NCBI GenBank assembly: GCA_051294905.1
Contig: JBPPKV010000017.1
Coordinates: forward strand, 124,001 to 188,000
Direction: 5' to 3'
Length of the DNA stretch: 64,000 nucleotides
DNA from: Botryllus schlosseri
Taxonomy: Eukaryota
Numbering within the stretch: the first letter of the stretch is position 1; each line of letters begins with the position of its first letter. The notes under the pieces were generated by a model that worked only from the letters and a program-made list of their open reading frames with translations, ran no database searches and was not told the origin of the DNA. Shown one piece after another: positions 1-64,000 of this stretch. Both the position numbers and the translations under genes were made by a program.

Positions 1-420
1 AAGGAATTGAAACCTCGCCACGAAATCCATTCTCTCCTGTGATATAACCACTAAATAACTTCAATAGAAGATGCAAGATAGAAATGACTAGGCTGGACGT
101 AATATGTTCATTAAAAACTCACAACAAAAGCTGTCGTCGGAGGCGTTACGCGGTAATATTACATTCGCCACCAATATATCTTGGTGGAAATGGATTTTGG
201 CACTCATTCATATCAAATCGAAGACGCCGATTTCCAATACAATAAATACAGCTGGAAGATTCCTTTCGAAATAATAAAAGCCTAGCCAATTTTCACATAT
301 AGTATGGAGTTATTTTCAAGAAAAGTCATTTTGTGGCTATTTTTCACTTGCCTACAATTAATATTTGCACAAGACAGATGACGGTGGCACGATAATTGAG
401 CTAATTTTGAACGAAAACTT

Positions 421-488
421 CAGGGGGTCCGCGGGGTCTGTGACGGTCCAAAAGGGGTCCGCGAACACAAAAAGGTTGAGAACCACTG
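421..488 (+). mobile_element. 3' end of a non-autonomous hAT (Charlie-like) MITE
   Basis: Ends ...aaaaaggttgagaaccactg with ggggtccgc subterminal motifs, typical of hAT MITE termini. The 5' end was not located. Confidence 0.6.
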
Positions 489-568
489 GTCTATTGGCAG
501 TTTCGAGTGCCAGTGAGGCGTCTTTACATTTTTATTAGTTCGATTTTAACCTGCCTATTTACAAACAG

Positions 569-3500
569 GGTCCAGGAATCCAAGGAATGCGAGGGGGAAG
601 GTGTGTAGGACTTGGTCTCCCTTCTATGATCTTGGGCGGATGGATAGAACATGCGTATTTTTTCAGGTGACGAGATTTCCTCCACCGAAAGTGATGCGTC
701 GAGTCACGACTCGTATTCTATGGGTAACCTACTACCAGGAGGCTTGCGTCAGCTTAAAAAGAAATTTCTTCCCAGGTGAAAGAGTTTTTTTAAAATTTTC
801 TGCTTGAATTTTTATCGGCGATATTTGACGCCCAACTAAAATCTTTCCCAACAATGGCATAATCTACTTATGCAAAGTTTGAAACAGACCGGGATGAAAT
901 TGTCCAATTTTGCATACCGTATTCGCATTGCACACACATCGCATAAGTATGATTTCCTATTGAAGCAATTCATGCCTGGCACGAGAAAAATCTCATTAAG
1001 AAATATTAGAATAAAATTGCTGTACTTGGTAGAGAGTAGGGATGGTGTGAACCTCTGAAAGGTTCAGGTTTGTGTGAACGTGAACCTTTTTGAAAGGCTC
1101 TGTGTGAACGTGAACCTGAACCTCATGACGTCATGTGACGTAATATTGCTAATTCCATGCCTACATTTCAGTGAAGTGACAGCGTATACAAATGTATAAG
1201 TTGTACACGATGCCTAGCGATGAGTCGGGCCACAAAATGCTACAATGCTCAAATACATATTGACGTTTTAAATATCGCCAAATGTATCAACTGGGGCAAT
1301 CAAATAATATAATGATCACATGAAATCAATATCTGCTGTCGCTTTACCAACAAATTCGACGACGACTTGCAAAGAATATAAGCTTACGCCGTAACGGTCT
1401 AGGCCGGTCCAGACAATGTATTCGGAGTGTGATATTTAGGGTGCAAAGCGGGATTCTATACTTGATGCTACTATTACCCCATTCACAAGTTACACAGTAG
1501 TAGCCAACACCCCAATCGCACGGATTTGGTTCTTATGGTATACTATATATATGAAGTCAAGATTGACCATGTACGCCTGCTAGATTTTGTACATCAGACA
1601 ACGATATTAATTTCGTTGATTGGTTGGATAAACATCATTCGCCGACTATATGTAGTGTGTTTCGCTTTTGACATTGTGTGATGGCGGGTCAATCTCACAG
1701 CAGACATTTTTGAGATTGTCAAGGTGCATGCTCGTTAAGTGTTGATTGTTTTACGCTGCCGGCGCCATGCATAGAGTTGACCGCAATTGAAATGCAATCA
1801 ATTTCAACCCAAGATGTTATAATGTAGCGAAAATTGTAATATATGAAAAAGGTTCACAGTGCAGAACCTACCAAGGTTGGGTATAACATATTCTGACGGG
1901 ATACATTACCATTTGTCTAAAGGGTTCTGCTGTATGGTATCAAGTTGAGTTCGCTACTAATTAAAATGCGAAATCATGCGAAATCCCGCTTCGACATTGG
2001 CAGGGCTTTGTGTATGAGTGTGGAGTTGTTGATATATGCGAGATTATCTGATTCCTGCAGTAGCGGCATTTGTGCATATATATAGGCCAATAAATCCGAT
2101 ATAATTTAAAACATCCTGTTTTTGAAACACCACCTAGTATTCCCCTTCGTTCGCATCACCTCTAAATATGAAAATGCTTGTGAAATATGCTGGAAATTGT
2201 ATGTTGTTACAGAATCTTGATTCATTTTCGAAAATTGCTATATGCCATTTTTTATTAGTAGCAGGTGTGAGGAGACCGAACTGTCCCAGGAAGAGAAAAC
2301 GAAACGTCTGCTGAGCTTGTCGGACTTTCTTCCCTCGGCAGCAAAACCCTCGGCTCAACAGCTTTCAAAAAGTGAGTCCAACTGTGGGAATATAGATTAC
2401 CAACCTAACGATAGATATGCGACTCCTGTCCTAACGCTCACATGCACTGGGCGCTCGAATCATCAGCATTAATACTCTGTTCAGATTCCAGTAACCGCAT
2501 TCCTGAATTTCTACCAAGGGGCTCTGCCAGGCAAGGGACTAGACGCCGGAAAAGGCCCGTCTCGCCATCATCTGATGGGAGCGGACCTCCGCCAAAGCGT
2601 CCCTCGGCACCTGAATATGGATATGAAGGTAAGTATTAGATTTCGCTGGTCATCAGCCAAATTGCTTCTGATACCAGACTTGGAAAACTAGAAACTCTTC
2701 AGTTTAGCCAAATTGGATCAGAATTAGAATTGCACGAATTTTATTAGTATTAGAATCAGAGCTACGCAGTGTTTTAAAATTAGATTAGAATTAGAATTGC
2801 ACAATATTTTACAGATTAGGTTAGAATTAGAATTGGAGCTACACAGTTTTTCCACATTAGATTGGTATTAGAATTAGTGAATTCTCAAAAATTGCGTGAA
2901 ATTGTGAATGAGAAAGTATATGCAGCAAAATTCAAGTGTAGTTCGTTCATATCAAGTCAAGCACATGAATGATTAATGTCCGTAAACCAAGCCTGGCTCG
3001 TTCAATAAAAATATCTTTCTCTTTATCCCTATGCAGTTCTCTTTGCATGGCTGAAAACACTTTACAATGGAGGTGATGTTGTAGTCATGCGTACGAGTTC
3101 TCGAGGAGAAGCCCTGGGATGAGCAAAACGATTTCTCTTTTCTAGTAACTCAAAACATCACAGCCCATGCTCTCACTCTCTGCTGCGAAATATCTTTCCA
3201 GTTCATCCCACAATATGTTTTCTTTTGGTAGATCTGAACATGCCTGTGTTAACTATGTCTTTTTCTTCGCTGCCGTCCTGTTTTGATAGAAAATAGAAGA
3301 TGTTGGCAAGCTTAAAACTACTATACCAGCATACTTATTTTATTTGTCACAATAACTACTATGACTGTACGATGTAAGTGATGCGATGGCGGCTTGACTC
3401 TGAATCTCCTGCACGAAAGAAATGTTCTTGTGAACATCCTGCAAAATGTTGCGCACATATAGTATTGAAAATATCGGACACTGAAATTTAGTTGCAAAAT

Positions 3501-4040
3501 CAACGACAGATGACAGATCACGGGGGCCAACTACAAGATCTGCTGTGAAGGCCAAGTCGAAGTCGCCGCCAAGGTTCGAGTCGCCGCCAAAGTTCCAGTC
3601 AACGCCCAAGGCCAAATCGACGCCCAAGTCGTCCAGGTGAGGTTACGCTTGGTAAATATGTTTTCCTCTTGGTTGTAATGACTCGAGTTGCAATTTTTGT
3701 TTGACTGGACTCTAATTTTGTTATACATGGAAAATCACGGAACTCGACATGAGTCATTGTAATATAATCGACCAAGTCATATGACCCGAGGAATTCTATA
3801 TGGCTTGACTTGAGTCTTGTGTGTTGATTTGAACTTGATAATGAACTGCGAACACTATGGCTTGGATCCCTTTGCCCCATGACTCGGACTTGACACAGTG
3901 ATGAATTGAAAATGACTCAACCTGACTCGAGTCATACTATATGAGTAAAATTGACTTTTTTCTCGGAACCTTGTGACGAGGTTACAACTTTTACCGAGGC
4001 AGGTGAAATTTTACAAAATCTGTCCATGCCGTCAATTTTG
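569..4040 (+). CDS. CENPC: Upstream exon block of the CENP-C-like gene (first copy of the duplicated exon module)
   Basis: AG/GT-bounded, phase-compatible exons 569-600 (0>2), 2265-2371 (2>1), 2485-2628 (1>1), 3492-3636 (1>2), plus candidate 4003-4040 (1>0). The three middle exons are paralogous to 6332-6444, 6729-6872 and 7124-7448. The join to 5606 is not fully resolved and the start codon was not found. Confidence 0.55.
1900..3960 (+). repeat. Copy 1 of an intragenic block duplication (paralogous to ~5960-7860)
   Basis: Collinear similarity of exons and introns. Both copies carry the same three TE remnants at matching intron positions. Confidence 0.9.
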
Positions 4041-4148
4041 GTAAGAATTGAAACCGCTGACGTAGATTTAACATGTTGGATGGCGATCTTACATTCTGAC
4101 AAGCTACCAACTTTTCAATATCCGCAACTAGAATTAGAACTAGAATTA

Positions 4149-4536
4149 CTGTAATTTTCCATGGGATGTAAATTCTGGAAAAAAGCCTGTACGCATGTAT
4201 AGTACACACCCTGCATTCGCAGTACGTGAATAATTAAGTTTTAGTATTCGTATATGTCATTCTGTTTGCGATGTCACTGTTGAACAATCATGACATAACA
4301 ATCGCTAATCATTGTACACTTAACTGCATTGTCTCTGTGAAACAATAGTAGATAGCAGCCAAAGCCTGCAAATTACTGGGCACGTTGGCTGAATGTGATG
4401 CGTGGTTAAAACAAACAGGTGTGATTTCAAGGGATCTTTTTTTCAAGGCTTGTTGTACCCATGCATAATGCGCACCCTTCCGATCTTAGGACAAAAAATT
4501 TGTAAAATTTGGCGCATTATACATGGAAAATTACGG
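4149..4536. mobile_element. pogo/Tc1-mariner-type MITE
   Basis: TIRs ctgtaattttccatg ... catggaaaattacgg, preceded by TA. A 5'-half copy lies at 53599-53870. Confidence 0.7.
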
Positions 4537-5605
4537 TTGAGGAGGTTGAGAACCAGTGCTCTAGACTAGTTACACTTCTACTTCATGGTTTCTAAGGCAT
4601 ATAATTACTTCTCACACTTTTAATTTAAAAAGAGGAAAGTAGTTTTGTAGTATGTTCATTTGCATCACCTCAAAGTAGGAAATATGCTCGCGAAGAATGC
4701 TGCGAAATATATGCGTGGTACAGTACCTAAATCCGTTTTCGGAAAATGCTACAAGTCATTTTTGGTTGGTCGTAGGTGTGAGAACAGCCTTACATTTGGT
4801 CCTGATGAGATTCATGTATGAATATATCTTTGCTGCGACATTGAAATTATGCACTTCTAAAAGCATACTTAAATGACAAAAAATCAGCAAACTTCAACAG
4901 TACCAGTGAGGCGTCTTTCTTCCCAGGTGAAAGAGCTTTAAAAAAAATTTCTGCTGGCGTTTGTATCGACGATATTTGACGCCTGTATAAGATCTACCCC
5001 AACAATGGCGTATTCTACTTGTGCAAAGTTTGAAGCAGACCGGGATGAATTTGTCTGGCCTTGCCTAACCACATTGCACACACATCATATACGTGTGATT
5101 TTGTTATGAAGCAAATCATGCCTGGCACGAGAAAAAAACGATTCAGAAGTATTTTAATATAATTATACTCGGTAAAGAGAGTAAGCATAGTATGTCTAAA
5201 TTAGAAGATATAGACTTCATGCATGAAGAGTTGAAGACACATGAATCATGTCATCTTAAAATATGTAGCTATCTTAGCAAGCCCCGTATAGTAATTTCCA
5301 GTTAGCAGCATGTGTTAACAATGTAATTCACTGCTTTCAATTTAGAAATAAAACTTCAACTTTACAAAATATACTCTAACACAGTGGACCCCATCGGCTG
5401 AAATTAGAGCCTAAATTTCCCCGCGGAGTAATCATCTGTCTACTCGGCTTGAATCTTTAGAATTATTACTCGATTCTGATTGGTTTACTCGAATGATTGT
5501 CGTCATCATCCAGCCCCGTTCATCGGTAGTTTCGAGTTCTAGTGAGGAAATTATTTTCCTTTACGTATCTTGTTGGTTCGATTTTAACCTGTAATCAACA
5601 AACAG

Positions 5606-8600
5606 CATAAAGAGAGCACGCGCTCCCTTTGCCGAGTCAACCGCGGTGGCAACGGAACAGGAGGAAGTGGCAGGCCCGAGTGCCAGAAGATCAGAAAGGT
5701 GGGCAGTTGTGATTTCAACAACTGAGCTAATTCGTAATGGATTCCGCATTGAACATTTTAATTTGTGAAATCTGATATGATGTCAGCCTGCTGTGTTGTA
5801 ACTTGATCGTGCTGCTTCGCTTTTGGTTAAATTACGTCTTTGTTTATCTTTCTGCTGTTATCTTAGTTGACGATAGTGGTTATATATCCTAATAATACAA
5901 CTGGGTTCTGCGGGTGTGTTACGGGCCGAAATAAAAATGATTGAAAGGTCGGGTTTAACATATTCCGAAAGGATACATCAACATTCGTGAGACTGGATCT
6001 GTCGTATGATATCAAGTTGAGGTCGCTACTAATTTAAATGCGAAATACTGCTTCGACATTGGCGGGGCTTTGTATATGAGTGTAGAGTTGTTATTACGTG
6101 TGATATTATCTGATTCCTGCAGTAGAGGCACTTGTGCATATATTTAGCCCGAAAAATCCGATAGAATGTAAAACGTCGTGTGTTCGAAACACGTCCTTTC
6201 TTCAAAACACCCCCCTTTTTCTCGGCTGGCTATGTGCCTGTTTTGTGGTATGTTTGTTTGCATAACCTCAAAGTATGAAATATGCTGTGAAATATATGTG
6301 TTACAGTAACTGAATGTTTCGTTAGTCGCAGCGGGATTGCCTTGTCCGCATCGCCGTCCAAGGCCGAGAAGACAAAACGAATCCAGTCCTGGTTGAACTC
6401 TCTTCCCTCGGCGAAGACACACGGTGCTCAACAGCTTTCGGAAAGTGAGTCCCACAGTTGGAGTATAGATTACCAACCTACGGATAGATATGCAGCTCCA
6501 GTCGTGCGATTGACTGCTGAGCAGGGCAGAATCAGCGTTATATGTAGTCCTATAGCTAGCGAGCCGTGCGCTAAAATTTATTAAAACTGGACCTAATCGA
6601 AAGCTAGTGTTGTACTTATTTCGAAAATACATATTAAAATCTGACCAATGCATGGAAAACAACCTCATAATAACGAGTATTGTGTAATTTCAGTACAGTC
6701 AATTCATCGGAATTAATACTTTATTCAGATTCCAGTAACCGCAACCCAGGATTGGCAACAAGTGGCTCTTCCGGGCAAGAGAGTAGACGCAGGAAAAGGC
6801 CCGTCTCACCATCTTCTGGTAGGAAAGGGCCAGCGCCAAAGCTTCCTTCGGTATCTGAAATTGGATATGAAGGTCAGTATTAGATTACGCTGGTTAACAG
6901 CCAGATGGCTTCTGAGACTAGACTTGGAGAACTAGGAAACCTTCAGTTCTTCCAAATTAGATTAGAATTTAAATTGCAAAATTTCTAGTAATTATGCTAG
7001 TATAAGAATTAGAGCTACGCAGTTTTTTATAATTAGATTAGAATTATAGATACACAATTTTTACAGATTGTATTAGAATCAGAATTAGTAGTAGTATTGG
7101 AAATATAGGACACCAAAATTCAGTTGCAAAATCTACGACAGATCACAGATCACGGGAGCAAAACAAAACACCCGCTGGGATGGCAAACTCCAAATCGAAC
7201 CCAAAGTCCAAATCGAACCCGAAATCCAAATCGAAGCCAAAGTCCAAATCGAACCCGGAATCCAAATCGAAGCCAAAGTCCAAATCGAACCCGAAATCCA
7301 ATTCGAAGCCAAGGTCCAAATCGAACCCGGAATCCAAATCAAAGCCAAGGTCCAAATCGAACCCGGAATCCAAATCGAAGCCAAAGTCCAAATCGACGCC
7401 GAAGTCCACATCGACTCCGAAATCCAAGTCAAAGCCTAAGTCGTCCAGGTGAGGTTGTGCGCTCGATAAATAAGTTTGGCCCTGGGTTGTAATGACTCTA
7501 GTTGCAATTTTTCTTTGACTTTACTCGAGTCATTTTGTTATACATGGATAATGACTTAACTCGACTCGAGTCACTTTGTGTATTAACCATGATCAAGTCG
7601 TATGACCCGAGACTTTCTGTATGGCTTGATTCAAGCCTCGTCTATCGACACATTCAATATCGATCAAGCTTCAATGGCATTGAAAAACTGGGCTGAACCT
7701 GACTTGAACTCGATAAGGAACTGTGATCACTATGGCTCCGATCCTTTGCTCGGTGACTAGAACTCAGACTTGACACAGCGATGAATTGAAAATGACTCGA
7801 GTCAAAACTATACGAGTAGAATTGACTTGTTTCTCGGAACCTTGTGATGTGGTTACAATCGTGTTTTTTGAGGGTGTGGTATGTTACACACAGACAAAAT
7901 CTTTCCTAGCCGTGAATTTCGGTAAGAATTTGCACCGCTAACTTGGATTCTACATACGGGATGGCGATCTCGGGCCAATTTGACGGCATCATAATGGGCT
8001 TTGTTACGCCACACATTTACCCTATGTTAAGTCAGAGTCAGTTCCCCAGTAATATTTCTCCCCTATTACTTTTAAAATCGCCAGTCTCATCCATTTTAAA
8101 GACATCATCTATTTTCCAGGAGTCTGTCAAAAGTTCAGAAGCCGAATCGTATTGTGGAAGAACTCCCAGGTAAGCCATGAACTGATTAGTGGAAGACTTA
8201 AACCAATAAAATACGATTGAACTCCCCTGCGTACCTCTCTACAAACGTTGCGCTACCTCAACAATCACAATTCAACTAGAAGATGGCCCAATCGCCTGCT
8301 ACCAATGAAGGCCACGCAACATTAGCAAGGCCTATTGATATTCATAGGGTGATGCAATATTATGAAAGTGTCATCACTCTCTCTACGTGACATAAGGGTG
8401 CTAGGTTGATGTAAAACTCGACTGCTTGATCTGCCTAGCGATGTTTTGATGTTGGTAATTCAGTGGTTTGCGGTATGAAACACACACTAGTATAGAAATT
8501 ACATATAGTATATGAAAATGTGCAGAACGGCAAAATGCACTCCCACCGCTATAGAGGTGTGGATGGAGGAACAAACGATTAATTTCTGATAATGTAAGGA

Positions 8601-11600
8601 CAAATACGCGTGTTAATGATTTTAACGATTGCAAAACGTTCCGCGTTTGGCTCATTACCATGAAAATAAATGTATAAATAGAAAGACTTCAAGGATTATA
8701 TGGTATAGCGTCATTATGCAACTAATACATAATACAATGTATGTGGAATAGGTTACAATAGATCAGGGGTCGCCAACTCAAAATAGGTCGCGGGCCACTT
8801 TTCCAAATTCCTGGAGGCCGCGGGCCGCATGACATCAATATCGATATAAAAGTAGGCAACGCAGTTCAACAACCACGTCTGATAACTCTACGTTGTTACA
8901 ACGCTGTGCTTTCTAACATAGGCGACGGTTATAGTCACCACAGAAGAACTAATATTTTATTGAACAAACACAAATACAACAAAAAGTATCTTGATCATCA
9001 ATGTCATTATATTTTGGACTATGAGCTGTACACGATACCTGACAATGACAACACTCTTTAGCCGCTAAAACAGGGGTGGCCAACATTTTTGTAATTCACG
9101 GCCGCATTTCGCGTACTCATGTAGCCTGCGGCCGCATACCGGTGGTTAGTCGTGATACACTAGCTGGGGCCAAATACCCACGTTATCATGTCCATGTCCA
9201 TTGCCGGTACACTCCGAACTAATCTATATGCACATATCGGCTTACTATGCGCACCAAATCGTTAGTAGTTATGTTGTAAAGAGCCACAGAGAACCAATCT
9301 GTAGTCGCGCGAAGCGCGAAAAATTTTTCATGTTCATGAGTGAATTTCGTCAATAAATATTAGTATAGTTTCACATATTACTATAAAATATTTATCCTTT
9401 CTCGGCCAATGTGTTCAGATTTACAGATACAGCTGATATGCAGGGGGTATCTGCGAAAACTTAGGGTTGTTATTACAAGTGTCGACAGCCGCATAATTTT
9501 CCTTCTACTGCTGCAGATTGGCCACCCATGGATTGAAGAATCAATATTGGGGTTAGCTATACACGGTAGGCCTACTTGCTAGACAACTATGTCCTCGTAA
9601 AGCATGGTCTTTTGGAGCGCCCGAAGTCGTTTTGCAGGCGTCTCGGTCTTGGCAGTGGTGGGCCATTGCACGTCAAGGCAATATGCCCATTCGTACCAGC
9701 AAATTCTTCATCCATGGAATGATATTACCATGCCGAAGCCGTATCAACTAGTGAGTAATAGTGATAGTGGGCACATAGAATGGCTCACTTTGAAAAACAA
9801 CAACATTGTGTTTCAACTGAAATCAATTTTAGCGTTTCAACATGATTTACTAAGCGTTTTTCTGAATTTTTTTCAAATCAGGTCGCGGGCCGCAAAATAG
9901 GACCTCGCGGGCCGCATGCGGCCCGCGGGCCGCGTGTTGGAGACCCCTGCAATAGATACATAAAAACCACTAGATATACACAGTGCGACATCTAAATCAT
10001 ACTCTTCGAACAAGTATTTTCGACCATGCTTTTCGAATAGATGCTCAGGTCAATTTCTGAATTCGACTCGTAGAGTGCTATTTGTCCCGGCACTGGTATA
10101 ATCGAAACTGCGTGTCCGTGCGGGAATAATTAGGTCCATACCTCTTGTGAATTCATCTTCTTTTCGTTGTCAGTTCCGATCCTGCCCGTAGGCACTGCAG
10201 CCGGACGGCGCCGTAGTCCGAGGATAAAGCTTCCAGTTGAACCAGGCGTTCAATACAACTTCCGATATTCGTAAGTGGATTTCTAATAGTAAATGCTATT
10301 TTTTTCAATTCCAAAGTTTTCTAACTGCTGTAACTTTGCTAATGCGAGTTGGGATTGAGTCAAATTTGTTATGTATCATTTCTGGACATTGATATATACA
10401 ACTGACAAGATATCGTATGGCTTGATCTGCAGGTCGTTGGCTCATTCCCCAGCCGGGTCAGAGCAAATACCTGAATAGTAACACTGGTATTCACGACTTT
10501 CCCTCTTGGATAACAGAGATATCATGGATGGGCGGTGTAATACTTGAAAACCTATCCTATCTAACAATGCAAATCTTACCAACTTATTCCGGCGACAATC
10601 TTACACTATCGTTGATCTTAACCACTAAATATACCTGTAGAAAGGTAAACAATTGCTCAATATGACAATTAAATAAGAAAAACAACAGACTAATAGCATG
10701 GCTTACATCTGGATTGCACGCATGGCTTGGTATCTCTAAATAACGATGGTATGCTATCGTTACAATGACTTATGGTTGGAATTCAGCCTATGTTGTTGTG
10801 CAGCGTTTTTTTGCAGCCAATCTAGCAATGATATCCAGTAGCAAGTATAATTTAAAAAGATTTATTAGAAGTTATTATTTATTAGTAGTTCACCACTCCT
10901 ATGTTTTTGTGTTGTTGCAGCTCTGACTTCGATGAGGCCGGCTTCAAGAAAGTCATCGGAATTACAAAGATCACTTATCCAGGTATGCCGACACGTTGCA
11001 GTTTGAAATGGTTGCATTTATGTATCTCTTTTCTCAGATAATCCCGCACGACTGGCTGCTACAGTCACGACTAGGAGGCTATACAAAAGAAAAGCGAGCA
11101 AAGCTGCCCGTGAAGGTGCTGTCATCTATTCCAGGGTTTTCAACATTCTGATCGTAATATTATATGTATTGAGCAGACAATGCTGCACCCGTGTCTGATA
11201 CAGTTCCACCCGTGTCTGATACAGTTCCAAGGAAGAGGACATACAAGCGAAAAGGGTGCAAAGCTGCCTGTGAAGGTGCTGTCATTTTTAGGGTTTTAAA
11301 CATTATGATCGAAATATTATTTGTAGTATAATGGAATGCAGCTTCATGATCTTTCTCCGGTGCGTCCCAGTGCCATCCAAATCGCGCATCGAGTGCTACC
11401 AACCTATTAAAATCAAAATCCCGCCAAGTTTAAGAACCAGTATTGTAAATTGAATCAAGTTTATATGAGATACATTCCGAAATCAGTGCCTATAATTCAA
11501 ATTTCCTCACCGGTATGTTACTTGTCTTATTTTGATATGGGCAAAAATAGGTCAGGCCGTATTTTGGCTCGATATTCTGCTTTCTGCCAATGTGGAGAAC

Positions 11601-14600
11601 TGGAATCAGATGCAGTCGGTCAGTTACGCTTCCACGTTACACACTTTGACAATGACTATGTACCTCCAAACAGATGAACAGGAGCCATCCGTGAAGACGA
11701 GGAAGATCGTCAACATGATCAATGCCTCCGACAATAATGAACTGTGGCCCATAGGTGGGTATACATTTGTGTCATGTCTTGTCCTAGGAATGTGTTTGAC
11801 GTCACGTTCATCATTTTGTTTTAACTGCTGCGGGCACAATGGTTTGAGTACTCGAATCCGAATCGAGTATTACTTGTAATCATTGGAGTGGTGACAGCCG
11901 ATTTTTTTTCGCGACGTGAAAATATATTTTTTGGGAAGGTTTTTCCACTGTGAAAGTCTTGAAACCTCGAAACAGTGCCTCATAAACACAGAATCCTTTG
12001 ATTGTCAGGGTGAAAAAATGTAATGTCGTAACCGCGTGCTTGTCATGAAATGAGTTTTTCTTTTCATTTGATCTCAGTAGTACGTGTAACCTATAACGTG
12101 TGACAGTCCGTAACAAAATCTGATGAAAGTCTTTCAAATGAGCCATGAGTGACCGCTTTTGCTCAATTAATTCGATCGATACCATCAATGCGTTGTATAG
12201 CGTTTCACTACAAACACTCATGCATCAGCCGGGTCAGACCGCGGTTCATGGTGAAATGCTCTACAGCAGGGGCGGGCAACATATGGCCCGCGTCGGGATT
12301 TTGTCCGGCGCGGACAGTTTCCCTTCTTACATGATAATGTGACCCGCGACCCCACTCTGCCGAGATTCTCCACTACTTGCTCGAACGTCAAATTTTAGTG
12401 ACTGTAGAGTGCAGAGTGGAGCTTACACGTAAGTTCGTCGAACTGAGAAGACTTGCATTATCGGCATACGATTTACTCAGCCCTACTGAATTGTTATCTT
12501 GGTCAATTTGGGGTACTTGGCTTATTTCTATATCACATTAAAGACCGTAGCTATTTCATCGCACTGTGTTACAATGCTGTGGATTGATCTCAAATACACG
12601 GGTGTCGTTTCCACCAAGGTGCTTGGCTATGTATGACGTGTTTCGCATCCTGCAATACGAATAATCGAGGTTCACAGCCCTCCGCCGCGGAAAATAGGAC
12701 CAAAGTATAATTCTCGCTGATAAGTTCACTCTTGTGGCTGGGAGCTTGTAATTTCTGTACTTGAAATAATCATCTCTAAATAGTCGACTTGAATCATTAC
12801 AATTAACGCTCGATTCAGATAAGAGTGTCCGAATCATTGTGGCCAGCCCTGATCGCGACCAAGTTACACTAATTGGAGAGTGAATTGCCTGAAAAAGCAC
12901 ATTGTAACCAACTCTACTTATTTTTTGGTCAGTCTTTAATGCATCGCATGGGCTTTTCACCTTAGGAAAGTTTTCCGCCATGCAGACTCTGGTATGCTAC
13001 AAGTCCTCTTCTTTACCAGAGCTTTCACGAGTCGTTGTTCATGGGACCGACAAGTCGAAGCAAGAAGAAATTTCAAAGGGGGTGTTCCTGTCAAAAGACA
13101 TTAATATAACAACAACCGGCATGTCCAGAGTCATCCAAGGGCGAATGGTCATCCGGCCAAACGTGACAAAGCCCGAAAGGACGTGCCCGGGCACAGCGGT
13201 GAGTTTTTCTGTACCATTCATCGTCTCTCTCGTGGTTTTTGATTACTTGAGCTGCCAAGAATACTTATTGACCCAAGATACCTGAACGATTGTTTGTGGA
13301 AATGTGTATAGTATATTTTTTTTAAAACTAGTGTATTGACGTTAATCCCTTTCTCATCATATGTTGTATAAAGCAGTGGTTCTTGGAGCCAGTTTGAGGG
13401 GGTTCTAGCCCGTCCTGGCTACCATTGGCAGCAGACAATTAGGAGCGAAAAGCAGTCAAATTGTGACTGCTGTGGGGGGGTACGTGTGTAGTGCTGTATG
13501 CGGGAGACATTGGGACTCAAAATCGAAACCCATTCGTGCTCAATTGCTGATTTTATCTCCAATATTTATTTGGTCAATTGCAATTTGAAAATTGATATCT
13601 CACTGATCAAGTAATAGGTTGACATTTTCTATGGCAAAACCAAGCCTTTCGTATTCCTAACTGTTGTCTGAAATGGAATATCAGAAGTTGCAATGAATAT
13701 TCTATAGAATGATTTCATTTTTGTTGGTGCAGCCAGGGGGAAAGAGGCCAATAAATTGTTCGAGAAATTCTGGTGTCACTACATTTCTGGATTTTATTAA
13801 CCAGCTGGCACCGCTAACCGGTTTTTCCAAAAAAAATCTGATTAACTTTCGAAACTTGAAAACATAACCTCAATGGAATTCGAAACCAACATGTCATATA
13901 TCGTTGGACGCTGAATGTCAACACGCGTGTATATAATCGAGAAGACGAGAAAACCTTGTACGTTACTAAATAACATGCTTTAACGATGTAATTAATAACA
14001 ATGATCCCGCCCAAAAGCCGACCTGTGACGTCCTCATGAATATATAGCCTTAACTATGTGGCGATTTATAATGACGTGCCGTAACTTTTCCAAGACTCCA
14101 TTTGCTCATACATGTACCAATATTATTGACCGAATTCAGACTAATTTCATCGAATTAAAATTAGTGATTTGGGCTTTTCCGGTAATCAATCGCCCAATAC
14201 CAGACTTGATTCACAACGGGAAGGAATGTGTGTGTGCGTCCGTATAAATGGTAGTGATGAAATTGTCCATTGATGGGTGTGGGTCTAAGGGCTTTCCCAT
14301 GAGGGAATTTCCCTCAACACTTGAAAGATTTGCCCCCTAAATATTTTTCTGACTGTATCCTTGCTCATTTTGTATACAAGACGAACCTAAAAGAGGAGCT
14401 ACCTCTTTGGTAGGACGCAGACACCACACAATTCTAAGCTTGCATTTATTTACGGGATGCAGCATTTTCCTCTCAGGATAGCATTTAAGGGCTGCTCAGA
14501 TTGCCAAGACAGGACTATTCAGCGCTTGTCGCTTATGCGCCTATATGAACAATGGACAATTGGACATATATAACCTATATCAAAGGTATCAGCGAACAAT

Positions 14601-15102
14601 CGACAGTCTTCCCGCCGCACTAAATCGTCTTGTTAGCCGCACTTGTACCACTAACCAGGAGAGGAAGAATGGCATTTAAGCGTACTTCGAGCTAGAAATA
14701 GCGCAAAAGTAATGCACGTTTCAGACAGCCCAGTTTCAGGCTCAGTAGTTGTGCCATAAATAAATATTAAGTTGTGCAGGTCCAGGTGTGCCTCACTTTA
14801 CTGCCCTAAAGTCGAATTCCCCGTAGTTGAGAATTACTCCTAGGTTGGGTATCACTGTTCTGACATGTGTTATTAGTGTTTGTTTATGCCTGAGTCCCAA
14901 GTAATCAATATTGTCTGAACGAATATAATCTTTTTTACAGGCCTTTTTGATCGAAGAAGGAGCCGTTGAATTGACCCTCGGCGGCCAAAAGATGAAGCTA
15001 GGAGAGAGGTCTCAGTTTCAAGTGCCCCGAGGGAACAATTATAAAATAAAAAATATAGCGGCAAAGAGCGCCGTGCTCTTTGCCTGCTTTCAACTACCGT
15101 AA
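5606..15102 (+). CDS. CENPC: Centromere protein C (CENP-C/Mif2)-like, 13 exons, C-terminal cupin domain
   Basis: Exons 5606-5697, 6332-6444, 6729-6872, 7124-7448, 8120-8169, 10201-10270, 10921-10982, 11038-11115, 11177-11275, 11674-11754, 12966-13198, 14941-15102 (and a candidate 12-nt micro-exon at 5530-5541 as the 13th) join in frame without stops. C-terminus GRMVIRPNVTKPERTCPGTAAFLIEEGAVELTLGGQKMKLGERSQFQVPRGNNYKIKNIAAKSAVLFACFQLP* matches the CENP-C cupin (human ...GKLILGP...FYVPSGNYYNIKN...). A degenerate CENP-C motif lies upstream. Confidence 0.85.
5960..7860 (+). repeat. Copy 2 of the intragenic block duplication
   Basis: Collinear with 1900-3960. Exon 6729-6872 differs from 2485-2628 at 29 of 144 nt by my count. 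Confidence 0.9.
7189..7440 (+). repeat. Coding minisatellite: 14 x 18 bp encoding SKS(N/K/T)P(K/E/R)
   Basis: Unit TCC AAA TCG AA(C/G) CC(A/G) (A/G)A(A/G), 14 x 18 = 252 bp, with a 36-bp higher-order alternation. Lies inside exon 7124-7448. Confidence 0.95.
8764..9949. mobile_element. Non-autonomous hAT element in a CENP-C intron
   Basis: TIRs caggggtcgccaac ... gttggagacccctg, a perfect 8-bp TSD CAATAGAT (8756-8763 and 9950-9957), and gcggccgc/cgcgggcc subterminal repeats. Confidence 0.92.
14364..14613 (+). repeat. Dispersed repeat; inverted copy at 17841-18063
   Basis: The reverse complement aligns over ~230-250 bp (e.g. aatggacaattggacatata / tatatgtccaattgtccatt). Confidence 0.85.
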
Positions 15103-15116
15103 TTTGGAAACCTTTT

Positions 15117-15608
15117 GAAATGCCAGAAAGAAATCAGGTCCAGCTCCACAAGATATTCGCATCCACTTTATGCAGCAAGAATGGTGACCACTCTCGAAAT
15201 TTCAACACACTGAAGTACAACGACATGACTCTTCGCGGCATCCACGGCGAACGCCAATTTCTTGGCTCATCCAATGGTATGTACACTTGTATATCTAGAG
15301 CTCTCCACTGGCCTACAAGCAGCTCAATACTACGCACGGCGATGCTTATCTGCAGTTATGCTTGGAACATGGCATTACGCGGTACATTTCGTTGTAGCTT
15401 TCCGTTAAGAGTGTCGAGCTTATATCTGGTCTGGCTCATCAGACGGTGGGCAGTATCCCTTTGTGGAGAGTGCGAACGTGCGGCATAACCACTAGTTGAG
15501 CAAGGTACCATCCAATTATCAGCATAGGATCGATGAATGTTGTGTGCTATACTGTGTAATTGTGTCTTTCGGGTATCTCTGAGATGTAGCAGGTATCACT
15601 AAGGTATC
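15117..15608 (+). repeat. Unclassified interspersed repeat (other copies: 28425-28545 on +, ~33150-33720 on -)
   Basis: Shared start atgccagaaagaaat..tccagct and shared later blocks (ctgtggagag...gagttaagcaagg; agatg(t/c)agcaggtatcactaag). Confidence 0.75.
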
Positions 15609-15609
15609 T

Positions 15610-15890
15610 GACCGAGCAAGATAGTGTAATGGTGATGCGTCCGGCTTCTTGATCGGTAGGCCGTGGGTTTGATCCCCGGCCGGGTCTGACCAGAAACTTA
15701 AAAACTGGTTGCTATCCTGCTTGACGCTCAGCATCCAAAGAGAGCATGGATGAGAAAAGACGGGGGAGGGGGGGGGGGCAGACTAGCTGACCTCACGGTC
15801 GCATCTCAGTCGTAAGACCATCTCAATGGTGCAAGCGAAAACGAGTACCCCACTGCTCTCTCGTCCCTAGACTGTATTTACATCTGTACA
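15610..15890 (+). mobile_element. tRNA-derived SINE (Nin-domain-like)
   Basis: Box A tagtgtaatgg, degenerate box B ggtttgatccc, then ccccggccgggtc.gacca...aaaactggt...gctcagcat. Paralog at 19693. Confidence 0.8.
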
Positions 15891-16249
15891 TCATCGAGCA
15901 ATTTCTTCTACCAATTGTTCAGAACAATGCCGATTTTCAAACATCAAGTACTGTTTTGAGGTGCACATTGCCCTGACAAGATTTTTAATTTGTATTGTCA
16001 AAATCCGTGCAACAGTAGATTTCGATTAAGGCCAGTTTTATTAGTTTTAAGCGCTGGGGTTGTCATCTTTACCACTACCAATGATGCTACATTTAGATTG
16101 CTCAGGAATAAAGCTGCTTGCCCAAGCGTAACGGCGGGAGTTGGTTATCTATTCGTAGGTTTGTAATCTATACTATGGTTGACAACTCAGGTATCATTTC
16201 TGGAGTGTGTTCAAGTCTGCCTAACGCTCATTTATCCCTCTGAAGTGTG

Positions 16250-16266
16250 TCTGTGTGTGTGTGTGT
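16250..16266. repeat. (TG)n microsatellite
   Basis: Direct sequence. Confidence 0.8.
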
Positions 16267-16917
16267 TAATTAGGGTTGGTCAAGCGACTGTTTTCCAAAT
16301 TCATTCGGCTCGGTGAAAAAATTGTTAGGGAGCTTAGAAAACGCCTAGAACCAAAATTTGCTCATTTTGAAACAGTAGACACAAAGTCATTAATATTTTA
16401 AATTTCAACAATTTTATGGAATAATGTTATCTACCGTGAAAAATTTTTTCGGTGATTTTATTTCAAAATATGTGCACTCATTAAAACACACGAGACCATA
16501 TACATTATGTGAGAGATATTTCCAATCGGAGCATATCTTGGTGGTGCGATTTCAATATTGTGAAATACTAGAGTTGTCACATGTTATATTTCTGATATTT
16601 ACGTTGTAATCATGAAAGGACGAGTTCGGAATAGTTGGTCCTTTGCCGGTTACGTTCGCATATGCAATGTGTACATATGTGATGACGTAATAATATTACA
16701 TTTACCATTCGTATCGCAATTGCGGTTTTGGATCGTTATTATAGGTCCCAAACAATCGACAGATTATATTTTCATCTGCCCAAGACACACAATATACAAT
16801 GTGATAATTCAAGTCACACAACGCTTGCGTTCGCGATCAGTCCATCATCTCTTGTAGGCGTTTTGCGACATCTCTCCTGATTAGCTCCGTGAGATCCGTG
16901 ATTTGTTCGCGGGTCAC

Positions 16918-17459
16918 TTATCTATTTTTGATGCTGAGTTGTTTATTTATTAACAATATCCAGTTCTTGACTGTGGCATATGCTGTTAGGGTCGTTCTTT
17001 TGTGCGGTCCGTCGTAGGCATAGTACGTTTCTTCCATGATAGCATTGAAGTCCATTTTTACGATGTCTTCGACATCGGCACTAACAACGATATAAATTTT
17101 TTTTTGTAAGCAATGCATTTCATATATATATGCTTCATCGTATCCTCGTCGGCGCTGCATAGTTTGTATTTGTTTTTCTGCAGTATGTTTGCGGTATAAG
17201 TCCGGCTGGATTTTTCTTTTTTCGCACCCATGAGAAATGCTACATTTGTGATTCTGTATGCAAGCACTCCATCAATATTACTGAAGCATGCTTTTACGTC
17301 TCGCTTTGTTAGCCGTATTTCCTCCCAGATCGTAGTCTTGGTGTTTGGTTGGGTGGAATCGTTGACCGGAATTTCGTAATTCGTATACTTCCTTTTGTGT
17401 GATTTCCGTCGGGTCTTCGCATTGGACTTGTGTCGTGCAAAGGGTTTCGATCTCCTCAT
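16918..17459 (-). other. Orphan overlapping ORF pair (133 aa and 80 aa) that would fuse with one extra A in an A9 run
   Basis: ORFs 17058-17459 and 16918-17160 overlap across the T9 run at ~17097-17105. No recognised homolog. Confidence 0.25.
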
Positions 17460-19692
17460 GGTAGTTTGTTATGAGGCGTACCTGTGAGGCATGCTGTTAG
17501 GGTAGAGTTATTTGCTTACCTTTCGACCTCAATGCCCATTGCCCAAGTTGTAGATTGCTTCTTGATGCCGTTCTGCTTAGGTTTTGCATTCTTTCGCTCC
17601 TGGTTTTGATATGAATATTAATGTCAACCATGGTAATGACGCTATGGTACGATACAATAGTGAGTGTGTAACCGTGCATTGTCATCACATTTTGACATAT
17701 CTGGATAACTAGAGCCAATCAACAAATTCAGAGTTGATATTCATGAACAGCGACCCTAAATAATGAAGATTGCCCACGACCGTCTCAGAAGCATACGTCT
17801 AACAAGATGATTTAGTGCAGCCAACAAATTCCAGCTAGCCGGGAAGACTGCCGCATATTTGCTGATACCTTCAATATAGGCTATATATGTCCAATTGTCC
17901 ATTGTTCATATATGCGCATAGATGTCCTGTCTTGCCAATCTGAGTAGCTCTTCAATGCTATCCGCAGAGGAAAATGCTGCATCCCATAATGAAATGCACA
18001 ATTGGAATTGTGTGCGACCGACAAAAGAGGTGACTTCTCTTTTAGTCTTGTACACAAAATGAAGGACTTCGGTCTTGGTTACTTATAGATGTTCTGTTTT
18101 GGTGATGCTCGAGTAGCTGTTCTTTTGATGTTTCTTCGTACTGATATTCATATCCGTCATTTTAGTCGGTGTTTCCATTCTTGTAATCCTCAAGCGTATC
18201 TCCGACGAGTATTCTGTTTATTTTGTGGGCTATGCCCAATATTATTCCTTTACGCTGTAAAGTCCCCAGAAAAACTGTTCGTCTCCCTCACAGCCGAACA
18301 GTCGTCAGTAACTCAGCCATGACCAAAACACTTGATCAATGTCATCGAGATAGAATCGTTATACGATGGTGTCTATCAGGCGCGTATCCAGAGCGCGAAA
18401 AAGGGGGGGTTTTGCGTTACGAAATTGGCTATTGTGACGTCATCATTACGATCACTCATCTCCACGCCGTGGTGGAGATGTGCGGTGAGTGGGAGATGTA
18501 CGAATACGATACAGACATTGCGTGAAAATCGCGTTTCTTTTACGGTATGATTGAAAGAAATTCGTAAATGCTCACATTTAGTCATGAGCCGGCAAACGCC
18601 GCCCGTCTTCAAGCGCGACCAGAGATGCGCGTTTTTGTTGGGTTTTGACGATATTATGCGCACGGTCGGTAGTATCGCAGCGAACGAACAAGCGCGGAAT
18701 AAGGCGGTAGCGTAAACGAGGCCGATCGCGATCGCCACAGAGAGGTGTGGTGTGAACAGTGTACGTCGTACACGAATGTGTGCTTTTCGATGGCCTTACT
18801 AGCCATACGGTTGAGTGTGTAGTGCGCGCGAAGATAATTAGACCTTCATTGCAAGCACGCAAGTCAGTCAATTAATACAGAGTACACACTGGAATAATAA
18901 CTTGATCGACAGAGAAACTTGTCAGCCGGTATAATTAGGTTAACTTTACTACTAGGCCTACTCAATTCTCCCGTTCAGAGACAACATAGGCCTGTATTTG
19001 GACGACAGCAAGCCACCTAACAATCGGGAACGTGGATTGCTAGGCTTGTATTTTGAAATGTGAATGTCAATCGTAGGCCATTTCTCGCCAATAATCGCGA
19101 ATACAATGTGGATTTGAGAATAGCATTGTCGTACTGGTGTCGTCGTGTCTACGTCTCGCTGATCAATCAACACGCCGTGCAATTCTTGATTAGGATTTCA
19201 AGGCGAGCAGGTGCAGCGAATTCGCGAGCGATGTTAATTGCCGACAACTTCGTCTTTGCAATTACGTATCGCGTCGGCCAATTAGATTAGATTTTCCTAA
19301 AATGCGTCTCTCGTTTTAGCAAGGCGAGAGAGAAATCGAGGGAAGAAAGTTGAGAACGTCAGCAACTGCCACAGCTGAAATGTAGCTGAACAAGCGCAGA
19401 TTTCGTATGGAATCAGCGAATTAAAATGACCTATTTTATCCTTTCGACTAATTCGGCGCATAATTCCAATATTTTGTAGGGGTGTTAGTCCCCTTAACTA
19501 ACATTAAGACGCCATATTCGCCTTCGAATACGTAAAAACGAATATGGTAAACTGATAAATTAGCAAATATTAGAGACTATATTTGACATCAATTTTTAGG
19601 ATTTTGAAAAGGGGGGGTTCCGACCCCCTGAAACCCCCGTGAATACGCCACTGGTGTCTATCGCTGGCGTTGATAACAAACGGGGTGGTATA

Positions 19693-19960
19693 GGCCGAGC
19701 GAGATAGTGTAATGGTTATGCGTCCAGCTTCTCGATCGGTAGGTCGTGGGTTCAATCCCCGGCCGGGTCAGACCAAAGACTCCAAAACTGGTATCCGCGG
19801 CTATCCAGCTAGGCGCTCAGCATCCATGGATAGCGTGGAGGAGAAAAATACGGTGGTGCAGACTAGATTACCTTACTTAAAGGTCGTATCGCATCTCCAT
19901 CGTCAAAGCATCTCGATGGTGCAGGCGAAAATAAATCTGATCCCTCTCTCTCTCTATAAT
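19693..19960 (+). mobile_element. tRNA-derived SINE (Nin-domain-like)
   Basis: Box A tagtgtaatgg, box B ggttcaatccc, then cggccgggtcagaccaaagact..aaaactggtat...ggcgctcagcat and a CT-rich tail. Confidence 0.85.
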
Positions 19961-20489
19961 ACAGCTGCTCTATACTAAAGCAGCACAATATGCAGTAAAA
20001 TATGAAAAATCTATTCACTTTGGCATTGGTTATTCAATCAACTGCATACCGGAAAAGTGCATAGTTACTTCACAAAATTGATCCTTTCTATCATCAGATA
20101 GAATCACCACAGAGTGTGGTTCATTTTATGCAGTGAAAATAACGGAGTATTTGAATCCTACTTGGTGCACACCGTGGTTCGGTGTCTTATTGAATTAAAC
20201 GGCTTTTAGCGAATTTTACTCAGTCTCGCTCACATATCTGATGTTGACGTTGAAGCAGACAGCAACAACAGACTGAATAGTAGTCGATCGATTCCGTGGA
20301 ATCCGTGAACATGGAATTATTGAGGACGAGGAACAATGTGGAACAATTTTGATCGCAAACCAAAGCTCATTATCGCGTAGCATTCGTTCAGGATACAGAA
20401 ATGAATCAAAGTGTAATATCCTCTATCTGGAGGTTGATTGAATTGTCCTTCACTGCCTGAGTGGGGGACGCTTATACTTAATTTATTGT

Positions 20490-20700
20490 CCATGGATAAC
20501 AAATACTTTTTAGCTTATTTTAATGTTCAACTCAACAAGGCCGGAGAAAAGGCCTTACTTTTGTCTAATCTACTGAAAGACGAACTGATTAGATTGATTC
20601 ATTTTAACGTCAGATGGTTGTAATCTTATCTGGATAAACTAGAAACCCTTCTTACTGCCCTGAACAGTATTTCCGCTTTAGTGGTAGCTCGGAAATGTAC
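20490..20700 (+). mobile_element. Possible decayed Gypsy gag fragment
   Basis: YFLAYFNVQLNKAGEKALLLSNLLKDELIRL resembles the Gypsy gag N-terminal YF.AN....KK.AILLS pattern. Confidence 0.35.
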
Positions 20701-21249
20701 TTTCCAAATAAGCCCTTGATCAATGTATACTTGTTGGTGTAGCAGCCCTCCTGCGCCTCCTATTCGGGTTCGCTATCGGTCATACGCTGTCTATTCGGAG
20801 AAGAGCATGAGCTGGTTTTGCCTTTTGGGTTGTGTCGGCGGTGCGGTTGACGGTATTACTGGTCAGTTAATTGGTTCTTGGATCTGTATCGTCTGTCGGG
20901 TTGCAGTATATTTTGTGAGCTGAATAAACCTCCATATCGGACTTTGAAGACATCCAGGCCCCCAATTTCTATGAGAGCATCAGTAACTACCGTGATGAAG
21001 AAATTTCGTACAAAAACTATTCGAAATACAACAGCAATGGTTGTACACTGGAAACAATTATATGGAAATTAATCATCCAAAGGGCAGCATGTCTAAATTC
21101 AGGGGAGATATCAATGCCGATCTTCTCAAGCAGGGATCGGATCCCCACTCCAATGCCACCAAGTCTGTTGGTATAACTGAGCTGACGAGAAACACAAGTG
21201 AGGCAAGAATTCGTGTTTTAGCTCACATTGCTGTTATCACTGTTGATTG

Positions 21250-21570
21250 TTTTTGTATGTTGTTGCATTTGTTAATCTATTATGTGTTGCAAATAACCAC
21301 TTGTTAGCAATTTGTACCATGTCGAATAGCTTGCTCCGGGCATATGATAGAGTAGTTTTACGGAACAAAATGGAACGTGGTTGACAACGGTGGTGGGATC
21401 TTGTGATACATATCAGTGCTACGTTATTTGTGCAATTTCGAGAAGAGGTTGAAGTGTGAATATTGTATGAATGAAGATTGTTATCAAGCAACGATTGGAA
21501 CAGCAGGGTGAAGATTTGAAACAAATGGCATATTGAATGCATGGCTGGAGCGACTGTGTAAGACATCTTC
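21250..21570 (-). mobile_element. Decayed 3' end of an L2/CR1-group LINE
   Basis: HLFQ...NLHSYNIHTSTS...RSILF resembles the H.YNTR...SI.Y C-terminal tail of L2/Crack ORF2. Confidence 0.4.
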
Positions 21571-21817
21571 CAATGTGGTCCACACTGCCCCTGTGACTGG
21601 TCTAAGCCAATTGATTCATGAATGGATGATGATAAAATGGCCCATATATTCCTGACAAATCAATGTCGGGTGGTCTACAAAATATTGCAGAATATATCTG
21701 CAGAGCAGGCCGATACGGAAAAGATGAATAGTATTTCTATGGATGGAATTGACCTTTACATGACAGAGCACTATGATCCGAACCAATTTGTGATATGAAC
21801 CGTGAACCAAGAGCAGC

Positions 21818-22850
21818 CATACCTGAATTAGTTGCTTGTATCAGGCAAGACGTGATCAGCTGTGATTTTCGTTAATCAATAATCTGTTGGATGAACCGGT
21901 GTATATTTATGTGTTATTTTCGAAATGGAGCTGTTCTGAAACGAGTATATATACTGAAAAGCAAAAGAAACACCAGTTTCAAACTAACAGTCAAGTCTTC
22001 TTATACGAAGAAACGTAAACAAGCTGTCCGGAATTTCGATGGTCGAGTTTTTGGATATGAAGTAGATATGAAGCGCCAACTTTATGTATCAGTTCCACTG
22101 CGGTCATTGCCCTGAATATTTCAATGACTTCTTTACCCCGGAATGAAAAGCTCACAAGTACAACACACGCTCGTCCAAATATCATATGATCGACCGGAAA
22201 GATCATCGCTCTATTGAATATGCCGGACCTGGCCCGGCCATCTGACAGTCGACGAGCATGTCCACATTCAAGTCGAAATACAAGCAATTTCTACTAAATG
22301 AATACTAGTCCGCACTCAAGATTACCGGACCAAGACCTGACCTTTCGATTTCCCGTGACATGCCACCCCATTTTTATTGCATGCTTTTCTATATTGTCTT
22401 CTTTTACTCTTCATTCAGTGTGCATGTCTCCTCTTTACACCGCCTAGCTAGGCCAAGGTGAGTGTCTGATTCCTAAGACTACACCAAGTCGTTTCGACAC
22501 GTTTCTATCTTTTCATTGTATCACAATTCAAGTGGTGTACTGAACTGATAAAAATTACTAATAATCCGAACAAAGAAAGCTTCGTGATAAGTGTTGACAC
22601 TTACCTCATGGATGCTAATATATAGTGTGACGATATGCTATTACTGCATACCGGAATTAGCTGCTCGTATCAGGCAAGATGTGCTCACCTGTGATTTTCG
22701 CCAATCAAAATTCTGTTTGATGAACCGATTTATATTTATGTGTTATTTTGGAAAACAAGTTTTCTGAACGGAGTGTGCATACTGAATAGCAAAAGAAACA
22801 CCTGCTTCAAACTAACATAGTCAAGTCTTCTTCTACAAAGAAACGTGGGC
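21818..22850 (+). repeat. Direct repeat pair 21818-22020 / 22647-22850 (plus a shorter pair 22565-22625 / 22876-22935)
   Basis: Clearly alignable direct repeats, e.g. gcaaaagaaacacc...ttcaaactaaca..gtcaagtcttctt. Confidence 0.8.
22104..22300 (+). mobile_element. Decayed 3' end of an L2/CR1-group LINE ORF2
   Basis: PEYFNDFFTPE*KAHKYNTRSSKYH...SIEYAGP...STFKSKYKQFLLNEY* matches the usual L2/Crack C-terminus. Confidence 0.6.
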
Positions 22851-23569
22851 TTTCAGGAGTTTTTGGATACGAAGTGGAACAAAGAAAGCTTCCTGATAAG
22901 TGCTGACGCTCACCTCATGGATGCAAATATATATGGGCTCTATGCCATTACTACAATAGTAGGGGTGATACTCAACCACCATATCAAAAAAAGGATATGT
23001 TCACAGGAAAGGTTTTCGAAGGAGTGGTTGTATTGAAGGTGTAAAGCATACTCAAGCGTATCCAACATCAAAGTCATTGAGCAGTGAATGAATACTGGAT
23101 ACTGGCGCATGTCTGAAGACCTGCTGAGCTTGAATCTACATCATTGCATAAGCTGAACACTTTGGGTGTATTCACACCTATGAATATTTTTCTAGCAGAT
23201 GTAAATAATCCATCTGAAATATCCAATTTTCAATTTATTGTTACTGATGTACTTAATTAGAATTGATAGGCCCTAGTGGAATAAAGATACTGAATATTGC
23301 AATTGATACCCTCCTTTACGGTAGCAGAGTCGTAAACTCACTTTCCAGTGTTCATTTTCCGAATTGACCAAACGCTGTGAGGATTTCACCAGTGCATTTT
23401 CAGTTTGGTTGATTGAAGGATTGTCTGTAAATACTCTGCAGTACCGTTTGCTATCCACAATGAGGACGGTGGATATTGCTTTTCGACGATTGACTATGCT
23501 GTTGCATATAACCAAGTTCAATAGAGCGATGATAGTCTAAAATGTCTTACTCTTAGCACACTTCGTTTA

Positions 23570-24720
23570 GTCTTGCTGCAAATGAAGATGCCGTTTGGAA
23601 TCTCTTCAGCACCAAGTTATTTCACGGAAATCATAAATCAGCTGAGTCAAGAGGCGTTGCAGTTTTCCTGGATGAGATTCTGGCCAACTATAAAAGTTGT
23701 AGAAATCTTGTTCATGCTCTCTGACTTGACTTAGTGTCTGTTGAGTTGATTTCATTAGTGGAGTTGTACTAGCTAGATGAACTACTGTTGTCTACACCCT
23801 ACTTATGATTTTACTTCCGCTTCATTGCATGTTTGCTCCCTCAAGCAAGGGACGGTGTCGGTGTGTGTAGGGTTTATCACAACAGTGTATTTCTCAACCA
23901 TACTAGCATGTGACGTTACTTCCTATTGTGATTATGTCGAGCGTTTATAAGCTCGTGCAAGAGTTGAGACTTCATGCTAACCTACTGAAATACGTTTAAT
24001 AAACTGTGTATGAACAATATATTTCGTTCCAAGAGTTCATGACTACAACGCAGGACATTCTCCAGTTAAGTACCAGACAGTTACAGCCTATACCCGGGAC
24101 ATCTACTTCGTCTGAGTTCTACTTACAGAGACATAAAACCCTAATAAGTTGTTGCAGCATTGCTGAAGACACATCACGAGAAACGTCTCTGATGCCGAAA
24201 CAAAAGTTCATATTTTCACAACAGTCAGTTGAAACACAGGTCTGAAATAACAATTACCAAGTGCCAGTAGTTCCAAAGGTTCAAAATGGAGGCAGTGTTG
24301 AAACTAATTTTTATTTGAGACCTAAGAATTTTGTTGACGGTTGTGCGAATTTGAACATTTCTCTTAGGCATCAGAGACTTTCCTCTTGAAGCTAGTAGTT
24401 CCAGAGGTTTGAAAATGGTGGCTCTTGCTAATGTTTTCAAATCGTTACGTGGCCTGGTACAATTCTACAGTAAATTTTTACCCAATCTGTCAGCGATGAC
24501 TTCTTACGAGAAAGGGAATCCTGTGATTTTGGTGTTGACTATAGGCAAAATTCGTTTGCAGAATTGAAGAAGATTTTGCGAGCAGAATTACTGTTGGTTC
24601 ATTTTGATCTGACAAAGAAGTTTGGATTATCATGTGACTCGTCTGACGCAGGAATTGTTTGCGTGTTTTTCACCCTTCTAATGTTGATTGTGAGAAGCAA
24701 TTTCCGATATATTCAAAAGA
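23570..24720 (+). mobile_element. Decayed Ty3/Gypsy pol (RT and RT-RNase H connection), interrupted by insertions
   Basis: MPFGISSAPSYF...GVAVFLDEIL (23588-23685); SLRGLVQFYSKFLPNLS...LKKILRAELLLVHFDLTKKFGLSCDSSDAGI (24435-24660). Confidence 0.8.
23698..24047 (+). mobile_element. Probable solo LTR
   Basis: 350 bp bounded by TGTAG...CTACA, with AATAAA near the 3' end, sitting inside the Gypsy RT remnant. No TSD found. Confidence 0.45.
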
Positions 24721-26460
24721 CACTCCATGAAAGTATGACCAGATATAAAAAATATGTTTCGGTTATCAATGTTGCTCTCCAGTACTTCAATATTAATCAA
24801 GTCATCAATATTATCAAGTACAGTTTTTATTGACTTTACTGCATTGTTTGGACCACACAAAGCTGTATCATGCCTCGCTGAAAACAGCCTAGCCAAATGA
24901 GACTGGCAATCAATACAATTATGATATTGAATGTCGTAACACAAAGTAGCATGGTAGCGCTGATGAATTGAGCCGCCCATGGTTCCTAGTACATTGTCAA
25001 AAGATTCCATTGGCGCTCCGGTAACATCTGCTGTGATTACATGCATCAGAATTGGCTTATCAGCGCCAGAAAAATACCCGATGAAGGACGTGTACAAAGA
25101 ATCAAATGAAAAGAACAAGGTAGAGAGATTAAAGAAAATATAGCCGGATAAAGATTGAGAACAAACATTGTTACACTGAGCGCTAGCCCACGATAAATAT
25201 TGGATTAAGAGACCGTAGCTGGCCATATCGTCATCCATTCAACCGTTTATGACATCGCATTGCACATTGCGTGTCATAAGCAGTTGAAAATATATAATTG
25301 AACGAATAAAGCAATGAGAGAAGTTGAAAGGCAAATTTACAGCAGTCAATCACTTCAAGATTGGAACGCCCTGCTATGCTCTGTATTACGGACGGACGGA
25401 CGAAAAATTCTAAGAGGGCACTGGTGACAGTTAACAAGGTGATTGGTTCTTGCGCTGCCAAGGTGGAAGCTCATCCGTGGGGTCCTTTGTAGAGAAGACA
25501 CATTGATCAATTTGGCATGGATTGGAATTGAAGAAAACAGTGGAACTGGCATCACACCTGATGTATTAGAAACGGCACAATCGGAAGATGAACCTAATAA
25601 TATGAGACACTCACTTATAAAAATAAAGTTATACATGAATTATTGGAATTACTTTGCATTTGATGCATTTGCCACGAAATACATGTGCTGACAATTCATT
25701 GTTTTTGTATATTCTTGTCATTGGTAATCTATTATGTGTCGTTTTGAATAAAGATGATCGCAATTTGTACTGCATTTATCGGTTGGTTTTGGGTGATGAC
25801 CATCAAATCGATGCTGCGACTCATCGAGGTCGCAAGTGGAACCGATTTTGTGGATGACTCGACGGCTGCTGCATTATATCAAAACATAACCTATGTCATA
25901 AAAGACTTGATACTGGGAACTTCTCACAGGATGGACAAGAAAGGCTTTGACATATTCAGGAATCGCATCACTCATCATATTTTCAAGGCTTAGAGGCAAA
26001 GATAGATGAAGATTCTTCCTCAAAAATATAGAGGACACTCCAAAGACCTTGTCAAGATTGACTCTCTCTGTCACCAGTCAAAACGTACCAGTCCTTTTTT
26101 TGGAGATCTTGAACTTGAATACCGGTGAAAAACTGTCCTTCTCAAAACCAGGCTAGATGCTAGAACGATATTTCAGTCTAAAATGTTTTACCTTATAAAT
26201 CACTCTGAAGTCAAAGTAGCGATCGATTATCTAAAAAGAGGCCATCGGTTAAGATCTAATTTCAGCCTGGTTTCAGAAAATCATCAGCTTGCATGTTGAT
26301 CATTTTATTTCCCTTCTCCAACATCATAACGGAAAACGGTGTTTCCCCAATTTATCTGAAAACAGTCAGAGTGGTATCAGTATTCAGAGCTGGACAATAG
26401 TGCATTCCTTGCTGGGGTTCTGCCAGTGAGAATACAATTTACCACTGCAAAGACTTCATC
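24678..26460 (-). pseudogene. Decayed coding-like sequence of unknown family
   Basis: A 186-aa ORF (24678-25238) plus frame-broken protein-like segments upstream on the same strand. No family recognised. Confidence 0.25.
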
Positions 26461-27299
26461 ATCAGGCCTCTGCATCATTTACGGAACCAAAGAAGGACTT
26501 GGGCCCGTATTCACGAAACCCTACTCAGTGCTCAAACTCGTTTTGCGTCAACATTGCGTAAAATCGATATTCAGAAAGCAAAGCAAGAGAACGAGTTTAA
26601 GTTCGACTGGAGTCGAACTCAGTGCTCTCTGGAGTTGTACTTTTGTGGTTATGGTATTTAATGACGATCTGAGGTCGAAGTCGATCTCAAAATGTAGCGT
26701 TTGAGCAAGCGTTTTCCGAGTCAAGCCGTCGGCAGACTCAACGCCATACTCATTCACTTTTTTACGTCTGGCCGTGAATATAATGTGGAAATTGCGCTGT
26801 GAGCATGTTTGGCGCCTGAATTCACAATTTCAACTGTAATATATAGCATTGCTATAAGAAGGAAATCATGTTACAGCGCTGTATGGCTTCATCGTTGGCT
26901 GGGTACGCTATTCCCAAATTGGCGGACATTTTTTATCAGAAAGGCTTCCAATGGATTCGCGAAAGCGGCTAATTCCTCACAACGCCCTGTTTTATCATTT
27001 AAATATAAAATGTAGAATCAGGATATGTAGAAACGAATGGGGGATGAATATTACTGAAAAACCAAACACAAGCTGTTGTCTACTCTAGAGATCTACCAAT
27101 CCTAACATGAACCGAATCCGTGGCGATGCGGGCAGACAATGCGGCGCCTCAGCAGGCAAATACAATTGTAGATGACCTGGAACTTTATGAATGTACGCAA
27201 TGTTACATCATCGCAATACCCTGAATAAAACCGTCTGTCCCCGTGTATGGCGGAAATATCGACAACTTGGTACCACTAACCATCATCAGTAATCCAATA

Positions 27300-30060
27300 A
27301 ATAACTTGTGCTTATGCCTGAAGACTTCAAGATTGAAGGCAATGCTAGGCAACTAACATGATATCTAAACCTGCGGATTGCCAGATCGCAAGCAGTCATC
27401 TGCTGTCAAAGACATAAAACTGAGCAACGCTTGAAATCCTAACCGAATACCAAACGTTCTCTCTAATTAAGTTGGACTCATCCTGTGCTCCGTTGAGCAC
27501 GACTTGAGTTTGAGATAGAGACGTGTCTCCGAATACGGCCCTTGGTGTACGACCAGCAAATTGTTGCATAACTTTACCTTTAGGCATGACAGGAACACAT
27601 TGTTTGGTCATGGTAGAGTGACGATATTTCCACTGCGAATAATTTTCTTTTAAATTATTGAAATTTCAAATTGGTATCACCATAAGTCTACTGGTTGGAA
27701 ATGAGGCAAACGTGATGTAAACCGTTTTTCCATGGAACTTAACAATTTCTTCATCATTCGATGAAGCCATTTGATCTGCTGTGTCGAGGTGATCTGGTAG
27801 TGTGTGCAATCTCCCATTCATCGCAGAATATGTCATATTGACTGAGGAAACAAGGTCCACCGTCACTGACTATTTCTTAAACGCTTTAAAATAAGCTCAG
27901 GATCCGTTTCAATTTGTTAATGACGGATTTCGATGTGATCGATCATAGTTCTTGCACGATGGGGTACCTGGAAAACTAGTATGAAATGATCAGAATCTTC
28001 CTACCTTTGATCTTGAAAATGTCAGCTCCCAGTTTTACCTAAGGTTTTGGTGAGCGTTCCTGCATCTTTATTGTTCGTTTTGTTTGTTCCGGTAGGAGTT
28101 CTTGGCGTGATTCGCACGACTAGCATAGTGTTGCAATGTCATTCTTTATTTCAGGCCAATATACGTATTCCCTGTCAAGTTCTATTGTCTTCTCAATGCC
28201 CAGTAACTCTCATGCAGTTTTTGTAGTATGTCTGGTTGCAGACATGTTAAAACAACTGTCTGATTTCCCTTGAATATTATGCCGTTTTCGCGGGCTACCT
28301 TATAATAGATTCGAAAAAGCCCTACTTGATCACCTCTTGTCGTTACACTAACAACACTGTTGCCCTACCTCGCCCAGACATTGCTTCATTGATCATTTGC
28401 TACCATTGTTTAATTTTTTTCCAGTAGAAAATTATGTCCAGCTGTACAGAGAAATTGGCGTACACTCAATGCGACAATAAAACAAACCACTTCAAGAGGC
28501 CTAATGTACGCGGAGATGACTTTTCGTTGCACCCACTGCAGCCGCTGATTTCAAAGCTCCTCTGGTTCTGCGCTCTTTAGTATGTGCAGGGATTCTTCAC
28601 CCTTGAAGTTGCTAATGACGTCGAAGCAGTATGAAAATGATTTTTTTAGGTCCTCAATGGTTACCACCCGAGGCAGTTTCTGCTGTGTATGAGGAGCCTT
28701 GTCCATGATACTGCATGCGTGCAGGTTTAGTGTTACAAGATCGAGTGCCTCGCAGGCGGTCCGGCCCAGGATGACAGGACTGTCAGTGTCAACCACATAG
28801 AACGATACTTCTTGCCATGTGGCTATTTAATGTAGAGCGAGTTATTGATCCAAAGCACTCAATACACAAACCGGAGTAGTTCTTCAGTAAAACATTGGGT
28901 TCTGGATGTAAGGGTGTCGCTTTGAATTTCCCGAATAATTCCTTATTCTTCCAGCTCCCTGTCAGCTTCGGATTTATATGCTTAAAATTATTCGTATGCT
29001 TACTTACCGGGGTTCTTGCAGTCGTTTACAGCTCCAATGGTGATCGATGAAATTGTGTTTATCGAGCCATCATCACCATCAGGGATTTGACTGTCGGTGT
29101 TGCTGCTGTCTGTGTCATACACTTTTACTTCTGCTTTTCGAGTCCTTTGATGTTTCTTTGACTTTCTCGGAGCTTTACGTTAGTGACTATCTTGTTGCTT
29201 GCTTCTCGAATTACCCTCATTATCACGCTTCTTTGTTGCGCAGGAATCTTCCCAGTGGCCATAGTTTTCACAATAGTTTCAGGGAGATCTAAATGGTAGG
29301 CATTTCCAACCGTGTGACAAGTCCGCATTTGTTACAGGTCTTGTGTCCATATTTCCTTTGCGATCATATCAATACTTGTAGTTGATCCTTTAAAAGCATC
29401 ATGGCTACTGTTGTATGTGTGTAGTGATTCCAAATCTAACCTTTGGGCTTCCTTAGTCGTGAATTTTTTTTTTCAAGATCTTCGCTCTTAGTTACTCGAT
29501 TTGGGTGGATGCCACGATTCTTTCCACTGATCTCTCTCCTACATCATTGTCTTCAAAGTCACATTTCTTAGCTTTTTTTCATGATTCTGTGGAGAAGGTC
29601 TGTCAGTGACTCATCCTTCAACGGGCATGACTTCGCAAATTATAATTTGTGAACTCTGTAGCTCACTCTGTCATTTGTATCGATCTCCAGTTTGAATAAT
29701 TCCCTTATTCGTTCGGGGACTTTCATGTCTTTGGCGGACAGTCCCGATTGTTGTACTCTTCTGGCGCCTTCATCGCCTGATCCCGTTTTTTTGGTGTAGG
29801 CTCCTTGGCGTTATTTGCAGTGGCATTCAGCTCGAAGTATAGATTTATCATATCCCGTAACGTTTCCAGAGCCTCAGAGAAGGGATCATATCCCCAGTCC
29901 GAGACTGTCTAATACGCTCTAGCTTAATGCATGATCTTGCAAAAGACTAATACTCAAAATTTCACATTCAATTTCTTCATCTCTTCCTTTCTCCAAAGGT
30001 TTTAGTCATTTCTTTCAACATCTCAGTTTTATCTGGAGAGGAGATCATCTGTGTCTTGTT
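27300..30060 (-). mobile_element. Decayed Ty3/Gypsy element (gag-protease-integrase; RT/RNase H missing)
   Basis: Gag knuckle (C>*)NYCENYGHWEDSC (~29230-29280); protease tail VDTDSPVILGRTACEALDLV; integrase zinc finger LQKLHESY..IEKT...YVYWPEIKNDI..C..C; GADIFKIKG...FSRYP; core SDGGPCF...CDEWEIAHTT.SP..S.SNG. Many stops and frameshifts. Confidence 0.85.
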
Positions 30061-31960
30061 CATCCAGAGTGCTTTTTCTTCTGGAGAATCAGCGTATCAT
30101 CGAATTCGGGGCTGAGGCTGTGGTTGTTGTGTTGCTTCTCGCATTTGGCTGCCATGTTGCCTGTATGAGATTGCTACGCGACTGGGTTCCTCTTTATGTT
30201 CATCACCGTCTGCAAGTCGGGATTTTACTTTACTTGTCTGGTGGATTTCCACCAGGTTTCTAGATTTAACACTAATGCTGCTTGTCAGACAGAGTGCAGT
30301 TGCTGTTTTGGGCCGCTAGTCTGGCATGGAGTCGGTGGTTGGTCGGGAGTATCCGCTGTGCGATTTTCCAATTCTTATGGTGTTGTGTCAGTGATGTACG
30401 GTTGATGTTGTGCCAGCTTAGGCCGCACCTTGCCGATCTCTCTTCTGTGTTGTTTTTCTGCCGTTGCGTTGTAGTCATTTCCTTCTCTCTGTTTGATGTC
30501 CTGCGCTGATATCTCATTGGTTGTCATTTTCTGGTTTATTTCTTGCCAGTGCTTCAAGGGCTGTAATGTATGAGGATGTTATTTTTATTACTTGCTGCAC
30601 ATGTCTCCTCAAAGTGAGGGTCAGTTGTTGTTCGAGCCTTCTCTCCCATTCACGTTCCTGTTCTCTTCCTTCCTCAGGAATTAGATCACAGTTTTGATTT
30701 ATAATAGATCCACCACGCCCAATCCTCCGAGATATTCTGATTGTATTATCTTGGCATAGTCTATACCTTTCTCTGGTCCGAATAGGAAGGCGATGATGTC
30801 GTTTCTCGGTTGTAATCTGATGATGCTCGGCATTTGGGACGTCGTCGCACTGTATCTAAACAGAGGAAGTACATCGCACTGAACTATTTTTACCTTCTCA
30901 TGTCTTTTGTGGTGCATGTGTTTGAGATCTCTTTGGAGTGTGATTAGTTTGCCCGTAGCTGCTTCTCATTGTGGGGACTGGCTTTCTTTCTCTTCGTTAT
31001 GGTGTTGCCAAGGATGACGATCTCGTCGACCCACGTGATCGGCCTCGTTCTTTTTCTTTGTCGGGAGTACCCATAGCTCATCGCCTTTGACTTCTTGTTG
31101 ATTGTCAACAACCATGCTTCCCCAAAGCCTGCAATGAGTCGGATCGCTTCTTCACACTCCTCTTCTTTGTCCAGGGTTATTGTGATGTGGTCTGCGTAGC
31201 TCGGTTAATTTACTCTCTTCAAGTCCCCTCGTCTTCTGTCCTTTCAGGGAACTATTCAGTTTCTATGATGGTGGTGATGATTGTAAATAAACATGGAGAT
31301 TTGATATCCTTGTTTGATACCAGCATTGAATAGAATTGATTTCCTGACTCTTCCCACGATGGAGATCTTTGCTTTGCTTCTGTCGTTATATAGCTCTAGA
31401 AATTTCAAAAGGCATTACCAAAACCTGTTAGCTCCAGTGCCTTTTATGGAATCTCATGATCTATGGAGTCTTACTCTTTTCTGATATTAACTGAGATCAT
31501 TGCTCCTATTTTCCTGCTCTTCATTTCCGTTATTTCTCTTAAGCATGAGGTTGAGTTGTTCGGTCGACTTCCGTGGGTTCACGCATTGGTGTCTGTGTGT
31601 GATGCTGGGAAGCATTGTCTTTGATCTGTTCGATAGAATTATGCTTAAGATTATGTAATCTGCGTTAAGCAGGGATATCGATCGGTCTATGATTTGTAAT
31701 ATATCCCTATTTCCCCCTTTTTTTATATATGACCTTGAGTATCCCTCGGGCGAAGGATTCCGCTGGTCAGTGCACTGTATGGATTTCATTAAAAACCTCG
31801 GAGATCTTTTGCTATTACGTGCACGTTTTATTTGAAAAATTCTGAGCTTATCCCGTCCTCTGCCGGGGTCTTGTTGTCCTTTTGTTGTGCAAATGCCATT
31901 CGGAGCTTTTCCTCCTGGATTGGTTTTTCCATTTTGTCCTTTTGATGGTCTACAAGAGTG
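30060..31960 (-). mobile_element. Decayed L1/Tx1-clade LINE ORF2 (reverse transcriptase)
   Basis: RSISLLNADYIILSIILSNRSKTMLPSITHRHQC, GIKQG, YADH (YADD), FLFGP...EYLGGLGVVDL. Frameshifted. Confidence 0.85.
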
Positions 31961-32527
31961 TATTTTTGTAGCGAGTAGTCTCTCATTATGGCTCATATAA
32001 CTACAGCGCACACTATTGGCATAGAATTGAATGAACAATTGACGTAATGCCAAAATGAAGAAACATCTACACAGCAGCGGAAGAGGGCCAGAGGTCTTTA
32101 GCGGTAGTTGCGCCTCGCACTGTAAGGACTAAAATAAAAGAGTGTTATTGGCTGTCTTGAACTAAATCGCATGCTTTCTGTTCAATAACTGACTGTTTGA
32201 CTGTTATCGTTCCGCTGTGGTAGATGTAGTACTGTAACGTAAGGTCAATTTACACACTGTAGTCAGCAGCATCTTTTCATCCTAATGCATGGTACAATTT
32301 ATACTTGCGCACTTAAGTTAACTGATTTGCATTAACATTGCAAAAACAGAAATTAAGTTAAAAGATAACATATCTTTTTTCCCGAAATTCATCAAAGTAA
32401 TCACAAACCCCCAAATCCCTTCTTATTGATACCAGGTTGGGAACCACTGACATAGCCAGTGAAATTTGGAAAAAAGTACATTGCGTAGGCCTATTTACTA
32501 AATCAGTTGCCGAACAACCAAAAACCA

Positions 32528-32552
32528 TGTGTGTGTGTGTGTGTGTGTGTGT
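32528..32552. repeat. (TG)n microsatellite
   Basis: Direct sequence. Confidence 0.9.
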
Positions 32553-34236
32553 GATACCTTTGTGTGTTATGTTCTTGCAACCATTGCTAGCCCAACGTCA
32601 AATATCGCTCCGATTAATTAATGAGTTGTTTGGGAATCGAATTTAGTTAGTTAACAGGTTTTCAAAGGTGACTAGCTCCAGTGACTAGCTCTAGTGCTAG
32701 TTTTGAAATTGGAAATGTAAGTAGTGCCAACTCTAGCTCTATTTTGAGAAGTGTTCCAGTTCTAGCTGCACATGTAAAAAACTAATTAATTCCTGAGCAA
32801 CTAGAAAACACCTGTCATTGTTTGGCGTGAATCTTGATATTGTTGTTCTGTTGTATGATATTTTTGCCGCTCCTGCTCCAATTTTAAACTCGAAACCCCG
32901 TCCTTTGGAATTTCTTAGCTCATTTACAATTGAATATTTCAGAATCCAGTTGTATGTGTTTAAATGAGATAGTTGCGGATTTTTAACGGTCGTTGGTTCT
33001 CGATATAGTATTTGGGAGTTTTGAAAATCCAGTTGTTTCTACGAGTCTGACGCCTCCTGGCTAGATTGTATTGTTGGAGACACTTCAACACAGTACAGAG
33101 CCGATATCTGATTCAATTTGATTGAACAGGCCTAATTAGAGTTCAGGATTGACGCATTTGTAACCAACAGATCCAAACACCGTCTACCCGCGATATCTTA
33201 GTGATACCTGCTGCATCTGAGTGATCTATGATTGTGTGATTGAAAAGTATAAGCATGTTTTCATTGGTTCATTCGGAGCTAATTTTCAGATGCTACCTTG
33301 CTTAACTCGCGGTTACGCCGCCATTCGTTCTCTCCACAGAAGGATAACCTGCTTAAGTGCTCATCTTCAGATGCACCAAATCCGGTGTGCGCTAGGCACA
33401 GTATGCGGAGTGCTGCATTGATTTGTATCGCGTTATGCTGTGTTCCAAGCGGTTCTGCGCAGTAAGTATCGCTGGCAGCTGGTCGTAGTCCAGTTGAGAG
33501 CTGGGTGTAGAAGTTTACGTGCCATCGGGTCGTGACGTGACCCTCGGAAGAGCTTTGAAATCGGCGGCCGCAGTGGGTGCGACGAAAAGTCATCTCAACG
33601 TACATTAAGCCTGTTGAAATTTCGGTGAGTGGTTTGTTTTCTTGTCGCATCGAGTGTATGCCAATTTCTGTGTACAGCTGGATATAATTTCTTTCTGGCA
33701 TTTTACCAAATTTTTGCATTTATATAATTCTATTTTATCTTATTACTTGTTTTCTTGTTTCGTTTCTATTTTGTTTCGTTGTTTGTATATATTATATATT
33801 TTTGCTCAATTTTTGTCTGCATCTCCAGTTCGACTTGTGAAGAAATGTGATAGGATTAGGAAAACTGGGAGTTCCTTGGGCGGACAATGAATGCCACTAC
33901 CCTGGTCATCTTTTTGGTTATTCAGTGAGGCGCAAGCAGGCAGAGAGATTTAGTCGTCGCTCCTCTTTCCAGTTATTGATTGAAAGAGTGACCCTGGTAG
34001 GTACTGGTGAGCTGGGAGGGGAACTTCACTCGATTGTCGGCATAAAATATGAGACACGGCTCTACACATTATTTCGAATTGTGTGCTGGCAGGGGTGGTC
34101 GAAGTGGTCATTATTTAGGGTTACCATATGACCTTCTTTAGCAGGATTTGTCGTCCTTGTTCAAGAAATATAAAATGTCCTGCGTTTTCACAATTCACAC
34201 TCCTAAATAGCCTTGAGCGTCTGGTGATCGTACAGA

Positions 34237-35023
34237 CAGTGTTGGGATGACTCGAATCATGAGTTGACTTGAGTTACCTTTTTTGTATTACTTGGCTTGA
34301 CTCGAGTCACTTTGCTAAAGCAACTTGACTTGACTCGTCGTATCAGAAATGTGGATCGGTGTCGATAAAAATCACTGTATCTTCCGTATGTTCGGATTTT
34401 TTTATGAAACGCTGGTGTAGCCCGTGAGAGCGATCAATAATTCAATGATCGTGTGCTTTGCGGATCCTCCATTGTTCTCTCACAAAAAAATTAACCACAA
34501 ACAAAGTGATCAAACCTTACAGCTTACGTTATCGTAAACTAGTAATAAAGTAATTTAATAGCAAAATATCCATTTCTGTTCTTACCTCAGCCAAACCTCT
34601 TGTTTTATTGAATTTGAATTCGAATATAGTTTATATACTCCTCAACCATTGACGCAGGCTCAATTTGCATCATATCAATATGTAAATGGGTAATGTGTTA
34701 TATCTTAGGCTATCAACTTGTTTCTATATTTTGGATGGTAACTATAAACTTAGGGTATGCAATTACTCAAGTAGTTTAACAGTTCTATGTATATGTGAGC
34801 GATACAGCGCCTTGCGTGTATATTTAACTCTATATTCGTTCATCGATTCAGAATTAATGACCACTCAATCTGCATTTTCGACAGCTAGCAAATGCAATGA
34901 CGTAGTCATGCCTTATACTACGAAAATTGTGACTTGACTCCAGTAACCTTCGAAAATCGATTGACTCGAGTCACAATGTGCAATGACTCGTGACTCGAAG
35001 GTAGTGACTTGCTACCAACACTG
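34237..35023. mobile_element. Non-autonomous TIR element rich in GACTCGAGTC motifs
   Basis: TIR cagtgttgg ... ccaacactg, flanked by the 7-bp direct repeat GTACAGA. Family fragments also at ~3680-3985, 7495-7850, 37256-37500, 41230-41330 and 49350-49812. Confidence 0.75.
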
Positions 35024-36913
35024 GTACAGAAACAACTAAGTATGCCATAATAGCCTTGAAATCTCAGTTTCGACGGCAAGGTGGACTAAAACAAAGTTCA
35101 ACTCCAGCCAATTACAAGTGAGGACGGGTCTTTGGGGAGTCAAATGACCTTTTTAAGCCTCTTCTATGGTACCCCAACATGATTGCTACTCAAGTAGAAG
35201 AAATGTTGTGAATTACTACTTAACCGTTTGGCGCCGGCGTGGGTATTTTTACCCATTGCCGGTACGAGGGAAGCGTACTGTAATAGAACCAATATATATC
35301 CCGTTCTAATCGCGCTAGGTCGCTGCTGTTCATTTCTGCGAATGGATATTGTTTGTGCAAGTTCATTGATACCATATTATTTGATATATATTATATCTAA
35401 GACGTCGAAATCGGATATCAAATACCGTAGATAAATATGTTGCAAAATACACTGTCTCGGCAACGCGCGTCATTGACCACTCTCACATAACGTACTGTAT
35501 GTTTTGTTCTAGCCGTCTTAGAGCATAGTTGTTTCTTTCTGTGAAAAGCTAGTGTCCATACAAGTTCACACATATCTTCATATCTGATATTAGTTACATA
35601 TAAGGTGTTCAAAATCTATGTGATAGGCCGCGTGACAAAGATATCCGCCGACCGCATCATTTCGTGGAAACGCGCCTTTCCCGATACCCATCATATACCC
35701 TGCCGTATATTTGGTTGTATTCGTCATAGCCAGTTGTTGTAGTTTGTTTCTATGAATAGCGCTTGTCAGCTTCTGATTTTCTTGCTAAAACAACTATACT
35801 AGTTATGTCTGCATCGCCCAAGGTTGCATTTGAAAATCGGGAAGAGAATTCTCGCAGCCTACCGTACCAGCTTCAAGCAGATGGATGAATACTGGTCACA
35901 TAACGGAATTTATATCGAGTTCTAATAGTGATATACCTTCATAGATTGTGTCTGTGAATAGTTGTTGCCTATACGATTCTAAATAATGGCTAATAGTCAA
36001 GTATATTTCGGAATAAATACAATATTACTCGGCGCATATACCTACGCAAAAGTGTGCATCAGGATATACAAAGAGCTGTCGTATAACGATATATATCTTA
36101 CGTTGTAGTAATGAAAGACATTTACGGATTGTCTCTTTCAATAGAACTAGCCAATCTCCACCTTCAAGGTCAAAATAAACAACATTAGTTATGCCTATGT
36201 CACCCGAAGGCCGCTTCTGAAAATCGTGAAGAGAATTCCTGCAGACTACCACACTAGTGTCAAACGCAGGGACGAATATCCGTAACATAATGTGTTATAT
36301 CCTGAATTTTATCGGTAGTTGACATTCTTAGATTGTTTCTGTGGAGAGTACATTACCATAAGATTATATCTACATCAGACTAACAGCTAATAGTGATGTA
36401 TATATGGCAACAAGACCAATTCTACACGCAGTGTATTCCGCGCAAACGTGTGTATCATGTTTGTATGAAGTGCTACCAACTAACGTCATAAACCTTACGT
36501 AGTAGTAAGATATGCGTTTGTGGTTTGTCCCAATGGTTAGGTCTTGACAATCTCCGTTTATCAATACTAAAGTGACCCATTTACGTGCTCTATAAGCTTT
36601 GTAAATGCCCTGGAAGGCTACGCTACCTAATAAATACACGCGCGTCACTCGCTCACTCGCCGATGACTCATTCACTCTGCGGCCTGGTGCGTGTTTATTG
36701 TGCAAACCGTCAGTACAGTATCTATTGGATAATGGCGATATTAGGGCGTATTACATCGACTGAGCCATCTCCATGATCATGATTTCCTCGCCGATATGAT
36801 TCACAAGAAGCCTATGTCACCAGATATCCATGTTAAGGTTTATAAAGAGTGCAGTAAATGTAATACGTTTCTCATCAACGAATTCTCGGCTTGCTCTCGA
36901 TATAAGCGGCCAG

Positions 36914-37720
36914 ACACAGGGCTCGAAATGAAAGCGAGTGGCGCAATCGGATCCGCGTTGACTTTCTGAATCGAACGCTACCTTGGCTGTCGTGTTCCAA
37001 TCCCATTAAGGTACAGTTTTTCGTTTTTAAAAATTGAAGCAAAATTTTTCGAAAATTGCAGCCGGTGCCAATCGGTTAAAGCAGCTATTTCCAAGACATG
37101 AAAAACTACTTCATGTAGAGCAGTGGTTCCCAAACGGTGAGGAATTCCCCACTAGTGGGGAATCCAGTGGTTTCTACTCTAGTGGGGAATAGACGCGTTT
37201 ATTCAAAATTATCTGCAGGACAGTCTTCATATTCACATAGACACATGCGCAACTCAGTATTGGGATGACTCGAGTCACTTTGCTAAAATGACTTGACTCG
37301 GCATATCAGAAATGTGGATTGACTCGTGCCTCGAAGCAAAATGCACGAGTCAATTTCAAGTCATCTGGTAACCGGTGCCGATAAAAATCACTGTATCTTA
37401 CATATGGTTGGATTGCACGCGAAACGCTGGAGTAACCCGTGAGAGCGACTAATCATTCAATGATCGTGCGTTTCACTGAGCCTCCATTGTTCAGTCACAA
37501 ATAGGGCTGGGCACAATGAATCGAGTAATAATTTTAATGATTCGAGTCGAGTAGTAAAAGTCGATTTTTTCGAATACTGAAATTATACGCTCCTTGCCAC
37601 TGAAAGTTAATTCATCAATGAGAATGATAATTACGATACCATTTTCCACTGTGGAAGCCTTTGAAACCTTGATAGCCGTATCGCAGCATAAGAAACAGTA
37701 CAAAGCTCCTAACGCTACTG
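36914..37720. mobile_element. Cluster of nested or truncated hAT-type MITE ends
   Basis: Successive termini cagggctcgaaat (36914), cagtggttcccaaac (37122), cagtattgggatgactcg (37256), tagggctgggcac (37501). Confidence 0.6.
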
Positions 37721-37900
37721 AAAATAACACATTTCCAAAGTCATGATCATCCCACAACATAGTCACAAAGTGCAATGAAATCGGTACGGTCGAAGAAATT
37801 GCAAAGTATCTTTAATGTGATGGATAACTAAGCATCATGTTCTTTGTGGTAGTATAAAAGGTACTCATTCGATCTTTGACATATTACATTCTATTATGAC

Positions 37901-39102
37901 TAGAGCCCGACCTATATTGGATTTTTGAGCCGATACCGATAAAACCGAAATCCAGCACCTTCACCGATAACCCCGATATATTCAGCCGATATTCAAAAGA
38001 TATGGCATCTAGCTCAAGGCACATATTTAACACCTCAAGAGTATTTCTTTGAACAGATTTACAGCCATTGCCATGCTTGAACATGAAAGGAATGATCTAT
38101 AATAAATATATTAATAGCACCAGTCTAGCAGTTGCAGATTACAGTTCACAAAGCATAATTTCTCGCCTCTCTCTCCAGGAAGTGAACTTCTGTGGTCTTC
38201 ATAAATGATGCATGTAGTACTAAACACATTGAGTGGGCTTTCACTTGGTACCATAGTTAGTGGCAGAGCAAGAATTGGAAATCTTTCTTTATTCCGGTTC
38301 CACCACTCCGCTGCAGGAGATCTTTCCTTCAATGGTTCCACCAAATATTGATATTCTTCTGGCAGTGCACCTGGAGCTTTCAGCACATCTTTAACAAATA
38401 GTTGAAGAGAACATTGTTCACGTCCGCTACTGCTCCACCCATTCCCTTGGGCCTTGACCATGACCAGCATTTCAGCAATCAATTGATCAATATTTGACGC
38501 TCTTTTAACAGCATCGGCCCATGTCATCATGGAATCAAATATTTTCGTATGAATTGTTGGCTCTGCTCCACTTTTGCTTGATTTTCTTGCACTCTACTAG
38601 TCTCGCATATTCCCCATCATGGTGGCCGCTCAGGCCTCAGTCAGATGACTTCATATATTACTGGTATTTTTTGCTTTGTTGCCTTGGCTTGTGAGCTTCT
38701 TACACAGACACCACCAGCACTATTTACAGAAAATTGTTTCGACGCTACACTTCTCTCCATCATCAGAGGGTCAGTCCAGCATTAAATCCATCCAGCTGCT
38801 TTCTGTCTTCGGTATTCTATCATTGCAGGGGGATTCCCACGAAGTCACTGGGGCATAACGGTGAAAGTATATTTCTCACATAGGGCTACTGGCCTGCATG
38901 CACTATGCCGCTTGGCCATTTATTTTTATAATTTACCGACATGCAGTGAAGACCTCACATCTTCTCTGGCTCCCTACCACCTTGTTGTGACGTCACGAAA
39001 ATGGCCGATATTTTTTTACCTCCAATGGCCGATACCGATATTTCTTTCCAAGTGTGATATCGACTCGATATTATCGGCGAGCCGATAATCGGTCGGGCTC
39101 TA
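37901..39102 (-). mobile_element. 1.2 kb internally deleted hAT transposon retaining the hATC dimerisation domain
   Basis: TIR tagagcccgacc...ggtcgggctcta with ccgata subterminal repeats. ORF 38111-38530 reads PAAEWWNRNKERFPILA...PSESPLNVFSTTCIIYEDHRSSL (Dimer_Tnp_hAT-like). Confidence 0.9.
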
Positions 39103-39160
39103 GTAATGAGTATGTTACCTATCCGCTAGTAGTGCTGTCGGTCACAACATCGCTAGTTCT

Positions 39161-39736
39161 ACAGATAACTAACCTACGGATAGATAGCCAACAGCCGTCG
39201 TCACGCTTGCTTGCTCGGAGGAAAATACTGCTCAGCAATCTGAACTCAACGTAATTGCCAATCCCATAGCTGACGACCCGAGCGCTCAAATTTAACAAAG
39301 TTGATCTTATTAGAAAGCTACTGTGGCACTGATTCCGAAAATATACATTAAACTTTCGTCAAGGCAAAAGAACCAGCCCGAAATAGCGTTCAAAGTCTGA
39401 AAATCGTTATTGTTCCAGACAATCGTATGGACGCACCACAATGACCATAACAATAACCCTTGCGTGTCCTCGATTGTTCAGAACAATGCCAATTTTCAGA
39501 CTTTGAGGTGTATTTCGAGGCGGTTCCATTGCCCCGATCGGATTTGAATGTATATTTTCGGAATCAGTGCGACAGTAGCGTTCAAATAAGATCAACTTTA
39601 TTCAATTTGAGCGCTCGGGTCGTCAGCTATGGGATTGGCAATTACGTTGAGTTCAGATTGCTGAGCAGTATTTTCCTCCGAGCAAGCAAGCGTGACGACG
39701 GCTGTTGGCTATCTATCCGTAGGTTAGTTATCTATA
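39161..39736. mobile_element. MITE with ~190-bp TIRs, present in copy 1 only
   Basis: Long inverted arms (agataactaacctacggatagatagccaac...). Flanked by CTAGTTCT at 39153-39160 and 39737-39744. Empty site at 60256-60263. Confidence 0.95.
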
Positions 39737-39947
39737 CTAGTTCTCAAAGCGGAGTCTCCATGCCAGCTACGTTGTAAATTGCTATGATTCTATCTTTCAA
39801 ATAAGATTTTACCCATTCTAATGCCACGCTATAGTGTTGTCTTAGCGGCCTGTATTAAATTACTTGCGGACCACAACTTTGCCGACAACTGAGATGGAGG
39901 ATGGTAATGATGATTTTGATTAGCAATCTTGTTCATCTCTATCTCTC

Positions 39948-39963
39948 AAGCTCTCTCTCTCTT

Positions 39964-40004
<41 letters not shown>
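39948..40004. repeat. (CT)n microsatellite (duplicated at ~60467-60523)
   Basis: Direct sequence; same length in both copies. Confidence 0.9.
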
Positions 40005-40007
<3 letters not shown>

Positions 40008-40147
40008 ATTCACTGGTTCACCCAAAGTCACTCAACTATGACAAGTCGTCCGAACGTATTTTCATGGAGCGAGAAATGTTGCACAACTTGATGTTTTGTA
40101 GTTGAGTGACTTTGGGTTCACCGACCCGAACGATTTGATGACTTTGT

Positions 40148-40173
40148 TTACGTCACGTGATTCGATTACGTCA
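40148..40173 (+). promoter_or_regulatory. Candidate NBR1 promoter motifs: CLEAR/E-box-like GTCACGTGAT and two TTACGTCA (CRE/ATF-like) sites
   Basis: GTCACGTGAT at 40152-40161; TTACGTCA at 40148-40155 and 40166-40173; about 1.3 kb upstream of the NBR1 ATG exon. Motif match only. Confidence 0.35.
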
Positions 40174-40505
40174 AGAACAAAAATATCACATGATGGCTGA
40201 ATCGATCTAGAAGAGGATCATCATTGGTTTGCTATATCTCTCGAGATGCCGCGATGCGGGTAAACATTCTTTGGATTACCTGGGTTTTTAGAATATGCAT
40301 CAACATTCAACATAGTATAATATGCGGTAGCAAAGTATCGGGTGTCAATTAGAAACGGAGTGGCTTGTTTCGTTCGTGGTTCGTTCAGTTGAGCTCTTCA
40401 ATTTCTTTTCAATTTCACTTAATATTGATTGCGACACAGTGCAAAGCTAGAAAGGTCTCCATTGGACTTGGAGTAGTCCTTAAAATCAGCGTGTACTCTG
40501 GTATA

Positions 40506-40930
40506 CACTACAAAACATAACTTGCAGTTTAGGTCTTGATGTCATATTCATACTTGGTCTCAAGTCATATTCAGTCTTACTGATCTGATGAAGTGAGGTC
40601 TTAAAATTGAGACTGATTTAGCTTTTTAAGACCGTATTGATTGAATTGTCACAAATCATAATTATTTGGTCTTGAGATTAGACCAATAAGCCAATGTATA
40701 AAAACGCATCTTTTAAGACATATTGATCTTATTGAGACAATTTTTGATGCATCAGTTTTTTTGTCTCGTTTCCAAGACTAATTTTGCTAATAAAAAACGG
40801 TCTGTGGTCTTGAAAACCTAGCATTTTGAAGCAATTTTTTGATGCATTTGATTTGTGATGTCTTGTTTTATTATGAATTTTGCTAATCAAGGAACTGCTG
40901 CAATGGTCTGTGGTCTTATGGTGTCAATAC
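40506..40930 (+). mobile_element. Possible CACTA/EnSpm-type non-autonomous element (5' part)
   Basis: Starts CACTACAAAA, followed by many ggtctt/aagac subterminal motifs in both orientations. No matching 3' TIR seen. Confidence 0.35.
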
Positions 40931-41438
40931 AACTTATAATCGTCTTTGAAATCAAAATAAGATGTCCACCCTCTTCATTTGTTGAGTGAAGATAAGTGGA
41001 GCTGTCATCAGCCATATTTGAAAAATTAGTGTTTAGGGTAGTTAGGTCTATAATGAATATAATCAAAGAATTTTCAACCGTAGACCGTAAATAGGCCTAT
41101 TTTTTCAAATCCAAAATTGTCTACTGCACTATAATGTGCAGCATTTCTTTTATAGCTTAAAGGCAGCCCAACTATTTCATCAAGGAGCCAGTAAAATTTG
41201 AAATGAATGTTATTTTTGAAGTAGGCTACAAGTACAAGTCGAGTCGATATACAAATTGACTCGAGTCGAGTCATTTTTAAGCAAATAAGTCAAGTCGAGT
41301 GAACGGAAAATAGCGACTCGAGTCATGACGTTGAACAACATATTGAATTGTGCAGCAAATCTTTTTGAATGTTATTATACACTTACTGAAACAATTCCAT
41401 TCTTAAGCACAGCCTACGTATCATAGCTAAAATAGCAG

Positions 41439-44400
41439 ATGTCTAGTTTTTTCGGTAGCCTGGTGAACAGTCTTAATTCAAACCAAAGTAAAAGTTACGA
41501 CGACGACATGGCGAGGTGTTACAACCTTTATGTGCATCACAATGAGGCCATGGATATTGATGACGATGTCATGGAACCGACGGCGTTTCAAATTCCGACA
41601 CACATGCAATGGGGGGACATACTCGGATTGGTAAGTTGGCGCTGAATAGTGGCAGTGACTCCAAATATTATATAGTCCTATAGAAGATTGCAATATAGTT
41701 TCATAGATCAGTATCGAGACTTTATAGTTCCATTGGTGTCAATCTTGAAACACAAAAGAAATTAGAGGCTGACTCAAACCGTCCGATAACCTCAATTGTC
41801 CCACCTATTTATTATACTAAAAATTACATGTACACTATACCTATATCTCCCATTTGATAGTTTATGTATCTATATCTAAATAGTAAAAAGTTCAATCATA
41901 TTGTCGCAGTGGAATCAAAGTGGCTCATGTTTATTTGACACATTTTGATCAAATTAATTTTACGTGATGTTTTCATCTTCTATCAGCTATATATTTGCCC
42001 CGACTAACTTTGAAAAACCAAGACAGACATAAATACGGCCAAGTTATGACCGAAAAAACATTAAAAATTTTCAAAAAGTTGATTTTTTTCAAGTTTTAAA
42101 AATGGACCTTTAAAATTTGAAAACTGGACATAAGCTACTTTGATTCCACTGCGGCGACATGCAGACAGTTGAACAACAAAATATTGGTCGGCATTTCCAA
42201 ATTGTTCTAGAATTGAAATTGTAGCCACACTTATTTTTCCAAATTAAATTAAAATTAGAATTACTGAATTCGCAAAAACTTTCCAATTTAATTTAATCCT
42301 GAACTAGAAAGAAATGGTGATAAATATTTGTAGCGCTTGATGAGGGGGCGTCGAGTCGAAAAAGGTTGGGAACCACTGTTTCGTATGCCGTGATACAAGC
42401 AATTGAGGTTTCAAGGCTTCCACAACGGACAATAGGCCTAGTATCGAAAGCATACTTCTCGTTGATAAATCAGCTCTTAGTTGCTAGGAGCGTATCATTT
42501 TAGTACTCGAATAAGTTATCTTTCGTTACTCGGCATTGATCATAACAATTAGTAGTGGAATCAGAGGCTTTTACCCCACTGGCAGTTTTCAGGCCTTTCA
42601 TTTTCTGCCACCACAACGTACAGTTTTGACATGTCTTGAAAACCTTCGTTACTGAACATCTCTGGAAACTACAACAGGAATATTCTACTCTGTAAATACT
42701 TTGTTGTAAGATTTCCTCTGTGAAGTTCTGTTATTTTAAATTGTGACAGATCAAAGCCCTTTGTCGGAGAGGCCTTTGATTGTAGCCGCGCCGTCCGATA
42801 CCGAGGAGGAGCCGAAGACTTTAGAGAACGAAGTCGATCAGACGCAGGAAGAAGTCGAGGTCAGCCGTTAACCCGTTTGTAGCTTTTCGCGGTCGTAAAG
42901 ACGCATTTAGATTTGTCGGAAGGGTCGCATACTGTTAACAGTTGATTGGAATTGTGTGAATCATCTTGGCGACTAACACAAATAGATGCAATGTTCAGAA
43001 ATGTATTGTTCACCACGATATGGGTGCTATTTTGTCCGGTCGTTTTGACAATTTCATTCACACATGTGATGGAATCATCCCGAAACTGCCTTCTATTTAC
43101 CAAAATCTAAAGTGTCAAAGTTGAATGGTTTCGGCTAAAAATGTGTTTTAATTGAAGTAGAAATAATCATCTAACATAAACGCTTGAGTAGTGCAAGTAA
43201 GTAATACGTACTCGAGTATAGAACTACTGCATTACTGACCACTTGATACTTTACCCAAGTAGAAGTAGTTCCATGAATGAAGTAATGAACCGACGTGGAT
43301 AGAATATGTTTGCCCTGTAGACGCATGCAATTATGACGGTAACAATGCGTGCGTTTTATTGACAGAACGATATTGAGAACTTCACGGAGCCGCACACGCA
43401 TTCTTTCAGTTCCGACGAGGAAAGCGACGCCGAAGATGAGGTTTGTATTATTCTATTGAAATTAAATTCAACGGTATGCTTGTTTCCGGTAGAATTTGCC
43501 ATACAAAATTTGAAGTGGGATTTTGTGTCTTGTGCTGTCAACAGGTGTGGTTAAATATGATAGCGTAATGGTGAAGCGAATTTAACGGCGCTTATTCAAA
43601 AGTCTCTTTCACATACAACTTATCCGAAATGAGTTGTAGGCTACGTTTAAACAGCTTCATATAACTAGGCGATTATTCAAATCCAACTTTTGACATTTTT
43701 TGACCTTGTGTATGTAAATCAGGTGTTTTCCCACATAATATAAGAATTGTACTAGTTATCTTCATATCTGGTTGGAACTGTCTGTCCTTACGAAATGGTT
43801 TGACCTGGAAAAACTTTTTTGACATATTTTTACATGAAAAAAACTTCATTCTACCCAAATCTTGCCCTATGAAGAATTCCAGTAGTCACATCACGTATGA
43901 TAGTAGAAATAATACAAATTTGTTGTAGTGCAACGAAAGATACTTTCCTACATTCTCGGGTAGAAAGTGTCTGACCTTCCTGAGTAGCTTGCCAAGAATG
44001 GAGGAAGAACGTTCGACAGCAGCAATTGTGGTCGTTGCCCCGAATATTTTAATGACTTCTTCTTCAATGACTTCTTGTTCTGCGCTATCTGTTCATTTAT
44101 AAATAGATGAATAATTTCCTTGTCAACCAATTGACTTAGGGCTTAACTGTCGATTATTATTACAGCCAGAAGATAGTGGATCTGAAGTGGCCGAACCGGA
44201 GAGGGCCAGCTCCGAAGATCTGCAAAGCGTGGACTACGCCTTGGAGGAGGAGCCGCCCTCTATGATGTCATTTGTGGTCGTACCACTGCCGGATTGCTTC
44301 GACGTGAACAAGCCTCTCAACGAGTCGCAGTACACCGAAGAAGGTTTGACAACTAGAATATTTTCAGCAGTATTCAAATTAGGATTGGAATGATAGCTAC

Positions 44401-46250
44401 ACATTTTTTTCAGTATCAGAATTAGTGAATTCGCAAAACATGATAATTGAATTAAATGTCTAATTGGTAAGAATTACAATAATAATCGAGTTCCAATTCA
44501 TATCAAACAGGAAATCATACTCATAAGCGTGAGACTGGCGAATGTCTGTACAGCAAGCTTGGCTTGTTAGTCAATATACGGTTTTCGTGTAGCTATTTGA
44601 GGGAAACCGATAAATTGATATAAATTATAATTGGATCATAGGAAATTTCACAAATTAGATTGAAAGAATTAGAGCACACAAACATTTCACTCCAATTACG
44701 CTAATTAGACAACTAGAATTACTTAGTTATCCAAATCCGGCTAGTGTCAGAGATGGGCAGATTCAATATTTTTTTAAATTTAAAATTTTTTTAATAATTT
44801 TATTTTACAAATTCAATTTTTTTAATTCAGACGCAAGCGTAGACTCCGCGGCGGGGCAAGAAAAAGACGTAGCCTCGCCGCAAAACGAAGAATCTCAACC
44901 TGGGTCCGTGACCCGCCCCGAGAATGCGTCCCTCCCCGAAACGGAGACCCTCCCGAAATCGACCGCCCCACACATCGTAATACCACCCAACCCAGACACA
45001 ACCGGTCCGCCATCGAGCGGGGGTGTCACCCCTCAGTCTGTCGATAATGAATCGCTGACCGAACGTATTCATAAAGAATTTGACGAGTTTTTGGCCAACC
45101 CGGACCATCCCGTGGAGTGCCCCGCCACAAAACCAAAAGTCCCGATGAACCAAATGTCATCCGCGTCGCCGGCTAAAATCGTGCTTTATGCGCAAGAACC
45201 GAAACCAGTCCCGAATTCTGTGTTGAATGTCGACGCCCCGTACCGAATCCCGAATTCAACCACTGCCCCGCCGTTCCCGCCTTTTGAACAAGGTTGGGCT
45301 CGAAACCCGATTCCAGTACCACAGTCTGTCGTCGATAGCGACCCGTCGTCAGGTGAAAAACCAGTTCCAGCCCCTCGGGGCACCGCCGGGGCTAGTCAGC
45401 CGACCTTGGAGTTTGCAGGGGTGTTTCCGACCGAGCCATTTGCGGTGGCGTCTCCGAGTCATAGTATACAGGACGACAGACAGACGCAGGAGAGATTGCG
45501 TCTGCCCAGAATACCGAGTCTTGAAACCGTAAGTTTCGCATTTTCTTAAATATCAAGTTTCTCACCATTTTGTAAAAGGTTACCTGAATATTTTTCATAT
45601 TTAAAAAAAAAAATATATCCTGAACATCATCAGATTCGCATTTTCTGAAGTTTGAAGTATGAATTAATTTTGCAATTTTCAATTTTGAAATTTTCCAAAT
45701 CTAAAACTTACCCTCGATATCGTAAGTTTCGTGTTTTTTGAAATTTGAAATGTTTTTCACACTCTGGAGAAGAGAAAAATAACAAGAATATCGTCAGATT
45801 TGCATTTTTTGAAATCCGAAGTATGAAATTTTTTCTCATGTCAAAAAATTACCATCGATATCGTCAGTTTCATATTTTAAAAATAAAGAATTTTGAATAA
45901 TTGTCCACAGAGGTATTCGATTTTGCCTCTCTGGTTGACTTTACTCGAGCGCCAACGATATTTTTATCAATTGCATTGTTCCTTTCCAGGACGGAGCAGT
46001 TTCCGCAGACGGCCCCGGGTCATCCGACGATCAGGACCACGAAATATTCCACACGCCGCCCCCGAGCTTCCAGACCAGGCGCTATCAGGAGGTTGAGTTG
46101 GGCCCTCTCGACCAACTCTACGAGATGGGCTTTCACGACCTTGACTTGAACAGGGACATTTTCAACCAGTGCGCGGGTGACCTGACCCGCACCGTGCAGG
46201 CGTTAGTGTTGCGGGCCGACGCAGAACAGCAGTACGATGAAACGGCTTGA
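41439..46250 (+). pseudogene. NBR1: NBR1 autophagy receptor, internally deleted (first PB1 exon plus the 3' LIR-UBA exons)
   Basis: Exons 41439-41630 (YNLYVHHNE...AFQIPTHMQWGDILGL, like human VTLNVTFKNE...SFLV...TTWADIEAM), 42750-42859, 43366-43440, 44166-44343 (SFVVVPLPDCFDVNKPL, like the human LIR DYIIILPECFDTSRPL), 44831-45528, 45990-46250 (UBA LDQLYEMGFHDLDLNRDIF). The last five exons are in frame. No ZZ, FW or second PB1 exon was found. Coding status is uncertain. Confidence 0.8.
41903..42158. mobile_element. Small MITE with ~30-bp TIRs
   Basis: gtcgcagtggaatcaaagtggctcatgt ... acataagctactttgattccactgcggcgac. Confidence 0.75.
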
Positions 46251-46557
46251 AAAATGGGCTAAATTCAGGCCTTCGGATGCATTTCTTTGTGTGTAAATTC
46301 GATTTTGTTTGTAAGATATGTAATCCTTGATGATTTGCACGGCATTTTCGAGTTACAGACTGTCTGTAAAAAAAAAAACCGCTTGAATACTGTTGAAGCG
46401 TAAAAGTACTCCCTCTGCCAAGAATCAGTATTATGACCGGAGGCGTAATTTTACCTTAACCGTGGTGGAGAATTAGTCCTGTGAATTTCGAAACGTTGTG
46501 TACCAGCGAAGGCTTGCTCTCGATGATTGAACGTTAAATCGTCCAAGTCCGCGTTAC

Positions 46558-46910
46558 GTAGGGGTACCATACGTCCTCTTTTTTGACAGTTTTGAAAGTG
46601 TCAACGGAGGATGCCCAAATGTCCTCTTTTTAGAAAATTTTGGTTAAATTTATGTTAAAATTCAACGGCGATATAGGAAATCAGTACTCAAGTAACGTTA
46701 CGGCGGGCCTTTCGGGAGTTGACTCCAACGACGAATTCAATCAAAGTGTGTATTTCTGGAGTCGAGTCGGAAAAATGACCTTTTTTTTAGTCAACCAACT
46801 ACAAACTCCCAATAAATTTACCAATTTTTTTCGGGATTTTACCCCTATACTGTAAGTCCGGTGATCTTTAAAAAGTGTCCTCTTTTCAGATTCCCAAAAT
46901 ACGGTAACTC
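46558..46910. mobile_element. hAT-type MITE (degenerate)
   Basis: taggggtaccatacgtcctctttt ... gtcctcttttc...aaatacggtaactcca, resembling the tagggtgaccata family. Confidence 0.5.
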
Positions 46911-47870
46911 CAGCTTTGCGTAATTTTCCGCACTTAGCTCGCAGTCCAAATGGCGCCCTTTATGTGGGAGCGAGCGATGCTATTTGTTTGGCTGGTGTTT
47001 TTCTTTGATTTCCTGTGCAATAGGATTGTTACAGGCACATATTTTCCGGTTATTACAACTTTTGCTGTATAAGGAGTAGCAAGGGTATCGACCAGCCCGT
47101 ACAAGCTGGGTGAAGTGTGTTTCGCATGATACCTGCTTTCATTTATTGAATTTTCAACTAAATGTCCGGATAGTTGTGTGATATCATTGATTTATGTGAA
47201 TCTGCACTGTACCGTTTGTCTGTTACAATTTTGATGTGTGTACATTTCGACTTTTATCTGTGCTTTTGTCTGAAAACTTGTATAAACATTAAACAATGAC
47301 GGTTGTTAGTAGGTAAGAGCCTCTAATTCAAGTGCAAGATGCTTGTGAAAGGACAAAAGTTTGATACTAGGACTGAGGTTGCGTCAGGGAAATCTCTGTG
47401 GATTGAGTTGTTGGAGAGATACACGAGTGAGCTACATACATAGTGTATATATAGGCCTGTCTCCGTAGAGACTAAGAGCATCGTCACCAACGTGATTAAT
47501 ACATCCATTTAAAAAAGCATCAACGATTCACAGCTACAGATTACATTTCCTGTGATAAGCTTTTAAGAATGTCTTCATATCTTGGGTATTTTGTGGTAAA
47601 TATTGTCCGTCAACCCCACGGAAAACGATTGTACGTTGTACCGCATTGCAAGACGCGCGGAACATTGCATAATGACACTAGATACTGCATGAATGATGTG
47701 TCTCATCCACGGTTCACACAAGATACTGTTATTTGGTTCGGGTACCGAGAGCCATATGTTAGCTTAGTGAAGCGTGACAACCGGTACGCCATTTAAATCA
47801 TTTCATTGCAAACATCGAGTCGTTTTGTTTTGTGTGAAAATCCGTGTCTCCGTAAATTGTAATCAAAAAA

Positions 47871-50800
47871 ATGTCGACGATGAGTGAAGAAAGGGAGGAA
47901 TTACCCAATTTGCCGTCAGAGACATCGAGGGGAAGCTCCGTCTCAACTGAGCTGCAGGTGGGATATGTTTCGCTTTTTGTAATGGCGTGTGGACTAATTT
48001 GGTATAATAAGCATCAGCGAACAGATTATTGTTCATTTGCTTGCCAACCGTGTCGTATCAACCAAATTGACTAATGAATGATTAGAATAATCATAAACAC
48101 TGTTGGAGCAGTGGTATACTGGCATCGCACAAGGTTCACTGACACGGTCTGCATAATAGCAGCTATGCAATGTATAGTATGGGTGGATTTCTAATTGGGA
48201 GGTGACGCTGGACTTGTGTATAGGGTTGGAATAGTCGTTTAAATGGATTCTAGTGATGGAATTGGGTTTGATTTACTTCAGAGGTTGGGAAGAGGACATA
48301 TTAAGCCAGGCCAGGTTTGGTTTGGGTTAACCTCTACCCTAACCCCGAAACTAACCTCTGACTCAACATTATAACACTACTCCTGACATAACCGTTACCC
48401 AATGATAACATAACACATGCAAATGAATCCAAAAGCTCGACTTAACCAAACCCACCTCATATTTATATACATAACCCTATACCAGAAAATCGAAAAATCT
48501 CGCAATCATCAAAATATGTGGATGTTGTCATTTGTCACCAATGTATATGATGTCATTTCGGACATAAATATAGCCAATTTCACTCCACTCCTATATCTGT
48601 GGTCTGTCGGACAGACTGTATGTCATGTAGGCCTATATTTACTAAAATATGCGCAATTATCTTAAATATGACTCAGATTGTCGAAATCAGATTAGAATCA
48701 GGATTACTGGAGTTGCCAAGAGAAGAATGTTGCATAACAATTTTTGCTCAATTCCAATGGCTAAAAGCGGAGTTATTGCATTTTATAGTTTTAAATTTGC
48801 AAGTATAGCATTGACGGTGTGAAAACCCAGAATTATGAATGAAAAACTGAAATAACTTTGCTTCTAAGGGTTGGAATTGTGTCAAACTCGTTCTGCACCA
48901 TACAGTTCTCTGGTAGTGTTTTCAAGAAGAGCAGACATTCGAATTGAAATTAGGGCGTAGAAACTTTTCTCAAATAAGATTAGAATTACTTTATCCGCTT
49001 TTGCGTTAATTAGCTTAATTATCTAGTTGTCCAAGTCAGTGTTTGAACTGGTTTCTCTCTCAGTGAAGACCAGATCCTACATTATTGTCATGAAACTTAA
49101 CATTGCAATGATTTCTCGTCTAATTCATTTTACAGGAAGAGTATGACGAGCTCATAAAGTATGCAATTGTGACTCCGAAATGGAACCCAAGTACAGTCGC
49201 TACGGAGTCTACTATCTTGCCGCAACTTCGATTATCTGGTGTTGACCAATAGCCGTTGACCACTATCGGAGAATATTCCAGTGAGTATTGTATTGCGTCC
49301 TTGAAAGAAGTGGGCAGTAACAAAATACTTGTACTTTTTCGGGATGCACAAGAAAGTACTTGACTTGACTTGAGTCAATTTTTCGAATGCTTTCGAGTCA
49401 TTGTGCATGATTTGACACTAGGACGTCCAAGACAGCCATTTCATTGTAACTTCGAAGAATAGTAAGGTCACCACATGATTGGTATTACGTCTATCGGTCC
49501 TGATACTTGGAAAATAGGGCCAGAAACTGTTGAGACTGAAGAAAATTATGATATTATGAACGCGAGCCATTCTATATCACTTAAGCAGAGTTGAAAAAGT
49601 TTGCTGAACCGCATTGAACTGAAACTGATCAGTAAGCATATTGACTTGGGCTCGAGTCAAAACACTATGACTCGAACTTGACCCTCTAGTAGCGAACTTG
49701 GACTCGGACTTGACTCGGAGGTGAATTGGAGGGACTCGACTTGACTCGAGTCAAAACTAGAAAAGCGAGATTGGCTTGTGACTCGCGACCTTGTGACTTA
49801 GTTGCAACCCTGGTTTCTGGAAAAAGCAGGCTACTCGCTCTATATACTTTGGACTCTTTATAATTTGAATTTTAAATAGCATAAAGTACTTTTGGGATAT
49901 GTTTCCATGTTGTGACTGCAAGCGAGATTGTTTTAAATAGCCTCCACCAAATTTCTAAGCAATATTTCGCTGAGTCGATCTGAGACGAGATAGATAAGAT
50001 TAATATCTTGGTCAATTTCACACTATATTCAACGCCCACCCACAAAGCAATGATATTATTTATTGGTGAAGTTACCATGAATGACCAGGATCTTAATTTT
50101 ATAGAATATTTTGCGAGTAGCCACATTCGACCATATGTACTTCTTGAAACTACTTGAGTACATGCCAGGCCCTTCATATCTACTCCCGCTTGAAGTAGTT
50201 TGACATATTTTGCAAATCTCTCCTTGTATTTGTTGTAAAGCAGTAGAAATGTACAGCTTTACTTTCATACTACTTGAGTACCATACCAAACTGTGATTAC
50301 TTGGAGCCTGTCTGGTAATCGACAGTGTTTGTGTGTTATTTTACGATACTATTTTCGTACACAGCTGGCTCAACGGTAACCACTCGTTCGACACACATAG
50401 AGGAAGACAGCGCTGTCGGTAGCGAAGAGCCAGAGACAGCTAGAAGGCAGACGGAGAATTGGCGGCCAGGTAACGATATTCAAACGTGAACTGTTGAGAT
50501 TTCTAGAATTGGATCGATCATGACATTGATTTTTGAAGTTTTTGTGGCTGGCGTCGGTTGTTTTTTATGCAAGTGCCAAAACTCCGACGTGGTGACACTT
50601 CGTTAAATACTGTTCAGTAACACAAAATTAATGTTCCTGTTTTGTGTCTTATAGTAGGATGTGGTGAGAATGGCTTGTTTTTTAGCATTCGATTGCAGTT
50701 CGTTTTGAATGTACGGTACTTGTGATGAATTATAACAATCGAGATGTCAGCCTGAGTGGCATTTCAGTATTACCCTATCTTTGCACGGTAGGCATACTTT

Positions 50801-52962
50801 ATATATATAATGCATAGTTCAGGTTGAGGGTATTCATGTTTGAACGACCGGTGGCAAAGGAAAGCCCCCAACCTCTTTTTTCTCTGCCCCGTTGCTGAAT
50901 ATTCACTCAATTAACACTCGCCAATTCAAAATGAGGCAACCTACGCATTAGGGGTGTTCAAAAATGACTTCTTTTCTCAAATTGTACTGGCTACTTGATA
51001 AAATTGTTAGGTTACCTAATTTAGGCCTACACACCAAATGTGGTTCAATTCCAGCCAGTAGCCGCATTGCTACAGGAGAAGAAAGCTCCTATTTATTATA
51101 TCAAAATGAATTGACAACAATTTCAAAATTTTCTGTTCACCCCATGAAAGGCTTGGGTTGTCTATAGAAACGATGTTCACCAAATTTGGTTCAATTCCAA
51201 CCAGCGGAAGCGAAGTTATTGCCGTCGAAATATTTGGATTTGAATAAAATAGCATTTCCGGTATCTGAAGAGTTGGTCACCGTAAATACTATTTTATTGA
51301 TAATCCAAATTTTTCGACGGCAATAACTCCGCTTCCACTGGTTGGAATTAAACAAATTTGGTGAACATCATTTCTATAGACAACCTAACCCTTTCATGGG
51401 GTGAACAGAAAATTTTGAAGTTTTTGTTTATTTATTTTTATCCAATAAATAGAAACTTTCTTCTCCTGTAGCGATGCGGCTACTGGCTGGAATTGAACCA
51501 AATTTGGTGTGTAGGCCTAAATTAGGTAACCTAACAATTTCATCAAGTAGCCAGTACAATTTGGGGAAAAAAGTCATTTTCGAACACCCCTACTATGCAT
51601 ACTCAACGATGCTCCACAATTCATTCTGTCTTTTAATTGGGTCTGATTTTTGTCTGCTTAATTCAGAAGAGCACACACCCAGACCGATGCCATCTCCAGG
51701 CCGGACCCTGTACCGCGGCCCCATGCTTTCACCCTCACCCACCTCAGCGTCGGACCGATCCGACCCCATTTCAAGACAGCCGGTCGCTATCTCGACATAC
51801 TTGAAGGACCCAAAGATGGGTAAAGAAGGGTCATATAGACACAAGGACCCACATATGGTGCGCATGAACGAGCGTTTGGATCAGTGGCACGGAAAATTGA
51901 AGACTATGGTTTTGGTGAGTTTTAGTGAGTCTCTGATTGCAATGACTTATTCACGAGTCCATGAATTAATGATGTTCTCTGGCCTGCGTGAGAATATGGT
52001 GATGGCCTGCTGTTGAATAATATATTCGTATTGAAGTAAACCTGAGCAATTTTGGCTGAGATCATCGGGGGTAATTGTCAGCAACTGGTAAAGAACATTG
52101 TTGATCAGTGATTTCCAACCGCGGCTCCAATTGACCTCTGAATATGCCACAAAAACATGATAGACGACAGTTGTTGTTTGTTTCTATAAACAGATATAGT
52201 CAATTTCAGTATATAAATGCTAAAATGAGGAATATTAGTATGTCTTGAGGCCGCTGTGGATGAATTCCCGGCAGACAAGGTCACAAGGATATATCTCAAG
52301 TTCTGCGGGTTATAGGCCTTTGTATATCGTCTCTGTGAAGAGTAAATTACAACACAATTTTGCTAACATGAAAATAATGAAAAAAAATTTGCAATGAGTC
52401 TACTATTACTCAGCGTATAATCTCCCGCAAACTTGTGCAACAATTGCTGGAATGTATGAAGAGCTATCACATACCGACATAATAATATGTTGTAGTAATG
52501 ATGATATGCATTTACACTTTATTTCAATGTATAGCACTCGCCAATCTGCGTCTATCAATGCTAAAATACCTTAAATTTTTGTAGCCTACTCGAGTGTTTC
52601 CATGCGGCTCCATACGTACTCTGAAGTTTTGAATGCGGCTCCGAGATCCAAAAAGGCAGGGTACCGCTGGCATATGGTATACAATTGAATAGTAAACAGG
52701 ACTAAATATTGAAATAAACCGGTATATGAACCTGAATTTTTTTATTGAAGTTCTGTTCCTCCAGGAAGCTCTTCAAATGATAATATGAATATACATCGAG
52801 GGTTGATGTTATTTTTTCTGACCGTGAAAAAGTTTGTAAACTCTCGTACTATATTTTCCGCAGGCCGAGCTGAGTCAGACTCAAATTTCTATCGACGAGG
52901 AGCACCGCAGAAACGTGAACGAGATGGAACAGAGCCACAAATCCGACGTGGACAAGCTACAG
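47871..52962 (+). pseudogene. POC5: POC5 centriolar protein, 5' four coding exons only
   Basis: Exons 47871-47957 (MSTMSEEREELPNLPSETSRGSSVSTELQ), 49136-49238 (EEYDELIKYAIVTPK; weak GTGTTG donor), 51667-51914 (MNERLDQWHGKLKTMVL), 52864-52962 (AELSQ...HRRNVNEMEQSHK). They join in frame and match my recall of human POC5 ([47 protein letters not shown]). No downstream POC5 exon found. Confidence 0.8.
50949..51592. mobile_element. Fully palindromic 644-bp hAT-type MITE in a POC5 intron
   Basis: Arms of ~310 bp around a short centre. Termini taggggtgttc/gaacacccta. 8-bp TSD ctacgcat / ctatgcat (one transition). Confidence 0.9.
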
Positions 52963-53598
52963 GTGACCTCTTTTACCAGAAAATACGTGGTGATATTCTC
53001 GCCAATCTTTCATCCATGCCCCAAAACGATTTTACGGTCTGGCGTACATCTTAATTCACAACGAGATGTGCTTCCTATGACTGTCATGAATCATTGAATC
53101 AATGTTCCCCATGAAGATGTCATAATTTATGTTGTTTCACGTGATCTCCGCTAAACTAGATATACTGACGTCAGAGATACAATAGTTTAGAATTAGTTTA
53201 GCGAATCTTAGAAGCACCCTGTAGCTTAGATCCCAAACTTAAATCGGAACCCGCTGCCCTAGCCTATTCTGGTAAGCTTTTAGATTATTTCGGATTATAA
53301 TTAGAATAACCGAATTCCAAAAATCTTGTAATTTTATCTAAATTACAAAATAGAAAGAATTACAACAAAAAGTAAATTGAGTTTATGAAATCGGATTGAT
53401 TGCATTATCATAAGCACGAGAACGGCAAGTGTTCGTACACCAAGGTTGTCTCGTACAATGACAGTTCTTCGTGGCATTTTCAGGAAGACCAGAAATTAGA
53501 TTGGAACTAAAATTGAAGTATACAAACATTTCACAAATCAGTTAAGAATCAGACTAGGCTACTATCATATAGCTCTAATTTGTCTGATTAAACAGTTA

Positions 53599-53870
53599 CC
53601 GTAATTTTCCGAATATAGTGCGCCCCCATGTATAATACGCACCCTTAAAATGACGTGTATATTCTGGGAAAAAGCCTGTACCCGTGTATAGTACACACCC
53701 TGCATTCGCAGTCCATGAGTACATGAATAGTTGTGTTTTAGTACGCGATGTTGTTCTGTTTTGCGATGTCACTGTCGAACAATCATGACATAATGATCGC
53801 TAATCATAATACAATTAACGGCATTGTCTCTAAACTAGATAGATAGTCGCCAAAACCTGTGAGGTCGGCG
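53599..53870 (+). mobile_element. 5' half of the pogo-type MITE family seen at 4149
   Basis: ta|ccgtaattttcc terminus and internal identity to 4170-4370. Truncated where a different repeat starts at ~53880. Confidence 0.7.
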
Positions 53871-55005
53871 ACGTGATAGCTTAGGCTAGCGACACACGAC
53901 ATCTTGCGCACGTGGCCCATTACAATTACAGATGTCCGATTGCTGAGACGAACGGTTATGTCGCGCGCACCAGTCCTGTTGGAGATGCGACTGATTACGC
54001 AAGCGATTATATCTCGCGCACATGGCGGCTGTGTATGCGATTGTTAAGGCCTGTCGTTGACGCGATGAATCAACAAGGATCGCCCACACGCTTGTAGTAA
54101 TTAGCGACCTAATTTCGCTCGCGTGCAAATGGCAGACCAACTCAGTAAGAGATCGCGTGCTTTGCAGACGACTCTCGTGAATTAGAAACTCGTTTTTCGT
54201 TAATTGGCAACACGCTTCTCCATTTGGCAGCGCGTTTCACTCTATATGCTAGTATTGGTTACCCAACATTTCCGCATGGTGACGCGATGAAAAACGACAG
54301 TTGAACATGCAACTGGAGCATATGACTTTATAACCCCCAAATTACCCCCAGATCAAGCCTTGTTCTTAACCAAAACTTAACTTTTACCCGCATGCTCAAA
54401 TGTAGCATTCCGAAGTGTCACGTGCGCATAATAATGTCCACGAACCACTAGTACCGCAGCACCTTGCTCCGAATGTGGTATGAATGTGTTTTCCAAATCA
54501 GAAGTTCTTTCTGGCTGACACTAGGACTGATTGTCAACTGGCTGTTCTTTTCGGCAAAATCAAGATTAGATGGTGATGGTGACCTCGCTGTGAACTTATA
54601 ATGCAAACGAAGGCGCGACAGCCTAGAATGAACATCTGAACGAGCGTAGAGCTATTTGAAAATTTTGGGTTGGCATAAATTCTTTACTCATGACTGTAAT
54701 GTCACAATCGGAAAACGCTTCTGTCCTGACTTTGCTATGCAACTGGGTGTAAGCATTTCATTCGAAAATGCCTATCACATCAGTGCTACGGTGTGAGTTC
54801 TGTGAAAAGGATGAATTTGCAATTATTCTCGATTTATAATAAGCGTTGACTTGCGCAAACCACGAATGGTTTTCTGAATTCGAATACGTATCAGGCAAGG
54901 CTCGCCCTGTTTTAGCGAAAAACCTGTTCTTGAATTTTTTCATGCCTCGCACCTGATTTTTATGGCTTCCGTACGTTGTCATTTTCACCTTCTACTGCTT
55001 TTCAG

Positions 55006-57867
55006 GGATGGATGGTCCGTTCTGGTCCACGGCTCGGAAGGCTTCGACTCTACCCTCACTGTGACGTCGCTGGCTCAAGTCATTCTCGATCCGGAGTGCA
55101 GAACGATTCGGTGATTTCTAACGCTGATCGACCAGGAATGGCTGCGGGCCGGTCATCCCTTTGGCGAGAGAATGTCGCGCGGCCCGTACAGGTGAGGGCC
55201 AAGCTTAAGAGGCAGAGATGAGCATTGATTTGGATTTGAAATGACAAAATTTTAAGATTTTGGCTGGATTAGGGTTTGAATTTGGACGTAAGAACTCCAT
55301 TAATTTACTAGTTTTGTGATACTTTTGAAAAAAAAATCTGTCATTAGGGGGATACGAACTTCGACATGACGATAGTGAGTGAATTCTGGATTTAGATTTA
55401 TGCATGTATTTGAATGTCAAATCTGGACCGCTGTCTCGTCGGTGGAATTCGGGACTATGCCACAAATTCTACTCAATTACGAGTACATAACGATGGTTTT
55501 CAAGATAAGACGAAAGTGCCAGAAGTAGAAAACGAAGTGTGTGACAATTACTGGGCGGTTTAGGGAAGTGAATGGGGCAAGGGCTCACATACCTTTGTTG
55601 GTGAATGGTGATCGCTTTGACAATCATAAGATGCGTCTTTGCGACTAACGAAGGTTGACTAATTTATGATGCTAACTTCTACTTTAGCTCAATGGCTACT
55701 TTGACCAAGTTTGCATGCCGCTACATGGCACAGTTGTTACGATAATTTCACTTTTAAATGCAAATCTATCAGAACTGACATGCTACTAGGCGAAAACGGA
55801 AGTAGTCTATAAATGCAACCTACTCAAATAAATAAGTTTAAAAAACTAAAGGTACTCTACCATCAACTACTGGCTGAGTGCGTTTTTTTGGCAGCAATAA
55901 CAAGCAGCGGAGCGAGGGACCGATTTTTCCGATATTTCTGGAATGCGTGTTTCAAGTGCTACAGCAGTTTCCGTTGTCGTTTGAGTTTACGTCGATGCTG
56001 CTCGTGGATCTGCGCCACCACTGCTATTCGTCGCAGTTCGGGACGTTTCTCTTCAACAGCGTGCAGGAAAGGTGCGTCGCTCGGTTTTGTTTTGGTGCGC
56101 GTTTGCTTTGTGGATTGTGTTGACTCAAGTCCGGAGTAGAGCCCTACCGATATATCAATATTTATTAACCCGTCCAATGTTTTGAGTGAGTGGACACCTT
56201 CTGATATCAGATTTTTGTACCGATATACCTGTATAACAGATATTTGCTGACAAACTGATATTTTCCACCGCAAAATGTGCCATATTTCAAACTTGAAATA
56301 CTTGTACTTGTTGGACTTGTAATTTGTTACACTAGTGTCGATTCGCCAAAAAGAAAGCATTCAGGATAGCATTTCCTGCATTTTCACCACTGAGTGAAGT
56401 TATACCGTCATCATAAATTGGTTCTACCGAACTTGGAAACATAACTTAACACTCGTACCCTAAACTCGTTACCTTCAACTTCACATAAAACTCCTCATAC
56501 ATATCTCCAGCATGAGTACTTTCTATTAAAGGTAGAAGTAGTTTAGGAATTTAAAAGCCTAACAATTCAGTTTTTGCATCCTGTCGCTAGTAACCTACTA
56601 TAAAAGTCGCAAATTCTTTGTAGGTTGCGAGCGAAGCTACAGAGCAAGACGGTCTCGCTATGGAGCTTTATTCTTTCGCCATCCGAATTCGGCAAATATG
56701 TGAATCCGCTATATAGGAAAAATAATAGCGTTATATGGCCGTCTGTAGCACCGCAGAGTTTGGAATTTTGGGAAGGTAAGTGTGCTGAAGTCGTGCAAGT
56801 CGGTTTTACAATACTTCCCACGTCAATTTTCTAGCAATAATACATCTTGTCTCGATATGATAACGTAGCATATGCCAATGCTACAATCGTAAGTGAGGCG
56901 TGCAACTGGTTGAGCAGTTGCAAATACCAATGTATGTTTGAGTGATATCCCGAAATGGACTTTTGGATAATTTGCACCTTCACAAAATAAGATTTTTTTA
57001 TCCAAGCCGCGATATGGTCGGTAAATTTCTGTGTCCAGGAACTGGTAGATGTAGAGACGAGGGAAAATGTTTGATTTAATAAATAATAATACATAACTCC
57101 CACTATGAGCATGCGTATCTAAGTCATGTCAGTGCCGAGGTTTTGCCAATTGCAACGTCATTGAAATTTTTGTGTACTTACACAACGAATATGCATTCTA
57201 GTTGCTTCGTATATAAAATATTACCGCCGTATAAATTCTTTATCGCTTGAAACTGGAAGTGTAATCGTCTTCGACATCACTTTGTCACAATTGGGCAAAC
57301 GAATGAAAGACTATTTATACTTGGGACTGTGCGGTTCCCTATGCATTGAAAAAGAGTATCATGTCAATATACTGACAGGAAGTATTGTTTTGTTTTCGGA
57401 AGGAATTGCTGTATCTCCTACCTTATCACAATTTCTAATTGTAGTTCTTGTTTGAATTCTGTTCTTTTCGGTGCAATCCATCATCATCATCTTATGACTG
57501 TGTAATCTCAGAGTACTACATCCCCGATCTGAATCCGCCGAACCCAACTCTGGACAGGGTGCGAACGCTCCAGAATCACAGAATGGAACTTGAACTTTTA
57601 CGAGCGCAAGTGTCTCAAACAGCCGACACGAGCGGTGACAACGGGCTCGGGAACATCCAGACCTTGGTAGATGTGAACCAAGCTAAATCGGAGGAAGAAT
57701 CCGGCATAACACCACGGCGTCCGAGTCCGTCGCTTGTACTAAGGAGGCGCCTTCATCTACTTCAGAGACACCGATGGCAACGCCTGACACAGAATCCCAG
57801 AGCTGTTTCTACGTCCCGATTGCCGGCGACACCTCATATAACAAGTAGTCGGACAGTTTCTCTGTAA
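55006..57867 (+). pseudogene. MTMR9: MTMR9 myotubularin pseudophosphatase, 3' four exons only, with an in-frame TGA
   Basis: Exons 55006-55191 (VLVHGSEGFDSTLTVTSLAQVILDPECRTIR*FLTLIDQEWLRAGHPF), 55895-56071 (PIFPIFLECVFQVLQQFPLSFEF...SSQFGTFLFNSVQER), 56624-56775 (KTVSLWSF...NNSVIWPSVAPQSLEFWE), 57512-57867. The HG.EG site lacking the catalytic Cys fits MTMR9. No PH-GRAM or upstream phosphatase exons found. Confidence 0.88.
56137..56330 (+). mobile_element. Degenerate relative of the tagagcccgaccgata hAT family
   Basis: Terminus tagagccctaccgatat and internal ccgata/gatat motifs. Confidence 0.5.
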
Positions 57868-59003
57868 ATTCCCAACCTGATTTGTTGGAGAATCTTTTGT
57901 CTTTTGTAAATAACGGAGATCACGGTAGCGGCTCGACCGCAGACGCCCAAAATCTACCCGATTTGGACGATCTCGCTATAGACAGCCCTGAATCGGGCAG
58001 CCCCGAAGCTGTGTCGCCAACGCCAAGTTTAGCGAGTAATTTAGTGGTAATATTTATGCTGTGTCGAGAAATTTTAATGCATTCTATATTGTGATTTCCT
58101 ATCTACCAATAACTATGTGCACTTTACTGGCGGTGGCGATGGAAATCTTGTGGACAATGTGGTATACACAATGGATATTCTGGTTATGTCGAATCTTGGA
58201 AGTCTTGTTCCGGGTTGTTCCCCAAGTGCTTGAAAATATTGCCTGGGAATGAACCGCCTGTAAAATTTTTGCTGAATCTTTTGGACTGTAAGAATTGCGT
58301 TCCTGCGATGCCTGGTCTGAATGTCGTATGTGCAATAGAAAATTCTAAAAGTAGCTGTATCGTTTGTGTTGCTGCAGTGCATATAGATATCCTTATCAGA
58401 GCATTGCGAGTGTTTGGATCGGATATGACCAGGGAAACGATTATGTCTGTCCTGTCCAGGCTTTTGTGTGATATACTGTCGTCAAGGACTTAAGGGCGTA
58501 CCGCGTAGGCAGTGGTCGGAAATGATTTCCTCACGAAGTCTTGTGAAGTCAGCGAACCGGCGATCATTGCTCTGTACACGTGTACAGTCAATCACGTTTT
58601 GTGACAGAACCGGCTTTCACTATTGGGCGCAGGGATATGCATACTAATGCCTCGGATCATTGAACTACCAAGCGTGTAGGCTACTTAGCCGAGTTCTGAT
58701 ACGTAATGCGTCATCGTTAGTGCCCATTCACACACCTGTTAACTATTCCAAAAACCGGGAGTGGCAGTAGGTTGCATTGCAATACACGAATGCAAGGATT
58801 TATTGCATTGTTGGAATATGTTAGTGAATTAGCATCTTGAGTGCTATGAGTTGGAAGAAAGGACGTTATCGCGGATCCTGTATAATGTATAGCCTACAGA
58901 AGTGCAGGAAAGTTATGAAATACGAATAAGTGGAAGCTGAAAAAGTTGAGACGCCCAGTGATAGGAATGCGGAATGTAATAATTTTATAGGTATTATGGT
59001 ACT

Positions 59004-60205
59004 TAGAGCCCGACCGATATTGGATTTTTGAGCCGATACCGATAAAACCGATATCCAGCACCTTCACCGATAACCCCGATATATTCAGCCGATATTCAAA
59101 AGATATGGCATCTAGCTCAAGGCACATATTTAACACCTCAAGAGTATTTCTTTGAACAGATTTACAGCCATTGCCATGCTTGAACATGAAAGGAATGATC
59201 TATAATAAATATATTAATAGCACCAGTCTAGCAGTTGCAGATTACAGTTCACAAAGCATAATTTCTCGCCCCTCTCTCCAGGGAGTGAACTTCTGTGGTC
59301 TTCATAAATGATGCATGTAGTACTAAACACATTGAGTGGGCTTTCACTTGGTACCATAGTTAGTGGCAGAGCAAGAATTGGAAATCTTTCTTTATTCCGG
59401 TTCCACCACTCCGCTGCAGGGGATCTTTCCTTCAATGGTTCCACCAAATATTGATATTCTTCTGGCAGTGCACCTGGAGCTTTCAGCACATCTTTAACAA
59501 ATAGTTGAAGAGAACATTGTTCACGTCCGCTACTGCTCCACCCATTCCCTTGGGCCTTGACCATGACCAGCATTTCAGCAATCAATTGATCAATATTTGA
59601 CGCTCTTTTAACAGCATCGGCCCATGTCATCATGGAATCAAATATTTTCGTATGAATTGTTGGCTCTGCTCCACTTTTGCTTGATTTTCTTGCACTCTAC
59701 TAGTCTCGCATATTCCCCATCATGGTGGCCGCTCAGGCCTCAGTCAGATGACTTCATATATTACTGGTATTTTTTGCTTTGTTGCCTTGGCTTGTGAGCT
59801 TCTTACACAGACACCACCAGCACTATTTACAGAAAATTGTTTCGACGCTACACTTCTCTCCATCATCAGAGGGTCAGTCCAGCATTAAATCCATCCAGCT
59901 GCTTTCTGTCTTCGGTATTCTATCATTGCAGGGGGATTCCCACGAAGTCACTGGGGCATAACGGTGAAAGTATATTTCTCACATAGGGCTACTGGCATGC
60001 ATGCACTATGCCGCTTGGCCATTTATTTTTATAATTTACCGACATGCAGTGAAGACCTCACATCTTCTCTGGCTCCCTACCACCTTGTTGTGACGTCACG
60101 AAAATGGCCGATATTTTTTTACCTCCAATGGCCGATACCGATATTTCTTTCCAAGTGTGATATCGACTCGATATTATCGGCGAGCCGATAATCGGTCGGG
60201 CTCTA
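59004..60205 (-). mobile_element. Second copy of the 1.2 kb hAT element
   Basis: Same TIRs and hATC ORF (59214-59633). Six substitutions seen versus 37901-39102. Confidence 0.9.
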
Positions 60206-60482
60206 GTAATGAGTATGTTACCTATCCGCTAGTAGTGCTGTCGGTCACAACATCGCTAGTTCTCAAAGCGGAGTCTCCATGCCAGCTACGTTGTAAATTG
60301 CTATGATTCTATCTTTCAAATAAGATTTTACCCATTCTAATGCCACGCTATAGTGTTGTCTTAGCGGCCTGTATTAAATTACTTGCGGACCACAACTTTG
60401 CCGACAACTGAGATGGAGGATGGTAATGATGATTTTGATTAGCAATCTTGTTCATCTCTATCTCTCAAGCTCTCTCTCTCTT

Positions 60483-60526
<44 letters not shown>

Positions 60527-61957
60527 ATTCACTGGTTCACCCAAAGTCACTCAACTATGACAAGTCGTCCGAACGTATTTTCATGGAGCGAGAAATGTTG
60601 CACAACTTGATGTTTTGTAGTTGAGTGACTTTGGGTTCACCGACCCGAACGATTTGATGACTTTGTTTACGTCACGTGATTCGATTACGTCAAGAACAAA
60701 AATATCACATGATGGCTGAATCGATCTAGAAGAGGATCATCATTGGTTTGCTATATCTCTCGAGATGCCGCGATGCGGGTAAACATTCTTTGGATTACCT
60801 GGGTTTTTAGAATATGCATCAACATTCAACATAGTATAATATGCGGTAGCAAAGTATCGGGTGTCAATTAGAAACGGAGTGGCTTGTTTCGTTCGTGGTT
60901 CGTTCAGTTGAGCTCTTCAATTTCTTTTCAATTTCACTTAATATTGATTGCGACACAGTGCAAAGCTAGAAAGGTCTCCATTGGACTTGGAGTAGTCCTT
61001 AAAATCAGCGTGTACTCTGGTATACACTACAAAACATAACTTGCAGTTTAGGTCTTGATGTCATATTCATACTTGGTCTCAAGTCATATTCAGTCTTACT
61101 GATCTGATGAAGTGAGGTCTTAAAATTGAGACTGATTTAGCTTTTTAAGACCGTATTGATTGAATTGTCACAAATCATAATTATTTGGTCTTGAGATTAG
61201 ACCAATAAGCCAATGTATAAAAACGCATCTTTTAAGACATATTGATCTTATTGAGACAATTTTTGATGCATCAGTTTTTTTGTCTCGTTTCCAAGACTAA
61301 TTTTGCTAATAAAAAACGGTCTGTGGTCTTGAAAACCTAGCATTTTGAAGCAATTTTTTGATGCATTTGATTTGTGATGTCTTGTTTTATTATGAATTTT
61401 GCTAATCAAGGAACTGCTGCAATGGTCTGTGGTCTTATGGTGTCAATACAACTTATAATCGTCTTTGAAATCAAAATAAGATGTCCACCCTCTTCATTTG
61501 TTGAGTGAAGATAAGTGGAGCTGTCATCAGCCATATTTGAAAAATTAGTGTTTAGGGTAGTTAGGTCTATAATGAATATAATCAAAGAATTTTCAACCGT
61601 AGACCGTAAATAGGCCTATTTTTTCAAATCCAAAATTGTCTACTGCACTATAATGTGCAGCATTTCTTTTATAGCTTAAAGGCAGCCCAACTATTTCATC
61701 AAGGAGCCAGTAAAATTTGAAATGAATGTTATTTTTGAAGTAGGCTACAAGTACAAGTCGAGTCGATATACAAATTGACTCGAGTCGAGTCATTTTTAAG
61801 CAAATAAGTCAAGTCGAGTGAACGGAAAATAGCGACTCGAGTCATGACGTTGAACAACATATTGAATTGTGCAGCAAATCTTTTTGAATGTTATTATACA
61901 CTTACTGAAACAATTCCATTCTTAAGCACAGCCTACGTATCATAGCTAAAATAGCAG

Positions 61958-63959
61958 ATGTCTAGTTTTTTCGGTAGCCTGGTGAACAGTCTTAATTCAA
62001 ACCAAAGTAAAAGTTACGACGACGACATGGCGAGGTGTTACAACCTTTATGTGCATCACAATGAGGCCATGGATATTGATGACGATGTCATGGAACCGAC
62101 GGCGTTTCAAATTCCGACACACATGCAATGGGGGGACATACTCGGATTGGTAAGTTGGCGCTGAATAGTGGCAGTGACTCCAAATATTATATAGTCCTAT
62201 AGAAGATTGCAATATAGTTTCATAGATCAGTATCGAGACTTTATAGTTCCATTGGTGTCAATCTTGAAACACAAAAGAAATTAGAGGCTGACTCAAACCG
62301 TCCGATAACCTCAATTGTCCCACCTATTTATTATACTAAAAATTACATGTACACTATACCTATATCTCCCATTTGATAGTTTATGTATCTATATCTAAAT
62401 AGTAAAAAGTTCAATCATATTGTCGCAGTGGAATCAAAGTGGCTCATGTTTATTTGACACATTTTGATCAAATTAATTTTACGTGATGTTTTCATCTTCT
62501 ATCAGCTATATATTTGCCCCGACTAACTTTGAAAAACCAAGACAGACATAAATACGGCCAAGTTATGACCGAAAAAACATTAAAAATTTTCAAAAAGTTG
62601 ATTTTTTTCAAGTTTTAAAAATGGACCTTTAAAATTTGAAAACTGGACATAAGCTACTTTGATTCCACTGCGGCGACATGCAGACAGTTGAACAACAAAA
62701 TATTGGTCGGCATTTCCAAATTGTTCTAGAATTGAAATTGTAGCCACACTTATTTTTCCAAATTAAATTAAAATTAGAATTACTGAATTCGCAAAAACTT
62801 TCCAATTTAATTTAATCCTGAACTAGAAAGAAATGGTGATAAATATTTGTAGCGCTTGATGAGGGGGCGTCGAGTCGAAAAAGGTTGGGAACCACTGTTT
62901 CGTATGCCGTGATACAAGCAATTGAGGTTTCAAGGCTTCCACAACGGACAATAGGCCTAGTATCGAAAGCATACTTCTCGTTGATAAATCAGCTCTTAGT
63001 TGCTAGGAGCGTATCATTTTAGTACTCGAATAAGTTATCTTTCGTTACTCGGCATTGATCATAACAATTAGTAGTGGAATCAGAGGCTTTTACCCCACTG
63101 GCAGTTTTCAGGCCTTTCATTTTCTGCCACCACAACGTACAGTTTTGACATGTCTTGAAAACCTTCGTTACTGAACATCTCTGGAAACTACAACAGGAAT
63201 ATTCTACTCTGTAAATACTTTGTTGTAAGATTTCCTCTGTGAAGTTCTGTTATTTTAAATTGTGACAGATCAAAGCCCTTTGTCGGAGAGGCCTTTGATT
63301 GTAGCCGCGCCGTCCGATACCGAGGAGGAGCCGAAGACTTTAGAGAACGAAGTCGATCAGACGCAGGAAGAAGTCGAGGTCAGCCGTTAACCCGTTTGTA
63401 GCTTTTCGCGGTCGTAAAGACGCATTTAGATTTGTCGGAAGGGTCGCATACTGTTAACAGTTGATTGGAATTGTGTGAATCATCTTGGCGACTAACACAA
63501 ATAGATGCAATGTTCAGAAATGTATTGTTCACCACGATATGGGTGCTATTTTGTCCGGTCGTTTTGACAATTTCATTCACACATGTGATGGAATCATCCC
63601 GAAACTGCCTTCCATTTACCAAAATCCAAAGTGTCAAAGTTGAATGGTTTCAGCTAAAAATGTGTTTTAATTGAAGTAGAAATAATCATCTAACATAAAC
63701 GCTTGAGTAGTGCAAGTAAGTAATACGTACTCGAGTATAGAACTACTGCATTACTGACCACTTGATACTTTACCCAAGTAGAAGTAGTTCCATGAATGAA
63801 GTAATGAACCGACGTGGATAGAATATGTTTGCCCTGTAGACGCATGCAATTATGACGGTAACAATGCGTGCGTTTTATTGACAGAACGATATTGAGAACT
63901 TCACGGAGCCGCACACGCATTCTTTCAGTTCCGACGAGGAAAGCGACGCCGAAGATGAG
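61958..63959 (+). pseudogene. NBR1: Second copy of the internally deleted NBR1 (exons 61958-62149, 63269-63378, 63885-63959; continues beyond the window)
   Basis: Identical to the corresponding copy-1 exons at offset 20519. Confidence 0.8.
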
Positions 63960-64000
63960 GTTTGTATTATTCTATTGAAATTAAATTCAACGGTATGCTT

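What the first reader, a model, noticed from the sequence alone, without database searches (positions are those of the whole stretch)
10201..10982. CENP-C-like protein whose CENP-C motif has lost the CENP-A-reading aromatic residues
Seen: the spliced sequence reads GRRRSPRIKL-PVEPGVQYNFRYSSDFDEAGFKKVIGI. Aligned to my recall of the human motif (RRTKRTRLKPLEYWRGERIDY...GGFVISGV), the basic half, P.E, the terminal Y and the GF..V.G tail are kept, but YW becomes PG. Established: the Arg anchor binds the H2A-H2B acidic patch and the YW aromatics bind the hydrophobic CENP-A C-terminal tail. I found no second R...YW motif in the assembled exons. Inference: this may be a paralog that binds nucleosomes and dimerises through the cupin but is not CENP-A specific (for example a germline or meiotic kinetochore factor), or the lineage has a co-evolved, unusual CENP-A tail.
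Basis: partly seen in the sequence, partly recalled or inferred. Interest (0 to 1): 0.75.

Follow-up and report, generated by a model that had tools for sequence, protein, structure and literature searches.

The report
CENP-C-like gene with a degenerate nucleosome motif
A sea-squirt gene of the centromere-protein CENP-C family is intact and keeps its dimerising end domain, but the short motif that normally recognises the centromeric histone is degraded almost beyond recognition, and whether this marks a specialised extra copy or the whole lineage could not be tested here.

Summary
The peptide is real. Exons 10174-10270 and 10921-10982 (+) have canonical splice sites and join in frame. Through one or two short basic exons they continue into a two-exon cupin that ends at a stop codon at 15100. 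The last exon alone hits Pfam CENP-C_C (PF11699) at 41.7 bits, and its only PDB matches are Cnp3, CENP-C and Mif2.

The "motif" reading is overstated. Against the human, rat and chicken motifs the stretch shares 5 of 23 residues and scores about 0. That ranks roughly 700-900th of 128,000 six-frame positions in the window. YW is missing, and so are the R-x4-P register of the critical arginine and the GER. It counts as a motif only by its position upstream of the cupin.

No [YFW]W pair lies in any plausible exon of bases 1-15200. The upstream duplicated RRRKRPVSPSS exons lack one too.

I could not reach other tunicate CENP-C genes, this species' CENP-A, or RNA evidence. Five sequence searches and the paper searches on tunicate CENP-C gave nothing usable.

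The scan found this before on other DNA: unchecked notes report YW-less motifs at two other loci of this genome and a CENP-C-like family of more than 15 genes.

Best reading: a fast-evolving CENP-C-like copy that cannot read the CENP-A tail in the canonical way.

The parts
2485..2628 (+). Upstream exon X2 (phase 1-1), encoding the RRRKRPVSPSS core followed by KRPSAPEYGYE. It has no aromatic pair.
   Evidence: Splice sites ttcag| and |gtaagt, open frame, 62% protein identity to X2'.
6729..6872 (+). Exon X2', the copy of X2 in the second unit of a 4.1-kb tandem duplication. Its end phase matches the start of the motif exon.
   Evidence: Joining X2' to 10174 keeps the frame open to the stop.
10174..10270 (+). 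Exon at the place of the CENP-C motif, containing GRRRSPRIKLPVEPGVQYNFRY.
   Evidence: It scores about 0 against canonical motifs.
10921..10982 (+). Exon B, encoding SDFDEAGFKKVIGITKITYP.
11038..11115 (+). Exon C (phase 1-1), a basic, NLS-like stretch containing RRLYKRKASKAARE.
11177..11275 (+). Exon D, a tandem copy of exon C plus its downstream intron, with the same phases. It holds a perfect 21-bp internal repeat. Whether it is used is unknown.
12966..13198 (+). First cupin exon. It is very divergent.
   Evidence: In-frame join to the last exon. On its own it has no Pfam or PDB hit.
14941..15102 (+). Last exon with the stop codon, encoding the C-terminal half of the Mif2/CENP-C cupin.
   Evidence: PF11699 at E 1.4e-10 and 41.7 bits against a cut-off of 29. 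S. pombe Cnp3 at E 7.6e-5, then chicken CENP-C, Mif2 and human CENP-C.

Best explanation
This is the 3' part of an intact gene of the CENP-C family. Shown: a C-terminal Mif2/CENP-C-type cupin, which is the dimerisation domain, and about 100-130 residues upstream an Arg/Pro-rich stretch where CENP-C proteins carry their nucleosome-binding motif. That stretch has lost the defining core RxxxxPxxYW: the aromatic pair, the register of the critical arginine, and the following GER. Inferred: the protein cannot clamp the hydrophobic CENP-A C-terminal tail in the canonical way. It would still dimerise through the cupin. It could touch chromatin through its arginine clusters (GRRRSPRIK, RRRKRPVSPSS, RRLYKRK), either on the H2A-H2B acidic patch or on DNA, without telling CENP-A from H3. 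Any centromere targeting would then come from other contacts, such as CCAN partners or pairing with another CENP-C copy. It is most likely one fast-evolving member of a lineage-specific set of CENP-C-like genes, not a lone orthologue with two point changes.
For: Gene model and open frame. Cupin identity: PF11699 at 41.7 bits on half a domain, with Cupin_2 below its cut-off. All four PDB hits are CENP-C-family chains, and VPRGN.Y.IKNI is conserved with fission yeast Cnp3, which argues for long purifying selection on the cupin. Motif: canonical sequences came from PDB chains and the core definition from PMC4830207. The window stretch shares 5 of 23 residues, scores 0 to +2, and ranks about 600-900 of 127,864 positions. 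No [YFW]W lies in any candidate exon. Fast evolution: the 4.1-kb intragenic duplication is about 78% identical, and exon dN/dS is about 0.9 around an invariant 11-residue core. Loss is plausible: deleting the motif is tolerated in chicken DT40 cells (PMC6891089; PMC9252888), and the shark cupin-proximal site also lacks the tryptophans (PMC4830207). Unchecked leads: other CENP-C-like loci in the same genome, two of them noted as YW-less.
Against: There is no expression evidence for this copy. No orthologue or paralogue sequence could be fetched, so constraint on the motif exon is unmeasured. The 5' end of the gene probably lies outside the window and could carry a canonical central-region-type motif. 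Three aromatic residues (Y, F, Y) sit 3-7 residues after PG and might substitute in a shifted register. The existence of paralogues rests only on unchecked scan notes.
Confidence: 0.5

Rival explanations
1. Lineage-wide change. This is the working CENP-C, or a fully functional copy, of a sea squirt whose whole CENP-C lineage replaced the YW clamp. It still recognises CENP-A nucleosomes through a co-evolved interface, for example the downstream Y-N-F-R-Y aromatics and a changed CENP-A tail.
For: Scan notes report the same YW-less state at two other loci of this genome (unchecked), which would fit a loss older than the copies. Tunicates keep CenH3 (PMC3156773). The CENP-A tail itself is poorly conserved apart from its hydrophobicity (PMC3865007). 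Aromatic residues remain just downstream of PG.
Against: The critical arginine register and GER are also gone, which looks more like decay of the motif than retuning. Neither a CENP-A sequence nor another tunicate CENP-C could be examined.
Confidence: 0.25
2. Silent or decaying duplicate. This is an unexpressed CENP-C copy whose motif has drifted under relaxed constraint, while its short exons still happen to be open.
For: Three protein searches with exon pieces found no transcript-derived fragments. dN/dS of the duplicated upstream exon is about 0.9. A follow-up note on a neighbouring CENP-C-like gene saw no RNA (unchecked).
Against: All eight exons are open, with canonical splice sites and matching phases. 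The cupin keeps the residues shared with yeast Cnp3. The 11-residue core of the duplicated exon is invariant while the exon as a whole is about 20% diverged at the DNA level. The blank searches are weak evidence, because that tool needs shared 5-residue words and a similar protein length.
Confidence: 0.15
3. Canonical reader elsewhere. The protein still reads CENP-A through a central-region-type R..P..WW module encoded in 5' exons outside the window, and only the cupin-proximal site has degenerated, as in the shark protein.
For: PMC4830207 describes shark and teleost proteins with two sites, where the shark cupin-proximal site lacks the tryptophans. The gene's 5' end is not visible in the window.
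Against: The in-window upstream modules that resemble such sites also lack an aromatic pair: RRRKRPVSPSS followed by DG or GR, and KRPSAPEYGY.
Confidence: 0.1

Closest known systems
Vertebrate CENP-C (human 736-758, rat, chicken CENP-C motif plus C-terminal cupin)
   Same: It has a C-terminal Mif2/CENP-C cupin. A basic stretch lies roughly 100 residues upstream of the cupin, followed by a Lys/Arg-rich linker. RR, P, E and the final Y of the 23-residue motif fall in register.
   Different: The core RxxxxPxxYW is not present: YW becomes PG, the critical arginine falls on Pro or Ser, and GER is absent. The match scores at chance level.
Putative shark (Callorhinchus) and teleost CENP-C described by Kral, PMC4830207
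   Same: These are cupin-defined CENP-C candidates with only partial motif homology. The shark cupin-proximal site lacks the tryptophans.
   Different: Those proteins keep an RxxxxPxxWW site in the central region. Here no such site is seen in the exons inside the window.
Cenp-C1/Cenp-C2 paralogues of the Drosophila subgenus and hcp-4 duplicates of Caenorhabditis
   Same: They are precedents for duplicated, fast-evolving CENP-C genes with differential loss of motifs.
   Different: Both fly paralogues keep the CenH3-binding motif with its critical arginine. The only worm copy reported without the motif is a CENP-C/CenH3 fusion.
Chicken CENP-C lacking residues 648-676 (experimental deletion of the motif)
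   Same: This is a CENP-C without CENP-A binding through the C-terminal motif, and it still supports viability through CCAN contacts. It is a functional model for what this protein may be.
   Different: It is an engineered allele in a species with one CENP-C gene, not a natural variant.

Membership tests
CENP-C / Mif2 family | C-terminal Mif2/CENP-C-type cupin (Pfam PF11699) | tested here: met
   The last exon alone gives E 1.4e-10 and 41.7 bits against a cut-off of 29. Generic Cupin_2 scores 26.3, below its cut-off of 27.2. The PDB hits are only Cnp3, chicken CENP-C, Mif2 and human CENP-C.
CENP-C / Mif2 family | CENP-C motif with core R-x4-P-x2-[YF]-W within about 100 residues upstream of the cupin | tested here: not met
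   A basic stretch sits at the right place, but it shares 5 of 23 residues, scores 0 to +2 and ranks about 600-900 of 127,864 positions. YW becomes PG, and the arginine register falls on Pro (gapless) or Ser (one gap), judged against the sequences and the core defined.
CENP-C / Mif2 family | Second nucleosome-binding site of central-region type (R-x-S-x-x-P-S-x-W-W; vertebrates only) | tested here: inconclusive
   No WW or YW lies in any candidate exon of 1-15200. The X2 cores align only weakly to human 517-531, scoring 7 at rank 541. The 5' exons outside the window were not seen.
CENP-C / Mif2 family | N-terminal Mis12-complex binding region and CCAN (CENP-HIKM/LN) binding region | not testable with these tools
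   The 5' part of the gene lies outside the window or is unrecognisable, and no full-length relative could be fetched.
CENP-C / Mif2 family | Localisation to centromeres and binding to CENP-A nucleosomes | not testable with these tools
   This needs an experiment.
Lineage-specific CENP-C paralogue (like Drosophila Cenp-C2) | A second CENP-C gene in the same genome, with this copy branching as a duplicate | not tested
   Only the 64-kb window is readable, and it holds no second copy. Scan notes of other loci are unchecked leads.

The most novel reading that the evidence does not exclude
This sea squirt has expanded CENP-C into a family of many fast-evolving genes whose members, this one included, have given up the aromatic clamp that reads the CENP-A tail. 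Inner-kinetochore attachment in this lineage would then run on a different, possibly CENP-A-tail-independent contact, or the copies would be specialised germline or drive-related factors.
Probability: 0.2. Interest if true: 0.75.

Novelty: new variant of a known kind. Interest (0 to 1): 0.45.

Why it matters
The R...YW motif is the most conserved piece of CENP-C from yeast to plants and mammals, and it is the textbook link between the centromeric histone and the kinetochore. A natural, intact chordate CENP-C-family gene without it would show how far that link can be rewired, more so if it is one of many copies. It would also give a natural counterpart to the engineered motif-less chicken allele. 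If it turns out to be a silent duplicate, it is merely an example of the fast turnover already known for centromere proteins.

Tried and rejected
It returned only two unrelated repeat proteins. The last exon would have been the better query.

2. Word-index protein searches with cupin exon 1, the last exon and the motif exon found no candidates. The tool's length window (0.55-1.75 times the query) excludes full-length proteins.

3. A metagenome scan with the last exon gave 597 pattern matches, none confirmed.

4. The ESM Atlas returned only generic bacterial cupins.

5. PDB searches with the motif exon, exon B and cupin exon 1 found nothing relevant.

6. Literature: no paper in the library treats tunicate CENP-C. 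Tunicate CenH3 is recorded, but its tail is not described.

7. I looked for a canonical motif on an alternative or hidden exon, including WW or YW directly after an acceptor site. There is none. SRSWQWW at 9656 lies in an otherwise unremarkable intronic open frame with no proline or basic context.

8. I looked for a third copy of the 4.1-kb unit that would make the motif exon a diverged X2 exon. There is no DNA or X1-exon similarity. The protein similarity of the motif exon to X2/X2' has p of about 0.02 in two conflicting registers, so it is left as a hint.

9. A cupin-like stretch at 8768-8851 (E 0.059) has no Pfam support and was treated as chance.

10. Left out: Pfam on the spliced cupin, structure prediction, and a length-matched homology search.

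Full report
**What is there**

The window is eukaryotic DNA at about 40% G+C. Earlier notes of this scan call the genome a sea squirt (unchecked). On the + strand, the finding's two exons are real.

- Exon 10174-10270 has a strong acceptor and a gtaagt donor.
- Exon 10921-10982 joins it in frame.
- The first exon ends at 10270, one base later than I first took it.

Downstream the gene continues as follows.

- Exon C (11038-11115) is basic and of phase 1-1.
- A tandem copy of exon C with its downstream intron lies at 11177-11275. It holds a perfect 21-bp internal repeat, and its use is unknown.
- The first cupin exon is 12966-13198 and the last exon is 14941-15099, followed by a stop codon.
- All splice sites are AG/GT, and three alternative exon chains translate without an internal stop.

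**Family**

The last exon alone, 53 residues, matches Pfam CENP-C_C (PF11699) at E 1.4e-10 and 41.7 bits, above the cut-off of 29. The generic Cupin_2 model stays below its own cut-off.

Against all PDB sequences the last exon finds only S. pombe Cnp3 (E 7.6e-5), chicken CENP-C, Mif2 and human CENP-C. It shares the block VPRGN.Y.IKNI with Cnp3. It also argues that the cupin has been under purifying selection. The first cupin exon is so divergent that it hits nothing.

**Is the stretch a CENP-C motif?**

I took canonical sequences from tools rather than memory.

- The vertebrate consensus and the core RxxxxPxxYW come from PMC4830207.
- The actual human (736-758), rat and chicken motifs and the human central site (517-531) come from PDB chains.

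It corresponds to chicken R659, whose mutation abolishes CENP-A nucleosome binding and kinetochore localisation of the C-terminal fragment (PMC6891089). In that register it falls on Pro. A one-residue gap lines RIK up with RLK, but the critical arginine then falls on Ser. GER is absent and YW is PG.

A gapless BLOSUM62 scan of the motif over all six frames of the window scores this stretch 0 to +2. That ranks about 600-900 of 127,864 positions. By sequence alone the match is therefore at chance level. What identifies the stretch is its place: an arginine cluster about 100-130 residues before the cupin barrel, followed by a Lys/Arg-rich linker. The fair description is a degenerate relic at the motif's position, not a motif with two substitutions.

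**No hidden canonical motif in the window**

Regular-expression scans of every frame of 1-20000 for basic-...-[YFW]W found nothing with the right context. A listing of every [YFW]W dipeptide in 1-15200 found nothing either, including dipeptides directly after an acceptor site.

Upstream, a 4.1-kb tandem duplication (765-4089 versus 4916-7970, about 78% identity) carries two copies of a phase 1-1 exon, X2 at 2485-2628 and X2' at 6729-6872. The end phase of X2' fits the motif exon. These exons hold an invariant RRRKRPVSPSS core in an otherwise fast-changing sequence, with dN/dS about 0.9 over 47 codons. They resemble the motif exon only weakly, at p about 0.02 in two conflicting registers. They also have no aromatic pair; the nearest thing is KRPSAPEYGY in X2. 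The 5' end of the gene is probably outside the window, so a canonical site further upstream cannot be excluded.

**What could not be done**

No other tunicate CENP-C, no paralogue from this genome, no CENP-A and no transcript could be reached.

- The exhaustive search went to the poorly conserved cupin exon and gave junk.
- Three word-index searches were blank, as was a metagenome scan.
- The library holds no paper on tunicate CENP-C.
- PMC3156773 records that Oikopleura and two Ciona species have a CenH3, but it says nothing of the tail.
- A spliced protein has no reference here, so whole-domain Pfam scoring, structure prediction and a length-matched search were left out.

**Leads from the scan (unchecked)**

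One search lists other CENP-C-like loci in the same genome.

- One has a duplicated motif cassette, with RNA support for its upstream copy.
- One lies 1.6 Mb downstream on the same piece. Its follow-up speaks of a family of over fifteen genes with no RNA seen.
- Two further notes describe a motif lacking YW.

These notes fit a multi-copy, fast-evolving family, but I tested none of them.

**Mechanism**

Established background:

- The motif docks an arginine in the H2A-H2B acidic patch and clamps the hydrophobic CENP-A tail with its aromatic residues (PMC3865007; PMC4830207).
- Deleting the motif in chicken cells lowers mitotic CENP-C levels but is tolerated, because CCAN contacts also hold CENP-C (PMC6891089; PMC9252888).
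- The shark cupin-proximal site already lacks the tryptophans.
- CENP-C duplicates are known in flies and worms, but the fly copies keep the motif.

Inference: this protein dimerises through its cupin. It can contact chromatin through arginine clusters without telling CENP-A from H3, and it depends on other contacts for any centromere targeting. I put this at about 0.5.

Rival readings:

- A lineage-wide retuned interface, about 0.25.
- A silent duplicate, about 0.15.
- A canonical site in unseen 5' exons, about 0.1.

**Verdict**

The claim that the motif merely lost its aromatic residues is softened to a degenerate motif. The paralogue-versus-lineage question stays open. This is a new variant of a known kind, of moderate interest. 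Interest would rise if the whole-genome count and expression data confirm a large YW-less family.

Noticed in passing
window 765-4089 versus 4916-7970: A tandem intragenic duplication of about 4.1 kb at about 78% identity, introns included. Its X2 exons (2485-2628 and 6729-6872) evolve at about the neutral rate (dN/dS about 0.9) around an invariant RRRKRPVSPSS core that carries only synonymous changes.
   Followed up: partly
window 7189-7442 versus 3561-3610: An 18-bp (6-codon) indel-free minisatellite encoding KSKSNP-type repeats. It has 14 copies in the second duplication unit and about 2 in the first. Whether it is coding is unknown.
   Followed up: no
window 11038-11115 versus 11177-11275, and 11186-11229: A recent tandem duplication of exon C together with its downstream intron, where the intron part is about 88% identical. 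The copy holds a perfect 21-bp (7-codon) repeat encoding PVSDTVP twice. Both exons have the same phases, so either or both could be spliced in.
   Followed up: partly
window 8768-8851 (+): Inside the intron upstream of the motif exon, an open frame reads GRQLKIGRGPLFQIPGGRGPHDINIDIK. It is 36% identical to the conserved part of the last cupin exon (in-window E 0.059) and has no Pfam support. It could be chance or a relic exon.
   Followed up: partly
window 9860-9950: A G+C-rich palindromic element built of GCGGGCCGC-type units, lying in an AT-rich intron. It looks like a small foldback or MITE-type repeat.
   Followed up: no
window about 38100-43500 versus 59200-64000: A large, near-identical direct duplication. 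The same open frames recur about 21.1 kb apart, for example 38114-38593 and 59217-59696.
   Followed up: no
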